Part shown: piece after piece, positions 1-64,000 of the stretch
How positions within the stretch are numbered: the first letter of the stretch is position 1
How the letters are laid out: every line of letters starts with the position of its first letter
Source of the DNA: an uncultured Actinomycetes bacterium
GTDB lineage: Bacteria; Actinomycetota; UBA4738; HRBIN12
Assembly (NCBI GenBank): GCA_963810915.1
Contig: CAWEPH010000004.1
Span: 67,788 to 131,787, forward strand
DNA length: 64,000 nucleotides
Direction of reading: 5' to 3'
Notes under the pieces: model-generated
What the model saw: only the letters and a program-made list of their open reading frames with translations
Databases searched by the model: none
Told to the model about the DNA's origin: nothing
Translations under genes and position numbers: made by a program

Positions 1-73
1 GCGCGAACATGCCGACACGCAAGCGCTCGAGCTCCGCTCCGCATCCGATGACGCCGACACGGCCGCCGGCGCC

Positions 74-970
74 GTGGCCGTCGCCGAGTCGCGCAGCCGG
101 ACCTCGCAGACGCGCGCCGACGAGTTCGCCGCCTCCAGCCCCGCCCGCGGCGCGGCCGCGCGCATCAGCCCGCGGGTGTACGCCGTCGCGATCGTCGCGA
201 TCCTCGTGGCGGAGTTCCCGCTGAACGCGATCGCGTTCCGTCTCTTCGGCGAGGCGGAGATCCTCACGTGGGTGATGACCGCGAGCCTGGCGTTCACGCT
301 GGTCTTCTGCGCGCACGGCCTCGGCACGTTCCTGCGCGCCGAGCAGCCCACCATGGCGGAGCGGCGCTGGATCGTGGTGCTCGTGGTGCTGCCCGTGCTC
401 ACGATCATCGCGATCGCGTTGATCCGCGCGCGCTACCTCTCGCTCGAGGCCGAGGTCACCGGACTGGAGGTCCTCGGCCCGATGGTCGGGAGCCTCGTCT
501 TCCTGGTGATCAACCTGCTCGTCTACACCGGCGCCACGATGCTCTCTTACCTGGCGCACGCGCCCCGCATGCCGGCCGCGGCGAAGGAGGCGGAGCGCGC
601 ACAGACGGAGCTCGGCTCGGCGCAGACCCAGCTGCGGGAGGCGACCCGGCGCGCGCGGCGCCACGAGGAGCAGCTCTCGCACGCGGGTGTGGCGAGCGAT
701 GAGGCGCTGCAGGTGGCTCGCGCTCGCGCGAGCGCCGTCGCCGCCTACCACCGTGGATTGATGGCGCAGTACTGCGCGGCCAACCTGCGGGCGCGCGGCA
801 ACCCCGAGGTGCCGGCCGTGCTACGCGAGCTGCCGCCGATCGAGGTGCCTGCGGTGTTCGACGGGTCGGTGGTTCGCGGCGGCGACGACCGGGGACATGG
901 GAACGGCGAAGCGTCGCGGGAGACCGTGGTCGCGCTGGGCACGCGCGTCGGCGCGGAGAACGGCCGATGA
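74..970 (+). CDS. hypothetical integral membrane protein (about 4 TM helices) with Ala/Arg/Gln-rich coiled-coil-like C-terminal tail
   Basis: 298-aa ORF with hydrophobic segments AVAIVAILVAEFPLNAIAF, LTWVMTASLAFTLVFCAHGLG, WIVVLVVLPVLTIIAIALI and MVGSLVFLVINLLVYTGATML. Its stop overlaps the next start (ATGA at 967-970). The frame stays open back to base 2, so the true start may lie upstream of the window. Confidence 0.5.
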   Translation: MAVAESRSRTSQTRADEFAASSPARGAAARISPRVYAVAIVAILVAEFPLNAIAFRLFGEAEILTWVMTASLAFTLVFCAHGLGTFLRAEQPTMAERRWIVVLVVLPVLTIIAIALIRARYLSLEAEVTGLEVLGPMVGSLVFLVINLLVYTGATMLSYLAHAPRMPAAAKEAERAQTELGSAQTQLREATRRARRHEEQLSHAGVASDEALQVARARASAVAAYHRGLMAQYCAANLRARGNPEVPAVLRELPPIEVPAVFDGSVVRGGDDRGHGNGEASRETVVALGTRVGAENGR

Positions 971-1665
971 CGCGGCGTCTCCTGGCGACCCTGCTCGCGG
1001 TGAGCCTCCTGACGGGGACCGGTTGTGCGGCCCTCTCGCGCGCGGCGGGCCGTGACCAGGCGCGCCCGCTCGTCGTCGTGCTGCTCGACGTCTCGCGCAG
1101 CACGCACGACGCGGAGGTGCGCGCCCGGTACCTCGATGCGTTCGCCCGCGTGCTCGACGACGTGGAGGCGGAGCACGGCACCCTCGTCGCCGACGTGATC
1201 GACGACAACCCGCTCGCGCACTCCACGTTCCCGATCCAGGCCACGTTCGAGGCCTGCGACCCCCTCACCGACAACCGGCTCGCGTGTGCGGCCCGCGCCG
1301 CCCAGCTCAGAGGGGACGCCTTGGACGCGGCGCGGGCGATCCTCGCGCGCACGTCCGAGGCGTCGGGCACGGACATCTACGACGGGGTCGCCCTCGCGCA
1401 GCGGGTGTTCGACGCCTACCCCGAGGCCGGCGCGCGCCGACTCGTGATCTGCTCCGACATGGTGCAGAACGCGAGCGTCCGACCACCCGCGGCACGACTC
1501 GGTGGCGTGACGGTCTACGTGGTGGGGTCCGGGGTGGTGGCGGGTAGCGAACTCGCGCCGGAGCGGATCCTGGCGCTGCAGCGTCGGTGGCTCGGGTACT
1601 TCGCGCAGGCGGGCGCCGACCTGACGCCAGCGCGGTACGGGGCCACCCTGGTGCGCTTCCCGTGA
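967..1665 (+). CDS. secreted/lipoprotein-like vWA-fold protein (MIDAS-like DxSxS)
   Basis: N-terminal signal-like MTRRLLATLLAVSLLTGTGC. VVVLLDVSRST matches the vWA beta1 + DxSxS MIDAS pattern, and RRLVICSDMVQN resembles the later vWA Asp strand. Translationally coupled on both sides. Confidence 0.55.
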   Translation: MTRRLLATLLAVSLLTGTGCAALSRAAGRDQARPLVVVLLDVSRSTHDAEVRARYLDAFARVLDDVEAEHGTLVADVIDDNPLAHSTFPIQATFEACDPLTDNRLACAARAAQLRGDALDAARAILARTSEASGTDIYDGVALAQRVFDAYPEAGARRLVICSDMVQNASVRPPAARLGGVTVYVVGSGVVAGSELAPERILALQRRWLGYFAQAGADLTPARYGATLVRFP

Positions 1666-2837
1666 GTTCGGATGCCGCCGCGTATCGCGGCCCCGACGAG
1701 GATCTGCCGCTCTCGATCGAGCCGGTCATCGGGTGGCGGGTCTGGCGCCTTGTGCGGCGCCAGGGGGTCCTCACGCTGACGGCGATAACCGCGCAGGAGC
1801 CGTGGCCCCCCAAGGAGGTGGTGCACGCGACATGCCGGCGTCTCACGACCCATCCTGCTCCCGTGCCCAACTGCTCCTGCGGGCTGTACGCGGCGAGCTC
1901 GCCGAACGATCTCGCGCACGCGGGGGTTTATGGCTACGCCGATGTCTGCGTCGTGGGCGCGATCGCGATGTGGGGCACGGTCGTAGAGCACGCCCGTGGC
2001 GCGCGCTCCGCGAAGGCCTATCCCGCGCGGCTCGCACTCGTCTGTGGCCCGTGCCTGCGCGTGGGCCTCGTCACATCTCCCTCGATCGTGGTGGGTGAAG
2101 CGGGGCCGCTGACGGCCCTCTGCCACTTCCATCAACGGCGTGACCGACGGCCGGGCCGACCTGCGGAGGAGATCCAAGCGGAGCTGCTCGATGCCTACGG
2201 GGTCGAGCCGCTGCCCCGTTCGCGGATCGCACGCCGCCCGTTCCGGCCCCAGGTCTCACCCACGCGGCTGGTGGAGCTGGCGGCGACACTCGTGGTCGGC
2301 CTCTTCAAGCTCGCCTTCTTCCTGTTCATGGTTCCCATCGTGATCGGCGGACTCGTGGTGCTCTTGGCGCTCTTCCTGCAGGTGGTAACGCTCGGACGCT
2401 TCGGCCAGGCGCCCGTGGATCCGGTGGTCTCGCCGCCCGCGGTCATCGCCGGGGTCGATGCGCTGAGGCCCGAGGCGCCCGCGGCGCCCGGACCTTCAGC
2501 GGTATCGCCGATGCGGGGTATCGCGACGTCGCATACGAGGTCACTGAGCAGGCCGCCCCCCGAGATCGCGTTCCTCTGCGGCATCGGTCGGGGTCACGCG
2601 GTGGAGCTCGTCCAGTGCGGTGATCGGGCTTCGGACCTCATCGGCCTCGCCCAACGCGCGTCGCCACACGGACGGGAAGCGGACTGCATCGACATGACGG
2701 ACGCGTACTCCCGCGGCGCGCACTTCTGGGTCTGTTGGACGACCTTCGAGCACGCCGACGTACGTCCGTGGGCGTCCACGCCTAACCCGTTCCTCGTCCC
2801 CGCTTCCGAAGGAGGAGCCGCCCATGGAGATCGGTGA
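1662..2837 (+). CDS. hypothetical protein: N-terminal Cys/His-motif domain (GWRVWR...HATC...CSCGLYA) plus 2 TM helices
   Basis: A GTG at 1662 overlaps the upstream TGA (GTGA), and the tracked ORF frame 1587-2837 is the same frame. Motifs read: WRVWRL, C-x13-CSCGLYA, VVGAIAMWGTVVEH. TM stretch LVVGLFKLAFFLFMVPIVIGGLVVLLALFL. I do not recognise a characterised family. Confidence 0.55.
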   Translation: MSSDAAAYRGPDEDLPLSIEPVIGWRVWRLVRRQGVLTLTAITAQEPWPPKEVVHATCRRLTTHPAPVPNCSCGLYAASSPNDLAHAGVYGYADVCVVGAIAMWGTVVEHARGARSAKAYPARLALVCGPCLRVGLVTSPSIVVGEAGPLTALCHFHQRRDRRPGRPAEEIQAELLDAYGVEPLPRSRIARRPFRPQVSPTRLVELAATLVVGLFKLAFFLFMVPIVIGGLVVLLALFLQVVTLGRFGQAPVDPVVSPPAVIAGVDALRPEAPAAPGPSAVSPMRGIATSHTRSLSRPPPEIAFLCGIGRGHAVELVQCGDRASDLIGLAQRASPHGREADCIDMTDAYSRGAHFWVCWTTFEHADVRPWASTPNPFLVPASEGGAAHGDR

Positions 2838-2979
2838 ACCCAAAGAGGTCCGAGAGATCGAGCCGATCACCGTCCCGGTCCCGGAGCCGATCGCGGTGCC
2901 GCACCCTGCACCGGAGCCGACCGCGCCGATTCCAGACCCCACGACGTACTGTCGTCTCAACCGAGTGCCGCAGGTTTGA
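2824..2979 (+). CDS. small Pro/Glu-rich ORF (51 aa), candidate micro-protein
   Basis: ATG at 2824 follows GAAGGAGGA (2808-2816) with 8-nt spacing. Translation: MEIGEPKEVREIEPITVPVPEPIAVPHPAPEPTAPIPDPTTYCRLNRVPQV. Overlaps the upstream stop by 14 nt. Too short to appear in the ORF track. Confidence 0.35.
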   Translation: MEIGEPKEVREIEPITVPVPEPIAVPHPAPEPTAPIPDPTTYCRLNRVPQV

Positions 2980-3022
2980 TCACTGCCGCGGCACCTCTGT
3001 GTCTCGGTCCTATGTGACCGAG

Positions 3023-4348
3023 CTACGCATCCTCGTCCTCGGTAGATTCCTCCTCGGGCGCCGGGCAGCAGCGATACTCCTGTGACTGGTCCAGCAACTC
3101 GATCTGCCGTTTGAGGAGCTTGTTCTCGAGCTCGAGTCGATCGAGGTCGAGGTGGATCTTGCGATGCAGCTCGGGTTCGCAGACTTCGCAATCATCCAGG
3201 CATCCCTTGACGATCACACCCGCGGTCGGCAGCGACGCGGTCCGCTCGAATTCGATCTCTGTCTTGATCGCCTCTGAGGGGAGGCCGCTCTTCTTGTCGA
3301 GGAGCCCCGCGTCGACGAGGGCGCTGTCCACTTCCGCGATCGCTGCGTCGCGAACGTCGGGCGGCAGGGGTGAGCCGCCGATCTGGAAAGCCACGCCCTC
3401 GAACGCGACGGCGAACCGCGCACGACCGGCCTGCGCGTACTGCGCCACGCTTTGCAGCCCGCGCGCCTCGACCTCGAGGCGAGCCGTGTTGGTGGCCGGA
3501 ACCTCTTGGGGCAGCGACGCGATCCCTCCGACCGATCGGACCGGATTGGCGAGAACCGGCGTTGGGGCTACGGGGTCGATCACCCGCCGGTCGATCGAGA
3601 TCAACTCGAACTTGACCGTCTCGCACTTGTTGATCCGGTAGAAGTAGAAGCTGAGCGCGTGGCACTGGTTCTGGTTGGTGAACTCACGCGAGGACGCCTC
3701 GAAGTGATCCTCGGATTCACCTTCTTGGTGTGAGCGCGTCGAGACCTCCCCGATCGAGAGCGCGTGAGCCTTCCGGGTCGCCTCGACGGACATGTGGTCG
3801 GCCATCGATGCATGGGCGCTGTGCTCGCGGAGGTAGTCCGCGGTGGACGAGGCGTTGTGGCTGCCGTGGGCGTTCGCGTCCGCGCTCGCGGAGAGGAAGC
3901 CGATCCCTCCGCTCGCGTCGCCGTGGAAGTCCCATGAGCCCTGATCCGTGCTGCGGCTCGACCCGTTGTCGGTGCTGCTTTGGTCGGACATCGCTGCCCT
4001 GAACGAGGACATCCGATACTGCTCCTCCGACATCTGCTCGCTGCGGTAACTCAGGTTGCTTTCGCTGTCGAAGCTGAATCGGCTCCGTCGGTCCGTCGTC
4101 GCCAGGCGCACTTTCTCGCCGGGTAAGAGGGTCGTGGTGTAGATCGGATCACCGAGTGCCAGCGGACCCGAGCAGCGGGTGAACCGCGTGTGGAGCGTGA
4201 CCTCCACGGTGAGTGGTTGTTCGTTCGGCCCGCGCAGCGATGTCGGGAAGACGAGTCGGCGACGCATCTCCATCACGTCGCACGGCGGGCATTCCTCCAG
4301 CGTGGGACAACAAGGCACCTCTTGGACATCCGTGGCGGTCTCAGCCAT
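3023..4348 (-). CDS. orphan protein with Cys clusters at both termini, Ser/His/Asp-rich centre and C-terminal coiled coil
   Basis: 441-aa ORF with SD GGGAGGAG upstream of its ATG. N-terminus CCPTLEECPPC; C-terminus CLDDCEVCEPE...LDRLELENKLLKRQIELLDQSQEYRCCP. More A/T-ending codons than its neighbours. No family recognised. Confidence 0.6.
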   Translation of the reverse strand: MAETATDVQEVPCCPTLEECPPCDVMEMRRRLVFPTSLRGPNEQPLTVEVTLHTRFTRCSGPLALGDPIYTTTLLPGEKVRLATTDRRSRFSFDSESNLSYRSEQMSEEQYRMSSFRAAMSDQSSTDNGSSRSTDQGSWDFHGDASGGIGFLSASADANAHGSHNASSTADYLREHSAHASMADHMSVEATRKAHALSIGEVSTRSHQEGESEDHFEASSREFTNQNQCHALSFYFYRINKCETVKFELISIDRRVIDPVAPTPVLANPVRSVGGIASLPQEVPATNTARLEVEARGLQSVAQYAQAGRARFAVAFEGVAFQIGGSPLPPDVRDAAIAEVDSALVDAGLLDKKSGLPSEAIKTEIEFERTASLPTAGVIVKGCLDDCEVCEPELHRKIHLDLDRLELENKLLKRQIELLDQSQEYRCCPAPEEESTEDEDA

Positions 4349-4473
4349 GGCCCGCTCCTCCCAACGTCATTTCCCGAGACTCAACCGTGCGCCACCTCCG
4401 TCACCATCGCGTCAACGCGACGTCACGACGGAGCTCGCGTAACGAAGATCGACTCAGGGAACGACGTCCTACC

Positions 4474-5649
4474 TCACCAGGTGACGGTATCGGTGGGCAG
4501 CGGAGGTGGAGCTGCCACGACGCCGCTCAGGAGTTGGTTGTAGAGACGATCGAACTTGAGCTTCGCGGGATGCACGGTCTCCATGTCGTAGCTACTCGCA
4601 TCCGAGGAGCTCATCGTTCTATCCGCGACGCTCGCCCAATTGCTGTCGGAGATGACCGTAGAGCGCAGAGCCTCTTCGAGCGCGAGGGTCGCTTCACGGG
4701 CCGCGGGGGGGACATCCCACCCTTCGACGGTGGCCAACAGCTTCGAACGGCCTTCCTGCAGTCGGCGCAGCGCATCGGCGTCCCCAGCGCTGATCGCCGC
4801 CCGGACCTGCGTGAGCTGCTGGCCCGATGTCTGCACGAGGTCGTGGGCTGTCCAGAGATAGTCGTGCAGAGTCGAGGCATGAGGCTCGGGAGTCGGAGGT
4901 GACCCGCGATGTCGGAGCGCGAGGACTGCTCCACTGACAGCGAGCGCCGCGATGACGCCGCCGATGACGAGGGATCGCACCCTGTGAGGCGGCTTCGAGA
5001 CCGGCGAAGGGGGTGGCGAGGCGACGTGGGGTGAGGGAGCGACCGCGCGGCCGTGGGTCTCGCCGCCCTCGCGTCGGGTCGCCATCCCCCGATCGTCGAT
5101 CCCGTCCAACGTCGCGACCAGCTTCGCGACACCCGCATCCCAGTCGTCCGTGATCGCGAGAGCTTGGATCGCCGGGAGGGATTTGATGGCGACGGGAAGT
5201 TCATCCCTCGGGGGCACGTGGGCGCCCTGAAGCAACGTGGGGATGACGACCAATCGCTCCCGCAGGGCGGCCTCGATCTCCAGACGCACGGGATCCACGG
5301 GGTTCGTCAGCCGACGCTGCCCATCGACGTCCTCGAGGGTGAGCCAATGGGGACCGATCAACGCGATGAGGACATCGCAATGGCTGACGGCGCGATCGAC
5401 GACGTCCTCCCAAAGCTGTCCGGGCGCGATGTTGTCCAGATCCATGAAGACCTGGTCCTTGCCGTAGCGCTCACCGAGCACGGTCTTGAGCGCTCGGGCG
5501 AAACCGGCACTGTCCTCGCGCCGATAGCAGACGAAGATACGCAGTCCCGGATCGTGGGTCGATCGAACACGCGTGTCACGGCGCTTCATGATGGCTGGTC
5601 CAGTTCCCTTCCGCTGAACCCCTCCGGGTGTGTAGCCGACCTCCGTCAC
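4474..5649 (-). CDS. TIR domain protein, single-pass membrane-anchored, with about 140-aa helical non-cytoplasmic C-terminal domain
   Basis: TIR_2-type N-terminus RIFVCYRREDSAGFARAL...VFMDLDNI..G..W...V..A...CDVLIALIG..W...DPVRLEIEAAL. TM helix VIGGVIAALAVSGAVLAL. Alternative start is the ATG at 5589 (MKRRDTRV). Confidence 0.8.
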   Translation of the reverse strand: MTEVGYTPGGVQRKGTGPAIMKRRDTRVRSTHDPGLRIFVCYRREDSAGFARALKTVLGERYGKDQVFMDLDNIAPGQLWEDVVDRAVSHCDVLIALIGPHWLTLEDVDGQRRLTNPVDPVRLEIEAALRERLVVIPTLLQGAHVPPRDELPVAIKSLPAIQALAITDDWDAGVAKLVATLDGIDDRGMATRREGGETHGRAVAPSPHVASPPPSPVSKPPHRVRSLVIGGVIAALAVSGAVLALRHRGSPPTPEPHASTLHDYLWTAHDLVQTSGQQLTQVRAAISAGDADALRRLQEGRSKLLATVEGWDVPPAAREATLALEEALRSTVISDSNWASVADRTMSSSDASSYDMETVHPAKLKFDRLYNQLLSGVVAAPPPLPTDTVTW

Positions 5650-5798
5650 CGCACCATCACCGACGCGTCACCGTGGTGAGCGACGGGAGTGGCCAGTCGT
5701 CAGTTCGAGGTCCCCCATGCAGCCGATAGGACGACGCGCCCATGAGGGTCAGAGTGGGTTGACCGTCCGCGGTCAGACGCGCACGACGAGGCAACGCC

Positions 5799-6791
5799 AT
5801 GCCAGGCAGCGGCATCTTCATCAGCTACCGGCGGGACGACTCGGCCGGGTTCGCGGGCCGGCTCTACGACCGGCTCGCCGAGCGGTTCGGCGCGGCCCGC
5901 GTCTTCATGGATATCGACGCGATCGCGCCGGGCCACGAGTTCGCGACCGATATCGAGAAGGCGCTCAGCGACTGCACGGCGTGCGTCGTGTTGATCGGCC
6001 GAGATTGGCTGACGATCACGGATGAGGACGGTCGACGGCGGCTCGACGATCCCACCGACTTCGTCCGGCTGGAGGTGGCGACCGCGATCCGACGTGGGAT
6101 CACGGTGTTCCCGGTCCTGGTGGACAAGGCGAAGCCGCCGTCATCGGCAGCGCTGCCGGACGAGATCCGTCCTCTGGCGGGACGACAGGCGATCGAACTC
6201 ACGAACGAGCGCTGGAACTACGACGTGGGCCGGCTCCTGCTGGCCCTCGAGAAGGAGGTCGGCCGACGGAACCCTGATCGCAGAGGCCGAGAGGGCCCTC
6301 TCGTCGCGGCGGGGTCGTCGCGCTACGTGGTCGATCGCGGCTGGGTGGATGGCCCTTGCCATCGCAGGCGTGACGGCTGGGTTGGCGACCCGGTCGGATG
6401 GGCCTCCACCTCCGGATCGGCATCCGCCAGCGGGTCCGGACAATCTCGTCGCCGCGCCACTGAACGGGAACTACGACGTCACCGTGGAGCTCCGAGCACG
6501 TCGCGGGACGCTGCTGATGAGGACAACCTTTGGGGCGAACCCGATCCCCAGGCGAGGGAGACACGGGGACGGATGGTCATCCCAGATCTGGACCTCCGAG
6601 TCGGGATCGTGGACCGTGATAGGAAGAACATAGCGGGAACTTGGTCGGACCTCGACGGGCGCTACATCGGTCCAAGGCGAGGCGGAGTGACGTGCGGACT
6701 CCAGGGAGTGCGGACGTCACGCGGACGTTTACGTCAGCCGAGACGCGATTCCTCAACGGAGCGCCCTCACACACCTTCGGCGGCATCCTGA
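5799..6791 (+). pseudogene. second TIR domain gene, apparently frameshifted after the TIR domain (TM segment lies in another frame)
   Basis: Intact TIR part: GIFISYRRDDSAGFAGRLYDRL...VFMDIDAI...CVVLIGRDWL...DFVRLEVATAI (5799 to about 6250). The expected TM helix WSIAAGWMALAIAGVTAGLA is encoded in the 6022-6633 frame. Further protein-like text (DVTRTFTSAETRFLNGAPSHTFGGILTIHWD) sits in a third frame, 6641-6868. Confidence 0.6.
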
Positions 6792-7515
6792 CGATCCATT
6801 GGGACATGCGCAGCGAACCGAGCCCGTGGATCGCACGTTCCACGTCGACGGGACGGCGACGCGGCTGAGCGCTCAGGCGCTCGCGTCGCTCGGAGGGTCC
6901 TCCGGTACGGCTCCCGTCGCCCGCGTCCAGGTACTTGCGGACCTCGCGATCCTCTTGCTCGCTGTCTTCCGGCTTCTCCTGGACGATCCGCGTGAGGTAG
7001 ACCTCGACGTCGCGGCGCACGATCTCTTCCACCTTGGTGGCGAACAACGGGAAGACCCGCTCGTGGAAGTCGTGACGATGCTGATACTGCTTGTAGCGAC
7101 CGCCGCCCTCGATGAAGAGCCAACCCTCGGTCTTCAGCAGCTCCGCCGTGCGCCGGAAGTGCCGCCACCGTTCCCCGTAGTGGAAGAAGCCGTCGAGCCC
7201 CACCGCGGCGGCGACCATCAGGCTGACGACGAACGTCGTCGGCTTCACCCATTCCCATAGCTCGTTGCTGTTGGCCGGGGGACTCAACGAGACCAGGGCG
7301 GGCACGAGCACGCCACCGGTGATCGCGATCACACGGAGCGCGGCGTACCTCCGGTTGGCGTCTCGGGCTCGTCCGTCGAACCAGAGCACCTGATCGAGCC
7401 ATCGGTCCCTCATCCACTCCTTCTTGTCCTCGTGCATGGCCAGCATCTGGATCGCGCGCAGCAGCCGATCTCGGGTGGTTCCGCCGGTCGTCGCGGGGAT
7501 CTCCGTGTCGCTCAT
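6577..7515 (-). CDS. DUF4231 / SLATT-family 2TM protein
   Basis: Start ATG at 7515 (MSDTEIP). Pattern read: WLDQVLWFDGRARDANRRYAALRVIAITGGVLVPALV ... TTFVVSLMVAAAVGLDGFF..ERWRHFRRTAELLKTEGWLFIEGGGRY, which fits the DUF4231/SLATT layout. The last about 100 codons look non-coding (Arg/Pro-rich), so the 3' end is uncertain. Confidence 0.65.
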   Translation of the reverse strand: MSDTEIPATTGGTTRDRLLRAIQMLAMHEDKKEWMRDRWLDQVLWFDGRARDANRRYAALRVIAITGGVLVPALVSLSPPANSNELWEWVKPTTFVVSLMVAAAVGLDGFFHYGERWRHFRRTAELLKTEGWLFIEGGGRYKQYQHRHDFHERVFPLFATKVEEIVRRDVEVYLTRIVQEKPEDSEQEDREVRKYLDAGDGSRTGGPSERRERLSAQPRRRPVDVERAIHGLGSLRMSQWIVRMPPKVCEGAPLRNRVSADVNVRVTSALPGVRTSLRLALDRCSARRGPTKFPLCSSYHGPRSRLGGPDLG

Positions 7516-7600
7516 CGCGAAGCCATCTCCCCTCTTCCGCTGCGACCGAACGTACGCCCGGTATCCGGCCGGTGCAACGCGAGCGTATGCTGAGCCCGCC

Positions 7601-9163
7601 ATGGCAACGGCGGTGGGACGGGTACCCGTGCGTCTGCGCATCGGCGTCACGGGACATCGCTCGCTTCCCGACGAGCAGGCGATCGCCGCCCGCGTCGACG
7701 AGGTCCTCGGGCGGCTGCAGCGGATGCTCCCTGCGAGCCCCACGACGCCCGTCCTGTTCGAGGTCGTGTCGCCCTTGGGCGAAGGGGCCGACCGCATCGT
7801 CGCCGAGCGCGTGCTGCGGATCCCTGACGCGATCATGGAGGCACCGTTGCCGCTGACGCCGGCGGACTACGAGCGGGACTTCGCGTCCGCGGACTCGCGG
7901 GAGCGGTTCGCCTCGCTGTTGGAGCGAGCCGAGCGGGTGTGGGTCGTGGGCGATCACGACCGGCTCGACGCGTATCGCGTCACCGGCAACTACGTGGTGG
8001 ACAGCTGCGACGTGCTCATCGCCGTCTGGGACGGGTTGCCCTCCCGCGGCCCGGGCGGCACCGCGGACGTCGTTGATCGGGCACAGGATCAGGCGATGCC
8101 GATGTTCCGGATAGGCTCGGATCCCCCGTTCGACATCCAAGACCCGCCGATCCCCATCGCACCGCATCTGATCGAGGAGATCGAACGCTTCAACGATGCC
8201 GATGCGCCCGCCTCGCTCGGCACGCCGCGGCTGGTGCCCTCACAGACCACGCCGTCCGGGGCAGAGGAGACCCGGCTCCGGACGTGCTTGGAGTGGGTGG
8301 AGCCCCAACACCGTCGCGCCGCCGCGATCGCGAACCGGGCCCGCCGTCGCTTCACGTGGGGGAGCCGAGCGCTCTTCCTCCTGTCCGCGTTCGCCCTCCT
8401 CGCCGCCGCCCTCTCCGTGACATCTGAGGGTGAGGAGATGGAGCGGCGGTTCGCCTACGTCGAGGTCGCGTTGATCGTGGTGGCTCTGGCTCTTTGGCTC
8501 CTGGTCCGGCACCGGTTGCACGACCGATGGATCACGTCGAGGTTCCTGACCGAGCGCCTGCGCTCAGCCGGGTTCCTCGCGTTCGCGGGAGAGCGAACCG
8601 GCATCGGCTCGACGCCCGAGGGCGAACGCGGTGAGGCGTCCCAGGAGTGGATCACCCGCGTCTGCCGAGAGGTGTGGCGCACACGCCCTCGGATCGGCGA
8701 CGCCGATCGGTCGCTCGATGACGTGAAGGCGATGCTGATCGTGGACTGGGTGCATCGACAGCAGACCTACTACGAAGCGCGCGCGAGGGACCATCTGGTC
8801 ACATCCAGGTTCCTCCTGGTCGCCGGCGCCATCCTGTTCGCCGGCACGATCGTGGCGGCCACGATGCACGCATCGGGGCTGGTGGGGGACCGGCTCTCGC
8901 ATGCGGTGGTGGTGCTCACGATCGCGTTGCCGGCGTTCGCGGGCGCGCTGGCGGGCATCGCGGGCTTGGAATTGCATGCACGACACGCGGCTCGGTTCCG
9001 TTCGATGGCACGACGCCTCGCCGACCTGCAGGACCGCCTCGCCTCGGCTGCCGGGATGGGCGCCGTTCGAGCCATCGCGTACAGGGTCGAGGCCGAGCTG
9101 CGGACGGAGGGGGAAGCCTGGATCGACGTGATGCGGTTCCAGGACGTGGAGCTTCCGTCCTGA
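7601..9163 (+). CDS. SLOG-like Rossmannoid domain fused to C-terminal 4-TM SLATT-like module
   Basis: ATG at 7601. N-terminal domain: RIGVTGHRSL, SPLGEGADRIVAERVL, LIAVWDGLPSRGPGGTADVVDRA (YpsA/LOG/DprA-like motifs). C-terminal half has two 2TM units, each followed by an R..(A/T)ER/ARH helix. QQTYYEARARDH...LLVAGAILFAGTIVAA...VVVLTIALPAFAGALAGIAGL resembles SLATT_4/5-type domains. Confidence 0.6.
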   Translation: MATAVGRVPVRLRIGVTGHRSLPDEQAIAARVDEVLGRLQRMLPASPTTPVLFEVVSPLGEGADRIVAERVLRIPDAIMEAPLPLTPADYERDFASADSRERFASLLERAERVWVVGDHDRLDAYRVTGNYVVDSCDVLIAVWDGLPSRGPGGTADVVDRAQDQAMPMFRIGSDPPFDIQDPPIPIAPHLIEEIERFNDADAPASLGTPRLVPSQTTPSGAEETRLRTCLEWVEPQHRRAAAIANRARRRFTWGSRALFLLSAFALLAAALSVTSEGEEMERRFAYVEVALIVVALALWLLVRHRLHDRWITSRFLTERLRSAGFLAFAGERTGIGSTPEGERGEASQEWITRVCREVWRTRPRIGDADRSLDDVKAMLIVDWVHRQQTYYEARARDHLVTSRFLLVAGAILFAGTIVAATMHASGLVGDRLSHAVVVLTIALPAFAGALAGIAGLELHARHAARFRSMARRLADLQDRLASAAGMGAVRAIAYRVEAELRTEGEAWIDVMRFQDVELPS

Positions 9164-9208
9164 CGCCGACGTGAACGGAGGCCGAAGGCATCCGCGATCG
9201 GCGACCGC

Positions 9209-9237
9209 GTGACGCAGCCGTGACGCTCGAGTGACGG
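9209..9237 (+). promoter_or_regulatory. three direct heptads GTGACGC / GTGACGC / GTGACGG at exact 11-bp phasing (SARP-box-like)
   Basis: Heptads start at 9209, 9220 and 9231. They lie 62 nt upstream of the peptidase ATG (9299). The same core with the same phasing occurs at 12823-12851 on the other strand. Confidence 0.5.
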
Positions 9238-9298
9238 CCCGGGAGTACCCCGATGTCGATCGAGCGATCGTTGTTGGGGAAGACTGGAGGTAGCAACC

Positions 9299-10117
9299 AT
9301 GGCTGGACGACGGCTCGCCGCTGATGCCCCCGAGCGGAGTGCTAGCGACCTCACCGGACCACATCTGCTGGGCCGCGTCTTCATCCCGGATCCCAGGGAC
9401 TGGTCGCTGGGTCGACTCATGGAGGTCGCCGAGCCGGCGGAGTCGATCTTGCAACAGACGGTCGAGCAGGTGATGGAGACCACCGACTACTTCTCCGATT
9501 GGCGGTCGTACCTGGTCTTCTGGCGGTGGCTGAAGCGCCATCGCCAACCGCCCGAGAAGAAGGACGTCACGCCGCCATGGGAACTCGAGGTCCAGCTGGA
9601 TCAGGGGCAGACCAACCATTGCGTGGGATTCGGGTGGGCGGGCTGGGGCGACGCGGCCCCGGTGAAGGACGTGTTCCAGAACACCGACGCGCACGCTATC
9701 TACTACGAGTGCAAGACCATCGATGGGCAACCTCACGGTGAGAATGGGTCGACGGTCCGTTCCGGAGCGCTGGCGATGCGCACCAGGGGTCGGCTGGCCG
9801 CGTTCGCCTTCGCAACGTCGACGGCCGAGATCAACCAGTGGATCGATGCACATGGTCCGGTCGTCGTCGGCACCACGTGGACGAACGACATGTTCGCTCC
9901 GGATGCGAACGGGTACATCGAACCGACGGGTGGGCCCGCCGGCGGGCACTGCTACCTGATGCTGGACCGGATCGATGAAGAGGACGCATACCTGTTCCAG
10001 AACTCCTGGGGCGGCAACTGGGGTCTGGATGGTCGGTTCAAGATGAAGCGGACCGACTTCGAGGCGCTCCTTGCGGACTTCGGCGAGGCGTGCTGCGCCG
10101 CAGAATTGACGTTGTAG
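9299..10117 (+). CDS. papain-like cysteine peptidase (family C1), no signal peptide
   Basis: Catalytic motifs in order: QGQTNHCVGFG (Gln-6/Cys), GGHCYLMLD (His), FQNSWGGNWGLDG (Asn-Ser-Trp). Confidence 0.8.
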   Translation: MAGRRLAADAPERSASDLTGPHLLGRVFIPDPRDWSLGRLMEVAEPAESILQQTVEQVMETTDYFSDWRSYLVFWRWLKRHRQPPEKKDVTPPWELEVQLDQGQTNHCVGFGWAGWGDAAPVKDVFQNTDAHAIYYECKTIDGQPHGENGSTVRSGALAMRTRGRLAAFAFATSTAEINQWIDAHGPVVVGTTWTNDMFAPDANGYIEPTGGPAGGHCYLMLDRIDEEDAYLFQNSWGGNWGLDGRFKMKRTDFEALLADFGEACCAAELTL

Positions 10118-10140
10118 CGGAACCGTCGCATCGTCGTCGG

Positions 10141-10464
10141 ATGGTGGACGTCTCCTTGGCAGCTGCCGATTCGGGCAGCGTTCGATCCGTCCACGTGGGG
10201 GACGTCATCGTCGTCTCGCTGGAAGAGAGTCCCACGTCGGGCTTCCGCTGGGATGTGGACGCGTTGACGCCCTGCCTCGGTGCGGCCGGAGATACGTTCG
10301 TTCCAGCGCCCGACGCTCAGCTTGGAGGTGGTGGAACCCGGCTCCTCCGCTTCGAAGCCCGAACGGTCGGAGAGGGCCCCATCGCGCTCCGACTTTGGCG
10401 GTCCTGGGAAGGAGACGCTTCCATCGTCGAGCGCTTCGCCGCGACGATCGCCATCCAGCCATGA
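10141..10464 (+). CDS. chagasin-family (I42) cysteine peptidase inhibitor
   Basis: All three chagasin loops can be read: ESPTSGFRW (NPTTGY/FxW loop), QLGGGGTRLLRF (GxGG loop), LWRSWEG (RPW loop). ATG at 10141 (MVDVSLAA); the tracked ORF begins at 10090. Confidence 0.75.
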   Translation: MVDVSLAAADSGSVRSVHVGDVIVVSLEESPTSGFRWDVDALTPCLGAAGDTFVPAPDAQLGGGGTRLLRFEARTVGEGPIALRLWRSWEGDASIVERFAATIAIQP

Positions 10465-10494
10465 TCCCGGACACGAGCCGGTGACGATCGAGCG

Positions 10495-11163
10495 TCAGGT
10501 CTCGAGCCGGCCGTACTCCACCAGCCACTGGAGCTCGGGCGCGCGCTCGAAGATCGCGACCCCTCCTCGCGATGGCCGCGCTCCGATCTGCATGTTGTCG
10601 TCCACCACCATCGTGATGTCGTCGGCGTGAGGCCACGCTCCGTTGCGATCGGAGAAGTGGTAGAAGATGAAGTCGCCGGAGAGGGTGTCGTCTGGCTCGT
10701 GGAACGTCTTCACCCGGCTATCGGTGCGGATCCCGTCCGATAGGTGGGGTAACGCGATGTCGCGCACCTCCTGCACGGCGCGGACCACCAAACCCGAACA
10801 GTCACCGTCCGGCGGGAAGATGTGACCGAAGACGTACTTCTCGCCCAGGTGCTTCTTCGCGGCGGTCACGAGTGGCGATTCATCCCTGTCGTCGCGGACG
10901 ATGCGCACCGCCACGCCGGGTTCGTCGTAGTTCGAGCCCCCGATCACGACCTTGTCGCCGAACGAGCCGGCGACCAGCTGTTCCTCGAGCATCTTCATGA
11001 TCTGTGGCCTGGGATGTTCCTCCTTCAGGTGCCCGTGGAAGTGGTACGGCGGCGCGATCAGCAGCAACTTCGCTCGGGCGCTCTCGATCGCCTCATCGAG
11101 TTCCTGACCCGGATCGTGGAACCCCGTCCCAAAGGTCGTCACCTGGTACTGCTTGCCGCTCAT
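10495..11163 (-). CDS. NlpC/P60 (C40) domain protein with unknown N-terminal half, no signal peptide
   Basis: C-terminal GDCSGLVVRAV ... LSGDFIFYH ... WPHADDITMVV fits the Cys-His-His NlpC/P60 order. Lies 59 nt downstream of the peroxidase gene on the same strand. Confidence 0.7.
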   Translation of the reverse strand: MSGKQYQVTTFGTGFHDPGQELDEAIESARAKLLLIAPPYHFHGHLKEEHPRPQIMKMLEEQLVAGSFGDKVVIGGSNYDEPGVAVRIVRDDRDESPLVTAAKKHLGEKYVFGHIFPPDGDCSGLVVRAVQEVRDIALPHLSDGIRTDSRVKTFHEPDDTLSGDFIFYHFSDRNGAWPHADDITMVVDDNMQIGARPSRGGVAIFERAPELQWLVEYGRLET

Positions 11164-11222
11164 GCCAGTTCACTCCTTTCCCAGTCGCCCCGATCGTCGT
11201 CGCATCGCCGGCGCGTCTCTCG

Positions 11223-12773
11223 TCACCCGAGCGGCGCGAGCAGGGACTTCTTCCCCTCGAAGGCGAAGAGCAACAGGTCGACCATCCGGAACGTCGTCTC
11301 GTCGGGACCGAGTGTCGGGCGCCATGTCGGGTTCCGGACGATCGACGTCTGGCTGCCCTCCATCGCTCGGTGGAAGGTCTCGGCGACGATCCGCGCACCG
11401 ACGCCCTTCAGCTTCCCCTGGTTGAGCTCCGCCTCACGAAGGATGTAGAACCACAACGGCGTGTTCGCGATCACCGCGTCCCGCTGCTGGGCGGCGAGTC
11501 CGTCGAGCACCGCCCCGTTGTTCCCGTCTCGCACCTGCGCGCTGGTGAGCTTGGTCAAGGCCACGCCTTTGTTCTTCAGGAACGTAGCCATCTGTTGTCC
11601 GGTGGCGAGCTTCACCATCCTCGCCCGCGTCAGGTTGCGGAACGCGAGGTTGTCCTCGTCGGGCGCGAACCCGGGGAGGTGTGCCAACGGGTTGGATAGC
11701 TTCGTGTCGATCCGCATGGCCCGGTTGGACTTGGCGGCGGGCACGATGAGGCCGGGCTTGCCGGCGTCGCCGAAGTCGTAGAGCCTCCGGAAGTCCGCGA
11801 TCCACGTGCTCGGGAGACGCGGATCGCCCAGGAAGTCACCGCTGAGTCCCGAGAACGCGAACAGCAGGTCGAGGGACCCGGCGCCGTTGTCGAAGACGGC
11901 GTTCCAGTTGTAGGCCGCTCGGACCATCGAGTGCCCGAGCCGGTACGCCGCCACCGAGAACTCGATCGGCATCGTGGGGACGTCGGTCGGACTCACCCCC
12001 ACCTCGAACGCCTTCCTCCCGTGAGCGAAGACGTCGTTCACGACGCTCGCCGCGCAGATCCGGGGCAGGAAGTCGGTGCGGAGCATCCACTGGTAGTGCC
12101 TGGTGACGACCCTGCGGGCCCGGGCGAAGGCCTGGCTGGGCGGCACGGACGCAGGCAGCGTGTCGACGACACGGTTGTGGAAGCGGATGAGGGCGAGGTG
12201 CGTCTGGGCGACGGCGAGGTTCTCGTCGTTCCGTGGATCCGGGATGATCGCCGTGCGCTTCTCCGCCGGCGTCGTGCCCTCGCCGCGGGGAAGATCGAAC
12301 CCGACCATCACAGAGAGCCCATCGGCGGCAACCGTCTTGCCCATCTTGAGGTGAAGACCGTCGGCCTCGTAGAACTTCGCCGACTCGGGCTCCGTGGGCC
12401 CGGCACCGTAGAGGGAGTCGAGATCGAGACTCGGCGAGCGTCCCTGCAGGAGATCCGCGGGCGAGATGTTCTGGCCGAGCATGACGCTCGTCCTGTCGAA
12501 GGTGAGGTCGTGGTCGGCGAACTGACCGAGGTACGTGAAGCCCGCCGGGATCGTCGATTCCCCGCCGCCGGCCGAGACCATGGCGTTGCCGAGTGCCTTG
12601 CGATTCGCATCGCTCAGCTGGCGGTCGACCCCCCTCGGCCCCATCCTGCTGAAGCGGAACGGCGGGATCTGGGCCTCCAGGGCGGCCGTCAAGGTTCGCT
12701 CCCGGCCTCCGACGCTCTCCCCGAGCAGTCCTTCACCGATGACGAAGTAGCTCTCGGAACCATGCCGTTCCAC
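11223..12773 (-). CDS. haem peroxidase of the peroxidase-cyclooxygenase (animal haem peroxidase) superfamily
   Basis: LGQFADHDLTFD (distal His), LIRFHNRVV (REHN-like), SVAAYRLGHSMV (proximal His), LWFYILREAE. Confidence 0.8.
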   Translation of the reverse strand: MERHGSESYFVIGEGLLGESVGGRERTLTAALEAQIPPFRFSRMGPRGVDRQLSDANRKALGNAMVSAGGGESTIPAGFTYLGQFADHDLTFDRTSVMLGQNISPADLLQGRSPSLDLDSLYGAGPTEPESAKFYEADGLHLKMGKTVAADGLSVMVGFDLPRGEGTTPAEKRTAIIPDPRNDENLAVAQTHLALIRFHNRVVDTLPASVPPSQAFARARRVVTRHYQWMLRTDFLPRICAASVVNDVFAHGRKAFEVGVSPTDVPTMPIEFSVAAYRLGHSMVRAAYNWNAVFDNGAGSLDLLFAFSGLSGDFLGDPRLPSTWIADFRRLYDFGDAGKPGLIVPAAKSNRAMRIDTKLSNPLAHLPGFAPDEDNLAFRNLTRARMVKLATGQQMATFLKNKGVALTKLTSAQVRDGNNGAVLDGLAAQQRDAVIANTPLWFYILREAELNQGKLKGVGARIVAETFHRAMEGSQTSIVRNPTWRPTLGPDETTFRMVDLLLFAFEGKKSLLAPLG

Positions 12774-12822
12774 GGTCGCTCCTATCCGGGTCGCTCGTCT
12801 CTCACGTGAACGTCGCCGCCGT

Positions 12823-12851
12823 CCGTCACCGCATCGTCACCGGCCCATCAC
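12823..12851 (-). promoter_or_regulatory. three direct heptads GTGATGG / GTGACGA / GTGACGG at 11-bp phasing (SARP-box-like), upstream of the peroxidase operon
   Basis: Read on the minus strand: GGTGATGGGCCGGTGACGATGCGGTGACGG. Heptad starts are 12851, 12840 and 12829. They sit about 50 nt upstream of the ATG at 12773 and directly downstream of the SARP gene stop. Confidence 0.5.
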
Positions 12852-12888
12852 CTCGGGGCGTCCAGCGGTACCGGTCGGATCCCGAGGG

Positions 12889-13803
12889 CTATCCGTCGAA
12901 CGCGGTCACGAGCTCCTTCATCAGGGCAGAGGGAGCCAGCTGGAGTTCGTCCGCGAGCAGCCTCCGGTACCACTCGTACTGGCGGATGGCGCTCACCGTG
13001 TTGCCTTCGGCGAGATACACCCCGATCAGCGCGCGGTGGGCGCTCTCTCTGAGGGGTTCCGCGGCGACGGCCGCCAACGCCGCCTCCACGGCTTCGGCAT
13101 ACATGCCCGCTGCGACCAGACGTTCGCTCAGACGCTCGAGCGCGTGCAGCCGGAGTTGCAGCAACCTCTCGCGCTCGAAGAGTGCCCACTCGTCGTACCA
13201 ATCCGGGAGCAGCGCACCGTCGAGCTGCAGGAGCTTGAGCTCGTCCGACTCGAAGGCACCGGAGGATCCGAGGATCGTGCGCGCCACGCCGGTCGCCTCT
13301 CTGTGGTCGACCTGGACGCGCGGGTCGAGCCAGGCGTGATCGACGGACGCGCTGACGAGGGTGAGGCCCAGCCTATGCAGGCGCCACAACGCCGAGCGGA
13401 GGCTCGCCGATGCCCGCTTCTCGGACACGTCGGGCCAACACGAGGATGCAACGAAGCAGCGTGAAAGCGAGCGATCGTGCACGGCGAGGAACGCCACCAC
13501 TCGTTGCGCACTCGTAGGGATCTCCACCGCACGTGCGTCGGCGGAGAGTTCGAAGCCTCCCAGCAGGCAGAGACGAAATGTCGGCTCTCTGGAAGCACCG
13601 GTCTGGAGCCGCTCGCTGGCCACCGATGGTTCGCCGCGAACCTTGAGCCCCATGAGCGCCCTCCCGGCATGACCCGAGGAGTAGCAGCTGGATCCTTGGT
13701 CGAACCCATCCTTCGGGTCAACCCGGAGGCTAGTGAAGGTGCTCTTCCAGGCATAGTGGGATATCCGACCATCACCCGTTCGACCGACTGGGAGAGGGCG
13801 CAT
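12889..13803 (-). CDS. SARP/AfsR-type regulator (OmpR-like winged helix + BTAD domain)
   Basis: FRLCLLGGFELS...VEIPTSAQRVVAFLAV (wHTH). DWYDEWALFERERLLQLRLHALERLSERLVAAGMYAEAVEAALAAVAAEPLRESAHRALIGVYLAEGN...AIRQYEWYRRLLADELQLAPS (BTAD). Start uncertain; alternative ATG at 13653. Confidence 0.75.
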   Translation of the reverse strand: MRPLPVGRTGDGRISHYAWKSTFTSLRVDPKDGFDQGSSCYSSGHAGRALMGLKVRGEPSVASERLQTGASREPTFRLCLLGGFELSADARAVEIPTSAQRVVAFLAVHDRSLSRCFVASSCWPDVSEKRASASLRSALWRLHRLGLTLVSASVDHAWLDPRVQVDHREATGVARTILGSSGAFESDELKLLQLDGALLPDWYDEWALFERERLLQLRLHALERLSERLVAAGMYAEAVEAALAAVAAEPLRESAHRALIGVYLAEGNTVSAIRQYEWYRRLLADELQLAPSALMKELVTAFDG

Positions 13804-13860
13804 CTACCCGAAGCGGCGGCGCCCGCTCGTCGGGTTCTTTCGGAGCAGGTGAGGCCGCGG

Positions 13861-15999
13861 TCAGTAATCGTCTCCCTTAACGTAGGTCCGCGTCGCGGTG
13901 TTCGCCTTCACGCGCGTCGGGCGCATCATCTCGTTGTCCTCGTGGTCGATGATGTGGCAGTGCCAGACGTATCCGTGCCCACCGTCGGGGTCGAAGGGAT
14001 ATGACGCCTTCGCGGGGCGGGCATCCGCCGGAAGGTCGGTCGGCGCCCAGCGCACGACGATCCGCGTGACATGGCCGGGAGGCATCATGACGGTGTCCTT
14101 CCAACCGGCCTCATTCGCCGCCGGAGGCAAGGGGGAGCGCCTGAGGAACGGCCCGACATCGGGGTTGCCCCCGAGGGCTCTCGGATTGCCGTTGCGATAG
14201 TGGAGCGGCGGGCCGAACCCCGGCTGGTACACGCCACCCGGGAACGCGTGTTCGTAGACCGCCGCGTACCTGTCCACGTCGAAGGCCTGCCGGTTCATGA
14301 GCTGGAACTGAACCAGGTGTAAGTGCATCGGATGTGCGTCCGCCGTCAGGTTGACGATCTCCCAGAGCTCGGTGTCGCCCTCGTGGGGGAGCTCTGAGTA
14401 ATAGGTCGTGACCCCGCCGACGGTGATCGCCGTGAAGTCGGGCCGAGGCGTGCCGGGCAGCTCCGTGTTGTTCACCAGGATCTCGAGCGGCCCGCCCTCG
14501 TACTCGACATCACCGACGATCGACGGTCCGCCGATGACCTCATTGAGCGTCAATTGGCGGGTCTTCCGAACCTTCACATCGCTGGCCTTCCTCCCTGCGA
14601 CCGGGTCGACCAGTCTCACCATCGGCCTGCGAAGGGGGCGCCCGCTTGCCGGGTCATAACTCGTGTCCCGGCCCGTCGGAGGCACCACCCGGAACTCCAT
14701 GATCCTCCCGGTCGTGTGGCCGTTCGGAGCCTCTCCGCCCGGATAGGGAGCCCTCGCGCTGTTCCGGAGGAGCAGTCGGGTCCCGGGTGAGAGGCCATGG
14801 AAATCGACGATCACGTCGGCGCGCTCGCCCGGCATGATGAGCAATCGCTGGAGCCGGCCCTTCGGCGCGTTGGGATCGATCTTGACGGGTACGTCGAGGT
14901 AGCCTCCGTCGGTGCCGATCTGCCACATCGCCGGCCCCTCGATCTTCGACTCCCGATCGACGAAGAACATCTCGTAACCACGCGCGTTCGAGCCGTTCAA
15001 GAAGAGGAAGCGGTAACGCTTCGGTTCGACTTCGAGGTGCGGCCAGACCTTACCGTTGACCGCGATCGTGTCGCCTAGGAACTCGGGGACCCAGAAGGGG
15101 TGCTCGGGATTGGGGATGAACGGGATCCCCGCCGGGAAGTAGAGCTGCCCGTTCGTGTCGAACATGCGGTCCTGGACGACGAGTGGGATCGGCGCCGGAA
15201 GGTTCGCGGGCGGCGGATCCGCCGGATCCGTGATGAGGTAAGCGCCCGCGAGGCCGGCGTAGACGTTGAGGCGGGTCAGGCCGAGGGCGTGGTCGTGGAA
15301 CCAGATGGGGGCCGCCTGTTGTGTGTTCGGGTACCGGTATACGGCATGGCTCTTCGGAGAGAGACCGTCCCTGCTGTAGTAAGCATGACCCGTGTACGCC
15401 CCGTCGCTCGAGAACCAGGAGTCGGGCCCACCGTCGATGAGGGGGGGTACCTCACCACCGTGGAGGTGAGGGGTGGCCACGACGGGACCTCGGTAGTGCT
15501 CGGCGCAGGAGCCGGTCGGCGGCTGGGCGGGCTCAACGCTCTCGGCGCAGGCGTTCGCCTCGTCGTTCAGCGGGTCGGCCCAATGCATCGTCTGGTCGGT
15601 GGCGTCTGTCCAGGCGCGAACCTTGGTACCTCCTGTTGTGCCCAAGTCGTTGATCCACCTGATCTCCGTCGGCGTTCCCCGCCGGGCGACGATCACGGGA
15701 CCCAGGTAGGACGCCCTCGTCCGCTGACCTCGCTGGAGGTATCCCCAGACCCACGTCTTCGGGAAGCCCGTCGGCAAGACCTGAGCTAGGAACTCGGTCA
15801 TCTTGAGGTCGATCCGACTCGTGCCCGCGACCACGACGTCGAGAGCTGGGAGCGCGTCGACGAACTGCCGGATCGATCGGCCGGCCATCGGGATCTGTCG
15901 AGCTGCAGGCACGGTCTCGGACCAGGCGAAGCGCGGCAGGGCGATCAAGCCGGCTCCTGCGAGTGCGCCACCTGTGAGGAAGCGGCGTCGGGTGATCAT
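13861..15999 (-). CDS. Tat-exported multicopper oxidase
   Basis: Twin-arginine signal MITRRRFLTGGALAGAGLIAL. Copper motifs HLHGG, WFHDHALG, HPMHLHL, WHCHIIDHEDNEMM. Confidence 0.85.
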   Translation of the reverse strand: MITRRRFLTGGALAGAGLIALPRFAWSETVPAARQIPMAGRSIRQFVDALPALDVVVAGTSRIDLKMTEFLAQVLPTGFPKTWVWGYLQRGQRTRASYLGPVIVARRGTPTEIRWINDLGTTGGTKVRAWTDATDQTMHWADPLNDEANACAESVEPAQPPTGSCAEHYRGPVVATPHLHGGEVPPLIDGGPDSWFSSDGAYTGHAYYSRDGLSPKSHAVYRYPNTQQAAPIWFHDHALGLTRLNVYAGLAGAYLITDPADPPPANLPAPIPLVVQDRMFDTNGQLYFPAGIPFIPNPEHPFWVPEFLGDTIAVNGKVWPHLEVEPKRYRFLFLNGSNARGYEMFFVDRESKIEGPAMWQIGTDGGYLDVPVKIDPNAPKGRLQRLLIMPGERADVIVDFHGLSPGTRLLLRNSARAPYPGGEAPNGHTTGRIMEFRVVPPTGRDTSYDPASGRPLRRPMVRLVDPVAGRKASDVKVRKTRQLTLNEVIGGPSIVGDVEYEGGPLEILVNNTELPGTPRPDFTAITVGGVTTYYSELPHEGDTELWEIVNLTADAHPMHLHLVQFQLMNRQAFDVDRYAAVYEHAFPGGVYQPGFGPPLHYRNGNPRALGGNPDVGPFLRRSPLPPAANEAGWKDTVMMPPGHVTRIVVRWAPTDLPADARPAKASYPFDPDGGHGYVWHCHIIDHEDNEMMRPTRVKANTATRTYVKGDDY

Positions 16000-16284
16000 C
16001 GTGGCTCCCTTCTGACATTCTCGTGGCGCCCATCACGGGCGGCGCACCGTCCCGTCCACCCTTGTTCGCCATTCGTAGCCCGGCTCCGCATACTTCCGAA
16101 GGGGAGAAAGGCCTGAGTCCGCTGGGGCTTCCAGCGTCAGTCGGCGGTCGGGGATCCTGAGCGACAGGCTCGCCGTGAGGTCGCCACTCCTGCCGCCCTC
16201 GAACCAGGTTGTGATTCTTGAATGCTCCCGGATCAGGCCAACCGGTCGCAGAGACCGACGGGCATCATGCAATCGCATCAGGTT

Positions 16285-17100
16285 CCCTGCCGTATCGTCG
16301 CGCCCAAGGCGAGCGACGGGAGGTCGAATGATGCGACTGGACGGCAAGGTTGCTCTCATCACGGGCGGCACCTCTGGGATCGGCGAGGCGACCGCCGTGT
16401 TGTTCGCCGCCGAAGGTGCGAACGTCGCGATCACCGGCCGCAGCCAGGAGCGCGGCGACGCGGTAGCCGAGCGGATCGCATCCGCCGGCGGTGAGGCGAT
16501 CTTCGTGCGTGGCGACGTGGGGTCAGCCGATGAGTGCCGACGCTCGGTCGATCGCACGATGGAGGCGTTCGGTCGCATCGACGTGCTCTTCAACAATGCC
16601 GGCGTCTACGTCGCCAACGACACCCTCGGCTGCTCCGAGGACGAGTGGGACGCGCAGGTCGACACGAGCCTGAAGGGGGCGTTCTTGATGTCGAAGTACG
16701 CGCTGCCGCACATGATCGAGCAGGGTTCGGGCTCGATCATCCACTGCGCGTCCGGATGGGGGCTCGTCGGCGGCGCCCGCGCCGTCGCCTACTGTGCGGC
16801 GAAGGGCGGCATGGTCGTGATGACGAAGGCGATGGCGATCGATCACGGACCGCAGGGCATCCGTGTGAACGCGGTATGCCCCGGCGACACCGACACGCCC
16901 ATGGAACACGAAGACGCCCGGCAGCAGGGCCTGGAGTGGGACGCGTACGTGCGCAGCGCGGTGGCCGGTCGCGCGATCGAGCGCATGGCCACACCCGAGG
17001 AGATCGCCCGCGCCGTGCTCTTCCTCGCGAGCGACGATTCCTCGTACATCACGGGAACGGCTCTGCCCGTCGATGGCGGGGGCGTTGCCGATTGAACGCC
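16285..17100 (+). repeat. segmental duplication copy A (about 816 bp, includes the intact SDR gene)
   Basis: Hand alignment with 32016-32830: shared from CCCTGCCGTATCGTCGC to TTGAACGCC, with only a handful of substitutions and small indels. Confidence 0.85.
16328..17095 (+). CDS. short-chain dehydrogenase/reductase (SDR)
   Basis: [22 protein letters not shown] (TGxxxGIG), NNAG, S...YCAAKGG catalytic Tyr-x3-Lys. ATG at 16328 lies inside the longer tracked ORF. Confidence 0.85.
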   Translation: MMRLDGKVALITGGTSGIGEATAVLFAAEGANVAITGRSQERGDAVAERIASAGGEAIFVRGDVGSADECRRSVDRTMEAFGRIDVLFNNAGVYVANDTLGCSEDEWDAQVDTSLKGAFLMSKYALPHMIEQGSGSIIHCASGWGLVGGARAVAYCAAKGGMVVMTKAMAIDHGPQGIRVNAVCPGDTDTPMEHEDARQQGLEWDAYVRSAVAGRAIERMATPEEIARAVLFLASDDSSYITGTALPVDGGGVAD

Positions 17101-17293
17101 CACGACTCACAGCCGCGCATGTCGATCGGCACCTAGCGCGATCCCGAGCTTCGATCCATGGGCGGCTCCTGAGCCGGACCGTGCAGCTCTGATGGACTTG
17201 TAGACAGTCATGAGTGGGTCCCTTCGCACCTGGTGCCCGTGGTCACTCTCTTGGCCCTGCATCAAGTACATGAGTGCGCGGGCCGGGGCGTGG

Positions 17294-18262
17294 TCAGATC
17301 GTGATGGCGATCTTCCCTCGTGCGTCTCCGGCCTCGAGGTGGTGCATGGCCTCAGGCACGCCGGCTAGCGGGTAGGTCCTGTCGATGATCGGAGTGACCT
17401 GACCGGCCTCGATGAACCGGCTCACCGCCTCGATGTGGGTGTGGCTCTCCTTGGAGGCGAGCATCGTCAGTCGCTGGCCCACGAACGGCGACAGTGCGAC
17501 CGCACGGAGCTGCCGGCCGAAGCCTCCCGTCAGGTTCCCGCCCTCTTCCCCGCCGACGATGACGAGGGTTCCCTTGGGAGCGAGTGCCCGACGGAGCTTC
17601 GACAGACGGCTGTTCCCGCCGACGTCGAGGATCAGGTCGTAGCGACGGTCGCCGTCGGCGAAGTCCTCCCGGGTGTAGTCGACGACATGGTCGGCCCCGA
17701 TCGAGCGGAGGAGATCGAGCTTCGCGGTGCTGCACACACCGGTGACTTCTGCTCCGAGGGCCTTGGCGAGCTGCACCGCGTAGGTACCCACACCTCCCGA
17801 CGCACCGATGATCAGCACCTGCTGTCCTGCCTCGATGCCGCCTTGGCGCAGCCCCTGGATCGCGGTTCCCCCGGAGATCGGCACGACCGCCGCCTGCTCG
17901 AAGCTGATGCCGGCCGGCTTGAGGGCGAGCTTGTCCTCTCGTGCGGCCGCGTACTCGGCGTACGAACCCCGGCTGATGCCGAACACCTCGTCCCCTGTCT
18001 TGAACCTGGTCACATCGGCGCCGATCGCGACGACGGTGCCGGCCACGTCCAGTCCCGCGACGCGATTCTTCGGACCACGGAACCCGAAGCCCATGATCCG
18101 CATCAGGTACGGCTTGCCCGTCAGGGAATGCCAGGTGCCCCGATCCATCCCGGCCGCGCGAACCTTCACCAGTACCTCGTTCGCCGCGATGTCGGGCGCG
18201 TCGATCTCTTCGAGACGAAGAACGTCGGCCGAGCCGTAGGTGTCCTGGACGATGGCTCGCAT
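17294..18262 (-). CDS. zinc-independent MDR-family NADPH:quinone oxidoreductase-like protein
   Basis: MRAIVQDTYG...EVLVKVRAAG...LIIGASGGVGTYAVQLAK...GKIAITI. Upstream in-frame starts at 18355 and 18409 are possible. Confidence 0.8.
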   Translation of the reverse strand: MRAIVQDTYGSADVLRLEEIDAPDIAANEVLVKVRAAGMDRGTWHSLTGKPYLMRIMGFGFRGPKNRVAGLDVAGTVVAIGADVTRFKTGDEVFGISRGSYAEYAAAREDKLALKPAGISFEQAAVVPISGGTAIQGLRQGGIEAGQQVLIIGASGGVGTYAVQLAKALGAEVTGVCSTAKLDLLRSIGADHVVDYTREDFADGDRRYDLILDVGGNSRLSKLRRALAPKGTLVIVGGEEGGNLTGGFGRQLRAVALSPFVGQRLTMLASKESHTHIEAVSRFIEAGQVTPIIDRTYPLAGVPEAMHHLEAGDARGKIAITI

Positions 18263-18419
18263 GACACCGCTCCTCGAGTCGTCGCCGTCGATCCGTCCGT
18301 CGGCTTCGATCGCGCTGATGACGTTCGGCTCTGCTCCCTGCTCGGTCCCTGCCATGGTCTGTCCCTCTCTCGTTGCGGGAGACGGCTTCGGCGGAGTTGC
18401 CGACCGCATCCTGAGTTCT

Positions 18420-18450
18420 CGTACTAAGTACCCGTACTAAGTACGGTACT
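18420..18450. promoter_or_regulatory. candidate TetR operator: tandem CGTACTAAGTAC repeats with GTAC cores
   Basis: CGTACTAAGTAC occurs at 18420-18431 and again at 18433-18444, followed by GGTACT. Lies in the divergent gap between the MDR gene and the TetR gene (ATG 18465). Confidence 0.45.
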
Positions 18451-18464
18451 GCTACCATGACGGT

Positions 18465-19139
18465 ATGGCAACCCCGGATCTCGAGGTCGGCGCGCTGGAG
18501 CGGACCCCGCTCAACCGTGAACGCGTGCTCCGCGGCGCGATCGCCGTCGCGGATGCGGGAGGCCTCGTCGCGCTGACGATGCGATCGCTCGCCAAGGAAC
18601 TCGGCGTCAAGCCCATGACGCTCTACCACCACGTCGCGAACAAGGACGAGATCCTCGACGCCATCACCGATGCCGTCTTCAGTGAGATCGAGCTACCTCC
18701 GGTCGATGCCGATTGGCGATCGGCGATGCGGGAGCGTGCGATCTCCGCCCGCAGCGCGCTGGGGCGTCATCCGTGGGCGACGCCGCTGATGCAGTCGCGC
18801 ACGAACCCCGGACCCGCGACGCTGCGGCATCACGACACGGTGATCGGCTCGCTCCGCCGCGCCGGATTCTCGGTCGGGATGGCCGCGCACGCCTTCTCGT
18901 TGCTCGACGCCTATGTCTACGGATTCGCGCTCCAGGAAGCTAGCCTGCCGTTCGATAGCGAGACTGCGCCAGAGGTCGCGGATGCGATCATGGCGCAGTT
19001 CCCCTCCGACGCGTACCCGTACCTGGCCGAGTTGACGATCGAACACGTCTTGCAGCCCGGCTACGACTACGGCGACGAGTTCGCGTGGGGGCTCGATCTC
19101 ATCCTCGAAGGCCTCGAGAGGCAGCTAGACACCGTCTGA
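18465..19139 (+). CDS. TetR-family transcriptional regulator
   Basis: HTH region [32 protein letters not shown], with a TetR-type C-terminal domain. Confidence 0.85.
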
Positions 19140-19234
19140 ACGGATGCGTGCACGGATCCAACCTGACACCAGCGAGTCAGGGTCCGCACTGCCGCTTGCG
19201 TGAACGTTACGGGTGCGCCCAGCATTGAAGAGGT

Positions 19235-19789
19235 ATGGACCAGGCATCGGGACTGGATCGGGAGCGGCTAACCGTGCTCCACACGGAGTCGGGATCGGAG
19301 GCGAAAGCCGCGGAGCCGCGAACCTTCGAGGACCTGTTCCAGGCCGAGCACGAGCGCGTGTTCCACGCGCTGTACCTCGTCACCGGCAACACGCAGGAAG
19401 CCGAAGAGGTCATGCAGGACGCCTTCCTGAAGATCTGGGAACGCTGGGACAAGGTGCGCGGCATGGAGAACCCGGCGGCCTACCTCTATCGCACCGCCAT
19501 CAACGGCGCCCTGAGCCGGCGGCGGCGCGTGGCCGTGGCGACCAAGCGCGCGCTGACCCCGGGTCCGGCCGAGGATCCCTTCGAGGCCGCCGACCTGCGC
19601 GACGAGCTGGTGGGCGCCCTGCGGACGCTCACACCCCGCCAACGAGCGGCGCTGATGCTGACCGATCTCTTGGGCTACCCCTCGGAGGAGGCGGCGAAGG
19701 CACTCGGCGTGGCGGCAGGGACGGTCCGCTCACTGGCCTCGCAGGGACGAGCCGCGATGAGGACGGCCATGGAGGCCCGCGATGCCTGA
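19235..19789 (+). CDS. ECF-type RNA polymerase sigma factor
   Basis: Region 2: AEEVMQDAFLKIWERWDKV...YLYRTAINGALSRRRR. Region 4: LTPRQRAALMLTDLLGYPSEEAAKALGVAAGTVRSLASQGR. Confidence 0.85.
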   Translation: MDQASGLDRERLTVLHTESGSEAKAAEPRTFEDLFQAEHERVFHALYLVTGNTQEAEEVMQDAFLKIWERWDKVRGMENPAAYLYRTAINGALSRRRRVAVATKRALTPGPAEDPFEAADLRDELVGALRTLTPRQRAALMLTDLLGYPSEEAAKALGVAAGTVRSLASQGRAAMRTAMEARDA

Positions 19790-21083
19790 TACCCGCACCG
19801 AGCTCGAGCGGATCACCCGGCGCATCCCGGTCCCGGTGCCCGCCTATGAACGGCTGCTCCTGCGCCGCGACCGCAACGTGCGGGTCCGAAGGATCGCCGC
19901 CGGCGCGGTCGGCGTCGCCGTGGCGTTCGCGCTGCTCGCAGGCCTCATCGGCGCGAGCCTCCTGCGCAGCCAGGGCGCGTCGAAACCGGCGACGACCGTC
20001 GGGCCCCTTCCCGGATCGTCGCTACCGTCGGGGGCGTTCGCGTTCGCGAGCAGCGACAGCCGTAGCGGCCGACCGCTGGGATCGATCCAGGTGTACGTGG
20101 AGGAGGCGGACGGATCGGTCACCCAGCTCACCCACGGGAAGGACAACAACGAGCCCGAGTCGTGGTCGCCGGATGGTACCCAGCTGAGTGTGCAGCGGAA
20201 CTTGGGGGATCGCCAGGGTCAGGATCTGTTCGTCGTGAACGCCAACGGCTCGGGCGAGACGCGCCTGACGAACGACCCGGATTGGGAGGGCTACTCCCAG
20301 TTCTCGCCGGACGGGAATCTGATCGCCTACGTGAAGCAGACCGCCCAGGGCGACGGCCTATACGTGGTGAGTCCCGACGGCACCGGGGAACGGCGGGTCT
20401 CACCCGCGGCCGGCAACGTCGGATCGTGGCAGAACCCCGTGCGGCCGTTCTCCTGGTCCCCCGACGGCAGGACGCTGGTGTTCGCTCAGAACAGCGAAGG
20501 CAAAGGGCCCCCATCTCACGACCCGTTGGATGCCCAGCTCTACATCGTGAACGCCGACGGCACCGGTTTCCACGGCCTGTTCGCTCCGCAGGATGCCGGG
20601 ATCGACGCCTCCTGTCAGAACCACGATCACGTCCTCAGCTGCGGACGGCTAGAGCAGCCCAGGTGGTCGCCCGACGGATCCAAGATCGCGTTCGTGGGGA
20701 TCACGCCTCCGAGCAGCGATGGCGGGCTCAGCCGATCGGACATCTACGTGGCGGATGCCGCGATCAGGAAGCTCACGGGCGTGAACGGCGCACCGGCCGA
20801 CGCGGGCTGCGACGCCCCGGCGTGGTCGCCCGATTCCTCCGAGATCTCCTTCAACTGCGGCCACTACGTGAATGTGATCAACGCCGACGGCTCGGGGATC
20901 AGAGTCGTGACCGACACGGGCTACTCCACGACCTGGTCCCCCGACGGCACCCAACTAGGCCTCTACGCGGACCCCAACGTCTGGTTCGTGAATGCCGATG
21001 GATCCGGCGGGCTCACCCAGGCCGCCGACGACGGACGTAACGACTTGGGCAGTCCCCTCTGGCGCCCGTCCGGCGGCCCCTAA
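19782..21083 (+). CDS. single-pass membrane protein with TolB-like PD40/WD40 beta-propeller (likely sigma-factor partner)
   Basis: Start overlaps the sigma gene stop. TM helix AAGAVGVAVAFALLAGLIGA. Seven SPDG-type repeats (WSPDGTQLS, FSPDGNLIAY, WSPDGRTLVF, WSPDGSKIAF, ...). Confidence 0.75.
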   Translation: MPDTRTELERITRRIPVPVPAYERLLLRRDRNVRVRRIAAGAVGVAVAFALLAGLIGASLLRSQGASKPATTVGPLPGSSLPSGAFAFASSDSRSGRPLGSIQVYVEEADGSVTQLTHGKDNNEPESWSPDGTQLSVQRNLGDRQGQDLFVVNANGSGETRLTNDPDWEGYSQFSPDGNLIAYVKQTAQGDGLYVVSPDGTGERRVSPAAGNVGSWQNPVRPFSWSPDGRTLVFAQNSEGKGPPSHDPLDAQLYIVNADGTGFHGLFAPQDAGIDASCQNHDHVLSCGRLEQPRWSPDGSKIAFVGITPPSSDGGLSRSDIYVADAAIRKLTGVNGAPADAGCDAPAWSPDSSEISFNCGHYVNVINADGSGIRVVTDTGYSTTWSPDGTQLGLYADPNVWFVNADGSGGLTQAADDGRNDLGSPLWRPSGGP

Positions 21084-21103
21084 CCACGACAGAGGAGGTC
21101 GCA

Positions 21104-21672
21104 CAATCCCCGAACTCCGCCCGCGGGAAGATCCTGCGCATGACGCCGTTCGGGGCGATCCCGAAGGACAACCCCAGCCGGCACTCGCGCATCTACGCGC
21201 GGCGGGTTCAGGAACTCGTTCGGCATGGGCTTCGACCCACGAACCCGCCGCCTCTGGGAGACCGAGAACGGTCCCGAGTGCAACGACGAACTCAACCTCG
21301 TGCGGCGCGGGGGGAACTTCGGGTGGGGTCCGTCCGCGACATGCAGCGGAAGCTCGCCACGCGACACGAATCAGGACGGGCCGGATCCCGTGCTTCCTCA
21401 GCGCCGGTACACGCCGACCATCGCGCCGACGGGTCTGGCGTTCTGCAGCGGATGCGGTCTCGGACCGAAGAGCGAGGGCGCGTTGTTCTTCGGCGCGTAC
21501 AAGACCGGCGAGATCCGGCGTGTGCGACTCTCACCCGATCGGAAGAGGGTGGTGAGGGTCGACGTGCTCGGTCGACCCGCCCGCTCGATCCTCTCCGTCG
21601 AGGTTGGTCCGAACGGGACGCTCTACTACAGCACCTACATCGGCGTCTACCGGCTGGTATCCAGGTGAGCAG
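21104..21672 (+). pseudogene. truncated, frameshifted 3' fragment of a PQQ-type sugar dehydrogenase gene (duplicate of 47648-48214)
   Basis: Near-identical to the 3' end of the intact gene at 47069-48211. Lacks the 5' two-thirds and carries one extra base near 21199-21203 (GCGCGGCGGGTTC versus GCGCGCGGGTTC). Confidence 0.85.
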
Positions 21673-21700
21673 GAGCGCAGAGGTCGGAGGAACGCTCGAC

Positions 21701-24537
21701 CTACGGGCCTTGCGGGCCGGGCGCGGCCGCTCGAGCGCTCTCTGCGAGCCTCAGCGCGAGTACCCGCATGACGCCGAGCGCGAGATCGGGGCGCTCGCGG
21801 ACCATGCTCTCGAACTCGCGGTGACCGATCCGGATCGTCCGCACGGGCCCTTCCGCGATCAGGGATGCGATCCTCGGGTTCCGCGTGATGATCGACATCT
21901 CGCCGACGACCTCGCCGGCGGTCCGTCGGGCGATCACGCGTTCGCCACCGACGCTCCCGCTGACGACGCGGATCACGCCTTCGCTCACGATGTGCATGGC
22001 GTCACCGAGCTCGCCCTCCCGCGCGATCGCCTCCCCGTCGTCGTAGCCCTGCTCTTCGGCGATCAGCGCCAACCGCTCGAGATCTCCGGGGCTGAGGTCG
22101 GCGAACAGCGGGATCCCGCGCAGGATGAGCACGCGCTCGACCACGGAAACGGTTGCTATGGATAGCGTCATCGTGTCTCCTTCTCGTCGTGAGCGGACGA
22201 CCTCCGCGCATCGACGGACGAGATCGTCCTCGTCCTCGAGCGCGGTCGTCAGCCAGCTCCCGTCATCGTGCGCTGTCGGGATCGGTTCCCAGAGCGCCAA
22301 CAGCGGGCCGACCGACTTCGTTGCGTCCGCTGCCTCGAGCGCCTCGAGCGCGCTCGCGCGGACGGAACCCGACCCGTCGAGGCGCTCGATCGCCGTGCGG
22401 GCGGCCTCGCGATCCGCGGCCACCATGCTCGCGGCCCAGAGCGCCGATCGCGCGGCGACACGGGCCCGCTCGAGGATCGCGGTGCGCAGCAGGGCCTCGA
22501 GGTCGGGGTCTTGCGGGGTCGACGCGACCAACGCGCGGTCCGTCTTCGCCTGATCGGCCGCCGACCGCACGAACGCCTGCACCACGTCCGCCGCACCGTC
22601 CGGCTCCATCCGACGCGCCGCCTCGATGCCGACGGCGACGGTCTCGGGGTCGCGGAGGGCCTGGAGGACATGGCCGATCGCGGGGGAACCGATCACGCCG
22701 AGCGCGCGACCGGCCGCCGATCGGACGGTCGGATCCGGTGCGTCGACCCGCTCCACGGCGGGCGCGAGCGCGCGTTCGGGCGCCGAGGACGCGAGGAGGT
22801 CGAGGGCGGCGGCCTGCACCAGCGGATCGGGATCTCCCAGGGATCGTTCCGCGAGGTCTGCGGCGAGCTCCGGAGGCGCCGCGTCCAGCTCCACCAACGC
22901 GACGGACCGGATCCCGGGGTCGGCGTCGGCGAGCAGCCGGTCGAGCCGCGTGGCGGCGCGGTCGTCGAGCGGAAGGGCGCGCGCGGATGCGGCTGCGCTC
23001 ACGGCCGTGTCGGCGTCATCGATCATCCCTAGCATCGCCTCGCGACCCGATGGCGTCGACGCGTCGATCGCCCCGACGGCCGCGAGACGGACGAGTGGAT
23101 CCGGGTCGTGAAGGCCCGCCGCGAGGGCATCCGACAGGGCGTGCGCGCGGAGCCCGGCGGCCAACTGGAACGCGAACCGCTTCGCGTGGAGGTCGTCGGA
23201 CCGCATCGAATCCGCCAAGACGCGGGCCGACTGCGCATCGACGTCGAGCGGCGCCGGGGTCCACGCCGTCGCCTTCTCGAACACCTGTGGTCGCGCCGCC
23301 AGCAACGCCCGCATGAGCGCGTCCACGTACGAGCGGCGGATCACGAGGACCACGGCGACCGTGAGGAGCGACGCGACGATCCCGATAATCGCGAACTGAC
23401 GCGCGGTGAGTGCGTCCTGCCCGACCAGCGCGACCAAGCCTGCGATCGCCGTGCCGACCTGCGCCGGGCCTCCGTTCAGGAACGCCCTCGTCTCGTCCCG
23501 ACGGTCGTCCGGCACTACGTTGACCAACGTCTCCCACGCCGGCGAGGCGACGCCCTGGAGCCAGACGCCGGTCGTCACCTTGAGCACGACGATCGTCGCG
23601 AACCCTGCGCCGACCAGCAGGATGCCGAAGGCTCCGAGGTACAGCAGCGGCAGCACCAGCATCATCGCGGTCACACCGAACCGAGCGAACAGCCGGTTCG
23701 TCAGCAGGATCGACATCAGGAACGCCCCGGCAGTGATCGACGCTCCGACGAGGCCGAAGAACCCGGCGAGCGCGTCCGTGTCGGTGAAGCGGTCCGTGCC
23801 GCTGTCGCGAACGGCAGGAACAAGGAATAGAACAGGACGGAGAACAGCACGGCCGCCACCGCCATGCCCGCCAACAGCCGGCTCCGACGGACATAGGCGT
23901 ACCCGCTCTTGATCCCCTGGAAGAGCGACGTCTGCCGCCCCGCCGGCGCCGGATGGAGCCCGGCGCCACCGAGGCAAAGCCGGCACAGCACGGTCGCGAC
24001 GACGAGCCCGCCGATCCATACCAGCAGCAGGTTCTCGACACCGAGCACGGCTGCGAGCGGTCGCGTGAGGAGCCCGCCCACGACCGCCCCGAGGATCCCG
24101 CCGGCGCCGAAGATCGGGAACAGCCGCTTGGCCTGGCGCGCGTCGACCACCGTGCCGGCGGTTCCCCACAGGCCGATCGCCTGCGCCAGCGTCGCGAACG
24201 CCACCGTCACCCAGAGCACCGGGTAGATCCACCGCGCGTCGGTCAGCAACACGCCGCGCTCGGCCAGCACCACGGCCGCCAGCAGCAGCGGCGACCAGAT
24301 GTAGATCGATCGGTGCGCGACGCGCTGCAGGACGGCGGTCAGAGCGAACATCGCCACCAGGGTCGTGCCGGCTTGCGCGAGATACATGAGGGGGAGTGCC
24401 TGGGTGCCGATCTGATCGAAGAACAGCGCGTTCACGGCGCTCTCCCCGATCGCCGCGCCCGCGAGCGAGACGAACATCAGCGCGGCCACGAGCGAGACGG
24501 TCCGGCGCTCGCTCGCGTGGACGCCGAGGAGCCCCAC
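21701..24537 (-). pseudogene. multi-TM transporter-like (MFS / ATP:ADP-antiporter-like) + HEAT repeats + C-terminal cyclic-nucleotide-binding domain; one frame change near 23820
   Basis: The N-terminal TM helices are in frame 23716-24537, and the TM helices continue in frame 21701-24232 (FGLVGASITAGAFLMSILL...). HEAT-like DPDPLVRLAAVGAI, DADPGIRSVALVEL, DPDPLVQAAALDLL. cNMP domain LRGIPLFADLSPGDLERLA...GELGDAMHIVSEG...GEVVGEMS...RIASL. Total length is 3n+2. Confidence 0.75.
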
Positions 24538-24550
24538 GATCGGTGGCGCC

Positions 24551-25384
24551 CTATCCGGCCGCCGCGGTCACCGGCGGCCGCACCACGAACGCGTCGACCG
24601 GGTAGCCCTTCAGCGATTCCAGGCGATGCTCGAGGCTGGCGCTCGCAAGCCTAGGCACGCGATCGAGCACCGGCTGTGTCACGAGGATCTCGCCCGCCGC
24701 GGCCTTCGAAGCGAGATGCGCTGCGATGTTCATCGGATCACCGAGGGCGGTGAAATCCCGTGCTTCCTGTTTCCCCACGATGCCGACGAAGGCCGACCCG
24801 GCATGGACCGCGACGCCGAGCGGCAGCCATGGACCGGTCGGCGAACCGTACCCGACGGCCACGAGCAGCGCGCCGGCCGCATCGACGGCGCGCTCGGCGT
24901 GATCGGGACCTGCCAGGAAGGGCAGGAACAGCCCGACGACCTCGTCCCCGACGTACTTCTCGACGATCGCGTCGTGTTCGACGAGCGCGCCCATCGACGC
25001 TCGGTAGAAGCGGTCCATGAGCTGCGTGAACTCGAACGTCGGCATGGCTCGTGCGAGCTTGCTCGAGCCGCGGACGTCCGCGAACAGCATCGATAGCTCG
25101 ACCTCCGCCCCACGCACCTCGGCGTCGCCCGGGGCGCCGGGGCACATCGCCGCGTGGATCTTCAAGCCTTTGAAGCAGCGACCACAGATGTTGGGGTTCT
25201 TCGCCCACGGCGTGAACCCGAACCGTCTGAGGACCATGGCGCCTGGGCGGCCGAAGGGCGCCCGACAGAGCTTGCAGCGCGGGCTGGAAGGCACGAAGCG
25301 GAGTGCGCTCTTGTCGTGGAGATGCGGGTGCGTTCCGCTGAGGAAATCGTGCCACTCCTCCTCGGGTGTCGCGTAATCCGTCAC
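24551..25384 (-). CDS. class III adenylate/guanylate cyclase with N-terminal Cys4 zinc-finger-like region
   Basis: CKLCRAPF...CGRCFKG, then SMLFADVRGSSKLA, VEKYVGDEVVGLF, ALGDPMNIAAHLAS. Confidence 0.8.
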   Translation of the reverse strand: MTDYATPEEEWHDFLSGTHPHLHDKSALRFVPSSPRCKLCRAPFGRPGAMVLRRFGFTPWAKNPNICGRCFKGLKIHAAMCPGAPGDAEVRGAEVELSMLFADVRGSSKLARAMPTFEFTQLMDRFYRASMGALVEHDAIVEKYVGDEVVGLFLPFLAGPDHAERAVDAAGALLVAVGYGSPTGPWLPLGVAVHAGSAFVGIVGKQEARDFTALGDPMNIAAHLASKAAAGEILVTQPVLDRVPRLASASLEHRLESLKGYPVDAFVVRPPVTAAAG

Positions 25385-25436
25385 GCGAAGCAGGGTAGTG
25401 CGTCACCCCTTCGTTACGCCACCGTCTCGAGGAAGG

Positions 25437-28400
25437 TCATCCCGCGTTGACCGCCTGGACCTCCGGAAGACCGAGGAAGCTCGAGCGGAGGTGAGCGTCG
25501 TCGATGCTCCCCGCGATCCGATCGATGACGCCCCGCGCCTGGTGTCGGAGCTCTGTCGCTCGCGCCGCGTCGCCGGTCGCAGCCGCGATGCCGCTCAGGG
25601 CCATCTCGATCCGCCAGCCGATCGGTTCGAAACCGAGCTGCTCGGCCTCGGCGCTTCCCTCGAGCAACGCGCGCTCCGCTTCCTCTAGCTCGCCTAGCTC
25701 CACCAGCGACGAGCCCTTCAACAGGAGCGCGGCCGGGTCGTAGGGGCGGACCCCGAGCGGCCGGAGCCACTCGAGCACCTCGTCGGCGAGCTCGACGGCG
25801 CGGGCATGGTCTCCCCTTAGCGCGGCGAGCCGCCCCTTCAGGATCTTGGCGTTGGCCGCCGCGGCGAAGTGCAGCAATCCGGGGAGCCGACCGAGGACGC
25901 TTTCGGCGATCGCGGCCTCCGCCTCATCGAGCCGTCCCGCGAGAACGAGGATCTCGGCCTGGGCCGCCTTCACGAGCGGGATGGCCAGCGTGTTCCGTTC
26001 CCGAGCGATCGCGAGGCCCTCGTCCGCCAGGCGCGATCCTCGCTCGATCTCACCGAGCGTCGCGTACGCGGCGCCCATGTCGGCGCGGCTCACCGCTTGC
26101 GGGATCACGAACCCAGCGAGCTCCGCGTGCTCGATGCACTCGCGCATCTCGTCGATCGCGCGGCCGACGTTCCCCTGGGAGAGGTACACGTGGTACCCGT
26201 TCAGCAGGCAATAGGACTGGCCCCAGTGGTTCCCGATGTCGGCCGAGATCCTGTAGGACTCGTCGCAGAGCATGAGGGCCTCTTCGTTCTGGCCCCCGAG
26301 GGCGAGCAGGGCCGCCATGCTCGAGAGGTTCTCGCAATACATCGGAAGGTTCTCGAGCTCGCGCCACAGCGGCCTGGACTCCTCGAGACAGGCCCGCGCT
26401 GTCTTGAGGTCGGAGATCGCCGCGTACGGTCTCCAGAGGTCGTTCAGGGTGAAGGCGATCTGCTCCCGGGCGCCCAGTTCGCGCGCGATCGCGAGGGAGG
26501 CCTCGCCGGCATCGACGGCTTCCTTGAGTTCGCCGCCGCTGAAGACGTTGAGGGTCATCAGGTTCCACAGCGCCTTCGATTCAGCCGCACGATCGTTCAG
26601 GTCGCGGGCGAGCGCGATCGTGCGTTGGCACAGTGTTCGTCCGGCGGCCGCGTCGAATACCGGCGTCGGCGTCGCGTACAGGGTGGTGAGCGCCAGGTCG
26701 GCGGCGAGGGCCGCAGCCCCCGCGCCATCTCCTTGCGCCACAGACTCCATCTCCTCGTAGTTGGCAACGGCCTCTTCGAACCGTCCGGAGAGCTCGAACG
26801 CGCGGCCTCGGATCGGATACAGGTGGTCGAGCGCCTCCTCGGTGCGGCCGAGTCGCGTGGCCGCTTCGATCGCCCATGTGGAATGGATCACCGCCTCGGC
26901 GTTCGCGTACAACCGGACGTCGGCGTCTGCGGCCAGCGACGCGTATCGGAGCGCCCGCTCGTGGTCCCTGCCCTCGCGAGCGTGGTGGACCAACAGAGGG
27001 GCGGATGTCGCGATCCTGTTGGCGTACAGCTCCTCGTACACCTCGGCGACGCGCCGGTGCAGATCCCGTCGCTGCCTCAGCAGGATCGTGCCGTATGTGG
27101 CGTCCTGGGTCAGGCTGTGGCGGAACGCGTACTCGCGCTCGGGCGTGCGCGCGGTCTCGATGATCAGTCCGTTCCGTTCCAGGGTACGGAGCGAGGTCGG
27201 GAGGTCGGCGTCGCCCGAGACGGCTCGCAGGACCGGCTCGGAGAACGACCGGCCGATCACCGATGCGAGCTGCAGCGTGTGCTTGGCTTCTTCGTCGAGT
27301 GCGTCGAGCCGCGCGGTGAAGAGCGCCTGGAGCGTCGTCGGGATCGCGATGTCGACGTGGTGCTCGTGGACCGCGGCGGCAACCTCCTCGAGGAACAGCG
27401 GGTTGCCGTCGGTGCGCTCGAGGATCTGTGCGCGGATGGCCCCATCCTCGGCCGGGATGAGCGCGTCGATCAAGCGTCCGCTCTCGTCCTCGGTGAGCGA
27501 GGTGAGGGCGAGCTCGGTCGACCGGTGCGGGTACTCCGTCTCGAGCCACTGCTTCAGCCGCCACGACGGCGCTCGTCGATCCGGCCGGAAGGCGAAGACG
27601 AAGAGACACGGGAGTTCGTCGACGAGTTTCGCGGTCTCGATCAAGACGTCCATCGACGCCTCGTCGCACCAGTGGAGGTCCTCGAAGACCATGAGCCTCG
27701 GCCCGCCTTCCCCGAACGCCCGGGTCGACGACGTCACCAGCTCCATGATCGCGTCGCGGAACGCCTCGCCCTCCAAGGGCTCCTCGCCGGATTCCGTGAC
27801 GCCGAAGAGCGATCGCCACACGCGCATGTGCGGGTCGAGCCAGTCCTCCGAGCCGTGTTCGATCGTGCCGGCGAGCTTGGCGCGGACGACGTCCGGTGGA
27901 TCGGTGTCTTCAATCCCGGCGATCCGCGCCACGGTTCGCCGGTACTGCGAGTACGGACGGTTCGCGTCGTAGGACACGCACTGCCAGGTCTCCCACATCC
28001 GGTGCAGTTCATCGTCGCCGTCGGACGCGTCGGGCGAGCGCCGCTCCCACGCTGCGCGCGTCTCGGCGATCAGCCGCGACTTGCCCAGGCCGGCCTCACC
28101 GACGAGCGAGACGATCCGCCCGGCGCCGGACAGCGCGTCCTCGACCGCGCGGCTGAGCTCGCCGAGCTCGCGTTCGCGGCCGACCAGCGGTGAATCACGC
28201 AACCCTCGGATCGCGCCGCGGTCGTGCGTGCGGCCAACGACCGTGTAGGTCTCGATGCGCTCTGCCTTGCCCTTCACCTCGATCGGGCCGCGAGCCTCGA
28301 CGTCGAAGAGAGGTTCCACCAGTCGGCGCGTCTCATCGGTGATCTGTACGGTGCCCGGCTCCGCCGTCTGCTCCATGCGAGCGGCGACGTTCACCGCATC

Positions 28401-28955
28401 CCCCATGGCGGTGTACTCGAGCCGCAGGTCCGAGCCGACCTGGCCGACCATCACCGGGCCCGTGTGGATGCCGACCCGAACGTCCAGGTCCAGGCCGTGC
28501 TCGGATCGCACGTGCTCTCTGTAGACGGCGATACCGGAGATGATGTCCAGCCCAGCCCAGACCGCGCGTTGCGCATCGTCCTCGTGCGCGATCGGCGCGC
28601 CGAAGAACGCGAAGATCGCGTCGCCCATCAATCGCGCGAGCGTTCCCTCGTAACGGTAGACCGGGGCGATCAGCCGCTCGAACGCGCCGTTCATGATCTC
28701 CGCCCAGACCTCGGGGTCCACGGTCTCCGCCATCGCGGTGGAGCCCTTGACGTCGCAGAACAGCATGGTGACGACGCGTCGCTCGCCCTCCATGGCCCGA
28801 CCCGCGCGCGCGGCCTGGAGCTTCGCGAGCAGTTCCCTGGGAAGGAAGGGGTCGAGCGCGGCGCCCCTTGCGGCGGTGGGATCGATGGGAGATCCGCACG
28901 CGTTGCAGAACCGGGCGCCGTCGAGGTTCGCAGTCCCACAAGCGGGGCAGTTCAC
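25437..28955 (-). CDS. zinc-ribbon + class III cyclase + STAND/AAA ATPase + TPR signalling protein
   Basis: Likely GTG start at 28955 (VNCPACGTANLDGARFCNACGSPI); the tracked ORF extends to 29042. CHD: MLFCDVKGSTAMAE, RLMGDAIFAFFGAP, AMGDAVNVAARME. P-loop GEAGLGKSRL, Walker B LMVFEDLHWCD, long TPR-like tail. Confidence 0.85.
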   Translation of the reverse strand: MNCPACGTANLDGARFCNACGSPIDPTAARGAALDPFLPRELLAKLQAARAGRAMEGERRVVTMLFCDVKGSTAMAETVDPEVWAEIMNGAFERLIAPVYRYEGTLARLMGDAIFAFFGAPIAHEDDAQRAVWAGLDIISGIAVYREHVRSEHGLDLDVRVGIHTGPVMVGQVGSDLRLEYTAMGDAVNVAARMEQTAEPGTVQITDETRRLVEPLFDVEARGPIEVKGKAERIETYTVVGRTHDRGAIRGLRDSPLVGRERELGELSRAVEDALSGAGRIVSLVGEAGLGKSRLIAETRAAWERRSPDASDGDDELHRMWETWQCVSYDANRPYSQYRRTVARIAGIEDTDPPDVVRAKLAGTIEHGSEDWLDPHMRVWRSLFGVTESGEEPLEGEAFRDAIMELVTSSTRAFGEGGPRLMVFEDLHWCDEASMDVLIETAKLVDELPCLFVFAFRPDRRAPSWRLKQWLETEYPHRSTELALTSLTEDESGRLIDALIPAEDGAIRAQILERTDGNPLFLEEVAAAVHEHHVDIAIPTTLQALFTARLDALDEEAKHTLQLASVIGRSFSEPVLRAVSGDADLPTSLRTLERNGLIIETARTPEREYAFRHSLTQDATYGTILLRQRRDLHRRVAEVYEELYANRIATSAPLLVHHAREGRDHERALRYASLAADADVRLYANAEAVIHSTWAIEAATRLGRTEEALDHLYPIRGRAFELSGRFEEAVANYEEMESVAQGDGAGAAALAADLALTTLYATPTPVFDAAAGRTLCQRTIALARDLNDRAAESKALWNLMTLNVFSGGELKEAVDAGEASLAIARELGAREQIAFTLNDLWRPYAAISDLKTARACLEESRPLWRELENLPMYCENLSSMAALLALGGQNEEALMLCDESYRISADIGNHWGQSYCLLNGYHVYLSQGNVGRAIDEMRECIEHAELAGFVIPQAVSRADMGAAYATLGEIERGSRLADEGLAIARERNTLAIPLVKAAQAEILVLAGRLDEAEAAIAESVLGRLPGLLHFAAAANAKILKGRLAALRGDHARAVELADEVLEWLRPLGVRPYDPAALLLKGSSLVELGELEEAERALLEGSAEAEQLGFEPIGWRIEMALSGIAAATGDAARATELRHQARGVIDRIAGSIDDAHLRSSFLGLPEVQAVNAG

Positions 28956-29255
28956 GCAGGGACGATAGCGCGGCCTGGGTCGCAGTAGCCCGCTACCCAG
29001 GGCGACGGGGCACCTGCGCGGGTCGGCGCCACCCGAGGCCACGGGGTTGGGGGGCAGCAGGAATCCTGCCTGGAAGGTACCCGTCGTCGAGGTCCGGAGG
29101 CCCCGCGATGACTCACGATTACCGCGGCGGTGTGTCCGTAGATCTCTTGGGTCTCGACCAACCTTGGTCCATCAAACGTCGCCCGAACGTCGCCGCGGTC
29201 GTGCGGATAAGGTGCGCGGCTCCCCGTGGCGGTCCTGCGCATCCGACGATCGCTG

Positions 29256-30509
29256 TCACGGATGTCCCAGTACCCCCACGGATGTCGCCACGAAGAGCAC
29301 GACCGCCACCCCGCTCAGATCCATCACGCTCGCGATGGTCGGAACACCCTGGTTGTCCGGATCCAGCCCGAACCTGGAGGCGATGACCGCGAGGTAATAC
29401 CCGATCCCGATCGTGACGGGCGTGACGATCAGCCCGGAGAGCAAGCAGACCCAGATCAGCGTGCCCGCAGCGGGAACGTTCTCGAGTCCCGTGACGACCC
29501 CGAGCCCCCACGCGATGGCTCCGATGAGGGCGAAGACCACGAGGGAGAGGACGACCACGATCGACGCGTCGAGGATCGCGGGCGGCTCGGGCCTACCCCG
29601 TGGCGTGATGGCACCGATCTGCAGCTTCGAGGTGATCCGCGAGCAGAAGATCCCTCCGAGCGCGCCGGCCTGGCTGACGAACGGGGGGATGAGCGCGAGC
29701 AGGACCGGCACGGACGCGAGCTCCGCCAGCCGACCCTGTTGCAGACCGCCGGATACGAGATCCAGCAGCGATGTGAGCAACGTCGCCGCGCCGAGCTCCA
29801 ACACGATCCTGCGCAGGCGGGTGTCGCGGACGACGAACGAGCGGATCGTCGCGAACACGCCGACAGATGCGCACATGAGGGCAACGGCCGCAGCGATGGC
29901 CTCGTTCCGCAGGAGCAACGTCGCCACGAACAGACTGGGCACCGTGGTCAAGTCGCCGAGCGCCGTGACCATCGGCGTCGATACCGAGTCCAGGTCCCAC
30001 CCGAGCCGGAAGGACAGCGCCGAGATCGCGAGCGTGACCGCGAGGATCACGCCCGATCCGAGCGACCCGCCGACGACCGAGATGAGCACGAGCTCCCCGA
30101 CGGAGATCGACGGCAGTCCGAACGCGGCGCTGGCGAAGCGCGAGAGCACCGCGACCCACAGTGAGCAGGACAACGTGGTGAGGATCGCGACGTCGACGTT
30201 CTGTCGCAGTACCCCGCCCCGGCGTAGGTCGATCGTGAGCAGGCCGGCGGCGTTCGCGGTGCCCAGCCGCGCACCGATCGCGCCGAAGATCGAGCCGCGG
30301 ATACCGACCGCGGCTGGGATCAGGACCAGCAACCCGGGAAGGTCGGCGAGGGTACCTGTGAGGTGGGCGAGGATCAGCCCGGCGCCGAAGCCTGCAACCG
30401 TGCTGAGGACGAGTGCGACCAGGCCCTGGCGAAGCGTCCGTGTCTCGGATCGCCAGTAGCCCAGGAGCCGCCCGGCGGGGCGCGCAAGTCCGGGACGCGG
30501 ACGCGCCAT
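29256..30509 (-). CDS. divalent-cation transporter with two tandem MgtE-type TM domains (SLC41-like); no MgtE N-terminal or CBS sensor domains
   Basis: Two repeats of the MgtE TM signature: FRLGWDLDSVSTPMVTALGDLTTV and SRFGLDPDNQGVPTIASVMDLSGV. About 10 hydrophobic helices. SD GAAGGAGG before the ATG at 30509. Confidence 0.75.
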   Translation of the reverse strand: MARPRPGLARPAGRLLGYWRSETRTLRQGLVALVLSTVAGFGAGLILAHLTGTLADLPGLLVLIPAAVGIRGSIFGAIGARLGTANAAGLLTIDLRRGGVLRQNVDVAILTTLSCSLWVAVLSRFASAAFGLPSISVGELVLISVVGGSLGSGVILAVTLAISALSFRLGWDLDSVSTPMVTALGDLTTVPSLFVATLLLRNEAIAAAVALMCASVGVFATIRSFVVRDTRLRRIVLELGAATLLTSLLDLVSGGLQQGRLAELASVPVLLALIPPFVSQAGALGGIFCSRITSKLQIGAITPRGRPEPPAILDASIVVVLSLVVFALIGAIAWGLGVVTGLENVPAAGTLIWVCLLSGLIVTPVTIGIGYYLAVIASRFGLDPDNQGVPTIASVMDLSGVAVVLFVATSVGVLGHP

Positions 30510-30544
30510 CGGGCCTCCTTCACGCGGTCACCTACCTCTTCCCT

Positions 30545-30720
30545 GTGCGTCGGCGTTGGGCTCCGGCACGGCCTCCGGCAGTATGGTCCGGTGCTGGACG
30601 GCGAACAACCGCCCGAGCGTGGGTCATCCCGCCCGGCCCTGCGGGCCGTTGGACCCGATGCGGCGATTCGGCAACCGACGAGACTCTCGCCTAGGGACGC
30701 CGGCGATGTCGCCGACGATG
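30545..30720 (-). promoter_or_regulatory. candidate M-box (ykoK-leader) Mg2+ riboswitch in the 5' leader of the MgtE-like transporter
   Basis: Minus-strand RNA contains CCUAGGCGAGAGUCUC (compare GUUAGGUGAGGCUCC), CGCCGCAUCGGGUCCAACGG (compare CGCCAAUGGGUCAACAG), CCAUACUG and GUGCCGGAGCCCAACG (compare GUGCCAAAGCUCAACG). They appear in the canonical order within about 165 nt. CGUCGGCG (30718-30711) is complementary to CGCCGACG (30555-30548). Aligned by eye from memory of the consensus. Confidence 0.55.
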
Positions 30721-30805
30721 AAGAGCACCCCCACGAGCGTCGAGGTCCTCCTGTCCGAGCGCATCGTCCCTCACTCGGACGATCGTTCGGCGGTGACCTG
30801 ACCGC

Positions 30806-31426
30806 TCAGCCGATCCGGGCCAACTCGATCCGATGGGTCAGCTTGAGACCCAGCGGCCAGGGCCAAGGAGTGGCTCCCGCGAGCTCGAGGGACGGCGGTG
30901 GTTCGACCCCCAACGGGTCTGGAACGTCCCGGTGCAACGGCACCACGCCCGCACGAAGATCCCATACGAGCGCGCGTCCCCCCGGTCGCAAGACACGGCC
31001 GATCTCGGCCAGCCCGCCCTGGCGGTCGTCCCAGTGGTGCATGGACAGGGTGCTCACGACGACGTCGAACGACGCGTCGGGGAAGGGCAGTGAGGCGACG
31101 TCACCGACCGTGAACGTCGGCGTGCGGTCCGCAGGCGGATCCGCTCTGCCGGCGTTCCAACGCGCTCGATCGATCATCGCGGGGTCGAGATCGAGCCCCG
31201 TCACACCGAGGCCGCGCGCAGCGAGGGCGACCGACAGCCGGCCCGGACCGCACCCGACCTCCAGCACGTCCCCTTCCTCGGGGGCCACGGCTGCCACGTC
31301 GAGGGCGATCCGATCGAAGAACGAACCGAGCAGCAGCCGGTGACTGAAGGCGTCGTAGATGGCCGCATCGCCTACCAGGATCCCGCCCGGTACATGCTTC
31401 CCGATCGCCCCGCGACCGTGCCGCAT
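30806..31426 (-). CDS. class I SAM-dependent methyltransferase
   Basis: VLEVGCGPGRLSVALAARG (motif I), FDVVVSTLSMHHW, RVLRPGGRALVWD. Upstream in-frame text NVVILSVAAATAVAIAG looks like a TM helix but has no canonical start codon, so the N-terminus is uncertain. Confidence 0.75.
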   Translation of the reverse strand: MRHGRGAIGKHVPGGILVGDAAIYDAFSHRLLLGSFFDRIALDVAAVAPEEGDVLEVGCGPGRLSVALAARGLGVTGLDLDPAMIDRARWNAGRADPPADRTPTFTVGDVASLPFPDASFDVVVSTLSMHHWDDRQGGLAEIGRVLRPGGRALVWDLRAGVVPLHRDVPDPLGVEPPPSLELAGATPWPWPLGLKLTHRIELARIG

Positions 31427-31639
31427 ACCGGCGATCGCGACGGCCGTGGCCGCGGCGACCGACAGGATGACGACGTTCCGAGTCCGAATCTCGCACCTCC
31501 ATCGTCAGCCTAGCCTCGAGTCGAGCGGGCGCTGGAATGGCCTGGCATCAAACCAGCGTCGCGCCCAGCGTGTGGACCTTGACCCGTCGCGTTGGTGAGC
31601 CGGTCACGTCGAAGGACAGGATCAGCAGGATCAGGATCC

Positions 31640-31882
31640 ATGGCAAGATGGGCCATGGCCAAGATGACAGATCCAGCGTCCCCACGGTCTCAACTCAGCG
31701 ATGCCATCCTCGGCACCGTACGCGGGGGCCTTCGCATCCTCGGTGGGATGGTGCAGGTGGCGGCCGGCGTTACGAGGCTCCTGGCTATCACGGCGATCAA
31801 GGCTGTCGAAGCAGCGGAAGCGATCGTCGAGGCGACGGAGGTCGACGAGGAGGAGCCGGAGCCGACGCCGGAGCCGCAGTAA
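31640..31882 (+). CDS. small hypothetical protein with acidic Pro/Glu tail
   Basis: MARWAMAKMTDPASP...GMVQVAAGVTRLLAITAIKAVEAAEAIVEATEVDEEEPEPTPEPQ. Several possible ATG starts (31640, 31655, 31664). No homology recognised. Confidence 0.3.
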   Translation: MARWAMAKMTDPASPRSQLSDAILGTVRGGLRILGGMVQVAAGVTRLLAITAIKAVEAAEAIVEATEVDEEEPEPTPEPQ

Positions 31883-32015
31883 CGGCTTGAGTGGCTGGAC
31901 GCTCCCGCATGTCGCACGGATGAGATGGATGTCATCTGCGACATAGCCTGAGAGGGTGGCCAACCTCCCCGGTCCCCGGTGGGCTGCCATCCACGACGAA
32001 CGTGCATGGAGCGGA

Positions 32016-32830
32016 CCCTGCCGTATCGTCGCCCCAGGCAAGCGACGGGAGGTCGAACGATGCGACTGGACGGCAAGGTTGCTCTCATCACGGGCGGCAC
32101 CTCTGGGATCGGCGAGGCGACCGCCGTGTTGTTCGCCGCCGAAGGTGCGAACGTCGCGATCACCGGCCGCAGCCAGGAGCGCGGCGACGCGGTAGCCGAG
32201 CGGATCGCATCCGCCGGCGGTGAGGCGATCTTCGTCCCCGCCGACGTCCGGGTCAGCCGATGACTGCCGACGCTCGGTCGATCGCACGATGGAGGCGTTC
32301 GGCCGCATCGACGTGCTCTTCAACAACGCCGGCGTCTACGTCGCCAACGACATCCTCGGCTGCTCCGAGGACGAGTGGGACGCGCAGGTCGACACGAGCC
32401 TGAAGGGGGCGTTCTTGATGTCGAAGTACGCGCTGCCGCACATGATCGAGCAGGGTTCGGGCTCGATCATCCACTGCGCGTCCGGCTGGGGTCTCGTCGG
32501 CGGCGCCCGCGCCGTCGCCTACTGTGCGGCCAAGGGCGGCATGGTCGTGATGACGAAGGCGATGGCGATCGATCACGGACCGCAGGGCATCCGTGTGAAC
32601 GCGGTATGCCCCGGCGACACCGACACACCCATGGAACACGAGGACGCCCGGCAGCAGGGCCTGGAGTGGGACGCGTACGTGCGCAGCGCGGTGGCCGGTC
32701 GCGCGATCGAGCGCATGGCCACACCCGAGGAGATCGCCCGCGCCGTGCTCTTCCTCGCGAGCGACGATTCCTCGTACATCACGGGAACGGCTCTGCCCGT
32801 CGATGGCGGGGGCGTGGCTGGTTGAACGCC
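32016..32830 (+). repeat. segmental duplication copy B (about 815 bp, carries the disrupted SDR copy)
   Basis: Aligns with 16285-17100. The junctions are sharp, and the flanks on both sides are unrelated between the two copies. Confidence 0.85.
32060..32825 (+). pseudogene. SDR paralogue (about 98% aa identity to 16328-17095) disrupted by a 1-bp insertion
   Basis: Copy B reads GACGTCCGGGTCAGCCGATGA, giving a premature TGA at 32261-32263. Copy A reads GACGTGGGGTCAGCCGATGAG. The rest of the protein continues in frame 32220-32825. Length is 3n+1. Confidence 0.8.
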
Positions 32831-32871
32831 AAGGCGTAGGCCGGATGTGATCGTGGCGCCGTCGCGTCGCA

Positions 32872-34092
32872 TCAACCAGCGTCGCGCGCTGCGTGGAGAA
32901 CCACGGGTTCCGAGACACCTCTGAGCGTCACCGGTCCGATCTCGACGAATCTCACATCGTCCGCGTCGCCCACCGACTCGACGACGGACTGGGACACGAG
33001 CACCTCGCTCGGACGCGCGTAGTCCGTGATCCTGGCGGCCAGATTCACCGTCCGCCCGAAGTAGTCGCCGTCGCGGAACACGACCGTTCCCACGTGCACG
33101 CCCACCCGCGCCGGCGGGAGTTCGCGTCGAGCCACCTCGGGTAGCAGGTGCAGGGCGCAGCGCACCGCGTCGAGCGGATCCGGGAAATGGAGCATCACGC
33201 CGTCGCCCAGCATCTTCACGACGGTACCGCCGAACTGCAGCGCCGTCGTCCGCACGGTGCCGGACAGCGTCGAGGCGAGCGTGACGGCCTCCTCGTCGCC
33301 CGCGTCCTCGGTCAGCCGCGTGAACCCCGACAGATCGAGGAACGCGATCGCGGGACACGGGGTCGCGCGCGCGATCTCGACACCCGCGTCGAGCAAGGCC
33401 GATTCCACGAGTTGGACCAGCATCTGCATGTTCAACGCGTCGATGTGTCGGCGGTTCAGCCAGAGCAGGAGCTCTTGGACACCCGGACGCATCACCTCGC
33501 TCGTGATCGGATTGATCCGCTCCACGATCTCCTTCAGCGATAGCCCCGACTCCAAGAGAGGCTCCAGGATCCCTCGACGGTAGAAGGCGATCTGCGCCTC
33601 AGCCGATCGGCGCGCGTTGTCGCCGAAGTACCGGGTCGCCTCGAGGAACCGCTTGTCGTCGCGGCCGAGCGTGTCGTAGGCGGGCGCCAGCCGGCGGAAC
33701 AGTCGCTCGTCGTCCTCCCGGATGCGCTCGTCGAGCGGCGGTTGAGCGACGCCCCAGATCTCGAAGAGGTCGGCCACGAGGGGGGCCGGGAGCCCGAGTC
33801 GCTCGAGGGCCTGGCGATAGGTCTCGTCGCCGAGCGCGGGGGATGGGGGCAACACTCCTTCGAACCACGCGAGCGACACGACGCCGGCGGCGGCCGTCTC
33901 GACGAGGTCCGCGAGAGGAACACCCGCGTCCACGAGCGCCTCGACGACGGCGATGCGGCCCACATCGGCCTCCACGTACCGACCATCCTCGGACTCGAGC
34001 AGCCCCAAGCCCGCCAGCTCATCGACGCGCGCCGGGGTGACGTTGGCGCGCAAGGCGAGCTCATCTCGGCCGATCCACGTGTCCGATGTCAT
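32872..34092 (-). CDS. Rv1264-like adenylate cyclase (N-terminal helical regulatory domain + class III catalytic domain)
   Basis: Catalytic part: AIAFLDLSGFTRLTE, VKMLGDGVMLHF, VGVHVGTVVFRDGDYFGRTVNLAARI. The about 200-aa helical N-terminal domain is paralogous to that of 57749-58969. Confidence 0.75.
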   Translation of the reverse strand: MTSDTWIGRDELALRANVTPARVDELAGLGLLESEDGRYVEADVGRIAVVEALVDAGVPLADLVETAAAGVVSLAWFEGVLPPSPALGDETYRQALERLGLPAPLVADLFEIWGVAQPPLDERIREDDERLFRRLAPAYDTLGRDDKRFLEATRYFGDNARRSAEAQIAFYRRGILEPLLESGLSLKEIVERINPITSEVMRPGVQELLLWLNRRHIDALNMQMLVQLVESALLDAGVEIARATPCPAIAFLDLSGFTRLTEDAGDEEAVTLASTLSGTVRTTALQFGGTVVKMLGDGVMLHFPDPLDAVRCALHLLPEVARRELPPARVGVHVGTVVFRDGDYFGRTVNLAARITDYARPSEVLVSQSVVESVGDADDVRFVEIGPVTLRGVSEPVVLHAARDAG

Positions 34093-34193
34093 GACGTGGA
34101 CCTTAGATGATGCGGGTCACCGAACGGAATCCGGTCCGAATCTCCCGCTGCCCCTTCCGGCGGCCGGGACACCCCGTCTACACTCGGCCCACC

Positions 34194-37100
34194 GTGAGTG
34201 GATCGCTGACCTGCCCGGCATGCTCGGCGACGAACGATGCCGACCAGCGGTTCTGCACGACCTGCGGCGCATCCCTCGCGCACACGTGCGACACCTGCGG
34301 AACGGTGAACGCGCCGGACGCTCGCTTCTGCGGCGCGTGTGGCTCCCCGCTCGAGGCGCCATCGAGCCCGATGCCGACTGACGTGGTCGAAGAGCGGAAG
34401 GTCGTTTCGGTCCTGTTCGCCGATCTTGCCGGGTTCACCGCCGCATCGGACGGCGCCGATCCCGAAGACGTCAAGGCACGCCTCCATCCCTACTTCGCTC
34501 GCGCTCGTGAAGAGATCGAGTCGCTCGGCGGCCTCGTCGAGAAGTTCATCGGCGACGCCGTCGTCGGTCTGTTCGGCGCGCCGACCTCGCGTGAGGACGA
34601 CGCGGCGCGGGCCGTGGAGGCGGCCTGGGGGATCGCTCGCGCGATCGACGGGTTGAACGAGCAAGATCCGACGCTCGAGCTCGCGGTCCGGATCGCGGTC
34701 GACACGGGCGAGGCCGTCGTGGATCTCAACGCGAACGCCGAACGCGGCGAGACGATCGCGACGGGTGATGTGATGAACACCGCGTCGCGACTCCAGCACG
34801 AGGCGCCCGTCGGCGGCGTCGTGGTCGGTGAACGAACGTACCGCTCGGCGATGCAGTCCTTCGATTGGGAGCCGCTGGACCCCGTGAGCGTCAGGGGGAA
34901 AGCAACCCCGATCCCGATCTGGTGCGTCATCGGTGTACGTCCGGAGCACGAGCGCGCGCCGCTCGCGCCGTTGATCGGCCGCGGCCGCGAGCTCGAGCTC
35001 CTCGGCGCGGTGTGGGACAAGGTGCGCGCGGATCGGCGCACGCACCTCGTCACGGTCTTCGGCCCGCCGGGGATCGGTAAGAGCCGCCTCGTGCGCGAGC
35101 TGCGCCCGCGTCTCGAGCGGGAGGGCGTATTCATCAAGGGTCGATGCCGCCCGTACGGCGAGACGACGGGCTACGGCGCGTTCGGTCAGCAGGTGTCGCA
35201 GATCGCGGGGATCTTCGAGACCGATCCGACGAACGTCGCGCGCGCCAAGCTCCGCGAGCGCGCCGCCGCCCTGCTGCCCGACATGGACGCGGACGAGGTG
35301 GCCGCACATCTCGCGATCCTCCTCGGACTGTCGAACGAGGGCGCGCCCGACAAGCAGCTCCTGTTCTTCTCCGCGCGCCGGTTCGTCGAAGCCGTAGCCC
35401 GAACGCACCCGACGACCTTGGTGTTCGAGGACATCCACTGGGCCGAGCCGGCGCTCCTGGAGCTCCTCGAGTCGCTCGCCTCACGGCTGACCGACGTACC
35501 GATGTTCCTGATCACGCTGGCCCGGCCGGATCTCCTCGACGTGCAACCGACGTGGGGCGGGGGGCTCCCGCGGTACACGGCGGTCCACCTGGAGCCGCTC
35601 GACGACGAGGACGCACACGAGCTCGTGGGCGCGCTGCTCGCCGGGTCGGATGAGGCCGCGGGTTATGCGGACCGTCTCGTCAACGCGAGCGGCGGCAACC
35701 CGCTGTTCCTCGAGGAGCTGGCGGCATCCGTCACCGAGCGCACGGCCGATTTCGTCGCCGGGCTGCCGACGACGGTGCAGGCGATCATCGCCGCCCGCTT
35801 GGACGCGCTCCCACGTCACCACCGGCACGTGCTCCAGGACGCCGCGGTGATCGGGCGCATCTTCTGGCGGGGTCCGCTCGCGGCGCTCCAGAGCGATGAT
35901 GGCGAGCTGGATGCGACCCTGGACGATCTGGAGCGCCGAGACTTCATCCGCCGGCAACCGACGTCGGACGTTCCGGCCGACCGCGAGTTCATCTTCAAGC
36001 ACGTGCTCACGCGCGAGGTTGCGTACGGGACGCTGCCACGAGCCGCGCGACGCGAGCGTCACCGCGCGGTCGCGGTGTTCATCGAGCGCGAGGCGGGTGA
36101 CCGCGTCCGGGATTCCGCGTCGATCCTGGCTCACCACTATCGCGAAGCTGGTGACGACGCGAAGACGGCCATGTATCTGACGATGGCGGCCGATGTCGCG
36201 TCGCGAGCCTGGGCCAAACAGCAGGCGATCATCCTGCTCGGGGAGGCGATCGAGATCGCCGAACGCATCGCCGATCGCGATCTCCTGATCGGCGCCCGGC
36301 TCACCCGTGCCTCGACGCTGATCGACGCGGCGCGGTTCACCGACTCGTTGGAGGACTTGGACTGGCTGATCGAGAGGGCGGAGGGTCGCGATCTCGCCCT
36401 CGCGCACCTCGCCCGCGCGAGGGCCGCCTTCTGGGTCGCCGACGCCGCCGGCGTTGTCGCGCACAGCACCGCCGCGGCGGACATCGCGGAGCGATTCGAC
36501 GACCGCGAGCTCCAGGGACGCGCACTGGCCGCGCGATCCGAGGCCGAAGCCATGCGAGGAAACATCCCGGCAGCGTTCGCGACGTGGGAGCGGGTCGAGC
36601 ACACGTGGCCGGCCGAACGGCGCGACGCTTCGTACGCGAGGTTCCTGGCGACGCGGTCGATGATGTCGTACTGGACCGGCGACTACGAGACGTGCCTCGC
36701 CATGGCGACCGAGGCTCACCGATCGGGGACCGAGGCGTCGAACCTCGAGGCGTCGGTCACGAGCGCGTGCAATGGGGGGTTAGCGCTCGTCGGCCTCTCG
36801 CGACACGAAGAGGGCATCGCGTGGCTCGACCGAGCGATCCAGCTCGGTCGCGAGTGGGAGGAGAGGTCGTTCCGATTCACGGCTCGCGCGATGAACATGC
36901 GAGCGGGCGCCCTCCGCGAGACCGGTGATCTGGCGGCCGCCCGGGCGCAGAGTGAGGAAGGGCTCGAGCTCGCGAAGGACTCCGGATTCCCACCCGCCGT
37001 GATCAGCGCCCGACTCGACCTCCTGTACGCCGACCTCATGGCCGAGGACGTCGGGGCGGCCGAGCGAACGATCCCCGACCTCGCCGATGCGCTCGAGGGT

Positions 37101-37544
37101 GCGAAGGGCTTCCACCAGTTCCTCTGGTCGATCCGCTTGATCGTTGCGCGTGCCGAAGCGGCCCGTCTTGCCGGGCGGTACGACGACGCGATCTCCTTCG
37201 GGCAGAACGCTCTCGTCGAAGCGGAGCGGTTCGGCCGCCGCAAGTACGACTGCCTGGCCCGGGTCCCCCTCGCTCGCGCGCTCGTCGCGACCGGACGACC
37301 GGGAGACGCCGTCGACGTGCTCACCCGGGCCGTCGTCGAGGCCGAACGGCTCGGTCATCTGCCCTCGCGCTGGCCCGCGTTTTCGGCGATGGCCGAGGCG
37401 GAAGCGGCGCTCGGTGACGAGGAGGCTGCCGCCAACGCGCGCGCCGCGGCGGTTCGGAGCATCGAGGAGTTCGCGAGCGGGCTTACGGAGGCGCACCGAG
37501 CGGCCTTGCTGGCACGCGCGGACGTCGTTGCCCTGATGTCCTGA
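34194..37544 (+). CDS. double zinc-ribbon + class III cyclase + STAND/AAA ATPase + TPR signalling protein
   Basis: Likely GTG start at 34194 (VSGSLTCPACSATNDADQRFCTTCG...CDTCGTVNAPDARFCGACG). VLFADLAGFTAASD, EKFIGDAVVGLFGAP, P-loop GPPGIGKSRLV, LVFEDIHWAE. The tracked ORF starts at 34107. Confidence 0.85.
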   Translation: MSGSLTCPACSATNDADQRFCTTCGASLAHTCDTCGTVNAPDARFCGACGSPLEAPSSPMPTDVVEERKVVSVLFADLAGFTAASDGADPEDVKARLHPYFARAREEIESLGGLVEKFIGDAVVGLFGAPTSREDDAARAVEAAWGIARAIDGLNEQDPTLELAVRIAVDTGEAVVDLNANAERGETIATGDVMNTASRLQHEAPVGGVVVGERTYRSAMQSFDWEPLDPVSVRGKATPIPIWCVIGVRPEHERAPLAPLIGRGRELELLGAVWDKVRADRRTHLVTVFGPPGIGKSRLVRELRPRLEREGVFIKGRCRPYGETTGYGAFGQQVSQIAGIFETDPTNVARAKLRERAAALLPDMDADEVAAHLAILLGLSNEGAPDKQLLFFSARRFVEAVARTHPTTLVFEDIHWAEPALLELLESLASRLTDVPMFLITLARPDLLDVQPTWGGGLPRYTAVHLEPLDDEDAHELVGALLAGSDEAAGYADRLVNASGGNPLFLEELAASVTERTADFVAGLPTTVQAIIAARLDALPRHHRHVLQDAAVIGRIFWRGPLAALQSDDGELDATLDDLERRDFIRRQPTSDVPADREFIFKHVLTREVAYGTLPRAARRERHRAVAVFIEREAGDRVRDSASILAHHYREAGDDAKTAMYLTMAADVASRAWAKQQAIILLGEAIEIAERIADRDLLIGARLTRASTLIDAARFTDSLEDLDWLIERAEGRDLALAHLARARAAFWVADAAGVVAHSTAAADIAERFDDRELQGRALAARSEAEAMRGNIPAAFATWERVEHTWPAERRDASYARFLATRSMMSYWTGDYETCLAMATEAHRSGTEASNLEASVTSACNGGLALVGLSRHEEGIAWLDRAIQLGREWEERSFRFTARAMNMRAGALRETGDLAAARAQSEEGLELAKDSGFPPAVISARLDLLYADLMAEDVGAAERTIPDLADALEGAKGFHQFLWSIRLIVARAEAARLAGRYDDAISFGQNALVEAERFGRRKYDCLARVPLARALVATGRPGDAVDVLTRAVVEAERLGHLPSRWPAFSAMAEAEAALGDEEAAANARAAAVRSIEEFASGLTEAHRAALLARADVVALMS

Positions 37545-37582
37545 ATGGGCGCGAGCGTTGCGGTCGGAACGAAACGCGGTCT

Positions 37583-37618
37583 TGGTCGTTGACTGGTCTG
37601 TAACTGGTCCGCTACCGT
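37583..37618 (+). promoter_or_regulatory. triple TGGTC direct repeat (11-bp phasing) overlapping a TTGACT-N18-TACCGT promoter; predicted leaderless gntR transcript
   Basis: TGGTC at 37583, 37594 and 37605. TTGACT at 37589-37594, TACCGT at 37613-37618, and the ATG at 37626 has no SD. A near-identical 27-bp block recurs at 42179-42205. Confidence 0.55.
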
Positions 37619-37625
37619 CCCACCC

Positions 37626-38390
37626 ATGGCGTCGACCCGTGTTCCCTCGGCGACGATCGGCCGGGTCGAGCAACCCCGCTACCTCCAACTCGCCAGGCTG
37701 ATGCGCGCCGACATCGACCGGGGCGTCATCCAAGTGAGCGACCGGCTGCCTGGCGAGCGAGAGATCTGTCGCCGGTTCGGGGTCAGTCGCACGACCGTGC
37801 GCCGCGCGCTCGAGGAGCTCGAGAGCCACGGCTACGTCCGCGCCGACGGGACGAGGGGCTGGTTCGTGACGCCCCTCGTGGAGCCGAACGCCCTGCTCGG
37901 CTTCACCGACCTCGCCGCCGAGCGCGGGCTCGAGGCTACGTCCCGCGTCCTCGCCTGCACCTCGCGGGAGGCGACCCTCTCGGAAGGCGACGATCTGGGG
38001 GCGCCACCGGGTGCCCAGGTGCTCGAGCTCGAGCGGGTCAGGTTGTTGGGCGGCGTCCCGGTCGGGTGGCAGCGCGCGGTCGCGGCGGCGTGGCTCGCTC
38101 CGGGCATCGTCTCGCGCGACTACGCGACCAACTCCCTGTTCGACGGCTTCCGAACGGAGGGGATCGTGCCGGCGCGCGCGGACTACGACGTCCGCGCGGG
38201 CACCGCGGACAAGCGTCAGGCGAAGCTCCTCGACGTCCCGCTCGGCGCGAGCGTGCTGCTGATCAAGGCGACGATATGGGACGAGGAGGGCCGCAGGATC
38301 GAAGTCTCCGAGGGGGCCTTCGCCGGCGAACGCTATCGGTTCCGCGCCTCCGTCACCGCGAGCGCGGTACCTGAGGCCGGATCGCGGTGA
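37626..38390 (+). CDS. GntR-family (HutC/UTRA subfamily) transcriptional regulator
   Basis: LPGEREICRRFGVSRTTVRRALEELESHGYVRA (GntR wHTH), followed by a UTRA-like C-terminal domain. Confidence 0.85.
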   Translation: MASTRVPSATIGRVEQPRYLQLARLMRADIDRGVIQVSDRLPGEREICRRFGVSRTTVRRALEELESHGYVRADGTRGWFVTPLVEPNALLGFTDLAAERGLEATSRVLACTSREATLSEGDDLGAPPGAQVLELERVRLLGGVPVGWQRAVAAAWLAPGIVSRDYATNSLFDGFRTEGIVPARADYDVRAGTADKRQAKLLDVPLGASVLLIKATIWDEEGRRIEVSEGAFAGERYRFRASVTASAVPEAGSR

Positions 38391-39397
38391 GCACCCACGA
38401 GCCCGCTGCAGCCGACGTCGCCCCGCCGAAGACCCCGCATCCCGTCCGCGATCTCCTGATCCAGCGCACGCTGCTCGGGTTCCTCACCCTCTTCTTCGTA
38501 TCGGTGATCGTCTTCGCCGCGACCCAGGTGCTGCCCGGCAACGCGGCGTACGCCGTGTTGGGCCAGACGGCCACCCCGGAGTCCCTGGCCTCGCTCGAGC
38601 ATCGGCTCGGTCTGGATCGTCCCGCGGTCGAGCAGTACTGGGATTGGCTGCACGGTCTGCTGCGCGGCGACCTGGGCACGAGCCTGGTCGGCCAGCAGCA
38701 GCCGGTCGGGGAGCTGGTGTGGCCGCGGGTCGTGAACTCCGCGGTGCTCGTGCTGCTCGCGGGGGTGATCGGGTCCATCGTCGGCGTGCTGCTGGGCCTC
38801 GCCGCCGCACTCCGCCGCGATCGAGCCTCGGATCACGTCATGTCGGTCCTGGCGCTCGCCGTGACGTCGCTGCCGGAGTTCGCGATCGCGATCGCGCTCG
38901 TGTTCCTGTTCGCGACGAACGTGTTCCACCTCTTCCCCGCGGTCTCGCCGATCCCGCCCGGAGAGAAGCCGTGGGATCAGCCGCAGATGCTGGTGCTCCC
39001 TGTGCTCACGTTGGTGATCGTGGTCGTCCCGTACATCTTCCGCATGATGCGGGCGGCGAGCGTCGAGGCCCTGGAGAGTGACTACGTCGAGATGGCGCGG
39101 CTCAAGGGCATGTCGAGACGGGCCGTGCTGCTCCGTCACGCCCTGCCGAACGCGCTGCCGGCCACGATCCAGGCGATCGGGCTGACCTTCCTGTACCTCG
39201 CGGGGGGCATCGTGCTCGTTGAGTACGTGTTCGCGTACCCGGGGATCGGCGCGGGGCTCGTCAACGCCGTCACCGACAAGGACATCCCCGCGATCCAGTT
39301 CATCGTGATCCTCCTCGCCGCCTTCTACGTGTTCATCAACATCGCGACCGACGTCGTGACCCTGATGGCGAGTCCCCGGCGCCGGGTGCCCCGATGA
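38387..39397 (+). CDS. ABC transporter permease (Dpp/Opp B-type)
   Basis: Six hydrophobic segments. Typical DppB-like start RTLLGFLTLFFVSVIVFAATQVLPGN and EAA-loop region. Overlapping starts and stops with both neighbours. Confidence 0.85.
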   Translation: MSTHEPAAADVAPPKTPHPVRDLLIQRTLLGFLTLFFVSVIVFAATQVLPGNAAYAVLGQTATPESLASLEHRLGLDRPAVEQYWDWLHGLLRGDLGTSLVGQQQPVGELVWPRVVNSAVLVLLAGVIGSIVGVLLGLAAALRRDRASDHVMSVLALAVTSLPEFAIAIALVFLFATNVFHLFPAVSPIPPGEKPWDQPQMLVLPVLTLVIVVVPYIFRMMRAASVEALESDYVEMARLKGMSRRAVLLRHALPNALPATIQAIGLTFLYLAGGIVLVEYVFAYPGIGAGLVNAVTDKDIPAIQFIVILLAAFYVFINIATDVVTLMASPRRRVPR

Positions 39398-40347
39398 CGA
39401 GCCACAGGGACGCCGTGGCGGAGCCGTCCGTTCCGCGGGTGCGGCGTTCGGAGCTCGGGCACATCCTGCGCGATACGACGCGCACGGCGAGGGGCCGCGT
39501 GGGTCTCGGTCTCACGCTCTTCGTGCTGCTGCTGGCGTTCGTCGGTCCGTTCCTGGCGCCGTACGATCCGAACGCCTACGTGACGGCGCCGTTCAGCAAG
39601 CCGTCCGCCCTCCACCGGCTCGGCGGCGACTTCCTCGGCCGCGACGTCCTCAGCCGGGTCCTGGCGGGCGGCTGGCAGCTGATCGTGCTCGCCGCGGCGG
39701 CGACGGTGATCGGTGTCGCGCTCGGCGCGGCGGCCGGGATCTACGCCGGCTACCGACGGGGGTTGCCCGACACGATCGTGATGCGCGCCGTCGACGTGCT
39801 GCTCGCCTTCCCCCAGCTCGTGTTCGTCCTGTTGCTGGTGTCCGTGGTGGGACCCAGCGACCGGCTGCTGGTCTTGGCCGTCGGGATATCGCACGCACCT
39901 CAGGTCGCCCGGGTGCTCCGCGCGTCGACGCTCGACGTGTCCGAACGCGACTTCGTGAAGGCGGTGGAGATCACCGGGGTCTCGGGCCGCCGGGTCATGC
40001 TCGGCGAGATCCTGCCCAACCTGGTGACCCCGCTGATGGTCGAGGTCGGCCTGCGTATGACGTACTCGATCGTGATCATGGCGGGCCTGTCGTTCATCGG
40101 ATTCGGGCTCCCGCCGCCGCAGCCGAACTGGGGCACGATGATCAACGAGAACCGGATCGGCCTGACGTTGAACGCGTGGGCCGCGCTGACGCCCGCCGCG
40201 ATGATCGCCATCCTCACGATCGGCCTGAACACGTTCACCGACGCGATCACCCGGGTGGCGCTGGGGGTCGATCGACGTGAGGTCGACCCCCCGGCGGCCG
40301 CCTCGGCGCAGGTGCCGTTGGCCGTCGGCGCGACGACGAGCCGGTGA
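39394..40347 (+). CDS. ABC transporter permease (Dpp/Opp C-type)
   Basis: HRLGGDFLGRDVLSRVLAGG is the typical DppC N-terminal motif. Multiple TM segments. Confidence 0.85.
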   Translation: MTSHRDAVAEPSVPRVRRSELGHILRDTTRTARGRVGLGLTLFVLLLAFVGPFLAPYDPNAYVTAPFSKPSALHRLGGDFLGRDVLSRVLAGGWQLIVLAAAATVIGVALGAAAGIYAGYRRGLPDTIVMRAVDVLLAFPQLVFVLLLVSVVGPSDRLLVLAVGISHAPQVARVLRASTLDVSERDFVKAVEITGVSGRRVMLGEILPNLVTPLMVEVGLRMTYSIVIMAGLSFIGFGLPPPQPNWGTMINENRIGLTLNAWAALTPAAMIAILTIGLNTFTDAITRVALGVDRREVDPPAAASAQVPLAVGATTSR

Positions 40348-40351
40348 AGGA

Positions 40352-42188
40352 GTGAGCGTCCCGACGCCGCTCGTGAGGCCGCTCGATGCCCCCAGGCTGC
40401 GGGTCGAGGACCTGACGATCGCCTCCACCCGAGGCGTCGAGATCCTCCAGGACGTCTCGCTCGACGTCATCGCCGGCGAGGTGCTCGGCCTCGTCGGAGA
40501 GTCGGGGTCCGGGAAGACGACGCTCGCGCTCGGGATGATCGGCTACGTCCGGCGCGGCCTCCGGTTCGCCGGCGGACTCGTTCAGCTCGACGGTCGGGAT
40601 CTGCTCACGCTCGCGCGAGCCGGAGCTCCGGAGACTGCGTGGATCGACGCTCGCCTACGTCCCGCAGGATCCGGCGACCGCGCTGAACCCGTCCCGCAGG
40701 ATCGGGTCGCAGCTGCGCGAGTCGCTCACGTTCCACGACCACCACGGCGCCGAGGTCGAGGATCGGATCTCGGAACTGATGGATGAGGTGGGCCTCTCGG
40801 CGGTTCCCGGCGTGCTCGACGTCTTCCCCCATCAGCTCTCGGGCGGGCAGCAGCAGCGCGTCACGATCGCGATGGCGTTCGCGTGCCGTCCGGCGGTGAT
40901 CGTCCTCGACGAGCCGACGACCGGCCTGGACGTGACCACCCAGCGCACGGTCCTGTCGACGGTGGCCCAGCTCTGCACCCGCTACGACGTCGCGGCCGTC
41001 TACGTGAGCCACGACGTGGCGGTGGTGGGCGAGCTGGCGAGCCGGGTCGCGGTGCTCTACGCGGGTCGCGTGGTCGAGGTCGGCCGGGTCCCCGACGTCT
41101 TCGGTGCCCCGGGGCACCCGTACTCGCACGGGCTCCTGCGAGCGGTCCCCTCGCCGGATCGTGCCGAGCGTCTCCATGGCATGGACGGCATCCCGCCGCG
41201 TCCGGGCGCACGTCCGGCCGGCTGCGCCTTCGCGCCGCGTTGCCCGCTCGCGGTGGACGTCTGCCGGACGGAGGTGCCGGACCTCCGGGCGGCGCACGGC
41301 CCCGGTCATCTCGCTCGTTGCGTCTTCGCGACCCCGGACCTCGTCGCGGTGGGCGGCACGTCGCCGGGGTCGGACTTCGAGGTGGGGGCCGGGTCAACCG
41401 TCGCCGGACCGGCAGCGGAGGGATCCGTGCTCACCATCGCGGACCTGGACGCCTCCTTCGGACCGACCCAGGTGCTCCACGGCATCTCGCTCGAGGTGCG
41501 GCGGGGAGAGTGCGTCGCGGTGGTGGGGGAGTCCGGATCCGGGAAGACGACGCTCGCGCGGTGCATCGTCGGGCTGCACGCGAACTGGTCCGGGGACGTC
41601 GTGTTCGAGGGCGCGGCGTTGCCCCACGGCCTCCGGCATCGCTCGATCGACCAGCTCCGGCGGCTCCAGTACGTGTTCCAGAATCCCTACGCCTCGCTGA
41701 ACCCGCGGCGCAGCATCGGCGGGCTCGTGGCGCAGCCCGTCGACCACTTCACGAAGCTCGACCGCCGCGAGAGCGACCGGGCCGTGCGCGACGCGATCGC
41801 TTCGGTCTCCCTGCCGGTCGACCTCGTGGGCCGGTATCCGGATCAGCTCTCAGGCGGCGAACGTCAGCGGGTGGCGATCTCGCGCACGATCGTGGTGGGG
41901 CCCTCCCTGCTCGTCTGCGACGAGGTCACGTCGGCGCTCGACGTCTCCGTGCAGGCCTCCGTCGTGGAGATGCTCCGCCGGCTGCAGGCCGAGCGCTCGC
42001 TGTCGCTGCTGTTCATCACGCACAACCTCGCGCTCGTGCGGAGCGTCGCCCAACACGTGGTCGTGATGAAAGAAGGACGGGTCGTGGAGGCCGGACGGGT
42101 CGAGGCGGTGCTCGATCACCCGAAGGATGCCTACACGCGTGCGTTGATGAGCGACGTGCCGCGCTTCGACGCGCGTACTGGTCGTTGA
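40352..42188 (+). pseudogene. fused double ATPase (DppD-DppF type) of the ABC transporter; first NBD split by a frame change near 40600-40620
   Basis: SD AAGGAG + GTG at 40352. Walker A GESGSGKTT is in frame 1. The expected continuation ELRRLRGSTLAYVPQDPATALNP...LSGGQQQRV...VLDEPTTGLD is in the frame of ORF 40779-42188. The second NBD is intact (GESGSGKTT, LSGGERQRV). Length is 3n+1. Confidence 0.8.
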
Positions 42189-42205
42189 CTGGTCATGAAC
42201 TGGTC
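42179..42205 (+). promoter_or_regulatory. second copy of the triple TGGTC operator block
   Basis: TGGTCGTTGACTGGTCATGAACTGGTC, compared with TGGTCGTTGACTGGTCTGTAACTGGTC at 37583-37609. Spans the ATPase stop codon and the annotated cupin start, and is followed by TAGGGT. Confidence 0.55.
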
Positions 42206-43136
42206 TGTAGGGTCGAAGCATGGGGACGGTTCGGGCGTCACGACGACGACGCCGCGGGTGGAGGCCGAGGTGAGCGGCTACCGCCCGTCGCCGCGCCCGA
42301 CCTTCGATGAAGCGACACCGCTCCGCCGCGCGGACGTCGTCACCTACACCTGGGGCGACGATGGGTCGGGCGAGGTCCAGGATTGGCTCTACGTGTCGTC
42401 GGAGAAGATCCACGAGCTCGTCTTCGGGCTCCCGCCGCGTGGGTCGTTCCGCCACTCCGACGAGTTCCGGACGATCTTCGCCGCCGACGAGCTCCTCTAC
42501 GTCCTGAGCGGCACGTTGTTGCTCGCGAACCCGGAGTCCGGCGAGGCGCATCGTGTCGAGGCCGGTGAGGCCGCCTTCTTCCGGCGCGATACCTGGCACC
42601 ACGCGCACGCGATCGGTCCGGATGCGCTGCGGGTCCTCGAGTTGTTCGCACCGCCGCCCGCCGCCGGGACCTCCGGAGCCTACGCGCGATCCCAGCCACT
42701 GCTGTCGGCGGTGGCCCTCGGCGACGATGGGCAGCTCGGGAGCCTCGTCCCCGGGGAACCGCCGTCGCGCCGGGACACGATGCGGGTCGTGCGGGAGGCC
42801 GACCTGCGTTGGCGTCTCGAGCCGGGCACCCCCGGTCCGGTGCCCGTGGGCCTGTTCGCCAGCACGGAGCACCTCACCGTGGGCATGATGGACCTGCACC
42901 CCGGCCAGCGCGGGACGTGGCACACGCATGCCGGGGACGAATGCGGCTATGTCTTGGAGGGGTCCTTGGCTCTCGCCGTCGAGGGCTCCGACGCGCGGAA
43001 GTGGTTCGAGTTGCAGGCCGGGGACGGGTGGTACGTCCCGGAGGGAGTGGAGCACCGGTATCAGGCCCACGAGGGATCGACGCGGTACGTGTTCGCGGCG
43101 GCACCTTCGTACACGAGCTCGAAAGGGAGGCCGTGA
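42195..43136 (+). CDS. bicupin-like protein
   Basis: Two cupin-like cores: LYVLSGTLLLANPESGEAHRVEAGEAAFF...WHHAHA and GTWHTHAGDECGYVLEGSLALAV...GDGWYVPEGVEHRY. Start uncertain; an in-frame GTG at 42258 is possible. Confidence 0.65.
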   Translation: MNWSVGSKHGDGSGVTTTTPRVEAEVSGYRPSPRPTFDEATPLRRADVVTYTWGDDGSGEVQDWLYVSSEKIHELVFGLPPRGSFRHSDEFRTIFAADELLYVLSGTLLLANPESGEAHRVEAGEAAFFRRDTWHHAHAIGPDALRVLELFAPPPAAGTSGAYARSQPLLSAVALGDDGQLGSLVPGEPPSRRDTMRVVREADLRWRLEPGTPGPVPVGLFASTEHLTVGMMDLHPGQRGTWHTHAGDECGYVLEGSLALAVEGSDARKWFELQAGDGWYVPEGVEHRYQAHEGSTRYVFAAAPSYTSSKGRP

Positions 43137-44728
43137 TGAGCACACCGCAGTCCGATCTCGACCGCTGGAGGCTGACGAGGCGCGAGCTATTGCGCTCCGC
43201 CCTCATCGCGGGTGTGACGATCCCGATCCTCGGCGTCGCGGGATGCACGAGCGGTGGGTCGGAGACGCCCTCTTCGTCGGCGGCGAGCGCGTCGGTCAAG
43301 AAGGGCGGCACCCTGCGGGCCGCGATCAGCGGTGGCTCGAGCAGTGACTCGCTCGACGCGCAGGCCGCGATCACCACGATCGACTTCGCGCGGATCTTCC
43401 AGCTCAACGAGCCGTTGATCGGCTTCGATGCTGAGGCGCACCTCGTGCCGATCCTGGCGGAGGAGCTGACACCGTCGCCGGACGCGACGCTGTGGACGCT
43501 GAAGCTCAAGCCGGGGATCACGTTCCACAACGGCAAGTCGCTGACGGCCGACGACGTGATCTACAGCTTCCAGCGGATCGTTGACCCGAAGGCGCCGCTG
43601 CCGGGCGCCGTGCCGATGTCCGCGGTCGACGTGGCCGGGATGAAGAAGCTCGACTCCTTGACGGTGCAGATCCCGTGCAAGACGCCCTACGCGATCCTCG
43701 ATCAGCTCGTCGCGAACTACTACTACAACATCGTGCCGCAGGGCTATGACCCGAAGCATCCCGTGGGCACGGGGCCCTTCAAGTTCCAGAGCTTCACCCC
43801 CGGACAGCAGAGCACGTTCGTCCGCAACGAGAACTACTGGCGCTCGGGTGAGCCGTACGTGGACACCGTCGTGATCTCCGACTTCGCCGATGAGACCGCG
43901 CAGCTGAACGCTCTCAACGGCGGCCAGGCGGACATGGTGAACCAGCTCTCCGCGTCGGGCGCGGCATCCCTGGGCACGTCGGGCGCGACGTCCGTGGTCT
44001 CGCCCGGCGGCGGATGGGTGCCGTTCACGATGCGTGTCGATGCGGATCCGTTCACCGATCCGAAGGTCCGGCAGGCCTTCCGGCTGATGGTCAACCGGGA
44101 CGAGATGATGCAGGTGGTCTTCGGTGGGAACGGCACGATCGGCAACGACGTGTTCTCGATCTACGACCCGTCGTACAACTCCGGGCTCGCCCAGCGCGCC
44201 CATGACCCAGAACAAGCGAAATCGTTGCTCAAATCGGCCGGGGTCGAGGGACTGAACATCGACCTCGTCACATCCGATATCGCGCAGGGCTCGACGGCCA
44301 TGGCGACGGTGTTCGCACAGCAGGCCAAGGATGCCGGGGTCACGGTCAACCTGAAGAAGGTGACGGTCTCCGATTTCTACGGGCCGCAGTACCTGAAGTG
44401 GGTCTTCGCGCAGGACTTCTCGTTCTTCCAGTACTACCTCCCGTCGGTCGCCCAGTTCTTCGTTCCGAGCGGGCCCTACAACGAGACGCACTACGACAAC
44501 CCGCAGTACACGTCGCTGTTCGACAAGGCGCTCAAGACGGTCGACGAGTCCGCGCGGACGGACATCGTGCATCAGATGCAGCAGATCGACTACGACGACG
44601 GCGGCTACATCATCCCGCTCTTCCCGCCGGTGATCGACGGGGTGGCCTCGACGGTGCACGGCGTCGCCCCGACCAAGACCGGCGCGCCGCTCAACAACTA
44701 CGACTGGCGCCAGATCTGGGTCGGCTAG
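43136..44728 (+). CDS. ABC transporter substrate-binding protein, family 5 (peptide/nickel/oligosaccharide type), Tat/lipoprotein signal
   Basis: ATG at 43136 overlaps the cupin stop (TGATG). RRELLRSALIAGVTIPILGVAGCTSGG. Typical family-5 text: GGTLRAAISGG, LKPGITFHNGK, NPQYTSLFDKA. The tracked ORF 42809 extension looks spurious. Confidence 0.85.
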   Translation: MSTPQSDLDRWRLTRRELLRSALIAGVTIPILGVAGCTSGGSETPSSSAASASVKKGGTLRAAISGGSSSDSLDAQAAITTIDFARIFQLNEPLIGFDAEAHLVPILAEELTPSPDATLWTLKLKPGITFHNGKSLTADDVIYSFQRIVDPKAPLPGAVPMSAVDVAGMKKLDSLTVQIPCKTPYAILDQLVANYYYNIVPQGYDPKHPVGTGPFKFQSFTPGQQSTFVRNENYWRSGEPYVDTVVISDFADETAQLNALNGGQADMVNQLSASGAASLGTSGATSVVSPGGGWVPFTMRVDADPFTDPKVRQAFRLMVNRDEMMQVVFGGNGTIGNDVFSIYDPSYNSGLAQRAHDPEQAKSLLKSAGVEGLNIDLVTSDIAQGSTAMATVFAQQAKDAGVTVNLKKVTVSDFYGPQYLKWVFAQDFSFFQYYLPSVAQFFVPSGPYNETHYDNPQYTSLFDKALKTVDESARTDIVHQMQQIDYDDGGYIIPLFPPVIDGVASTVHGVAPTKTGAPLNNYDWRQIWVG

Positions 44729-45852
44729 TGCCTCGGCGGCGGCCGCGTCCTGCTCCCGTCGCCGTCGCGCTGATCGGCGCGGGCAGCGCGTCGAGGGCCT
44801 ACCTGCGCACGCTCGACGCGCTCGTCGCCGCCGGCGACGCCGTCGAGGGCCTGGTCTGCGATCGCCGGGCGAAGACGCGACGTGAGCTCGTCGCGCGACG
44901 GCCGGCCACGCGCGCGGTCGCCGACGACGACGACGTGCTCTCGAGCGACGCCGACCTGATCGTGATCACCACGGCTCCGGCCACGCATGCGGCGCTCACT
45001 CGGCAGGCGCTCGAGGCCGGGAAGCACGTCGTGGTGGAGAAGCCGTTCGCCTCCAACCCCGATGAGGGCCGGGAGCTCGCGGAGCTCGCCCGGGCGCGCG
45101 ACCTCCTGCTCGCGGTCGCACCGTTCGTTCAGCTCTCACCGGCGTTCGCGATGTTGGGAGCGTGGGTGCGGGAAGGCGCCCTCGGCCGGATCCACTCGGC
45201 GCGTGCGATGTACGGCAATCCGGGGTCCACGTGGGCCTCGTGGTATCACACGTCGGGGGTCGGCCCTCTCGGCGACATCGCGATCTACAACCTCAAGTCG
45301 CTGACGGCGCTGCTGGGTCCGGTCCGCGAGGTCCGCTGCCTGCAGTCACGATCCGACATCGAGCGGGACATCCTGAAGGGGCGCGAGCCCGATCCCGACG
45401 TGGTGCACGCCGTGCTCACCCACGAACAGGGCACGACCTCGGTGGTGATGGCGAGCCACGCGGTCTGGGCCTACCGCCGTCCCGCGATCGAGCTGTACGG
45501 CAGCGACGGCACCGCGAACCTGCTCGGTGACGATTGGGACCCCGAAGGGATCGAGGTGTACCGGACGGAGTGGGGCCACTGGCGCGACTACCCGAGCCCT
45601 GACCGGACGTGGAACTGGACCGACGGACTACGCAGCGCGGTGGAGGCGCTCCGCTCGGGGCGATGGGCGGCGTTCAGCCTCGACCACGACGTCCACATCC
45701 TCGACGTGGTGGACGCGTGCCGTCGCTCCGCGGCCGCCGACGGAGCGATGGTCACGGTGACGTCGGGGTTCGAAGACCTGCAGTTGCCCGACGTGGCCAC
45801 CGTCGCCGGGACGCACGTCCACGACCACACCCGGCCACCCGACGAACAGTGA
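44728..45852 (+). CDS. Gfo/Idh/MocA-family oxidoreductase
   Basis: GTG at 44728 overlaps the SBP stop (TAGTG). VAVALIGAGSASRAYL (Rossmann), GKHVVVEKPFA (EKP motif). Confidence 0.8.
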   Translation: MPRRRPRPAPVAVALIGAGSASRAYLRTLDALVAAGDAVEGLVCDRRAKTRRELVARRPATRAVADDDDVLSSDADLIVITTAPATHAALTRQALEAGKHVVVEKPFASNPDEGRELAELARARDLLLAVAPFVQLSPAFAMLGAWVREGALGRIHSARAMYGNPGSTWASWYHTSGVGPLGDIAIYNLKSLTALLGPVREVRCLQSRSDIERDILKGREPDPDVVHAVLTHEQGTTSVVMASHAVWAYRRPAIELYGSDGTANLLGDDWDPEGIEVYRTEWGHWRDYPSPDRTWNWTDGLRSAVEALRSGRWAAFSLDHDVHILDVVDACRRSAAADGAMVTVTSGFEDLQLPDVATVAGTHVHDHTRPPDEQ

Positions 45853-45856
45853 CCCG

Positions 45857-46813
45857 ATGCACGGCATGACGACGTTCGGATCGGGGATCGCGGTCGGGAT
45901 CGATGTCGGCGGCACGAAGACGGCGGTCGGGCTCGTCGAGCTGGACGGCGGGTCCATCTCGGCTCTCCGGGAGATCGACTCCCACGCCGAGCAGGGGTCC
46001 GACGCGCTGCATCGGCGTCTGCGGCCCGTCGTGGAGGAGTTGGTCGCCGGCTCGGCGATCCGTCCGGAGGGTGTGGGGGTCGTCGTCCCGGAGCTCGTAT
46101 CGCCGTTCGGTGAGGTGCTGACCGACGTCGTGATCCCCGGGATGGTCGGGGACCTGGCCTCGGCGTGGGCGGACCTCGGCGTGCGCGCCGTCGAGGCGGA
46201 CGTGCGCGCGGCGGCGCTCGCCGAGGGGTGCTTCGGGCACGGCTCCGGGCTCGCTTCCTTCGCCTATGTGTCGGTGGGAACCGGGATCAGTTGCTGTTTC
46301 GTACTGGACGGCCGCCCTTGGGCGGGTGCGAACGGCGCGGCGATCCTCCTGGGCAGCGGCATGCTCGTCGAAGGGTCGGGCAGCACGCCCGATCCGGGCG
46401 TCCGGCCACTCGAGGCCTTCGCGGGCGGTCCTGCCCTCGTCGAGCGCTACCGCGAGAGCGGCGGGATCGCGTCTTCCGCACGGGATGTCCTCGAGCGCTG
46501 CGCGGACGATCCGTTGGCACGAGACGTCGTCATCTCCGCCGGCTCGGCACTCGGGCGAGGGATCGCCGAACTCGTGAACCTGCTCGATCCGGCCGTTGTC
46601 GTGCTCGGTGGTGGCCTCGGTTCGGCGGCGGGTCCCTATCGGGACGCGGTGGTCGAAGCCGCACGCGCGGCCATCTGGGCCGATGCGGCCAGGGCGGTCC
46701 CGATCCTGTCGTCCGCGATCGGGCCCCACGCCGGCGTGGTGGGCGCCGCCCTCGTATCACGGTCGGCCCTCGACGAAGTGGGTCCCCCGCCTGAGGGTCC
46801 ACCCTCCGGGTAG
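45857..46813 (+). CDS. ROK-family sugar kinase/regulator-like protein
   Basis: IAVGIDVGGTKTAVGLVE (ROK/ASKHA phosphate-1 motif), VVLGGGLG. Confidence 0.75.
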   Translation: MHGMTTFGSGIAVGIDVGGTKTAVGLVELDGGSISALREIDSHAEQGSDALHRRLRPVVEELVAGSAIRPEGVGVVVPELVSPFGEVLTDVVIPGMVGDLASAWADLGVRAVEADVRAAALAEGCFGHGSGLASFAYVSVGTGISCCFVLDGRPWAGANGAAILLGSGMLVEGSGSTPDPGVRPLEAFAGGPALVERYRESGGIASSARDVLERCADDPLARDVVISAGSALGRGIAELVNLLDPAVVVLGGGLGSAAGPYRDAVVEAARAAIWADAARAVPILSSAIGPHAGVVGAALVSRSALDEVGPPPEGPPSG

Positions 46814-46815
46814 AC

Positions 46816-46834
46816 GTGCGGGGCGGCCCCGCTT
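46816..46834 (+). terminator. weak GC hairpin just after the ROK stop codon
   Basis: GCGGGGCGGCCCCGC (46818-46832) followed only by TT. No clear U-tract. Confidence 0.25.
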
Positions 46835-47008
46835 GCGAGCCCGCCGACGCCGCGTTGTCCGCCGTTCGATTGCCAGATCTGCCCACGACACACGATGTTC
46901 GTGCACCGAGTGTCGTCACGTCGGGTGATCACCCTGGAACGGTCGCGTAAGCCCGACTCTTACGTGGTTCCTCTGTTCCTCCCACCGCTGGTGGTTCCTA
47001 CGGTCGTC

Positions 47009-47028
47009 TCGCCCATGCGCATGGGCGA
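47009..47028. promoter_or_regulatory. perfect 20-bp palindrome TCGCCCATGCGCATGGGCGA upstream of the sugar dehydrogenase gene
   Basis: Read directly from the sequence; lies 41 nt upstream of the ATG at 47069. Could be a protein-binding site or an RNA hairpin. Confidence 0.3.
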
Positions 47029-47068
47029 CCCACCGGAACCACACGAAGCAGGAGATCGGGGGAGCAAG

Positions 47069-48211
47069 ATGCAGATCAGCAGATGCGATCGGGAGTCGGT
47101 GCGTTCGAGGAGGCATGGCCACGAACGGCTCGGTCAACGTGCCATCTCGGTCCTCGTGTTCGCGCTGCTCCTGGGCCAAGCGTTCGCTCACGCCGGCACC
47201 GCAGAGGCGAAGCTGGTCGGGCGGAGGGTGGTGAGCGGCGTCCAGCAGTCGGTCGCGTTCACCATCTCGAGTGGCGGCCAGATCTGGGTGGTGGAGAAGG
47301 CGCAGGGGAACATCCTGGTCTTCAATCCCAAGTCAGGCGGGCATCATCTCTTCTTCCATGTGTCGGGCGTGTCGGCGCAGGTCGAGCAGGGTCTCGTCGG
47401 GATCGCGCTCCACCCCGGCTTCCCGCGGGTCCCCTGGGTGTACGTGTTCGCGACCCGTTCGGTCGGGGGACGCCTGCTGGACCAGATCTTGAGGATCCGT
47501 TCGGTCCACGAGCATGGACGGGACATGCACGTCATGTTCTCGGCGCGAGCGAGCTCCCTTCATGAACACTCCGGCGGGCGGATCCTGTTCGGGCCGGACC
47601 GGATGCTCTACGTGTTCATGGGCGACGCGGCCTCGCCGGCCAGCGCCCAATCCCCGCACTCCGCCCGCGGGAAGATCCTGCGCATGACGCCGTTCGGGGC
47701 GATCCCGAAGGACAACCCCAGCCGGCACTCGCGCATCTACGCGCGCGGGTTCAGGAACTCGTTCGGCATGGGCTTCGACCCACGAACCCGCCGCCTCTGG
47801 GAGACCGAGAACGGTCCCGAGTGCAACGACGAACTCAACCTCGTGCGGCGCGGGGGGAACTTCGGGTGGGGTCCGTCCGCGACATGCAGCGGAAGCTCGC
47901 CACGCGACACGAATCAGGACGGGCCGGATCCCGTACTTCCTCAGCGCTGGTACACGCCGACCATCGCGCCGACGGGTCTGGCGTTCTGCAGCGGATGCGG
48001 TCTCGGACCGAAGAGCGAGGGCGCGTTGTTCTTCGGCGCGTACAAGACCGGCGAGATCCGGCGTGTACGACTCTCACCCGATCGGAAGAGGGTGGTGAGG
48101 GTCGACGTGCTCGGTCGACCCGCCCGCTCGATCCTCTCCGTCGAGGTTGGTCCGAACGGGACGCTCTACTACAGCACCTACATCGGCGTCTACCGACTGG
48201 TATCCAGGTGA
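47069..48211 (+). CDS. PQQ-type soluble glucose/sorbosone dehydrogenase (SGDH beta-propeller), secreted
   Basis: ATG at 47069 after GGAGATCGGGGGAG. Signal-like AISVLVFALLLGQAFAHAGTAEA. HSGGRILFGPDRMLYV, GKILRM...IPKDNP, RNSFGMGFDP, NGPECNDELN...GGNFGWG. Confidence 0.8.
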   Translation: MQISRCDRESVRSRRHGHERLGQRAISVLVFALLLGQAFAHAGTAEAKLVGRRVVSGVQQSVAFTISSGGQIWVVEKAQGNILVFNPKSGGHHLFFHVSGVSAQVEQGLVGIALHPGFPRVPWVYVFATRSVGGRLLDQILRIRSVHEHGRDMHVMFSARASSLHEHSGGRILFGPDRMLYVFMGDAASPASAQSPHSARGKILRMTPFGAIPKDNPSRHSRIYARGFRNSFGMGFDPRTRRLWETENGPECNDELNLVRRGGNFGWGPSATCSGSSPRDTNQDGPDPVLPQRWYTPTIAPTGLAFCSGCGLGPKSEGALFFGAYKTGEIRRVRLSPDRKRVVRVDVLGRPARSILSVEVGPNGTLYYSTYIGVYRLVSR

Positions 48212-48214
48212 GCA
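47648..48214 (+). repeat. source copy of the about 568-bp duplication found at 21104-21672
   Basis: Shared sequence runs from CAATCCCCG to GTGAGCAG. Only a few substitutions (for example RWY versus RRY) plus one indel. Confidence 0.85.
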
Positions 48215-48317
48215 GAGTCGAGGCCGCGCGACGAAGCAGGGGGCGCTGCCTCGAGGAAAGGCCGTCGATGCAACTCGTCATCGGCTAGCTTGCGGGTCGA
48301 CGACTCCGTAGGCTGAC

Positions 48318-51300
48318 GTGGTGCGTTGTGCCACCTGCGGCTCGGACTGCCCGCCGGAGGCGCGCTTCTGCATGTCGTGCGGCGCCGAGGTTCCCCGGGA
48401 CGACGGGCTCGAGGTCCGGAAGACCGTGACGATCCTCTTCTCCGATGTGGTTGGTTCCACGGCGATGGGCGACGCGCTGGATCCCGAGGCCGTGCGCCGG
48501 GTGATGGGGCAGTACTTCGACGCGTGTCACTCGGTGATCGAGTTCCACGGTGGCACCATCGAGAAGTTCATCGGGGACGCCGTCATGGCCGTGTTCGGCG
48601 TGCCGGTCGTCCACGAGGATGACGCGATGCGCGCGATGCGAGCTGCCGACGGGATCCGAGAAGCGCTCGCACGCCTCAACGAGGACTTCGAGCGTCAGCA
48701 CGGAGTGCGGCTCGTGGTCCGCACAGGGATCAACACCGGCGAGGTGATGGCGGGCGATCCGGGGGCAGGCCAGCCCTTCGTGAGCGGCGACGCGGTCAAC
48801 GTGGCCGCCCGGCTGGAGCAGGTAGCCCCGCCCGGTGAGATCCTGCTCTCCGGCTCGACGCTCGGATTGGTCCGCGACGCGGTCGACGTCGAACCCGTCG
48901 AGCCGCTGGCGCTCAAGGGGAAGCCTGAGGCGTTCGCCGCGTTCCGTCTGGTCTCCGTCGATGCCGCGGGTGAGGGCGTCGCTCGGCGGTCTGAAGAGGC
49001 GCTGGTGGGGCGCTCTGAGGAGCTCTCCCAACTGGTGCAGGCGTGCGAACGCGCCATCGATCAGCGTCGATGCTGGATGGTCACCGTGATCGGTGAGCCC
49101 GGGGTGGGCAAGTCCCGCCTGGTCGATGCGTTGGCAGAGCTCGTCGCCCCACGCGCCACGGTCCTGCGGGGGAGGTGTCTGAGCTACGGCACGGGGATCA
49201 CCTTCTTCCCCGCCGCCGAGATCGTGGCGCAGGTGATCGGGTCGGGCGAGGACGACACGTCCAGCGAGATCCGGGAGAAGATCGAGCGAGCGATCGCCGA
49301 TACGGACGACGGTCCGCTGGTGTCGACCAGGTTGCTCCGCATGCTCGGTCTCGGGACCGAGGATTCGCAGGGAGCCCCCGAGGAGATCTACTGGGCGGTC
49401 CGCAAGCTGCTCGAGAGCGCGGCGCGGCACGCGCCCGTCGTGGCGGTGATCGACGACATCCAGTGGGCCGAACCGGCGTTGCTGGATCTGCTGGAGCACG
49501 TATGCGATCTCTCACACGAGGCGCCGATCGTGCTGGTGTGCATGACTCGGCCCGACATCGTCGACGTGCGACCCGGGTGGGGTGCGGGCCGAGCGAACGC
49601 GTCGGCCATCGTGCTAGAACCCTTGGGCGAACGGGATTCCCACGCCTTGGCGGAGCAGCTGATGGCGGGGAGCAACTTCGATAAGGACGTCACCGGCCGC
49701 ATCCTGGAGGCTGCCCAGGGCAACCCGCTGTTCATCGAACAGGTCATCGCGCATCTCGTGGACCAGCGGATCGTGGATGCGACGGCGGTCGGCGACCGGG
49801 AGGAGGTCACGATCCCCGGCTCGTTGACGGCGTTGCTGGAAGCGCGGCTCGACAGTCTTTCCGATCTCCAGCGAGCGGTGCTCCAGCGCGGTTCGATCGA
49901 AGGGCAGGTCTTCCACCGCGGAGCCGTCTCGACGCTGTTGCCGAGCGACCTTCGCAGCGAGGTCGCCTCGTCGTTCGGTCCCTTGATGCAGAAGGAGTTC
50001 ATCTCGCCCGGAGAGGCTGAGCTCGCAGGGGAGGACGCGTTCCGATTCCGGCACCTGTTGATCAAGGACGCGGCCTACCGCGCCTTGCCCAAGGAGACGA
50101 GAGCTGAACTCCATGAGCGCCTGGCCGACTGGCTCGAGGACGTTGCCGGTCCTCGGCTCCCCGAACTGGAGGAGATCGTCGCCTATCACCTGGAGGCGGC
50201 GTTCCGCTACCGGGAGGAGCTGGGGAGCGCGGACGCGGCCTCCGCGTTGGCTCATCGCGCGGCCGCGCGGTTCGCGGCCGCCGGCGAACGGGCGAGCAAG
50301 CGAGGCGACGTCGGCGCGGCCACTTCGCTCCTGGGGAGGGCCGTCGAACTGGGCGATCTTGGGCAACACGATCGTGTGCGCGTGCTCCTGAAGCTCGCGA
50401 ACGTCGCGGAGTTGGCCGCCCAGACGGACATCGCCAGGACGGCATGGGGCGAGATCGACGCGGAGATGTCCACCACCTCGGATGATCCTCTCCGCGCCGC
50501 CGTCATGGTGGAGCGCCTGAACACGGCGCTCTTGGACGAGGCCGATCTCGATTGGCCTGCCACCGCCCGTGCTGAGACCGATGTGGCGATCCCGATCCTC
50601 GAACGTTCAGGGGACGATCGCGGGCTCGCCACCGCGTACTTCGTGCGAGGGAACGCCGATTGGATCGACGAGCGGATATCAGCTGCGACCTCCGCCTGGG
50701 AACTCGCGGCCGACCGGGCGCGCCGGGCGGGCGATGCGTCGCTCGAAGCTGAAGCCCTCAGTTGGATAGGCGTGGCCTGGACCTTCGGGGCAACGCCGGC
50801 GGACGAAGCGGTGTCCCAACTCCAGACTCTCTCGGCCCGAGTGGCCGGTGTGGCAATGGCCGAAGGCACGGTGGACTGTGCACTTTCGATAAGTCTGGCG
50901 ATCCGGGGCGACGATCTCGAAGCCAGCGCGGTTGCGGATCGAGGCAAGGAGCTGTGGCGAGAGTATGGCCTCCACTTCTACCTCGCTCATTTCGCGAGTC
51001 AGAGCGATGCGTGGGTCGCGCGATGTCGTGGGGATCCGGACGCCGAATCACGCGCCTGGCGGGAGGGCTTCGAGGCGAGTCGGCGCATCGATCAGGAGAA
51101 CGAGTTCCTCGCCGTCAACCTCGCCAAGCTGCTGGCGGCCAGAGGCGATCCCGACCGGGCCACCCGACTCATGGATTCGGTTGCACACATCGCTTCCCCT
51201 GGCAATCGGCAGGTACACAACCTGTGGGTCGAGGCCTCAGCGATCGCCGCCGCGCGCCACGGGAAGGCAGACGAGGCCCGTCGGGCTTGTGCCGAGATCG

Positions 51301-51509
51301 CCGAGGCCATCGAGAACACCGAGTTCATCATCGGGGCAGCGGACGGTTCCATGACGATCGCGCTCGTCGACCGGCTGCTCCAAGACAACGCGGGCTGCGA
51401 CGCGGCCCTCGGAAGGGCACTCGACCTCTACCGAGTGAAGGGTGCAACCGCGTTGATCGCCCAAGCGGAGCGGTGGCGGAGCGAGCCGGTCCCTCCGACG
51501 GCGGCCTAA
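48318..51509 (+). CDS. zinc-ribbon + class III cyclase + STAND/AAA ATPase + TPR signalling protein
   Basis: VRCATCGSDCPPEARFCMSCG. ILFSDVVGSTAMGD, EKFIGDAVMAVFGVP, SGDAVNVAARLE. P-loop GEPGVGKSRLV, VAVIDDIQWAE. Confidence 0.85.
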   Translation: MVRCATCGSDCPPEARFCMSCGAEVPRDDGLEVRKTVTILFSDVVGSTAMGDALDPEAVRRVMGQYFDACHSVIEFHGGTIEKFIGDAVMAVFGVPVVHEDDAMRAMRAADGIREALARLNEDFERQHGVRLVVRTGINTGEVMAGDPGAGQPFVSGDAVNVAARLEQVAPPGEILLSGSTLGLVRDAVDVEPVEPLALKGKPEAFAAFRLVSVDAAGEGVARRSEEALVGRSEELSQLVQACERAIDQRRCWMVTVIGEPGVGKSRLVDALAELVAPRATVLRGRCLSYGTGITFFPAAEIVAQVIGSGEDDTSSEIREKIERAIADTDDGPLVSTRLLRMLGLGTEDSQGAPEEIYWAVRKLLESAARHAPVVAVIDDIQWAEPALLDLLEHVCDLSHEAPIVLVCMTRPDIVDVRPGWGAGRANASAIVLEPLGERDSHALAEQLMAGSNFDKDVTGRILEAAQGNPLFIEQVIAHLVDQRIVDATAVGDREEVTIPGSLTALLEARLDSLSDLQRAVLQRGSIEGQVFHRGAVSTLLPSDLRSEVASSFGPLMQKEFISPGEAELAGEDAFRFRHLLIKDAAYRALPKETRAELHERLADWLEDVAGPRLPELEEIVAYHLEAAFRYREELGSADAASALAHRAAARFAAAGERASKRGDVGAATSLLGRAVELGDLGQHDRVRVLLKLANVAELAAQTDIARTAWGEIDAEMSTTSDDPLRAAVMVERLNTALLDEADLDWPATARAETDVAIPILERSGDDRGLATAYFVRGNADWIDERISAATSAWELAADRARRAGDASLEAEALSWIGVAWTFGATPADEAVSQLQTLSARVAGVAMAEGTVDCALSISLAIRGDDLEASAVADRGKELWREYGLHFYLAHFASQSDAWVARCRGDPDAESRAWREGFEASRRIDQENEFLAVNLAKLLAARGDPDRATRLMDSVAHIASPGNRQVHNLWVEASAIAAARHGKADEARRACAEIAEAIENTEFIIGAADGSMTIALVDRLLQDNAGCDAALGRALDLYRVKGATALIAQAERWRSEPVPPTAA

Positions 51510-51613
51510 GCTGGCGCGCCTCAGGGCACTGCAAGCGGCGTGCTGGATCGTGTAGTAACGCGCGGAAGAGCTCGTGACCGCCGTGACGATCTTGCTGTGA
51601 ACCTGTCGCAGCC

Positions 51614-52576
51614 ATGGAAGCTTCGTCCTCCGGGAACGACACTCGCGTCGTGTCGACTGAGCGACCCCCCGAAGTTCCCTCCGAGCCACCGCGGCGCGGC
51701 GCCTCGCTCCCGATGGTCGTCCTGGGGTTCGCATGCATCGGTGGATGCGCGGGCATGGCCGTCGGGGCTTGGGGCGGGATGAACGCGCTCGGGATGGAGC
51801 TGCCCGACCACGCCGACCTCCTGCCCTTCTGCATGTTGCTCGGCGCCGGCGTGGGGTGGTTGGTAGGTGTTGGCCTCGCATCGATCGTGGGCAAGGGCGC
51901 GCGACCCGCCGGACCGATCGGCCGCAGGTTGGTCCTCTCGGCCGCGGTCATCGTCTCGATCGTCGCGGTCGCGGTGGCGATCTCGCCGACCCCCGTCGGC
52001 TGGCCTCAGGTGCGCATGACCTTCTTCTCGTTATGGCGGATCGATGGGGGGACGTGGTTGGAGATCGCCCTCCTGGCGGACGCGGCGATCGCCGTGGCGA
52101 CCTTCCTCGCCGTGAGCAGGCATCACGACGTTGGGCGGGCCCACGACCCCGGCCGGCTCGCGGGCGCGACCGGCATCGCGGGCCTGGGACTGGGTGCCCT
52201 CGTGTTCCTCCTTGGGACCGGGCTGATGGCACTCACGTGGCAGGATGCGGTCGGTCACCAGAAATACCGTGTCGTCTACCGGACTACGAACAGCCTGGCG
52301 GGCGCCGCATCGAGGCGCGAGGAGCGCACCGGATCGTTCCCCGCGAACCTCGAAGAGGTGCTCGCCGCGGGCGGGAGGATCCAGCCCGGCGCTAAGGTCG
52401 AGTTCGCCGGCGTCGTGAAGGGGTCGTTCTGCGTTCGCGTCGGCGTCGACGAAGGTGAGGGGGACGCCGGCGATCCTCATTACTCCGCCCTGGTGCACAG
52501 CCGTCCACCGGGATCGAACGCATGGATCGGCTCCGAGACGTGGGCGGGCAACTCCTGCGCGTCGCTACAAGGTTGA
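51614..52576 (+). CDS. hypothetical polytopic membrane protein with soluble C-terminal domain
   Basis: Hydrophobic segments MVVLGFACIGGCAGMAVGAWGG, FCMLLGAGVGWLVGVGLASIV, LVLSAAVIVSIVAVAVAI, LEIALLADAAIAVATFLAV, GIAGLGLGALVFLLGTGLMAL. No family recognised. Confidence 0.5.
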   Translation: MEASSSGNDTRVVSTERPPEVPSEPPRRGASLPMVVLGFACIGGCAGMAVGAWGGMNALGMELPDHADLLPFCMLLGAGVGWLVGVGLASIVGKGARPAGPIGRRLVLSAAVIVSIVAVAVAISPTPVGWPQVRMTFFSLWRIDGGTWLEIALLADAAIAVATFLAVSRHHDVGRAHDPGRLAGATGIAGLGLGALVFLLGTGLMALTWQDAVGHQKYRVVYRTTNSLAGAASRREERTGSFPANLEEVLAAGGRIQPGAKVEFAGVVKGSFCVRVGVDEGEGDAGDPHYSALVHSRPPGSNAWIGSETWAGNSCASLQG

Positions 52577-52595
52577 GCGCCGCCGGCGGGCCGGC

Positions 52596-52775
52596 CTATC
52601 GGTGCTCGTGTTCGGTCTCCCCCTTGGCGACCTCGACCGTGGCGACCAGGTTCCGCACGGCCTCATCGAGCCCCATCGAGTCGGCGCTAGCGCTCCTCTC
52701 GAGGCCCTCGATCGTCAGGTAGTCCGGGTTCCCGTGATCGTCGTGGGGCTGCATGCAACCGCACGTCAGACACAT
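52596..52775 (-). CDS. small Cys/His-rich protein with HypB-like CxxCGC N-terminus (putative metal-binding)
   Basis: GGAAGGAGG then ATGGCCATG; the second ATG (52775) has the better spacing. MCLTCGCMQPHDDHGNPDY...ETEHEHR. Last gene of the ABC-2 operon. Confidence 0.55.
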   Translation of the reverse strand: MCLTCGCMQPHDDHGNPDYLTIEGLERSASADSMGLDEAVRNLVATVEVAKGETEHEHR

Positions 52776-52874
52776 GGCCATCCTCCTTCCACCCGCGGGT
52801 CCGGCATGAGCATCGGCGAACCGGCAACGAGAGGCAACTCCGCCAGCGCGGGCGGTAACTCACGGCACCACCGC

Positions 52875-53564
52875 TCATCGAACGGCCACCGTGCCGATCG
52901 TGAGCTTGCTGGCACCGCCGCCGACCGTGATCTCGTACCGATCGGCCTGCTCGTCGAACCCGTCGGTGTGCAGGCGAACCGGGCCGCCGATCGCGCCGAG
53001 CTGCTGGTCGCCGAACGCGAGCTCCGAGGCGCCGCCGCGGATCTGCAGACGCACCGGCACCTCGTCGGGCCGCAGCAACCGAACGTTGCTCGCGCCCCCG
53101 CCGATCGAGACCGGGACGACCCCGATCGGCGGCGGCAGGAGCACCTCGATCCCGCTGACGCCGCCGCCCACGCGGAACCCGAGCAGTTCGACCCCACGCA
53201 GGTCCGCGTCGACCCCGGCCGCGCCACCGCGCACGTCGATCTCCCACGGTACCGACGTGCTCAGGGTCACCTCGGCCCGGCGGCGCCGCCAGTCGAACGG
53301 TCGGCCCACGCGCGGATAGCGGAACGTGACCGTCTCTCCCGTCATGCTGGTCTTCGGCGCGGATCCCTCGAAGTGCGCACGGAGCATCTGGTCGAGGTCC
53401 GGGTCGGTGCGCAGGGTCAGGTATGCCGTGCCGTTCGCGAACTCGAGCCGGCCGGCCGGTGCCGCACCGAGCGCCACCGAGACGTCGTTGCCGTCCCCCG
53501 AGACCGTCAACGCCTGTCCATTCGTCGCATCGTTCATGTCGCTCATCCTTTCGTCATCATCCAC
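52875..53564 (-). CDS. beta-rich repeat protein with recurring (I/V)(R/G)GGAS units (toast-rack/DUF4097-like guess)
   Basis: VRGGAAGVDADL, VGGGVSGIEVLL, IGGGASNVRLL, IRGGASELAF, VGGGASKLTI. Start uncertain: GTG 53564, ATG 53546 or ATG 53537. Confidence 0.5.
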   Translation of the reverse strand: MDDDERMSDMNDATNGQALTVSGDGNDVSVALGAAPAGRLEFANGTAYLTLRTDPDLDQMLRAHFEGSAPKTSMTGETVTFRYPRVGRPFDWRRRRAEVTLSTSVPWEIDVRGGAAGVDADLRGVELLGFRVGGGVSGIEVLLPPPIGVVPVSIGGGASNVRLLRPDEVPVRLQIRGGASELAFGDQQLGAIGGPVRLHTDGFDEQADRYEITVGGGASKLTIGTVAVR

Positions 53565-54387
53565 GGCGGAACCGCGCGATCGTGAGCGGCGCGAAGACCG
53601 CCACGAACGCGACGGTCCACAGCAGCGATCGCGTCACGTAGAAGCTCGCCGCATGGCCGAGCGCCGCCTCCGCGCCCGGCCCCAGGGTCAGCGCCCGCAC
53701 CGCGTCCACCATGTACGTCACGGGGGAGTGCTGCGCCACCGCTTGGAGCCAGCCCGGCAGCGTCGCCACGGGCACGTACGCGCTCGAGACGAACGCGAAG
53801 GGGACCACCAGCAACCCCGCCGCCTGCGCGGCCTGCGCGTTCCCCGCGTACATACCCGCACACATGAACATCCAACCCATCGCACATCCGAAGATCACGC
53901 ACAGGCCGAACGCCGCGAGCCCCTGGGCGACGCTCCCGTGCAGGCGGAAGCCCACCAGGTAGCCGACCGCGACACCGATCGCGAGGTTCCACACGAGGAT
54001 GCCGGTGTCCGCGAGAAACCGCCCGAGGAGGACGGAGGCCCGGGGGATCGGCAGCGACCGCAGCCGGTCGACGAACCCCTGCTCCATGTCCTCCGCGATC
54101 CCCACCGCGAGGCCTCCGCCCACGAACAGCACCCCGGTGGCGATGAACCCCGGCACCACGAAGTCGACGTAGGTGACGCCGCCCTCCGCCCCGATCGCGC
54201 CGCCGAACACGTAGCGGAACAGCACCAGGAACAGCGCCATCTGGATGCTCCCCAACACGACCCACTGCGGCGTGCGGAGGAACTTCAGGAAGGCCCGCCG
54301 AGCCACCACGATCGTGCTCGCCACCAGGCCGGCCCCGCCATCGCCCGTGTCGATCGCCGTCTGCGTCATCGCCGTCATCGTCGTCAT
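53557..54387 (-). CDS. ABC-2 type exporter permease (DrrB-like)
   Basis: Six TM segments. FLKFLRTPQWVVLGSIQMALFLVLFRYVFGG is a typical ABC-2 N-terminus. Confidence 0.8.
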   Translation of the reverse strand: MTTMTAMTQTAIDTGDGGAGLVASTIVVARRAFLKFLRTPQWVVLGSIQMALFLVLFRYVFGGAIGAEGGVTYVDFVVPGFIATGVLFVGGGLAVGIAEDMEQGFVDRLRSLPIPRASVLLGRFLADTGILVWNLAIGVAVGYLVGFRLHGSVAQGLAAFGLCVIFGCAMGWMFMCAGMYAGNAQAAQAAGLLVVPFAFVSSAYVPVATLPGWLQAVAQHSPVTYMVDAVRALTLGPGAEAALGHAASFYVTRSLLWTVAFVAVFAPLTIARFRRG

Positions 54388-54406
54388 CGTGTCGTCTCCT
54401 TCCTCG

Positions 54407-55378
54407 TCAGGCCGCGTCGTGCTCCGGCTCCACTGCAGGGTCCGATCCCGTCCCGGTCAGGGTGAGGAACACCTCGTCGAGCGTCGGCTGCCGCAGCGAG
54501 ATGTCGTCGATCTCGATCCGCGCCTCGGAGAGCGAGCGCATCGCCTGCATCAGGCGATCCTCGTCGTCCTCGACCCGGACGCTCACCCGGCGCGTCGCCT
54601 CGTCCACGAGGACGCATCCGCGGTTGATCCGGTCGAGAGCGTCGGCCGCCGACGGCACGTCGTCCCCGTGCCGCACGTGCACCTCGATCACACTGCCGCC
54701 GAGCCGTTGCTTCAGGTCCGCGGGCGCCCCGGCGGCGACGACGCGACCGTGATCGATGATGACGACGTGCCCCGCCAGGTGATCGGCTTCGTCTAGATAC
54801 TGGGTCGTGAGCAGCACGTCGGTGCCCTGGCCGACCAGCGACCTGATCGCGTCCCAGAGCTCGATCCTGCTGCGGGGGTCGAGCCCGGTGGTCGGCTCGT
54901 CCAGCAGCAACAGGCGCGGCGCGCCGACCAGGCTGGCGCCCAGGTCGAGCTTGCGCCGCATGCCCCCGGAGTACGTCCTGGCCAGGTCGTCGGCGACGAC
55001 GCCGAGGTCGAAGCGTTCGAGGACCTCCGCGGCGGCGGCCTTCGCCGTCGGACGATCCTGGCCGAAGAGCCGTCCGACCATCTCGAGGTTCTCTCGCCCG
55101 GTCATCGCCGGCTCGATCGCCGCGAACTGCCCCGCCAAGCCGATCGTGCGTCGCACGGCCTCGGGCGCCCGTTGCACGTCGTGTCCGTTCACCCGGAGCG
55201 ATCCGTTGTCGATGCCGTGCAGCGTCGCGATCGCGCCGACGAGCGTGGTCTTCCCCGCCCCGTTCGGACCGAGCACCGCGACCACCTGGCCTGCGTGCGT
55301 CTCGAGATCGAGCCCGTCCAGCGCCCGCGTCTTCCCGAACCGCTTGACGACTCCCGCCGCCTCGATCGTTGCGGTCAT
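54407..55378 (-). CDS. ABC exporter ATP-binding protein (DrrA-like)
   Basis: Walker A GPNGAGKTT, signature YSGGMRRKLDL, Walker B LLLLDEPTTGLD. Confidence 0.9.
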   Translation of the reverse strand: MTATIEAAGVVKRFGKTRALDGLDLETHAGQVVAVLGPNGAGKTTLVGAIATLHGIDNGSLRVNGHDVQRAPEAVRRTIGLAGQFAAIEPAMTGRENLEMVGRLFGQDRPTAKAAAAEVLERFDLGVVADDLARTYSGGMRRKLDLGASLVGAPRLLLLDEPTTGLDPRSRIELWDAIRSLVGQGTDVLLTTQYLDEADHLAGHVVIIDHGRVVAAGAPADLKQRLGGSVIEVHVRHGDDVPSAADALDRINRGCVLVDEATRRVSVRVEDDEDRLMQAMRSLSEARIEIDDISLRQPTLDEVFLTLTGTGSDPAVEPEHDAA

Positions 55379-55405
55379 CTCATCTCCCTCCTTCTCGCAT
55401 CACTC

Positions 55406-55488
55406 GAACACTGTTCCGTTCTCGAACGCGATTCTGCACCCTCAGGACCCCGGTTGTCAAACGATGTTCGAGTCATGGAACGCCGTTC
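55406..55488. promoter_or_regulatory. cluster of GAAC/GTTC palindromes, candidate TetR operators
   Basis: GAACACTGTTC (55406-55416), CGTTCTCGAACG (55417-55428), GAACGCCGTTC (55478-55488). Located in the divergent gap between the ABC ATPase gene and the TetR gene. Confidence 0.5.
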
Positions 55489-55509
55489 GAATGGTGGTAC
55501 GCTCCACCC

Positions 55510-56271
55510 ATGGATGACGTCCGGGGATACGAGGGTTCGGGCGCGAGGCTCGGGGACGTCCCCGAGCCCGCCTGGCGGACATCGCCTCCGGCGCGCTCCC
55601 GCACGCCGCTGACGAGGGAGGCCATCATCGACGCGGCCCTGCGCGTCCTCGACCGCGACGGCGTCGATGCGCTGTCGATGCGCAGGGTGGGCGAGGAGCT
55701 CGGCACGGGCGCGGCCTCGCTCTACTGGCACGTCCGCAACAAGGGCGAGCTCCTGCAGCTCGTCTTCGAGCACGTGACGGAGGAGGTGGTCCTGCCGCCC
55801 CCTGATCCGGCCCGATGGCAGGAACAGCTCCGGGACCTCGCGTATGACATGCGGGCGACCCTGCAGCGGCACCGCGACGTCGCGAGGATCTCGCTCGGCC
55901 GGATCCCGGCCGGGCCGTCGATCGCGCGGCAGACCGAGTGGCTCTTCGAGCTCCTGCGACCGGTCGGGATCCCGGACCGCGTCATCGCGTACTTCGGCGA
56001 TCTCGCTGGTCTCTACGTCGGGGGGTACGCGTTCGAGGAGAGCCTCGGCCTCGCCTCTCCGACCGGCGAGGACCTCCCCCCCGACCAGATCGTCGAGATG
56101 TTCCGCGACTACATCGCGTCGCTGCCCGAGGATCGGTTCCCGCAGACGAGGGCATCCATCGACCTGCTCTTCGGCGGCGACGCCGACGAACGCTTCGCGT
56201 TCGGCGTCGAGGTCATCATCCGGGGCATCGAGACGTACGCCTCGTCGACCGAGACGAGCTCGGGGGCCTGA
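55510..56271 (+). CDS. TetR-family transcriptional regulator
   Basis: ATG at 55510. LTREAIIDAALRVLDRDGVDALSMRRVGEELGTGAASLYWHVRNKGELL. Confidence 0.85.
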   Translation: MDDVRGYEGSGARLGDVPEPAWRTSPPARSRTPLTREAIIDAALRVLDRDGVDALSMRRVGEELGTGAASLYWHVRNKGELLQLVFEHVTEEVVLPPPDPARWQEQLRDLAYDMRATLQRHRDVARISLGRIPAGPSIARQTEWLFELLRPVGIPDRVIAYFGDLAGLYVGGYAFEESLGLASPTGEDLPPDQIVEMFRDYIASLPEDRFPQTRASIDLLFGGDADERFAFGVEVIIRGIETYASSTETSSGA

Positions 56272-56383
56272 GAACCGCACCCGTCGGTCTGGTGGCCCCC
56301 TCGATGGGGCACGAACGTCCTTGCCCGCGCGGGCCTCCACGCGGCAGACTCGAAGGAGACGGATCGGATCGCGGGAGGTCGTC

Positions 56384-56656
56384 ATGGATATGACGGACGA
56401 GGAACTCCGGGAGCTGGCGGTCAAGCGGCTGAAGGAGAAGCGGGAGTTCTGGCAGCACCTCGTGGCGTACGTGGTCGTGAACGCGGCCCTGATCGGCATC
56501 TGGGCGCTCGGCGGCGGCGGCTACTTCTGGCCGGGCTGGGTGCTGTTCGGGTGGGGCATCGGGATCGTGTTCCACGCGTGGAACACGTTCTTCACGCGCC
56601 CGATCACCGAGACAGACATCGAGCGCGAGACGCGGCGGCTGCGCAACGAGCATTGA
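56384..56656 (+). CDS. small 2TM-domain membrane protein
   Basis: ATG at 56384. KRLKEKREFWQHLVAYVVVNAALIGIWAL...WPGWVLFGWGIGIVFHAW matches the 2TM family pattern. Confidence 0.65.
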   Translation: MDMTDEELRELAVKRLKEKREFWQHLVAYVVVNAALIGIWALGGGGYFWPGWVLFGWGIGIVFHAWNTFFTRPITETDIERETRRLRNEH

Positions 56657-56681
56657 GCGCCCGCGCTGCTAGCGTCTGACG

Positions 56682-57335
56682 ATGACTCCACCAGAGGAAC
56701 CGGCGGACTGCTGTTTCGACGAGTGGGCGACGCATGCGGCGCGCCGCGCGCGCACCCGTGAGACCTCCGCGAAGATCACGGCCGCGCTGGTCGGAGCGCT
56801 CGAGGAGGCAGGGATCCGCGGTCGAACCGTCCTCGACGTGGGATGCGGGAGCGGTGACCTGGCTCTCGCGGCGGTCGCGCGCGGCGCCGAGGGAGCGACG
56901 GGGTTCGACCTCGGTCCCGGCGCGATCCGGGAGGCCCGGACCCTCGCGGTCCACCGCGGTCTCGCCGATCGCACGCGGTTCGAGATCGGCGATGGCGCGA
57001 CGATCGTGCTGCCTCGCGCAGACGTCGTGAGCCTGAACCGCGTGCTCTGCTGCTACCCACACGTCGACGCGCTCCTGACGAACACCTTGGGCGCCGCCGG
57101 CTCGGTCTACGGTTACACGGCGCCCTACGATCGCGGAGCGATCGGCCTCGGGAACCGGATCTGGGTGTCGTTCGGCAACGTCTGGTACCGGCTCCGCGCG
57201 AAGAAGTTCCGCGGGTTCCGGGCCTTCGTCCACGACCTGCGCGCCGTCGATCGGCGCATCCGCGCAGCAGGGTTCGAGCCGGTGCGCTGCGAGCGTCGCG
57301 GCCTGTGGAACCTGGCCGTCTACGCCCGGCAGTGA
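56682..57335 (+). CDS. class I SAM-dependent methyltransferase
   Basis: VLDVGCGSGDLALAAVARGA (motif I), DVVSLNRVLCCYP. Confidence 0.7.
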   Translation: MTPPEEPADCCFDEWATHAARRARTRETSAKITAALVGALEEAGIRGRTVLDVGCGSGDLALAAVARGAEGATGFDLGPGAIREARTLAVHRGLADRTRFEIGDGATIVLPRADVVSLNRVLCCYPHVDALLTNTLGAAGSVYGYTAPYDRGAIGLGNRIWVSFGNVWYRLRAKKFRGFRAFVHDLRAVDRRIRAAGFEPVRCERRGLWNLAVYARQ

Positions 57336-57399
57336 CCACGCGCGAAGCGGCGCGATGGGCGAGACTCGGCTGAGAGAGCGGCCAGCGAAGGAGGCAGTG

Positions 57400-57705
57400 A
57401 TGCCCATCTACCAGACCGCGCACTACCAGGTGAACGAAGCCGCGGTGGCCGAAGTGAAGGCGGCGATCGTCGAGTTCGTGGACCACGTCCGAGCGAGCGA
57501 GCCCGGCACCAGGCTCTACGCCGCGTGGCAGCAACGGGACGACCCGACCCGGTTCGTGCACCTCTTCATCTTCGAGGACGAGGCCGCGCAGGATGCGCAC
57601 AGCGTCTCGAGCGCTGTGAACCGGTTCGAGTCGATCTACGGTCCGCACCTGCAAGGCGGTCCGGTCGTCTTCACGGACTACGTGCTGGTGGCGGACAACA
57701 TCTAG
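57400..57705 (+). CDS. ABM (antibiotic biosynthesis monooxygenase-like) domain protein
   Basis: SD GAAGGAGG then ATG at 57400. Ferredoxin-like dimeric alpha+beta pattern ...RFVHLFIFEDEAAQDAH. Confidence 0.65.
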   Translation: MPIYQTAHYQVNEAAVAEVKAAIVEFVDHVRASEPGTRLYAAWQQRDDPTRFVHLFIFEDEAAQDAHSVSSAVNRFESIYGPHLQGGPVVFTDYVLVADNI

Positions 57706-57748
57706 CGTCCATCGAACTTGGGGATCGTGGCCACAGTACGCTGCACGG

Positions 57749-58969
57749 ATGACCTGGTACGCGCGCGAAGACGCCGCTGAGCGAGCCGGGGTCGAGCCCA
57801 ACTACCTCGTTCGACTGGTGGATCTCGGCATCCTCGCCCCCGAGGAGCCGGATCGGTTCTCCCAGGGCGACGTGCGCCGCGTGCTGATGGCCAAGTCGCT
57901 CGAGGATGCCGGGATCCCGCTCGACGGTGTGGCCGCCGCCATCCAGCGCGGTGCCTTGTCGCTCGACTTCCTCGACGCGGCCAGCTACGAGAGGTTCGCC
58001 GCCCTCGCCCCCGAGACGTTCCGCCAGGTCAGCGACCGGACCGGGATCCCGCTCGAGCTGCTGATGGTCATCCGCGAGGCGATCGGCATGGCGCAACCTT
58101 CGCCCGATGACCGGCTCCGCGAGGACGAGATGGCGATCGTGCCGTTCATCGAGCTCCAGGTCGCCGAGGGATTCCGTCCGGTGGCCATCGAGCGTCTGCT
58201 CCGCGTCGAAGGGGACAGCACCCGGCGGATCACCGAACAGGAGGCCGCATGGTGGATCTCCGAGGTGATCGAGCCATCCGTCGCGGCGGGCAGGGGCGCG
58301 GAGGAGATCGGGAACGCCGACCTCACCGATCGGATCGCCCCGCTCGCAGAGCGAAGCCTGCTCGCCATGTACCACGCCCAGCAGGCGCGCGCCTGGACCG
58401 CCAACATCATCGAAGGGTTCGAGATGCTGATGGAGAAGGCAGGGATCCACAGCCGCCTCGAGCGACTCCCGGCGATCTGCTTCCTCGACATCACCGGCTA
58501 CACGCGGCTCACGCAGGAGCGCGGCGACGATGCGGCCGCCGACCTCGCCACGACGGTCGCGCGCCTGGTGCAACGCAGCTCCGTGCAACACGGCGGCAAG
58601 CCCATCAAGTGGCTGGGCGACGGCGTGATGTTCTACTTCGACGAGCCCGGTCCGGGCGTGCGTGCCGCCCTCGACATGGTGGACGGGCTGGCAGCCGCCG
58701 GCTTGCCGCCGGCCCACGTCGGCGTGCATGCGGGGCCGGTCCTCTATCAGGAGGGCGACTACTTCGGCCAGACCGTGAACCTGTCCGCGCGCATCGCCGA
58801 CTATGCGCGGCCAGGGCGAGGTGCTCGTCAGCCAGGCGGTGGCCGACGCCTCGCACGAAGAGGAGATCGCGTTCGGCGACATCGGTCCGGTGGAGCTCAA
58901 GGGCGTGTCCGGGACGGTGCACCTGCTCCGGGCGCACCTCCGCGGTCCCTCGTCATGACCAGGGGGTAG
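57749..58969 (+). pseudogene. Rv1264-like adenylate cyclase, C-terminus displaced by a 1-bp insertion near 58814-58816
   Basis: AICFLDITGYTRLTQ, IKWLGDGVMFYF, GQTVNLSARIADYARPG, then the frame is lost. The shifted frame reads EVLVSQAVADASHEEEIAFGDIGPVELKGVSGTVHLLRA and stops at 58958, matching the paralogue 32872-34092. Confidence 0.75.
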
Positions 58970-58999
58970 GCTCATCGGTCTCATGACGAGGAGGGACGG

Positions 59000-59392
59000 A
59001 TGAGCGAGACGATCGCACGGCAGCGGTTCCACGAGATCGACTGGCGCGTCGTGAGGGACGATGCGTGCGCGCACTTCCGCACCGGGTCGTTCGCGACAGG
59101 TGTCGCACTGGTGGAGGCGATCGGCACGCTGGCGGAGACCGCGGGTCACCACCCCGACGTCGATCTTCGGTCCGACGCGGTGACGGTTCGCCTGAGAGCC
59201 GACGGCGGCGCCGGGCTGAGCGAGCGCGAGGTCGTCTTGGCGCAGCAGATCTCGGCGGCGGCGCACGCGTTGGGTGTTCTCCGTCGACCCGACGGCCCTA
59301 CAGATCGTCCAGGTCGCGATCGACGCGCTGGTGATCCCCGATGTGCTGCCGTTCTGGCGCGCCGTCCTCGGCTACCGGGAGGTCGGCGATGA
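59000..59392 (+). CDS. pterin-4a-carbinolamine dehydratase (PCD/DCoH)-like domain protein
   Basis: ...TLAETAGHHPDVDLRSDAVTVRL... contains the HHPD motif. The domain is complete by about 59275; the remaining 39 codons look like out-of-frame text. Confidence 0.6.
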   Translation: MSETIARQRFHEIDWRVVRDDACAHFRTGSFATGVALVEAIGTLAETAGHHPDVDLRSDAVTVRLRADGGAGLSEREVVLAQQISAAAHALGVLRRPDGPTDRPGRDRRAGDPRCAAVLARRPRLPGGRR

Positions 59393-59639
59393 GGACCTGA
59401 TCGATCCCCTCTTCCAAGGGCCGCCGCTCTGGTTCCAGCAGATGGACGCGCCGCGCCCGCAGCGCAACCGGATCCATATCGATGTCTACGTGCCTCACGA
59501 CCAGGCCGAGGAGCGCGTCGCGGCGGCGCTCGCCGCCGGCGGTCACGTGGTCAGTGACGAGAACGCGCCGGGGTGGTGGACGCTCGCCGACGCCGAGGGG
59601 AACGAGGTCGACGTCGCCAGCTGGCCGGACCGCGACTGA
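59274..59639 (+). CDS. VOC/glyoxalase-like domain protein (possibly the C-terminal half of a PCD-VOC fusion)
   Basis: GTG at 59274. LQIVQVAIDALVIPDVLPFWRAVLGY...RIHIDVYVP...GWWTLADAEGNEVDV. Overlaps the PCD ORF by 119 nt in another frame. Confidence 0.6.
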   Translation: MFSVDPTALQIVQVAIDALVIPDVLPFWRAVLGYREVGDEDLIDPLFQGPPLWFQQMDAPRPQRNRIHIDVYVPHDQAEERVAAALAAGGHVVSDENAPGWWTLADAEGNEVDVASWPDRD

Positions 59640-59644
59640 CGCGA

Positions 59645-60347
59645 TCATCGATCGGGCGAACGCCCCGGATCGCTTCTCGCCCTCACCAAGAGGTGGTGAT
59701 AGCCGTATCCGTCGAGCCATTCGTCGGCGTCGTCGATCACCTCGAACCCAGCCTCGGTGAGCCAGCCCTGGATCCGCTCTCGATCCGCGTAGAAGTGGTA
59801 GCCGGCCGTGTCGCCCTCCACCACCTCGCCGTAGACGGCGGGCAGGCCGGCCGCCGTCCGCCGCCTCGAACGCCGCGTCGATCTCGCTGCGTTCGATCTC
59901 CTCGACGGTCAGATACACATGCCCGCCCGGACGGAGGGCGCGTGCGAGGTTGCCGAGGACGCGAGGCCAGTCCTCCGGGGGGACGTTCTCCATGGCATCG
60001 ACGCACATCGCCGCGTCGAACTCCGCGTCGAACGCGAGCTCTTGGAGGCCGATCCGTGCGAAGCGCACGCCTGGGTGCTTCGATCGCGCCTGCGCGAGCA
60101 TGCCGGCCGACTGGTCGATCCCCACGACCTCGCGACCCGCGGCCAGGACCATGCCGACGTAGGTGCCCGTGCCGCAGGGTGCGTCGAGCACCACGCCCGC
60201 GGGCGGGCACGTGTCGATCAACCGAGCGACGAACCGGCGATGCTCGGGGGTTGCCGGGTCGTACCCCTCGTCGTACGTCGGAGCCTCTTGCGTGTAGTCC
60301 GCCTCCACGGCCGCCCGCCGCTCGGCGAGCCACGCCTCTCGGTTCAT
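59645..60347 (-). pseudogene. class I SAM-dependent methyltransferase with one frame change near 59845-59860
   Basis: VLDAPCGTGTYVGMVLAAG, ALRPGGHVYLTVEE in frame 1. The shifted frame continues GLPAVYGEVVEGDTAGYHFYADRERIQGWLTEAGFEVIDD...YHHLLVRA and stops at 59645. Length is 3n+1. Confidence 0.75.
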
Positions 60348-60477
60348 GGGCTCACCCTAGCGACGTCGCATGCCCTGTCCACCGGGACTCGTCGATGTCG
60401 AGAACCTCGAGGACGAGACCTCGTCGCTCGTTCGTGACCGGCCGAGACGTCGGCCGCACCTCGACCGTTAGGACGGG

Positions 60478-63400
60478 CTACTCCTCGCGCAGGATCTCGG
60501 TCGGCCTGAGACGTCGGAGGACCCGCGTGGCGGCGACACCCGAGACGAGGGCGGCCGCCAGCACCGACGCGGCGAGCAGCGCGATCCGCCCTACGGGTGA
60601 GGTCACGGGCGGGTCCAGGATGAACAATCCGCGCAGGACGCGAACGAACAGCGACGCGATCGCGACTCCCACGAGGATGCCTGATGCCAGCCCGCAGAGC
60701 GCCACCAGCGCAGCTTCGCCCAGCACCAGCGCGCGCAGATCGCGCACGGGAAGGCCCATCGCGCGCAGGGTCACGTACTCGCGGCGCCGCTGCAGCATCA
60801 AGCCGAAGACGAAGATCGCGATGGCCGCCACGCTCATCAGCAACACGAAGAACGTGTCGAGGCGCACGAGACCTGCGATGTTCAGCGCCGTCAGGCTCGA
60901 CTGATCCTTGTCGAGCGCCGTGGCGGTGGAATCGATGTGGATCGGGCTGCTCGCGCCAGGGCCGGCTCGGAGCGCTGACGCCGCCTCCGCCAGGCCGGCC
61001 CGATCGCTGTCGTCGGCACGAGCGAGGAAGAAGTCGATGGCCCGGACCCCCGTCGTCGCCTCGTAGGTGCCGAGGTCGACGACGAGGTTCGCGCCCTGGG
61101 GGAACCCCGCGAGGCGCTCGAACACGCCCAGCACATGGAAGCGTCGCTTCGTCTCCCGTACGGTCCCGCGTGCAAGGATCACCTCGACCACGTCGCCCGG
61201 TTCGACCGAGAGGTCGTCCGCCGTCTCCGTGTCGACCAGGATCCCGGCCGGGTCCGATCTGAGCGCCGCGAGCGCGGCGGCGCCCGTGCGTTCGGCGAAG
61301 AACGCGTCCGGCAGCGGGGCGACGTGCGAGTAGCCGGAGGGATCGATCGCCGCGAGGTTCGCCCTCCCTTGGTCGTAGGGCCCGATGAGCACCGCGTTCT
61401 CGAGGTCGAAGACCACCGGCGTCACAGCCGCCACGCCGGCTACCGCGAACCTCGAGGCGTCGCCGGCCCGGGCTATGCCGGCACTCCGGACGCTGGGGGT
61501 GATGCGCAGATCCGACCCGACGAAGAACCGGGCGTCGGCCGCCTTCGCCGCGTCGTAGGACGCGCTGAACGTCAGCACGGCCGCCCCGAACGCGACTACG
61601 AGACCGAGTCCGGCGATCCCCGTAGCGAGGGCCCAGGGGCGGCGCCGGACACTGCGGCGCAGGACTCCGGGGACGACGGGACCGAACGCCGTCCCGGACT
61701 GCGGGAGGGATCCTGAGGCCGCCGCGAGCACGACCCTCACGCAGAAGAGCACGCCGCCCACCCAGAGCATCAAGGGGGCGACGAAGAGTCGGGAAGGGAT
61801 CGAGACCGCGATGCCCGAGTACACGGAGCCGGCGGGTGGGTCGAAGGCGCCGGTGCGCAGGGCCACGACCCACGCCACCCCTGCCAACCCGAGCATCACG
61901 ATGTCGAGGTGGAAGCGCCGCCAAGCGGGAGCCCTCGATACGTGCAGCTGCCGGCGCTCCTGCCCGACCTCTCGGCCCAGGGAGCGTCGGGCGGGGAGGT
62001 AGAGGGCGAGCGCGGTGATCACGGCACCCACCGTCACCGCGATGATCCCGGAGAGCGCGAGATCGCGCAGAGCGGCCTCGGAGACGGCCCTCCACCCGAG
62101 GATCACGACCACCGAGACGAAGCCGAGGACGATCCCGAAGATGGCGCCCGCGGCGGCGAGCGCCATCGCCTTGTAGAGCGCGATCCTGCGCAGGTGTCCC
62201 CGATGGGCGCCGCGGACGCGGAGGTTCGCCCGTTCGCGGCGCTCGGACGTCGCGAGGATGCCGACCGCGTACGCGGCCAGCAGGATCGCCATGAGCAGAC
62301 CGGGGATCCCGAGGAATAGGAACATCCGCTCGCTCGCGGCCGCATCGTCCTTCGCGACGGCGAGCGCGTTGGAGATGTCGTCGATGAGGTAGCCCTGGCC
62401 CGACCCGAGCCGATCGATCTCTCCGGCGATGCCGTTCGTCTGCGCGAGGGCCGTGGCCGGATCCGTCTCTAGCCGGGACCGATCGACGAGCACGTCCAGC
62501 TCCTGCACCGGGAAGCTCTTCATCACGTGGCCCAGCGAAGACCGGGCGCGGTCGAACGCCGGGACGATCACGTCTCGGAACGTCGCGGGGGTGACGACCA
62601 CCGTGTCGGGCACGTAGAGGAACTCTTCGAGCTTGGTCGACTTCCGGCTGGAGAACAGGGGGTCTGCGCGCGCGAGATCGACCACGCCACTCACCGGCAA
62701 GGAGAGCGGGTCGCCTCGCCCGGGGAGACGGAGTTCGACCGTGGAGCCGGGCGCCGCGGTCAGGGCGCGTCCCGCTTCGACGCTCACCAGGGCCGACCCG
62801 GGGCGGAACCCGCCCGCGACGATACGGATCGAGGGGTAGTGAGCCCGATACCGATCCTCGAAGGCGAGGATCCGCACGGGGCGGGGGACCGCGGCATCGC
62901 CCGATGCGAGTGAGCCCGGCGGGAGATCCACGAAGCCGAGGGTGTCTGCCGCAGCGACGCCGCGGATCGATGACACCCGGTCGCGGAGCTCCGCCAGCGT
63001 GAGGACCGGCGCCGCGTTGGCCTCGATCGGCACCAGCTCCTCGCGGCTGGAGACCGAGGCGCCGGGCTGCAGAGTTGCCGGATCGTCGACCGCTTGCTCG
63101 GCCCTCGCGATGTAGGAGATGGTCACCGGAGCGCCAGGCCGAACCCGCCCGATGTTCAGGCCGAGCCCCGCGGGGCCGTGCGACAGGGGGCTCTCGCCGT
63201 CGACGTCGGGGATGGGCCGGCCGTCGATCGCTGTGGACCCGCTCTCGTAGGAGAGCGGCGGCGGGGGCACGTCGTTCACCACCACTTCGTTCGCTGGCGC
63301 GCCGCCGCCCTGGGTCACGACGAGCCTGACCGTGACCTCCTGCCGGGGAGCGAGCCCCGCCCGCGGCGACACGGTCTCGTTCAGGCGAAGGCCCCCGCCC

Positions 63401-63591
63401 GGCGGCGTAGTGAGCACCCACTGGAGGTCGAGGGGGAGCGGCGCGAGCGCCCGCGCGGTCAACGTCGCGCCGGAGGCGTCCATGAAGAAGAGGACGCCGG
63501 AGAAGAGGCCGATGCCAAGCGCCACCCCGGCGAGCGAGGCGAAGCTGCGCCGAGGGTTCCCCGTCAGGTCCCGCCAGGCGTACCTAAGCAC
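60478..63591 (-). CDS. large FtsX-family ABC transporter permease (two FtsX modules, large extracytoplasmic domains)
   Basis: MLRYAWRDLTGNPRRSFASLAGVALGIGLF is the typical FtsX/MacB N-terminus. A second module is present, with the C-terminal four-helix bundle ...LRAMGLPVRDLRALVLGEAALVALCGLASGILVG. Confidence 0.8.
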   Translation of the reverse strand: MLRYAWRDLTGNPRRSFASLAGVALGIGLFSGVLFFMDASGATLTARALAPLPLDLQWVLTTPPGGGLRLNETVSPRAGLAPRQEVTVRLVVTQGGGAPANEVVVNDVPPPPLSYESGSTAIDGRPIPDVDGESPLSHGPAGLGLNIGRVRPGAPVTISYIARAEQAVDDPATLQPGASVSSREELVPIEANAAPVLTLAELRDRVSSIRGVAAADTLGFVDLPPGSLASGDAAVPRPVRILAFEDRYRAHYPSIRIVAGGFRPGSALVSVEAGRALTAAPGSTVELRLPGRGDPLSLPVSGVVDLARADPLFSSRKSTKLEEFLYVPDTVVVTPATFRDVIVPAFDRARSSLGHVMKSFPVQELDVLVDRSRLETDPATALAQTNGIAGEIDRLGSGQGYLIDDISNALAVAKDDAAASERMFLFLGIPGLLMAILLAAYAVGILATSERRERANLRVRGAHRGHLRRIALYKAMALAAAGAIFGIVLGFVSVVVILGWRAVSEAALRDLALSGIIAVTVGAVITALALYLPARRSLGREVGQERRQLHVSRAPAWRRFHLDIVMLGLAGVAWVVALRTGAFDPPAGSVYSGIAVSIPSRLFVAPLMLWVGGVLFCVRVVLAAASGSLPQSGTAFGPVVPGVLRRSVRRRPWALATGIAGLGLVVAFGAAVLTFSASYDAAKAADARFFVGSDLRITPSVRSAGIARAGDASRFAVAGVAAVTPVVFDLENAVLIGPYDQGRANLAAIDPSGYSHVAPLPDAFFAERTGAAALAALRSDPAGILVDTETADDLSVEPGDVVEVILARGTVRETKRRFHVLGVFERLAGFPQGANLVVDLGTYEATTGVRAIDFFLARADDSDRAGLAEAASALRAGPGASSPIHIDSTATALDKDQSSLTALNIAGLVRLDTFFVLLMSVAAIAIFVFGLMLQRRREYVTLRAMGLPVRDLRALVLGEAALVALCGLASGILVGVAIASLFVRVLRGLFILDPPVTSPVGRIALLAASVLAAALVSGVAATRVLRRLRPTEILREE

Positions 63592-64000
63592 TGAAGGGCG
63601 GGCGGGTCGGGGACCCCGCGTCTCCGTCGACCGGGCCCATGGGGTCGATCAGTCGCCCGTCGCGCATCGCGACGGTCCGGTCCAGGCGCCGGGCCACGGC
63701 GGGCTCGTGGGTCACGAGCACGAGGGTCGCGCCTGCGTCTCGCTGGGCGGACAGCAGGAGTTCCACCACCGCCATGGCATTCCCGACGTCCAGCGAGCCG
63801 GTGGGCTCATCCGCGACGACGAGGTTCGGACGGTGGATGAGTGCGCGGGCCACGGCAACGCGCTGCCGCTGTCCCCCGGACATCTGGTCGGGGAACAGCC
63901 CCGCCTCCTCGGTCAGCCCCATCCGGTCCAGCAGCTCGAGGCCCCAGCCGTCGTCCGCAGCGCCGCTCAGCGATCGTTGCAGGTTCACGTTCTCCGCCGC
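63584..64000 (-). CDS. ABC transporter ATP-binding protein (MacB/LolD type), 5' end outside the window
   Basis: Signature MSGGQRQRVAVARAL, Walker B LVVADEPTGSLD, H-loop LVLVTHEP. No Walker A before the window edge. Stop overlaps the FtsX start. Confidence 0.85.
   Translation of the reverse strand, partial: AAENVNLQRSLSGAADDGWGLELLDRMGLTEEAGLFPDQMSGGQRQRVAVARALIHRPNLVVADEPTGSLDVGNAMAVVELLLSAQRDAGATLVLVTHEPAVARRLDRTVAMRDGRLIDPMGPVDGDAGSPTRPPFSA

Follow-up and report, generated by a model that had tools for sequence, protein, structure and literature searches.

A candidate TIR, DUF4231/SLATT and SLOG-SLATT module of Thoeris-like composition in an uncultured actinomycete

Do the four genes between nt 4474 and 9163 of this actinobacterial contig form a module in which a nucleotide signal would gate a membrane effector, or are they neighbours with separate roles? 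A sequence-only reading of the locus had proposed the former, describing four genes in two back-to-back divergent pairs. GC3 frame analysis and the translations bear out this layout (A/B and C/D), and the proposed coordinates needed small corrections at the start of gene A and in the length of gene C. In the window, by which we mean the whole 64-kb stretch of DNA analysed, A and B are the only matches to TIR profiles and C and D the only matches to SLATT profiles. The divergent region between the starts of A and B spans nt 5590..5798, and a search of it found no sigma-70-type promoter match; that between C and D (nt 7516..7600, 85 nt) is 100% identical to its counterpart in a sister strain. 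The flanking genes encode a papain-like peptidase, an NlpC/P60 protein, a haem peroxidase and an ECF sigma factor, with no classic defence genes among them, and the surroundings are not clearly a defence island. Profile searches recovered TIR_2, DUF4231 and NCBIfam SLATT_1 as had been anticipated; the SLOG families expected on D were not matched, and PADLOC recognised no system at the locus.

Gene A (nt 4474..5589, minus strand) is intact and encodes a protein of 371 aa. Its description as a TIR-TM gene on the minus strand stands, while its start moves from nt 5649, the site of an upstream GTG, to the ATG at nt 5589, the start assigned in the sister strain. A cytoplasmic TIR domain (residues 18-158, nt 5116-5538; Pfam TIR_2, E 6e-13) is followed by a single TM helix assigned by hydropathy (residues 207-225, nt 4915-4971) and by a predicted extracytoplasmic C-terminal domain (residues 226-371, nt 4477-4914), for which Pfam, NCBIfam and PADLOC gave no family match. 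Compared with the sister strain, dN/dS is 0.02 in the TIR part; in the C-terminal part it is 0.37, with a dS of 0.26 (flanking genes, 0.01-0.06).

Gene B, on the plus strand, has an intact TIR domain of about 155 aa (nt 5799..6262; Pfam TIR_2, E 5e-14), with a dN/dS of 0.17 against the sister strain. Its 84% nucleotide identity to locus L003 stops at nt 6262. The 3' half of the gene (nt 6263..6870), which overlaps an unconserved 3' extension of the C open reading frame, has decayed, leaving traces of a TM helix and of an extracytoplasmic domain: the TM segment IAAGWMALAIAGVTAGLAT in frame +1, NLWGEPDPQ in frame 0 and WSSQIWTSESGSWTV in frame +1. It was thus correct to call this gene disrupted, because past about nt 6262 other frames encode the TM helix and the motifs conserved in the tail. 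Compared with the sister strain, this segment is 79% identical, with 53 bases in indels and 95 that cannot be aligned; indel bases are absent from D, from the other tallied flanking genes and from the conserved core of C (nt 6915-7515). Intact orthologues of B are present in three related loci (L086, L088 and L089). The TIR genes are unstable in this lineage: the tail of B is decayed here, and the sister strain has a split A and a frameshifted B TIR.

Both TIR domains keep the Glu that had been noted in a VRLE(I/V) motif. In A this is E104 (VRLEI, nt 5278-5280, minus strand), a candidate catalytic residue, and in B it is E92 (nt 6072-6074, plus strand). In an alignment of 64 sequences, made up of A and B, three published TIRs and 59 TIRs from loci with D relatives, the corresponding column holds Glu in every one. 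Of the PDB sequence matches tested, the best was that of B to the SARM1 TIR (E 0.003), in which E92 aligns with the Glu of 'DWVHKEIV', which we take to be the catalytic E642.

Gene C (nt 6871..7515, minus strand, 3' end approximate) encodes a DUF4231/SLATT protein of about 214 aa with two TM helices (residues 59-77 and 93-111). The identity first given to it is secure, at 87.3 bits against Pfam DUF4231 (residues 41-147, nt 7075-7395; cutoff 24.7) and 95 bits against NCBIfam SLATT_1 (cutoff 41). The length of 312 aa (nt 6577-7515) is not: the reading frame is open down to nt 6577, and we place the gene at about 6871-7515 because its closest homologues among the matches listed (59-100% identity) measure 181-301 aa, mostly 203-251 aa, and because from about residue 203 onwards it no longer resembles the sister-strain protein. 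Relative to the sister strain, the frame of C is shifted by a 2-nt difference at 6911/6914. Within segment 6871-7515 there are 3 indel bases, all at the 3' edge, at or before nt 6914, and no nonsynonymous change is found in C.

These comparisons bear on whether the locus is a decaying, non-functional remnant, or else serves a purpose other than defence, such as envelope-stress or developmental cell-death signalling. The frameshifted 3' half of B, the 2-nt indel at the 3' end of C, the damaged TIR genes of the sister strain, flanks that are not classic defence genes and the extracytoplasmic domains of the TIR proteins are all consistent with such a reading. However, purifying selection is evident on the TIR of A, on C and on D, the last being 99% identical to its sister-strain counterpart at the amino acid level, with no indels and a dN/dS of 0.19. 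A single intact TIR is, moreover, enough in most related loci, and the rapid evolution of A's outer domain is in keeping with an arms race. We consider a remnant or a non-defence role unlikely.

Gene D (nt 7601..9163, plus strand, 520 aa) is the candidate sensor, and its N-terminus had been described as SLOG-like. In the AF2 model (pLDDT 87.6 at full length, 90.1 for the N-terminal domain), residues 1-200 (nt 7601-8200) are a YpsA-like domain of SLOG fold. Foldseek searches of the PDB with this domain returned YpsA as the best match (2nx2, E 1.3e-7; TM-score 0.59 by query length, 0.68 by target length), followed by ShosA, DprA, the BcThsA SLOG domain with 3'cADPR and, more weakly, LOG. The top five PDB matches and that at rank 11 are SLOG proteins, with probabilities of 0.99-1.00. 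Among viral structures, 40 matched at E <= 1e-3, the named ones all being SLOG-type (YspA or DprA-like), and a plasmid homologue of the domain carries a DUF1273 annotation. Structure prediction thus agrees with the earlier assignment. At the level of sequence, no Pfam, NCBIfam or PADLOC model reaches threshold on residues 1-200, no Pfam SLOG family (YpsA PF06908, YAcAr PF10686, LSDAT_prok and others) matches D at E <= 1, and a PDB match to D is not detectable; relatives of D attain only 14-18 bits against Pfam YpsA and YAcAr, where cutoffs are about 28.

The GVTGHR, GEGAD and PGGTADVV-type motifs previously read from the translation were located at residues 15-20 (GVTGHR), 60-65 (GEGADR) and 150-154 (GPGGT), and across 44 homologues these positions vary little or not at all, with GxTGHR and GxGGT invariant; full-length homologues of D number more than 756. 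[quoted passage not shown] The loop after strand 1 is the one that touches the nucleotide in SLOG/Rossmannoid domains (PMC9503650), and the placing of the other two motifs is our own reading.

The 4-TM SLATT-like tail ascribed to D is also present. Its four helices form two hairpins, at residues 257-302 (nt 8369-8506; helices 257-275 and 284-302) and 404-453 (nt 8810-8959; helices 404-422 and 435-453). NCBIfam SLATT_1 matches residues 382-510 (nt 8744-9130) with 50.1 bits, above its cutoff of 41, and Pfam SLATT_1 gives 21 bits, under its cutoff of 26.3. The same two-hairpin layout is found in a 289-aa SLATT_3+SLATT_1 protein of a Neorhizobium plasmid (hhalign E 4e-4), which adjoins a type-VII-like TIR and which we used as a ThsH-like proxy.

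The SLOG domain of D might instead be an enzyme, either a LOG-like N-glycosidase or one that degrades or makes the signal, and would then set a threshold or generate the signal itself. Polar residues that are invariant or nearly so (H19, R20, E61, D64, R65, D93 and D144) would suit catalysis, the GxGGT(A)(D/E) motif resembles the PGGxGTxxE of LOG, and catalytic roles have been proposed for some SLOG clades by Aravind and colleagues (PMC9503650). Yet among solved structures its nearest relatives, YpsA, ShosA/DprA and the ThsA SLOG domain, include no established LOG-type N-glycosidase, LOG itself being a weaker match, and a domain joined directly to a pore module is more easily explained by gating than by metabolism. 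We consider an enzymatic role unlikely.

If D senses a product of the TIR proteins, the genes should keep company elsewhere, a check that had been proposed for all four. In 48/80 species-level loci the D relative has a TIR open reading frame no more than 6 kb away, and in 30 no more than 300 nt away; in 33 of the 48, D and its nearest TIR share a strand. The other 32/80 loci have no TIR within 6 kb; DUF4062-STAND genes neighbour D in two of them, and STAND or WD40 genes in three more. Among 50 sampled neighbours of D relatives, 39 match Pfam TIR_2, and STAND, TPR and WD40 modules are also frequent. A trio of TIR, DUF4231 and D was found in 9/9 loci read with a D relative 41-99% identical to ours (L081, L003 and L085-L091), and again on a Caballeronia plasmid; C lies divergently upstream of D also in L081 and L085-L089, with gaps of 13-122 nt. 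The genes do therefore recur together, but the conserved unit is one TIR, one DUF4231 protein and one SLOG-4TM protein, rather than a set of four. Across the wider family, a profile grown from C detects SLATT-like open reading frames in 64/80 loci, with only five of them, in four loci, lying outside the D gene.

The SLOG domain itself changes partners. It is found joined to patatin (L078) and to AAA ATPases, occurs by itself in a TIR-caspase-SLOG-TIR operon of a Rhizobium plasmid, and in one case (P0306) is part of a single 810-aa TIR-SLOG-DUF4231 chain. Such fusions and alternative partners are the pattern expected of a modular sensor. Alternatively, the TIR could be the killing effector, depleting NAD+ in the style of Avs, CBASS-TIR or TIR-pAgo, and D either an additional, independent effector or a membrane sensor upstream of it. 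This would accord with the STAND NTPase, TPR and WD40 modules often seen among the neighbours of D relatives, the majority of these neighbours having a TIR, and with individual TIR-STAND and TIR-WD40 fusions; the architecture is that of Avs-type proteins, whose TIR is regarded as an effector. The authors of 10.64898/2025.12.03.692087 raise the same caveat. It is nevertheless the least probable of the readings weighed here: the role of SLOG as a receptor for TIR products is established in ThsA, fusion of the same SLOG to patatin or to SLATT fits a sensor upstream of an effector, and TIR-SLOG-SLATT single chains exist.

The analysis shows what the domains are, how the proteins sit in the membrane, that the catalytic Glu is kept, that the association of the genes is conserved and that fusion proteins exist. 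The reading that we consider probable is a Thoeris-like three-component system, in which a TIR product would bind the SLOG head and open a SLATT pore. A membrane-anchored TIR protein – A being the intact gene and B a decaying second copy – would hold its TIR domain in the cytoplasm and its fast-evolving domain outside the membrane. On a trigger that is presumably phage- or envelope-related, the TIR would turn NAD+ into an ADP-ribose-derived signal, which would bind the cytoplasmic YpsA-like SLOG domain of D. The two SLATT hairpins of D, with four TM helices in all, would then, probably joined by the 2-TM SLATT protein C that lacks a sensor, rearrange or oligomerise into a membrane-permeabilising assembly, and permeabilisation would stop the infected cell. 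Signal production, ligand binding by SLOG, pore formation, co-assembly of C and D and a role in defence are what we infer from comparative genomics. Counting against this reading are the two 'SLOG and 4TM' systems, possibly of the D family, that gave no defence in E. coli, the failure of every SLOG profile to reach threshold on D, the 32/80 loci with no TIR nearby, the instability of the TIR genes in this lineage, the blank PADLOC result and surroundings that are not clearly a defence island. A more specific version, which we hold tentatively and regard as doubtful, is that in an actinobacterial clade C and D form an obligate heteromer that is the ligand-gated pore, with the hypervariable outer domains of the TIR proteins sensing cell-envelope events. 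Were this true, the locus would represent a three-gene Thoeris type not yet described, and a missing third gene could explain why two-gene 'SLOG and 4TM' constructs gave no defence.

How much of this is new? The sequence-only reading knew of no experimentally characterised system of this exact composition, and the locus looks like a variant of the Thoeris family of anti-phage alarm systems, of a kind that published work had predicted. The idea behind it is not new, because the SLATT family name already records the association with SLOG, because the pairing of TIR with SLATT has been validated as type VII Thoeris, and because 'SLOG and 4TM' effectors have been listed, as unverified. The constant DUF4231 partner may be new.

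Among known families, the YpsA/YspA clade of SLOG proteins (DUF1273, DUF2493) supplies the best structural match of D, namely YpsA, but Pfam YpsA and YAcAr matches are all sub-threshold in members of the D family and absent from D itself. Type III Thoeris, which combines multiple TIRs with a SLOG effector, was considered and set aside: the two TIRs here score only 31.8 and 47.6 bits against NCBIfam ThcB4, over about 60 residues, where the cutoff is 220. In type I Thoeris a TIR protein, ThsB, is likewise paired with a SLOG protein, the SIR2-SLOG protein ThsA, whose SLOG domain binds 3'cADPR (10.64898/2025.12.03.692087), and the BcThsA SLOG domain is a top structural match of D. Unlike ThsA, D has its SLOG domain at the N-terminus, closest to YpsA, and a membrane module in place of the NADase; with SIR2 absent and no ThsA match in PADLOC or NCBIfam, D was rejected as a ThsA.

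Closer in composition is the putative effector labelled 'SLOG and 4TM' or '4TM SLOG' in Tables S1/S2 of 10.64898/2025.12.03.692087, which by its label has the composition of D, a SLOG domain and four TM helices, beside a TIR. These effectors are given there as unverified, and two such systems, possibly of the D family, gave no defence when tested in E. coli; their domain order may be the reverse of that in D, and no third DUF4231 gene is mentioned there. TIRs A and B have no detectable similarity to the published '4TM SLOG' TIRs, whose cluster bears no more than a distant resemblance to the TIRs that accompany D relatives. Type VII Thoeris, validated as the TIR protein ThsB with the SLATT effector ThsH and with canonical cADPR as its signal (10.64898/2025.12.03.692087), offers the other comparison. 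No A-like or B-like TIR peptide occurs among the rows of its Table S1 that precede the SLATT rows. As in type VII, a TIR gene here adjoins a SLATT membrane effector, with both C and the TM half of D passing NCBIfam SLATT_1; unlike type VII, D bears an additional N-terminal SLOG domain, and a separate second gene, of the DUF4231 family, is present.

The four genes at 4474-9163 appear, on balance, to encode a Thoeris-like pathway, TIR signalling of this type being common to bacterial, plant and animal immunity. A TIR protein would make an NAD+ derivative, this derivative would bind the SLOG domain of the fourth gene, D, and the ligand-bound SLOG would gate a SLATT membrane assembly of which the third gene, C, is probably a co-subunit. 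We regard this reading as moderately probable. A sequence-only reading had picked out the same four genes, and they are borne out by third-codon-position GC, in a high-GC window, and by their translations; the finding is real and that first reading was a good one.

Gene A lies on the minus strand and encodes a TIR protein with a single hydrophobic helix (residues 207-225) and a C-terminal domain. Its description as a TIR-TM protein thus stands, while the span first proposed, 4474-5649, is revised to 4474-5589. Residues 18-158 match Pfam TIR_2 (E 6e-13), while searches of Pfam, NCBIfam and PADLOC yielded no family for the C-terminal 146 aa. Positive charges before the helix suggest a cytoplasmic TIR and an extracytoplasmic tail. 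Gene B, on the plus strand from 5799 onward, carries a TIR_2 domain equal in quality to that of A (E 5e-14). It is alignable to the human SARM1 TIR, and its E92 falls on the Glu of 'DWVHKEIV', which we take to be the catalytic E642 (SARM1 numbering). Glu occupies this column in every one of the 64 sequences aligned (A, B, three published TIRs and 59 from loci of D relatives), confirming the retained Glu noted earlier. Across the window, the TIR profile matched only A and B and the SLATT profile only C and D; against the ThcB4 model of type III Thoeris, both TIR proteins scored far under its cutoff. A rival, less probable explanation is that the TIR is itself an NADase effector and not the maker of a signal.

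Gene D (7601-9163, plus strand) encodes 520 aa with four TM helices arranged as two hairpins, and its residues 382-510 pass NCBIfam SLATT_1 (50 bits, cutoff 41). The profile searches proposed in the sequence-only reading recovered TIR_2, DUF4231 and SLATT_1 but no SLOG family on D: its first 200 residues have no match in Pfam, NCBIfam or PADLOC, and sequence and profile searches of the PDB with D returned no SLOG protein. The SLOG-like N-terminus was established by structure prediction. Across 44 aligned D homologues the motifs GVTGHR, (E)GADR and WDG..GxGGT vary barely or not at all. AlphaFold2, run on this alignment and on a second one of 44 sequences, gave confident models, with a pLDDT of 87.6 (full length) and 90.1 (residues 1-209). 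Foldseek with full-length D gave long-helix noise alone, such as ABC transporters, and the N-domain was therefore modelled separately. The top five PDB matches of this model are all SLOG proteins: YpsA (2nx2, E 1.3e-7, TM-score 0.59 by query and 0.68 by target), ShosA (8zva, E 6e-5), DprA (5mll, E 4e-4), the BcThsA SLOG domain with 3'cADPR bound (7uxs, E 2e-3) and LOG (5zbl, E 1.6e-2). Among viral models (BFVD), 40 matches were found at E <= 1e-3, and those with names are DprA-like, YspA or DUF2493, thus all SLOG types. As modelled, the N-domain is a YpsA-like SLOG domain outside current HMM libraries, and its sequence-level link is weak, with sub-threshold YpsA or YAcAr matches among D relatives and a Rhizobium plasmid homologue annotated DUF1273. 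It may represent a new, uncatalogued SLOG family. The nearest structural matches to this domain are stand-alone actinophage SLOG proteins, among them the BFVD entry A0A222YVC8 from Streptomyces phage Mildred21 (E 5e-10; TM-scores of 0.61 relative to the query and 0.82 relative to the target), and such proteins could be phage decoys or sponges for TIR signals.

Gene C starts at 7515 on the minus strand and, as had been proposed, is a DUF4231/SLATT protein with two TM helices (Pfam DUF4231, 87 bits; NCBIfam SLATT_1, 95 bits). The proposed 3' end at 6577, to which the reading frame in the window is open, did not hold. The closest homologues among the matches listed (59-100% identity) range from 181 to 301 aa, the majority having 203-251 aa, and the frame is altered by a 2-nt difference from the sister strain at 6911/6914; for these reasons we place the real end near 6871-6900. 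By BLASTP, C has no significant similarity to the TM half of D or to a proxy for ThsH, the SLATT effector of type VII Thoeris, and it is linked to both by profiles only.

Relatives of D are numerous. The full-length protein has more than 756 homologues, and its N-domain recovers 6,070 clusters (50% identity) at E <= 1e-3 and 3,125 at E <= 1e-10. With one genome per species, tblastn confirmed D relatives at 430 places; relatives are present in at least 430 species. The best 80 of these 430 loci, one per species, formed the neighbourhood set and span Actinomycetota, Chloroflexota, Acidobacteriota, Pseudomonadota and other phyla. When ORFs around the 80 D genes were clustered, the sole large neighbour cluster not overlapping D was TIR-containing and occurred in 59 loci; 39 of 50 sampled members carried Pfam TIR_2, and STAND NTPase, TPR and WD40 modules were also frequent in these 50. 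Using a TIR profile built from D-neighbour TIR sequences, we found a TIR ORF within 6 kb of the D relative in 48 of the 80 loci and within 300 nt in 30, the nearest TIR being co-stranded with D in 33 of the 48. Among seven large neighbours inspected at loci without a TIR, two carried DUF4062, a domain we take to be TIR-related, and five carried STAND NTPase or WD40. Some loci with a stand-alone SLOG (L037, L045, L048, L052, L065, L072 and L074) share several conserved neighbour families (clusters 4, 5, 8 and 12), and for three representatives (of clusters 4, 5 and 12) Pfam returned nothing.

Within the 80-locus set, made up mostly of distant loci, a separate DUF4231 gene turns up only rarely, in four. 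Closer to D the picture is constant: all nine loci inspected for the trio (L081, the sister strain; L003; L085-L091), in which the D relative is 41-99% identical to D, hold one TIR gene, one DUF4231 gene and one D relative. The co-location proposed earlier recurs in other genomes. Contigs matching in length those that bear D homologues are also the source of several additional C homologues. The DUF4231 gene is divergent from D and 13-122 nt upstream in L081 and L085-L089, and lies upstream on the opposite strand in L003, where it and the D relative are both frameshifted in the assembly. The syntenic loci L090 and L091 have it downstream of D in convergent orientation, followed by a TIR-WD40 gene. 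This constant DUF4231 partner may be new. Directly upstream of the D relative and on its strand, L090 (3344-4937) and L091 (3268-4854), which count as non-independent for this purpose, also carry Prok-JAB, ThiF (E1-like) and ThiS (ubiquitin-like) genes; this set could belong to sulfur-carrier housekeeping or make up a regulatory module.

The SLOG domain also occurs with other partners. In L060 and L067 it is not fused to SLATT and a separate SLATT gene adjoins, so that SLOG and SLATT travel together, fused or not. Single chains include P0306 (810 aa), combining TIR_2, SLOG and a weak DUF4231 match (E 0.027, under cutoff), P0275, with tandem SLOG-SLOG ahead of SLATT, a patatin-SLOG fusion (L078, 1541-3373), and SLOG joined to AAA or STAND-like ATPases (L067, P0248). 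On a Caballeronia plasmid, a gene for SLOG-DUF4231 (577 aa) is followed by a TIR gene and this in turn by a WD40 gene. Rhizobium binae plasmid p4 (L092, 2611-4980) has an operon of TIR, caspase, a stand-alone SLOG homologous to the D N-domain (annotated DUF1273) and a further TIR, which is like type IV Thoeris in composition and differs by the extra SLOG gene. Swapped between effector types, and always in TIR contexts, the domain behaves like a sensor module as judged from these architectures. A less probable rival is that it is an enzyme and not a receptor.

Comparison with the sister strain shows the state of the genes. Flanking genes are ~98.5% identical, and differences are concentrated in the 608 nt that follow the TIR domain of B (79% identity, with 53 indel bases and 95 bases that do not align) and in A's linker (4971-5100, 76% nt identity). 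Orthologues of B are intact in L086, L088 and L089 as TIR-TM proteins with an extracytoplasmic domain; in the window, remnants of the helix and that domain are scattered over different frames, from which it follows that B's 3' half is lost, as its earlier description as disrupted implied. Random long-read assembly error is an unlikely source of these frameshifts, given that most indels cluster at 6176-6914, with smaller groups at 4370-4621 and 5001-5081, and that none fall in D or in the other intact genes of 6915-13782. A further, less probable rival explanation is decay of the locus in this genome, or a role other than defence. B's lost half belongs to this account, as does the sister strain, in which A is split and B's TIR frameshifted. 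The dN/dS is 0.02 for A's TIR and still 0.17 for B's, and indels are lacking in D, in the other flanking genes tallied and in the conserved core of C (nt 6915-7515). A's outer domain (4477-4914) shows 87% nt identity, dN/dS 0.37 and dS 0.26 (0.01-0.06 nearby), and the outward-facing part of A is some ten times more diverged than the flanking genes, which suggests fast evolution under diversifying selection, or allelic exchange. Hypervariable outer domains of TIR-TM proteins may be new.

Several features surround the locus. GC is 0.66-0.68 at 2001-22000 and 0.68-0.73 elsewhere in the window. Searches of the locus and its surroundings turned up neither a sigma-70 promoter nor a terminator or tRNA, and the whole 64 kb lacks tRNA genes. 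At 3023-4348 (minus strand) lies a 441-aa protein with Cys-rich ends (CCPTLEECPPCD ... CLDDCEVCEPE ... YRCCP) and a Ser/acid-rich middle, without matches in Pfam, NCBIfam or PADLOC; its gene is 98.6% identical in nucleotides to that of the sister strain. Two genes of unknown function (620 and 391 aa) occupy 1-2837, the former frameshifted at nt 964 relative to the sister strain. There (L081, 1-5278) they come after genes for SIR2, a pair of DSPc phosphatases and a small ATPase, with weak matches to mad3, mad8 and PtuA in PADLOC; this may be another conflict system. Downstream of D, 9299-12773 encodes a papain-like peptidase (Peptidase_C1, weak match), an NlpC/P60 hydrolase and an animal-haem-peroxidase-family protein, followed in L081 by a BTAD regulator and an ECF sigma factor.

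The locus is a variant of a known, already predicted kind and not a new category. The very name SLATT, 'SMODS and SLOG-associating 2TM effector domain', places the SLOG association on record, and Aravind and colleagues predicted SLATT to be a pore-forming effector responsive to nucleotide or ADPr signals (PMC9503650, PMC7159879). A preprint of December 2025 (10.64898/2025.12.03.692087) validates type VII Thoeris, TIR with SLATT, with canonical cADPR as signal, and lists 29 putative types; Table S2 of the preprint names 'SLOG and 4TM' effectors of Streptomyces and Nitrospira, which gave no defence in E. coli. By label these resemble D, but their TIRs show only remote similarity to the TIRs neighbouring D relatives, so that an identity with D is no more than possible. 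Searching the D loci and a protein database with the two tested and three further Table S1 TIRs recovered a single contig, in which a secreted protein and a UDPGP gene adjoin the TIR; the A and B peptides are absent from the portion of Table S1 examined. Most predicted effector types are still unverified, and this locus defines a large family (more than 3,000 SLOG clusters, at least 430 species) whose sensor domain HMM libraries miss, while the constant DUF4231 third gene in one clade offers a concrete test design for a SLOG-gated SLATT pore. As a stand-in for ThsH we used a 289-aa SLATT_3+SLATT_1 tandem protein encoded next to a TIR gene on a Neorhizobium plasmid; that TIR shares 62% identity with one of type VII. 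The TM half of D shares the two-hairpin layout of this proxy and aligns to its second module (hhalign E 4e-4, probability 35%), so that D can be read as a ThsH-like body bearing a SLOG head, ThsH being represented by the stand-in. If the proposed mechanism is true, a nucleotide-receptor domain would here be attached to the pore module of type VII Thoeris, with a logic akin to a ligand-gated channel downstream of TIR-STAND sensors.

Follow-up and report, generated by a model that had tools for sequence, protein, structure and literature searches.

Four arrays of three GTGACGN heptads (boxes A to D) in a 64-kb stretch of DNA from an uncultured soil actinobacterium (referred to as the window, 64,000 nucleotides in full) very probably serve as the operator boxes of the 254-aa small SARP encoded beside them. 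As judged from sequence analysis, this regulator would respond to an inducing signal by switching on four units, which encode a Cys-rich protein of unassigned family (protein A), a TIR protein, a papain-like peptidase with a chagasin-type inhibitor, and a haem peroxidase with an NlpC/P60 protein.

Triple-heptad arrays in the window

The G+C content of the DNA is 69%. The four arrays are listed below with their scores against a 47-bp weight matrix, which for scoring the window was trained on other loci only.

Box A: 4398..4426, minus strand; GTGACGT-N4-TTGACGC-N4-GTGACGG, 49 nt 5' of ATG 4348; 30.6 bits
Box B: 5643..5671, minus strand; GTGACGC-N4-GTGATGG-N4-GTGACGG, 53 nt 5' of ATG 5589; 38.0 bits; exact match
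Box C: 9209..9237, plus strand; GTGACGC-N4-GTGACGC-N4-GTGACGG, ending 61 nt before ATG 9299; 32.8 bits
Box D: 12823..12851, minus strand; GTGATGG-N4-GTGACGA-N4-GTGACGG, ending 49 nt before GTG 12773; 37.7 bits

All four arrays are intergenic and face the following gene, whose start codon comes 49-61 nt after the end of the array, and box A carries a single mismatch to the array pattern (TTGACG). Two of them had been described in an earlier, sequence-only reading, with heptads starting at 9209, 9220 and 9231 on the plus strand and at 12851, 12840 and 12829 on the minus strand. Reading out the sequence returned the same positions, as well as the same distance of 38 bp between the stop codon of the SARP gene (12889) and the first base of the second array, box D.

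GTGACG is a common hexamer in DNA of 69% G+C, and the window holds 118 single copies of GTGAYG, which could favor the view that the repeats arose by chance or are non-regulatory, for instance as a codon-derived motif or as fragments of repeated elements. Against this, the pattern GTGAYG-N5-GTGAYG-N5-GTGAYG has three exact matches in the 64-kb window and none in 100 dinucleotide shuffles, while at up to two mismatches there are five matches where 0.09 are expected. Only six pairs of GTGAYG stand at an 11-bp phase, all of them inside the three exact triples, and no pairs occur in the window at 10 or 12 bp. With the weight matrix, boxes A to D score 30.6-38.0 bits, compared with 16.3 for the next best position in the window and a maximum of 15.2 in shuffled sequence. 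The sites are also directed toward genes, and their flanks have nothing in common except the heptads and the position of the -10 hexamer. Furthermore, the footprint is conserved: when five box-driven peptidase promoters (that of box C and four from other loci) are aligned, the GTGA cores of the heptads are invariant while spacers and leaders diverge. These statistics effectively refute a chance origin, the probability of which we regard as negligible.

Promoter geometry and proposed mechanism

SARP promoters are described as having heptads that recur at an 11-bp phase, with 8 bp separating the 3' repeat and the -10 hexamer (PMC10936776, PMC10972967). The same arrangement, with 8 bp between the 3' repeat and a -10-like hexamer, is found at the sites in the window and across the wider clade; of the two spacings characteristic of SARP repeats, 11 (or 22) bp, the four arrays keep to exactly 11 bp. 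At the 8-bp spacer, the hexamers in the window are CACGGT (box A, 4389-4384), TACACA (box B, 5634-5629), TACCCC (box C, 9246-9251) and GACGTT (box D, 12814-12809). Two of these four candidate -10 elements, those of boxes B and C, are without a T at position 6, which weighs against the operator-box reading. The weak -10 takes the form NACNNN in the window and NANNNT across the wider clade. Of 72 non-redundant sites, 44 have the NANNNT hexamer, a feature independent of how the sites were selected, at a spacer of 8 and 11 have it at a spacer of 9, with every other offset between 4 and 12 accounting for 0-2.

We infer that the regulator binds physically to the boxes, its protomers sitting head-to-tail on successive heptads along a single helical face at the 11-bp phase; their number per box likewise belongs to the inferred part of the model. 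The promoter-proximal heptad would end 8 bp 5' of the weak -10 hexamer, and, given a transcription start approximately 7 nt past the hexamer, heptads 3, 2 and 1 would fall at roughly -27 to -21, -38 to -32 and -49 to -43. From these positions it would follow that the array stands in for an absent -35 element in bringing RNA polymerase to the promoter, as structures have shown for AfsR at the afsS promoter.

It is very unlikely, though conceivable, that the SARP binds the boxes but acts as a repressor, or no more than a modulator, of promoters with another driver. A few SARPs, such as Atr32 and FarR4, have been reported as repressors (PMC10972967), and the boxes do overlap the position at which a -35 element would be expected. 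However, no sigma-70-type -35/-10 promoter is recognizable between 2800 and 16300, which leaves none there to repress, and the fixed distance of 8 bp to a weak -10 is the activator geometry that was solved for AfsR (PMC10936776). Activation by the SARP would be the more probable role.

The adjacent gene encodes a small SARP

The putative binder of boxes A to D is encoded immediately beside box D:

SARP gene: 12889..13653, minus strand; small SARP of 254 aa; OmpR-type winged helix, then BTAD domain

The open reading frame had earlier been taken to span 12889-13803; its start has been corrected to ATG 13653, because homologues of 254 aa cover the SARP from end to end. The BTAD domain was recognized by Pfam (PF03704, E 1.1e-16, residues 196-298 of the long open reading frame) and corresponds to the helical bundle at residues 116-250 of the AF2 model (pLDDT 85), in which residues 26-115 form a unit of beta-sheet and three helices. 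Pfam Trans_reg_C did not reach an E-value of 0.01 in this protein. In a phmmer comparison, residues 26-248 align with the SARP domain of AfsR in 8HVR (E 2.7e-6), and the top Foldseek matches of the model are AfsR (8K60 and 8HVR) and EmbR (2FF4), with TM scores of 0.71-0.73 over 242-252 aligned columns. The protein has both an N-terminal winged helix of the OmpR type and a BTAD domain following the DNA-binding domain, and is a genuine member of the small SARPs.

Box and regulator occur together across the clade

Sister loci were collected solely on the basis that they encode a homologue of the SARP (44-92% identity), yielding 101 sequences and 880 kb, although many are contigs of 1-3 kb with little beyond the SARP gene. 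In these 880 kb, three copies of GTGACG at an 11-bp phase are found 27, 21 and 38 times at 0, 1 and 2 mismatches, respectively, compared with 0, 0 and 0.2 times in shuffled sequence. A site of at least 22 bits is present in 69 of 100 loci, all from uncultured soil actinobacteria. There are 92 such sites in total, and 67 of them (73%) are no further than 500 bp from the SARP gene; 19% of the DNA falls into that zone.

Regulators of the OmpR family, including those of the PhoB class, also use direct repeats at an 11-bp phase near the -35 position, which they replace. Geometry alone, with direct repeats one helical turn apart beside a -10, therefore cannot separate SARPs from PhoB-class activators, and the boxes might be bound by a different winged-helix protein of the OmpR/PhoB class, for example a response regulator resembling PhoP or GlnR, with the SARP a mere neighbor. 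AfsR itself has been treated alongside the master phosphate regulator (PMC10936776, introduction). In addition, the weight-matrix scan located no box upstream of the SARP gene in the window. Conversely, the loci were chosen by SARP homology only, and yet 69 of 100 contain a box, with 73% of the boxes within 500 bp of the regulator. About ten sister loci have the box ahead of their own SARP gene, and response-regulator genes are not a recurring element of the neighborhoods. Another regulator is an improbable owner of the boxes, and the SARP is their presumed binder.

Putative target genes in the window

The genes downstream of the four boxes are as follows.

Target 1: 3023..4348, minus strand; protein A, 441-aa Cys-rich protein, 64-70% identical across several bacterial phyla
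Target 2: 4474..5589, minus strand; TIR protein of 371 aa (Pfam TIR_2, 6.2e-13)
Target 3a: 9299..10117, plus strand; papain-like cysteine peptidase (Pfam Peptidase_C1, 1.1e-5; PHROG peptidase family, 2.4e-28)
Target 3b: 10141..10464, plus strand; chagasin-type inhibitor (Pfam Inhibitor_I42, 1.8e-17), in the same operon as the peptidase
Target 4a: 11223..12773, minus strand; haem peroxidase of the animal-haem-peroxidase family (Pfam An_peroxidase, 4.1e-17)
Target 4b: 10495..11163, minus strand; NlpC/P60 cysteine peptidase or cell-wall hydrolase (Pfam NLPC_P60, 5.9e-7), starting 59 nt past the stop codon of the peroxidase gene

The sequence-only reading had proposed a regulon of two promoters and four enzymes. 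Its boxes and its SARP stand, but the count has grown to four promoters and seven genes, the additions including the TIR protein and the conserved Cys-rich protein. The latter, protein A, returned no match in family searches, and its homologues are box-driven in two sister loci (L022 and L098). The TIR protein contains one strongly hydrophobic segment near residue 206, as seen by hydropathy, which possibly spans the membrane. Homologues of the peptidase are box-driven in four loci (L012, L019, L021 and L074), and its operon partner, the inhibitor, is presumed to provide self-protection; in L101, a gene of 107 aa is called at the inhibitor's place. Homologues of the peroxidase in the related loci L013 and L016 are without a box of their own, which counts against the operator-box reading. 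That the products lack export signals, as had been claimed, was borne out by hydropathy, with no signal peptide in the peptidase, the peroxidase or the NlpC/P60 protein. The vicinity is free of genes for PKS, NRPS or tailoring enzymes. Control of a secondary-metabolite cluster is a typical though non-defining feature of SARPs, with EmbR and AfsR as exceptions.

A possible link to contractile injection systems

Across the clade, the box often precedes genes for phage-tail-like injection machines and toxin-like enzymes, and the regulator's clade is usually attached to operons of contractile injection systems, which the sequence-only reading had no means of seeing. Among 85 proteins encoded just 3' of boxes, Pfam identified BTAD (9), Phage_sheath_1 (7), T4_gp19 (5), Peptidase_C1 (4), eCIS_core (3) and Pvc16_N (3), with Patatin, Peptidase_M10, TIR, peroxidase and NlpC/P60 once each. 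Grouping the box-downstream proteins by all-against-all BLASTP, which took in truncated open reading frames and, as a reference, the boxless SARP gene of the window, gave sets of 11 sheath, 10 SARP, 8 small (approximately 75-aa) and 5 peptidase proteins. The box-driven first genes include those for seven sheath proteins, with genes for tube, eCIS_core and Pvc16_N proteins behind them, and structural genes of contractile injection systems (CIS) adjoin the regulator in 22 sister loci. For the window, the CIS link is indirect. The closest homologues of the SARP (57-70% identity) have peptidases and other enzymes, not CIS genes, as their neighbors. In the window, where the regulator does not adjoin CIS genes, tblastn found no homologue of the sheath, the tube or the small 75-aa protein in the 64 kb, and Pfam found no CIS gene among ten sampled open reading frames between 19.7 and 63.6 kb. 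The same cis-element is found before CIS operons in the clade, and for this genome the negative result covers the 64 kb of the window.

Since the box of sister loci drives sheath, tube and baseplate operons of CIS/eCIS, and the products of the window lack export signals, the regulon may tentatively be read as a group of effectors, either linked to a CIS or serving cell death/antagonism, that includes an inhibitor for self-protection and shares its regulation with machinery whose genes lie elsewhere. A CIS would be one possible explanation for the missing export signals. More speculatively, the SARP clade and the GTGACG box might constitute a master switch of CISs in uncultured soil Actinomycetota that also marks unlinked genes for payloads or cell-death effectors, the window being an effector island. 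If so, this island, made up of targets 1-4b with the chagasin-type protein in an immunity role, would be wired into a CIS regulon from a distance, and a simple motif scan of genomes could read the effector repertoire of actinobacterial CISs.

A different view, also somewhat doubtful, is that there is no CIS link, and that the targets form an intracellular arsenal for suicide, defence or autolysis within a TIR/SLATT conflict island, for which the SARP is a stress-responsive switch. The boxes lie among TIR_2, SLATT_1 and DUF4231/SLATT_3 genes, and the same trio flanks a 69%-identical SARP in L019. Related neighborhoods contain Patatin, SIR2, Peptidase_C14 and Peptidase_M4 with Emfourin, and the absence of export signals would suit such an arsenal. 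Yet neither the SLATT genes nor the second TIR gene has a box, and PADLOC recognized no known defence system, reporting only weak, generic ThsB-like similarity for the two TIR proteins (1e-5 to 3e-9) and no match for the other eight proteins. Moreover, the commonest structural targets across the wider clade are CIS genes.

Comparison with known systems

Among the closest known systems is AfsR at the afs box of the afsS promoter in Streptomyces coelicolor (PDB 8HVR, 8K60), which has the same two-domain fold. There, too, direct repeats at an 11-bp phase overlap or replace the -35 element, and 8 bp separate the 3' repeat from a weak -10, CACTGT in afsS compared with CACGGT at box A (PMC10936776). 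However, AfsR recognizes two 11-bp repeats of unlike sequence rather than three GTGACGN heptads, shares only 21-25% identity with the SARP of the window, and has afsS as its target instead of toxin-like enzymes.

The small SARPs DnrI, ActII-ORF4, VlmI, FdmR1 and PimR likewise have sites of three heptads separated by 4-nt spacers, which, as here, lie upstream of several operons clustered round the regulator (PMC10972967). SARPs of the ActII-ORF4/DnrI type belong to antibiotic clusters of Streptomyces, whereas the present targets, in an uncultured soil actinobacterium, are not biosynthetic. The heptads of those Streptomyces SARPs are of the TCGAG type, in contrast to GTGACG here.

BTAD genes have been recognized as a 'shell' domain of eCIS loci and as putative regulators (Geller et al. 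2021, PMC8213781), and the SARP homologues of sister loci similarly stand directly beside sheath, tube, baseplate, eCIS_core and Pvc16 genes. That association was made at the level of domains and genes, without a binding site or regulon, while here the cis-element is defined; the regulator and boxes of the window, by contrast, have no CIS gene within 64 kb. PhoP and PhoB, which bind PHO boxes of 11-nt direct repeat units, resemble the SARP as winged-helix activators whose one-turn repeats replace the -35, but as response regulators they carry a receiver domain, their repeat differs in sequence, and no connection between a protein of this kind and the present loci is seen. EmbR from Mycobacterium tuberculosis (PDB 2FEZ, 2FF4) shares the SARP fold (TM 0.71-0.73 normalized by the query, 0.51-0.52 by EmbR's greater length) and likewise regulates non-antibiotic genes, yet possesses an additional FHA domain, a module that the SARP of the window lacks, and is under the control of Ser/Thr phosphorylation. 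Against the background of these systems, the mechanism is already known, and it is the heptad specificity and the cargo that are new.

Predicted operators in the window

Two triple-heptad arrays described in an earlier sequence-only reading were recovered exactly where that reading had placed them: GTGACGC-N4-GTGACGC-N4-GTGACGG at 9209-9237 (+) and GTGATGG-N4-GTGACGA-N4-GTGACGG at 12851-12823 (-). The first ends 61 nt ahead of the start codon at 9299 and the second 49 nt ahead of that at 12773, and the stop codon of a SARP-like ORF, at 12889, is 38 bp from the second array, as had also been claimed. The two arrays are not, however, the only ones: a pattern scan additionally located 5671-5643 (-), an exact match to the pattern, and 4426-4398 (-), whose middle heptad begins TTGACG, neither of which had been reported previously. 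The four arrays, the predicted operators of the SARP, are referred to as boxes A to D, and precede the following genes.

Genes downstream of boxes A to D, and the neighbouring oxidase
3023-4348 (-): box A unit, 441-aa protein (protein A), no family assignment
4474-5589 (-): box B unit, TIR_2 protein (371 aa) that has a single strongly hydrophobic segment
9299-10117 (+): box C unit, first gene, Peptidase_C1-like enzyme
10141-10464 (+): box C unit, second gene, Inhibitor_I42 (chagasin-type) protein
12773-11223 (-): box D unit, first gene, An_peroxidase protein
11163-10495 (-): box D unit, second gene, NlpC/P60 protein
13861-15999 (-): multicopper oxidase with twin-arginine signal MITRRRFLTGGALAGAG..., on the strand of the SARP gene and 207 nt upstream of it

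Within the window, the pattern GTGAYG-N5-GTGAYG-N5-GTGAYG has three exact matches, compared with none in 100 shuffles, and five matches when up to two mismatches are permitted, compared with 0.09 expected. Single GTGAYG hexamers are ordinary (118 copies in the window); pairs phased at 11 bp all fall within the three exact triples, and no pairs at 10 or 12 bp are present in the window. Read on its own strand, each of the four arrays consists of a heptad, 4 nt, a heptad, 4 nt, GTGACGG, 8 nt, and a -10-like hexamer NACNNN (CACGGT, TACACA, TACCCC, and GACGTT), followed by a leader of 30-45 nt with a purine-rich Shine-Dalgarno stretch before the start codon.

A generic promoter scan of 2800-16300 revealed no sigma-70-type -35/-10 pair, as expected of activator-dependent promoters. 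Were the SARP instead to repress the boxed promoters, an autonomous promoter would be called for; its absence, together with spacing of the activator type, disfavours repression.

When both the window and its duplicate locus, L101, are left out of the training set, a 47-bp matrix gives the four window sites 30.6-38.0 bits; the next-best window position reaches 16.3 bits and the shuffle maximum is 15.2. That position, the degenerate triple GAGACGG..GTAACGA..GTGACGC at 25400-25428 (-), was rejected as a fifth site. It sits upstream of a cyclase-domain ORF at 24551-25402 (-), but given its score relative to the shuffle maximum and the lack of a NANNNT hexamer at spacer 8, it is probably a chance occurrence. 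This ORF is the short fourth member of a group of cyclase-domain genes in the window, the others being three large paralogues (25437-29171 (-), 34107-37544 (+), and 48312-51509 (+)) in which N-terminal zinc ribbons are joined to an adenylate/guanylate cyclase domain and an AAA_16 ATPase; all but the one at 48312-51509 also have TPR repeats according to Pfam.

The predicted regulator

The regulator ORF had been thought to start at 13803, but because its 254-aa homologues align from M51 (MGLKVRG...), this start was rejected in favour of 13653, and the SARP gene is 12889-13653 (-). Its product contains a BTAD domain (E 1.1e-16), and its residues 26-248 align with AfsR's SARP domain (8HVR). The best structural matches of the AF2 model (pLDDT 85) are AfsR (8K60 and 8HVR, both in transcription initiation complexes) and EmbR (2FF4, 2FEZ), with TM 0.71-0.73 over ~245 columns. 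The regulator is thus a bare SARP domain, or "small SARP". The clade to which it belongs runs to thousands of homologues, the majority of them from soil Actinomycetota that have not been cultured; SARPs have been studied almost entirely as antibiotic-cluster switches in Streptomyces.

Box and regulator across sister loci

Sister loci (numbered with the prefix L) were chosen solely for encoding a homologue of the window SARP. Genomes of species representatives contributed 11, each a MAG with the label Thermoleophilaceae, Actinomycetota or Actinomycetes; metagenomes contributed 80, and exact-protein look-ups about ten more. Across 880 kb of these loci, three GTGACG copies at 11-bp phase occur at 27, 21, and 38 sites with 0, 1, and 2 mismatches, respectively, as against 0, 0, and 0.2 arrays in shuffles. 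These comparisons, in the window and in the 880 kb alike, together with the confinement of phased pairs to the triples, exclude a chance origin of the arrays.

The decisive check is provided by the -10-like hexamer, which played no part in site selection. Of 72 non-redundant sites, 44 have NANNNT exactly 8 bp past the third heptad and 11 have it at 9 bp; each remaining offset from 4 to 12 accounts for 0-2 sites. When five box-driven peptidase promoters are aligned, the GTGA cores are invariant, and the spacers and leaders drift.

At least one site of at least 22 bits by the 47-bp matrix is present in 69 of 100 loci, and 67 of the 92 sites at this threshold are within 500 bp of the SARP gene, a zone making up 19% of the DNA. 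Box geometry alone would be compatible with binding by a different regulator of the OmpR/PhoB type; this alternative is nevertheless disfavoured, because even very short contigs show the box alongside the SARP gene, and no other regulator turns up repeatedly among the loci.

In about ten sister loci a box stands ahead of the SARP gene or its operon. The window SARP gene has none, and boxes were likewise sought without success upstream of its unboxed neighbours: the multicopper oxidase, a second TIR gene, a DUF4231/SLATT_3 gene, and a SLATT_1 gene. In L005-L011, whose SARPs are 44-51% identical to that of the window, GTGACC / GTGACA / GTGACG arrays with the same 11-bp phase lie just upstream (L005, L006, L010) or just downstream (L007, L008, L009, L011) of the SARP gene, which suggests autoregulation as well as a specificity that has shifted slightly. 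Because GTGAC and GTCAC are alike, the opposite strand of these arrays scores too. Divergent back-to-back boxes serving oppositely transcribed operons, such as those of two Peptidase_C1 genes in L019/L020, were observed in L019 (817-881, 7-bp gap), L022 (4266-4396, 73 bp), and L094 (9879-9954, 18 bp).

Genes predicted to be controlled by the box

Among the 85 proteins encoded directly downstream of boxes in all loci, the Pfam census returned BTAD (9), Phage_sheath_1 (7), Phage_sheath_1C (6), Phage_T4_gp19 (5), Peptidase_C1 (4), eCIS_core (3), Pvc16_N (3), T4_baseplate (1), and one each of Patatin, Peptidase_M10, TIR_2, An_peroxidase, NLPC_P60, and SLATT_4. BLAST clustering of box-downstream proteins revealed three further recurrent families: protein A, one of ~745 aa, and one of ~75 aa ("small-75") with eight members right after the SARP gene. 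The number of loci with a tblastn match is 38 for small-75, 22 for sheath, and 13 for tube. Small-75 (consensus M..ERTGxLVxRAWxE...LRARIT; for example L063 820-1032 (+), L002 1975-2202 (+), L088 4549-4779 (+)) immediately follows the SARP gene in all 38, and eight of its genes are preceded by a box overlapping the SARP 3' end.

BTAD has been described as a "shell" domain next to loci of extracellular contractile injection systems (eCIS), with no binding site defined (Geller et al., 2021; PMC8213781). Given the census of box-downstream genes, much of the SARP clade thus corresponds to the class of BTAD regulators recorded there. The nearest homologues of the window SARP (57-70% identity), however, adjoin other enzymes and not CIS genes: Peptidase_C1 with Inhibitor_I42, An_peroxidase, Patatin, SIR2, Peptidase_M10, Peptidase_C14, Peptidase_M4 with Emfourin, and the same TIR/SLATT trio. 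Neither CIS genes nor a small-75 gene were found in the 64-kb window, and one locus, L050, combines peptidase and inhibitor homologues with a CIS in a stretch of ~15 kb.

The proposed lack of export signals was borne out, as a hydrophobic signal at the N-terminus is missing from every target protein, whereas the multicopper oxidase encoded upstream of the SARP begins with a clear twin-arginine leader. Two functional readings are offered tentatively, the first only slightly favoured over the second. In one, the targets would be effectors together with an inhibitor for self-protection, sharing their regulation with a CIS whose genes lie elsewhere. In the other, they would form an independent arsenal for cell death or antagonism that belongs with the TIR/SLATT island. 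The regulatory conclusion is unaffected by either functional reading.

The TIR_2, DUF4231/SLATT_3, SLATT_1 trio lies beside the SARP gene both in the window (5799-9163) and in L019 (4715-8074), where the SARP is 69% identical. The trio is unboxed, and the paralogous TIR gene at 4474-5589 is boxed. None of the island proteins was assigned to a known defence system in scans with PADLOC, NCBIfam, and PHROG. The peroxidase is an intact 516-aa ORF in the window, as opposed to two ORFs (190 + 287 aa) at 11044-12431 of L101 (ENA ERZ25039502), where this locus was assembled independently; the split could reflect an assembly frameshift or strain-level inactivation.

Protein A (3023-4348 (-)) has no Pfam, NCBIfam, PHROG, or PADLOC match, yet is 64-70% identical to proteins of Rhodanobacter, Thiomonas, Acidobacteria, and Chloroflexi, and in the family a CCP motif close to each end is invariant, as are six other cysteines. 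Its AF2 model (pLDDT 64.5) contains long beta-hairpins, and no PDB fold matched it significantly (all E > 0.1, TM < 0.12); the hits were a non-significant scatter of beta-pore-forming toxins. The Rhodanobacter gene order is sigma-54 activator, protein A homologue, 729-aa protein, calpain-type peptidase; the 729-aa family is itself box-driven in L072, and BLAST clustering places the protein A family downstream of boxes in the window, L022, and L098.

Comparison with known SARPs

A full-text search of the available literature found no coupling of a GTGACG heptad with SARPs, and nothing relevant beyond Geller et al. (2021) linking a SARP to SLATT/TIR, contractile injection systems, or GTGACG repeats. 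What appears to be new is the predicted use of GTGACG as the recognition heptad, its sharing with canonical spacing by a whole uncultured clade, and a putative four-promoter regulon of signal-less, toxin-like enzymes.

A large SARP clade is hereby defined from sequence alone, with predicted operators of textbook geometry and a putative regulon made up of injection machines that resemble phage tails, proteases paired with cognate inhibitors, TIR proteins, and further toxin-like enzymes. The main value is that it becomes possible to test directly how actinobacterial injection systems are regulated and which effectors belong to them: a regulator class previously tied to eCIS loci by gene neighbourhood only gains a testable operator, and the motif can be used in genome-wide scans for unlinked effectors and immunity genes. 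The compact four-promoter system also lends itself to studying the control of a small SARP that lacks sensor domains.

The mechanism itself is that of known SARPs, and the BTAD-eCIS neighbourhood had already been noted. Three-heptad sites with 4-nt spacers are known for DnrI, ActII-ORF4, VlmI, FdmR1, and PimR (PMC10972967), and the afsS -10 element is CACTGT (PMC10936776). In the AfsR complex, two side-by-side protomers contact sigma region 4, the beta flap, the beta' zinc-binding domain, and alpha-CTD (PMC10936776). By analogy, heptads 2 and 3 would be the upstream and downstream repeats for two such protomers, and heptad 1 would accommodate a third further upstream; from the same analogy we infer the stoichiometry, polymerase contacts, and activating direction. 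The position of the small-75 gene directly after the SARP gene, in eight cases behind a box, resembles the afsR-afsS arrangement.
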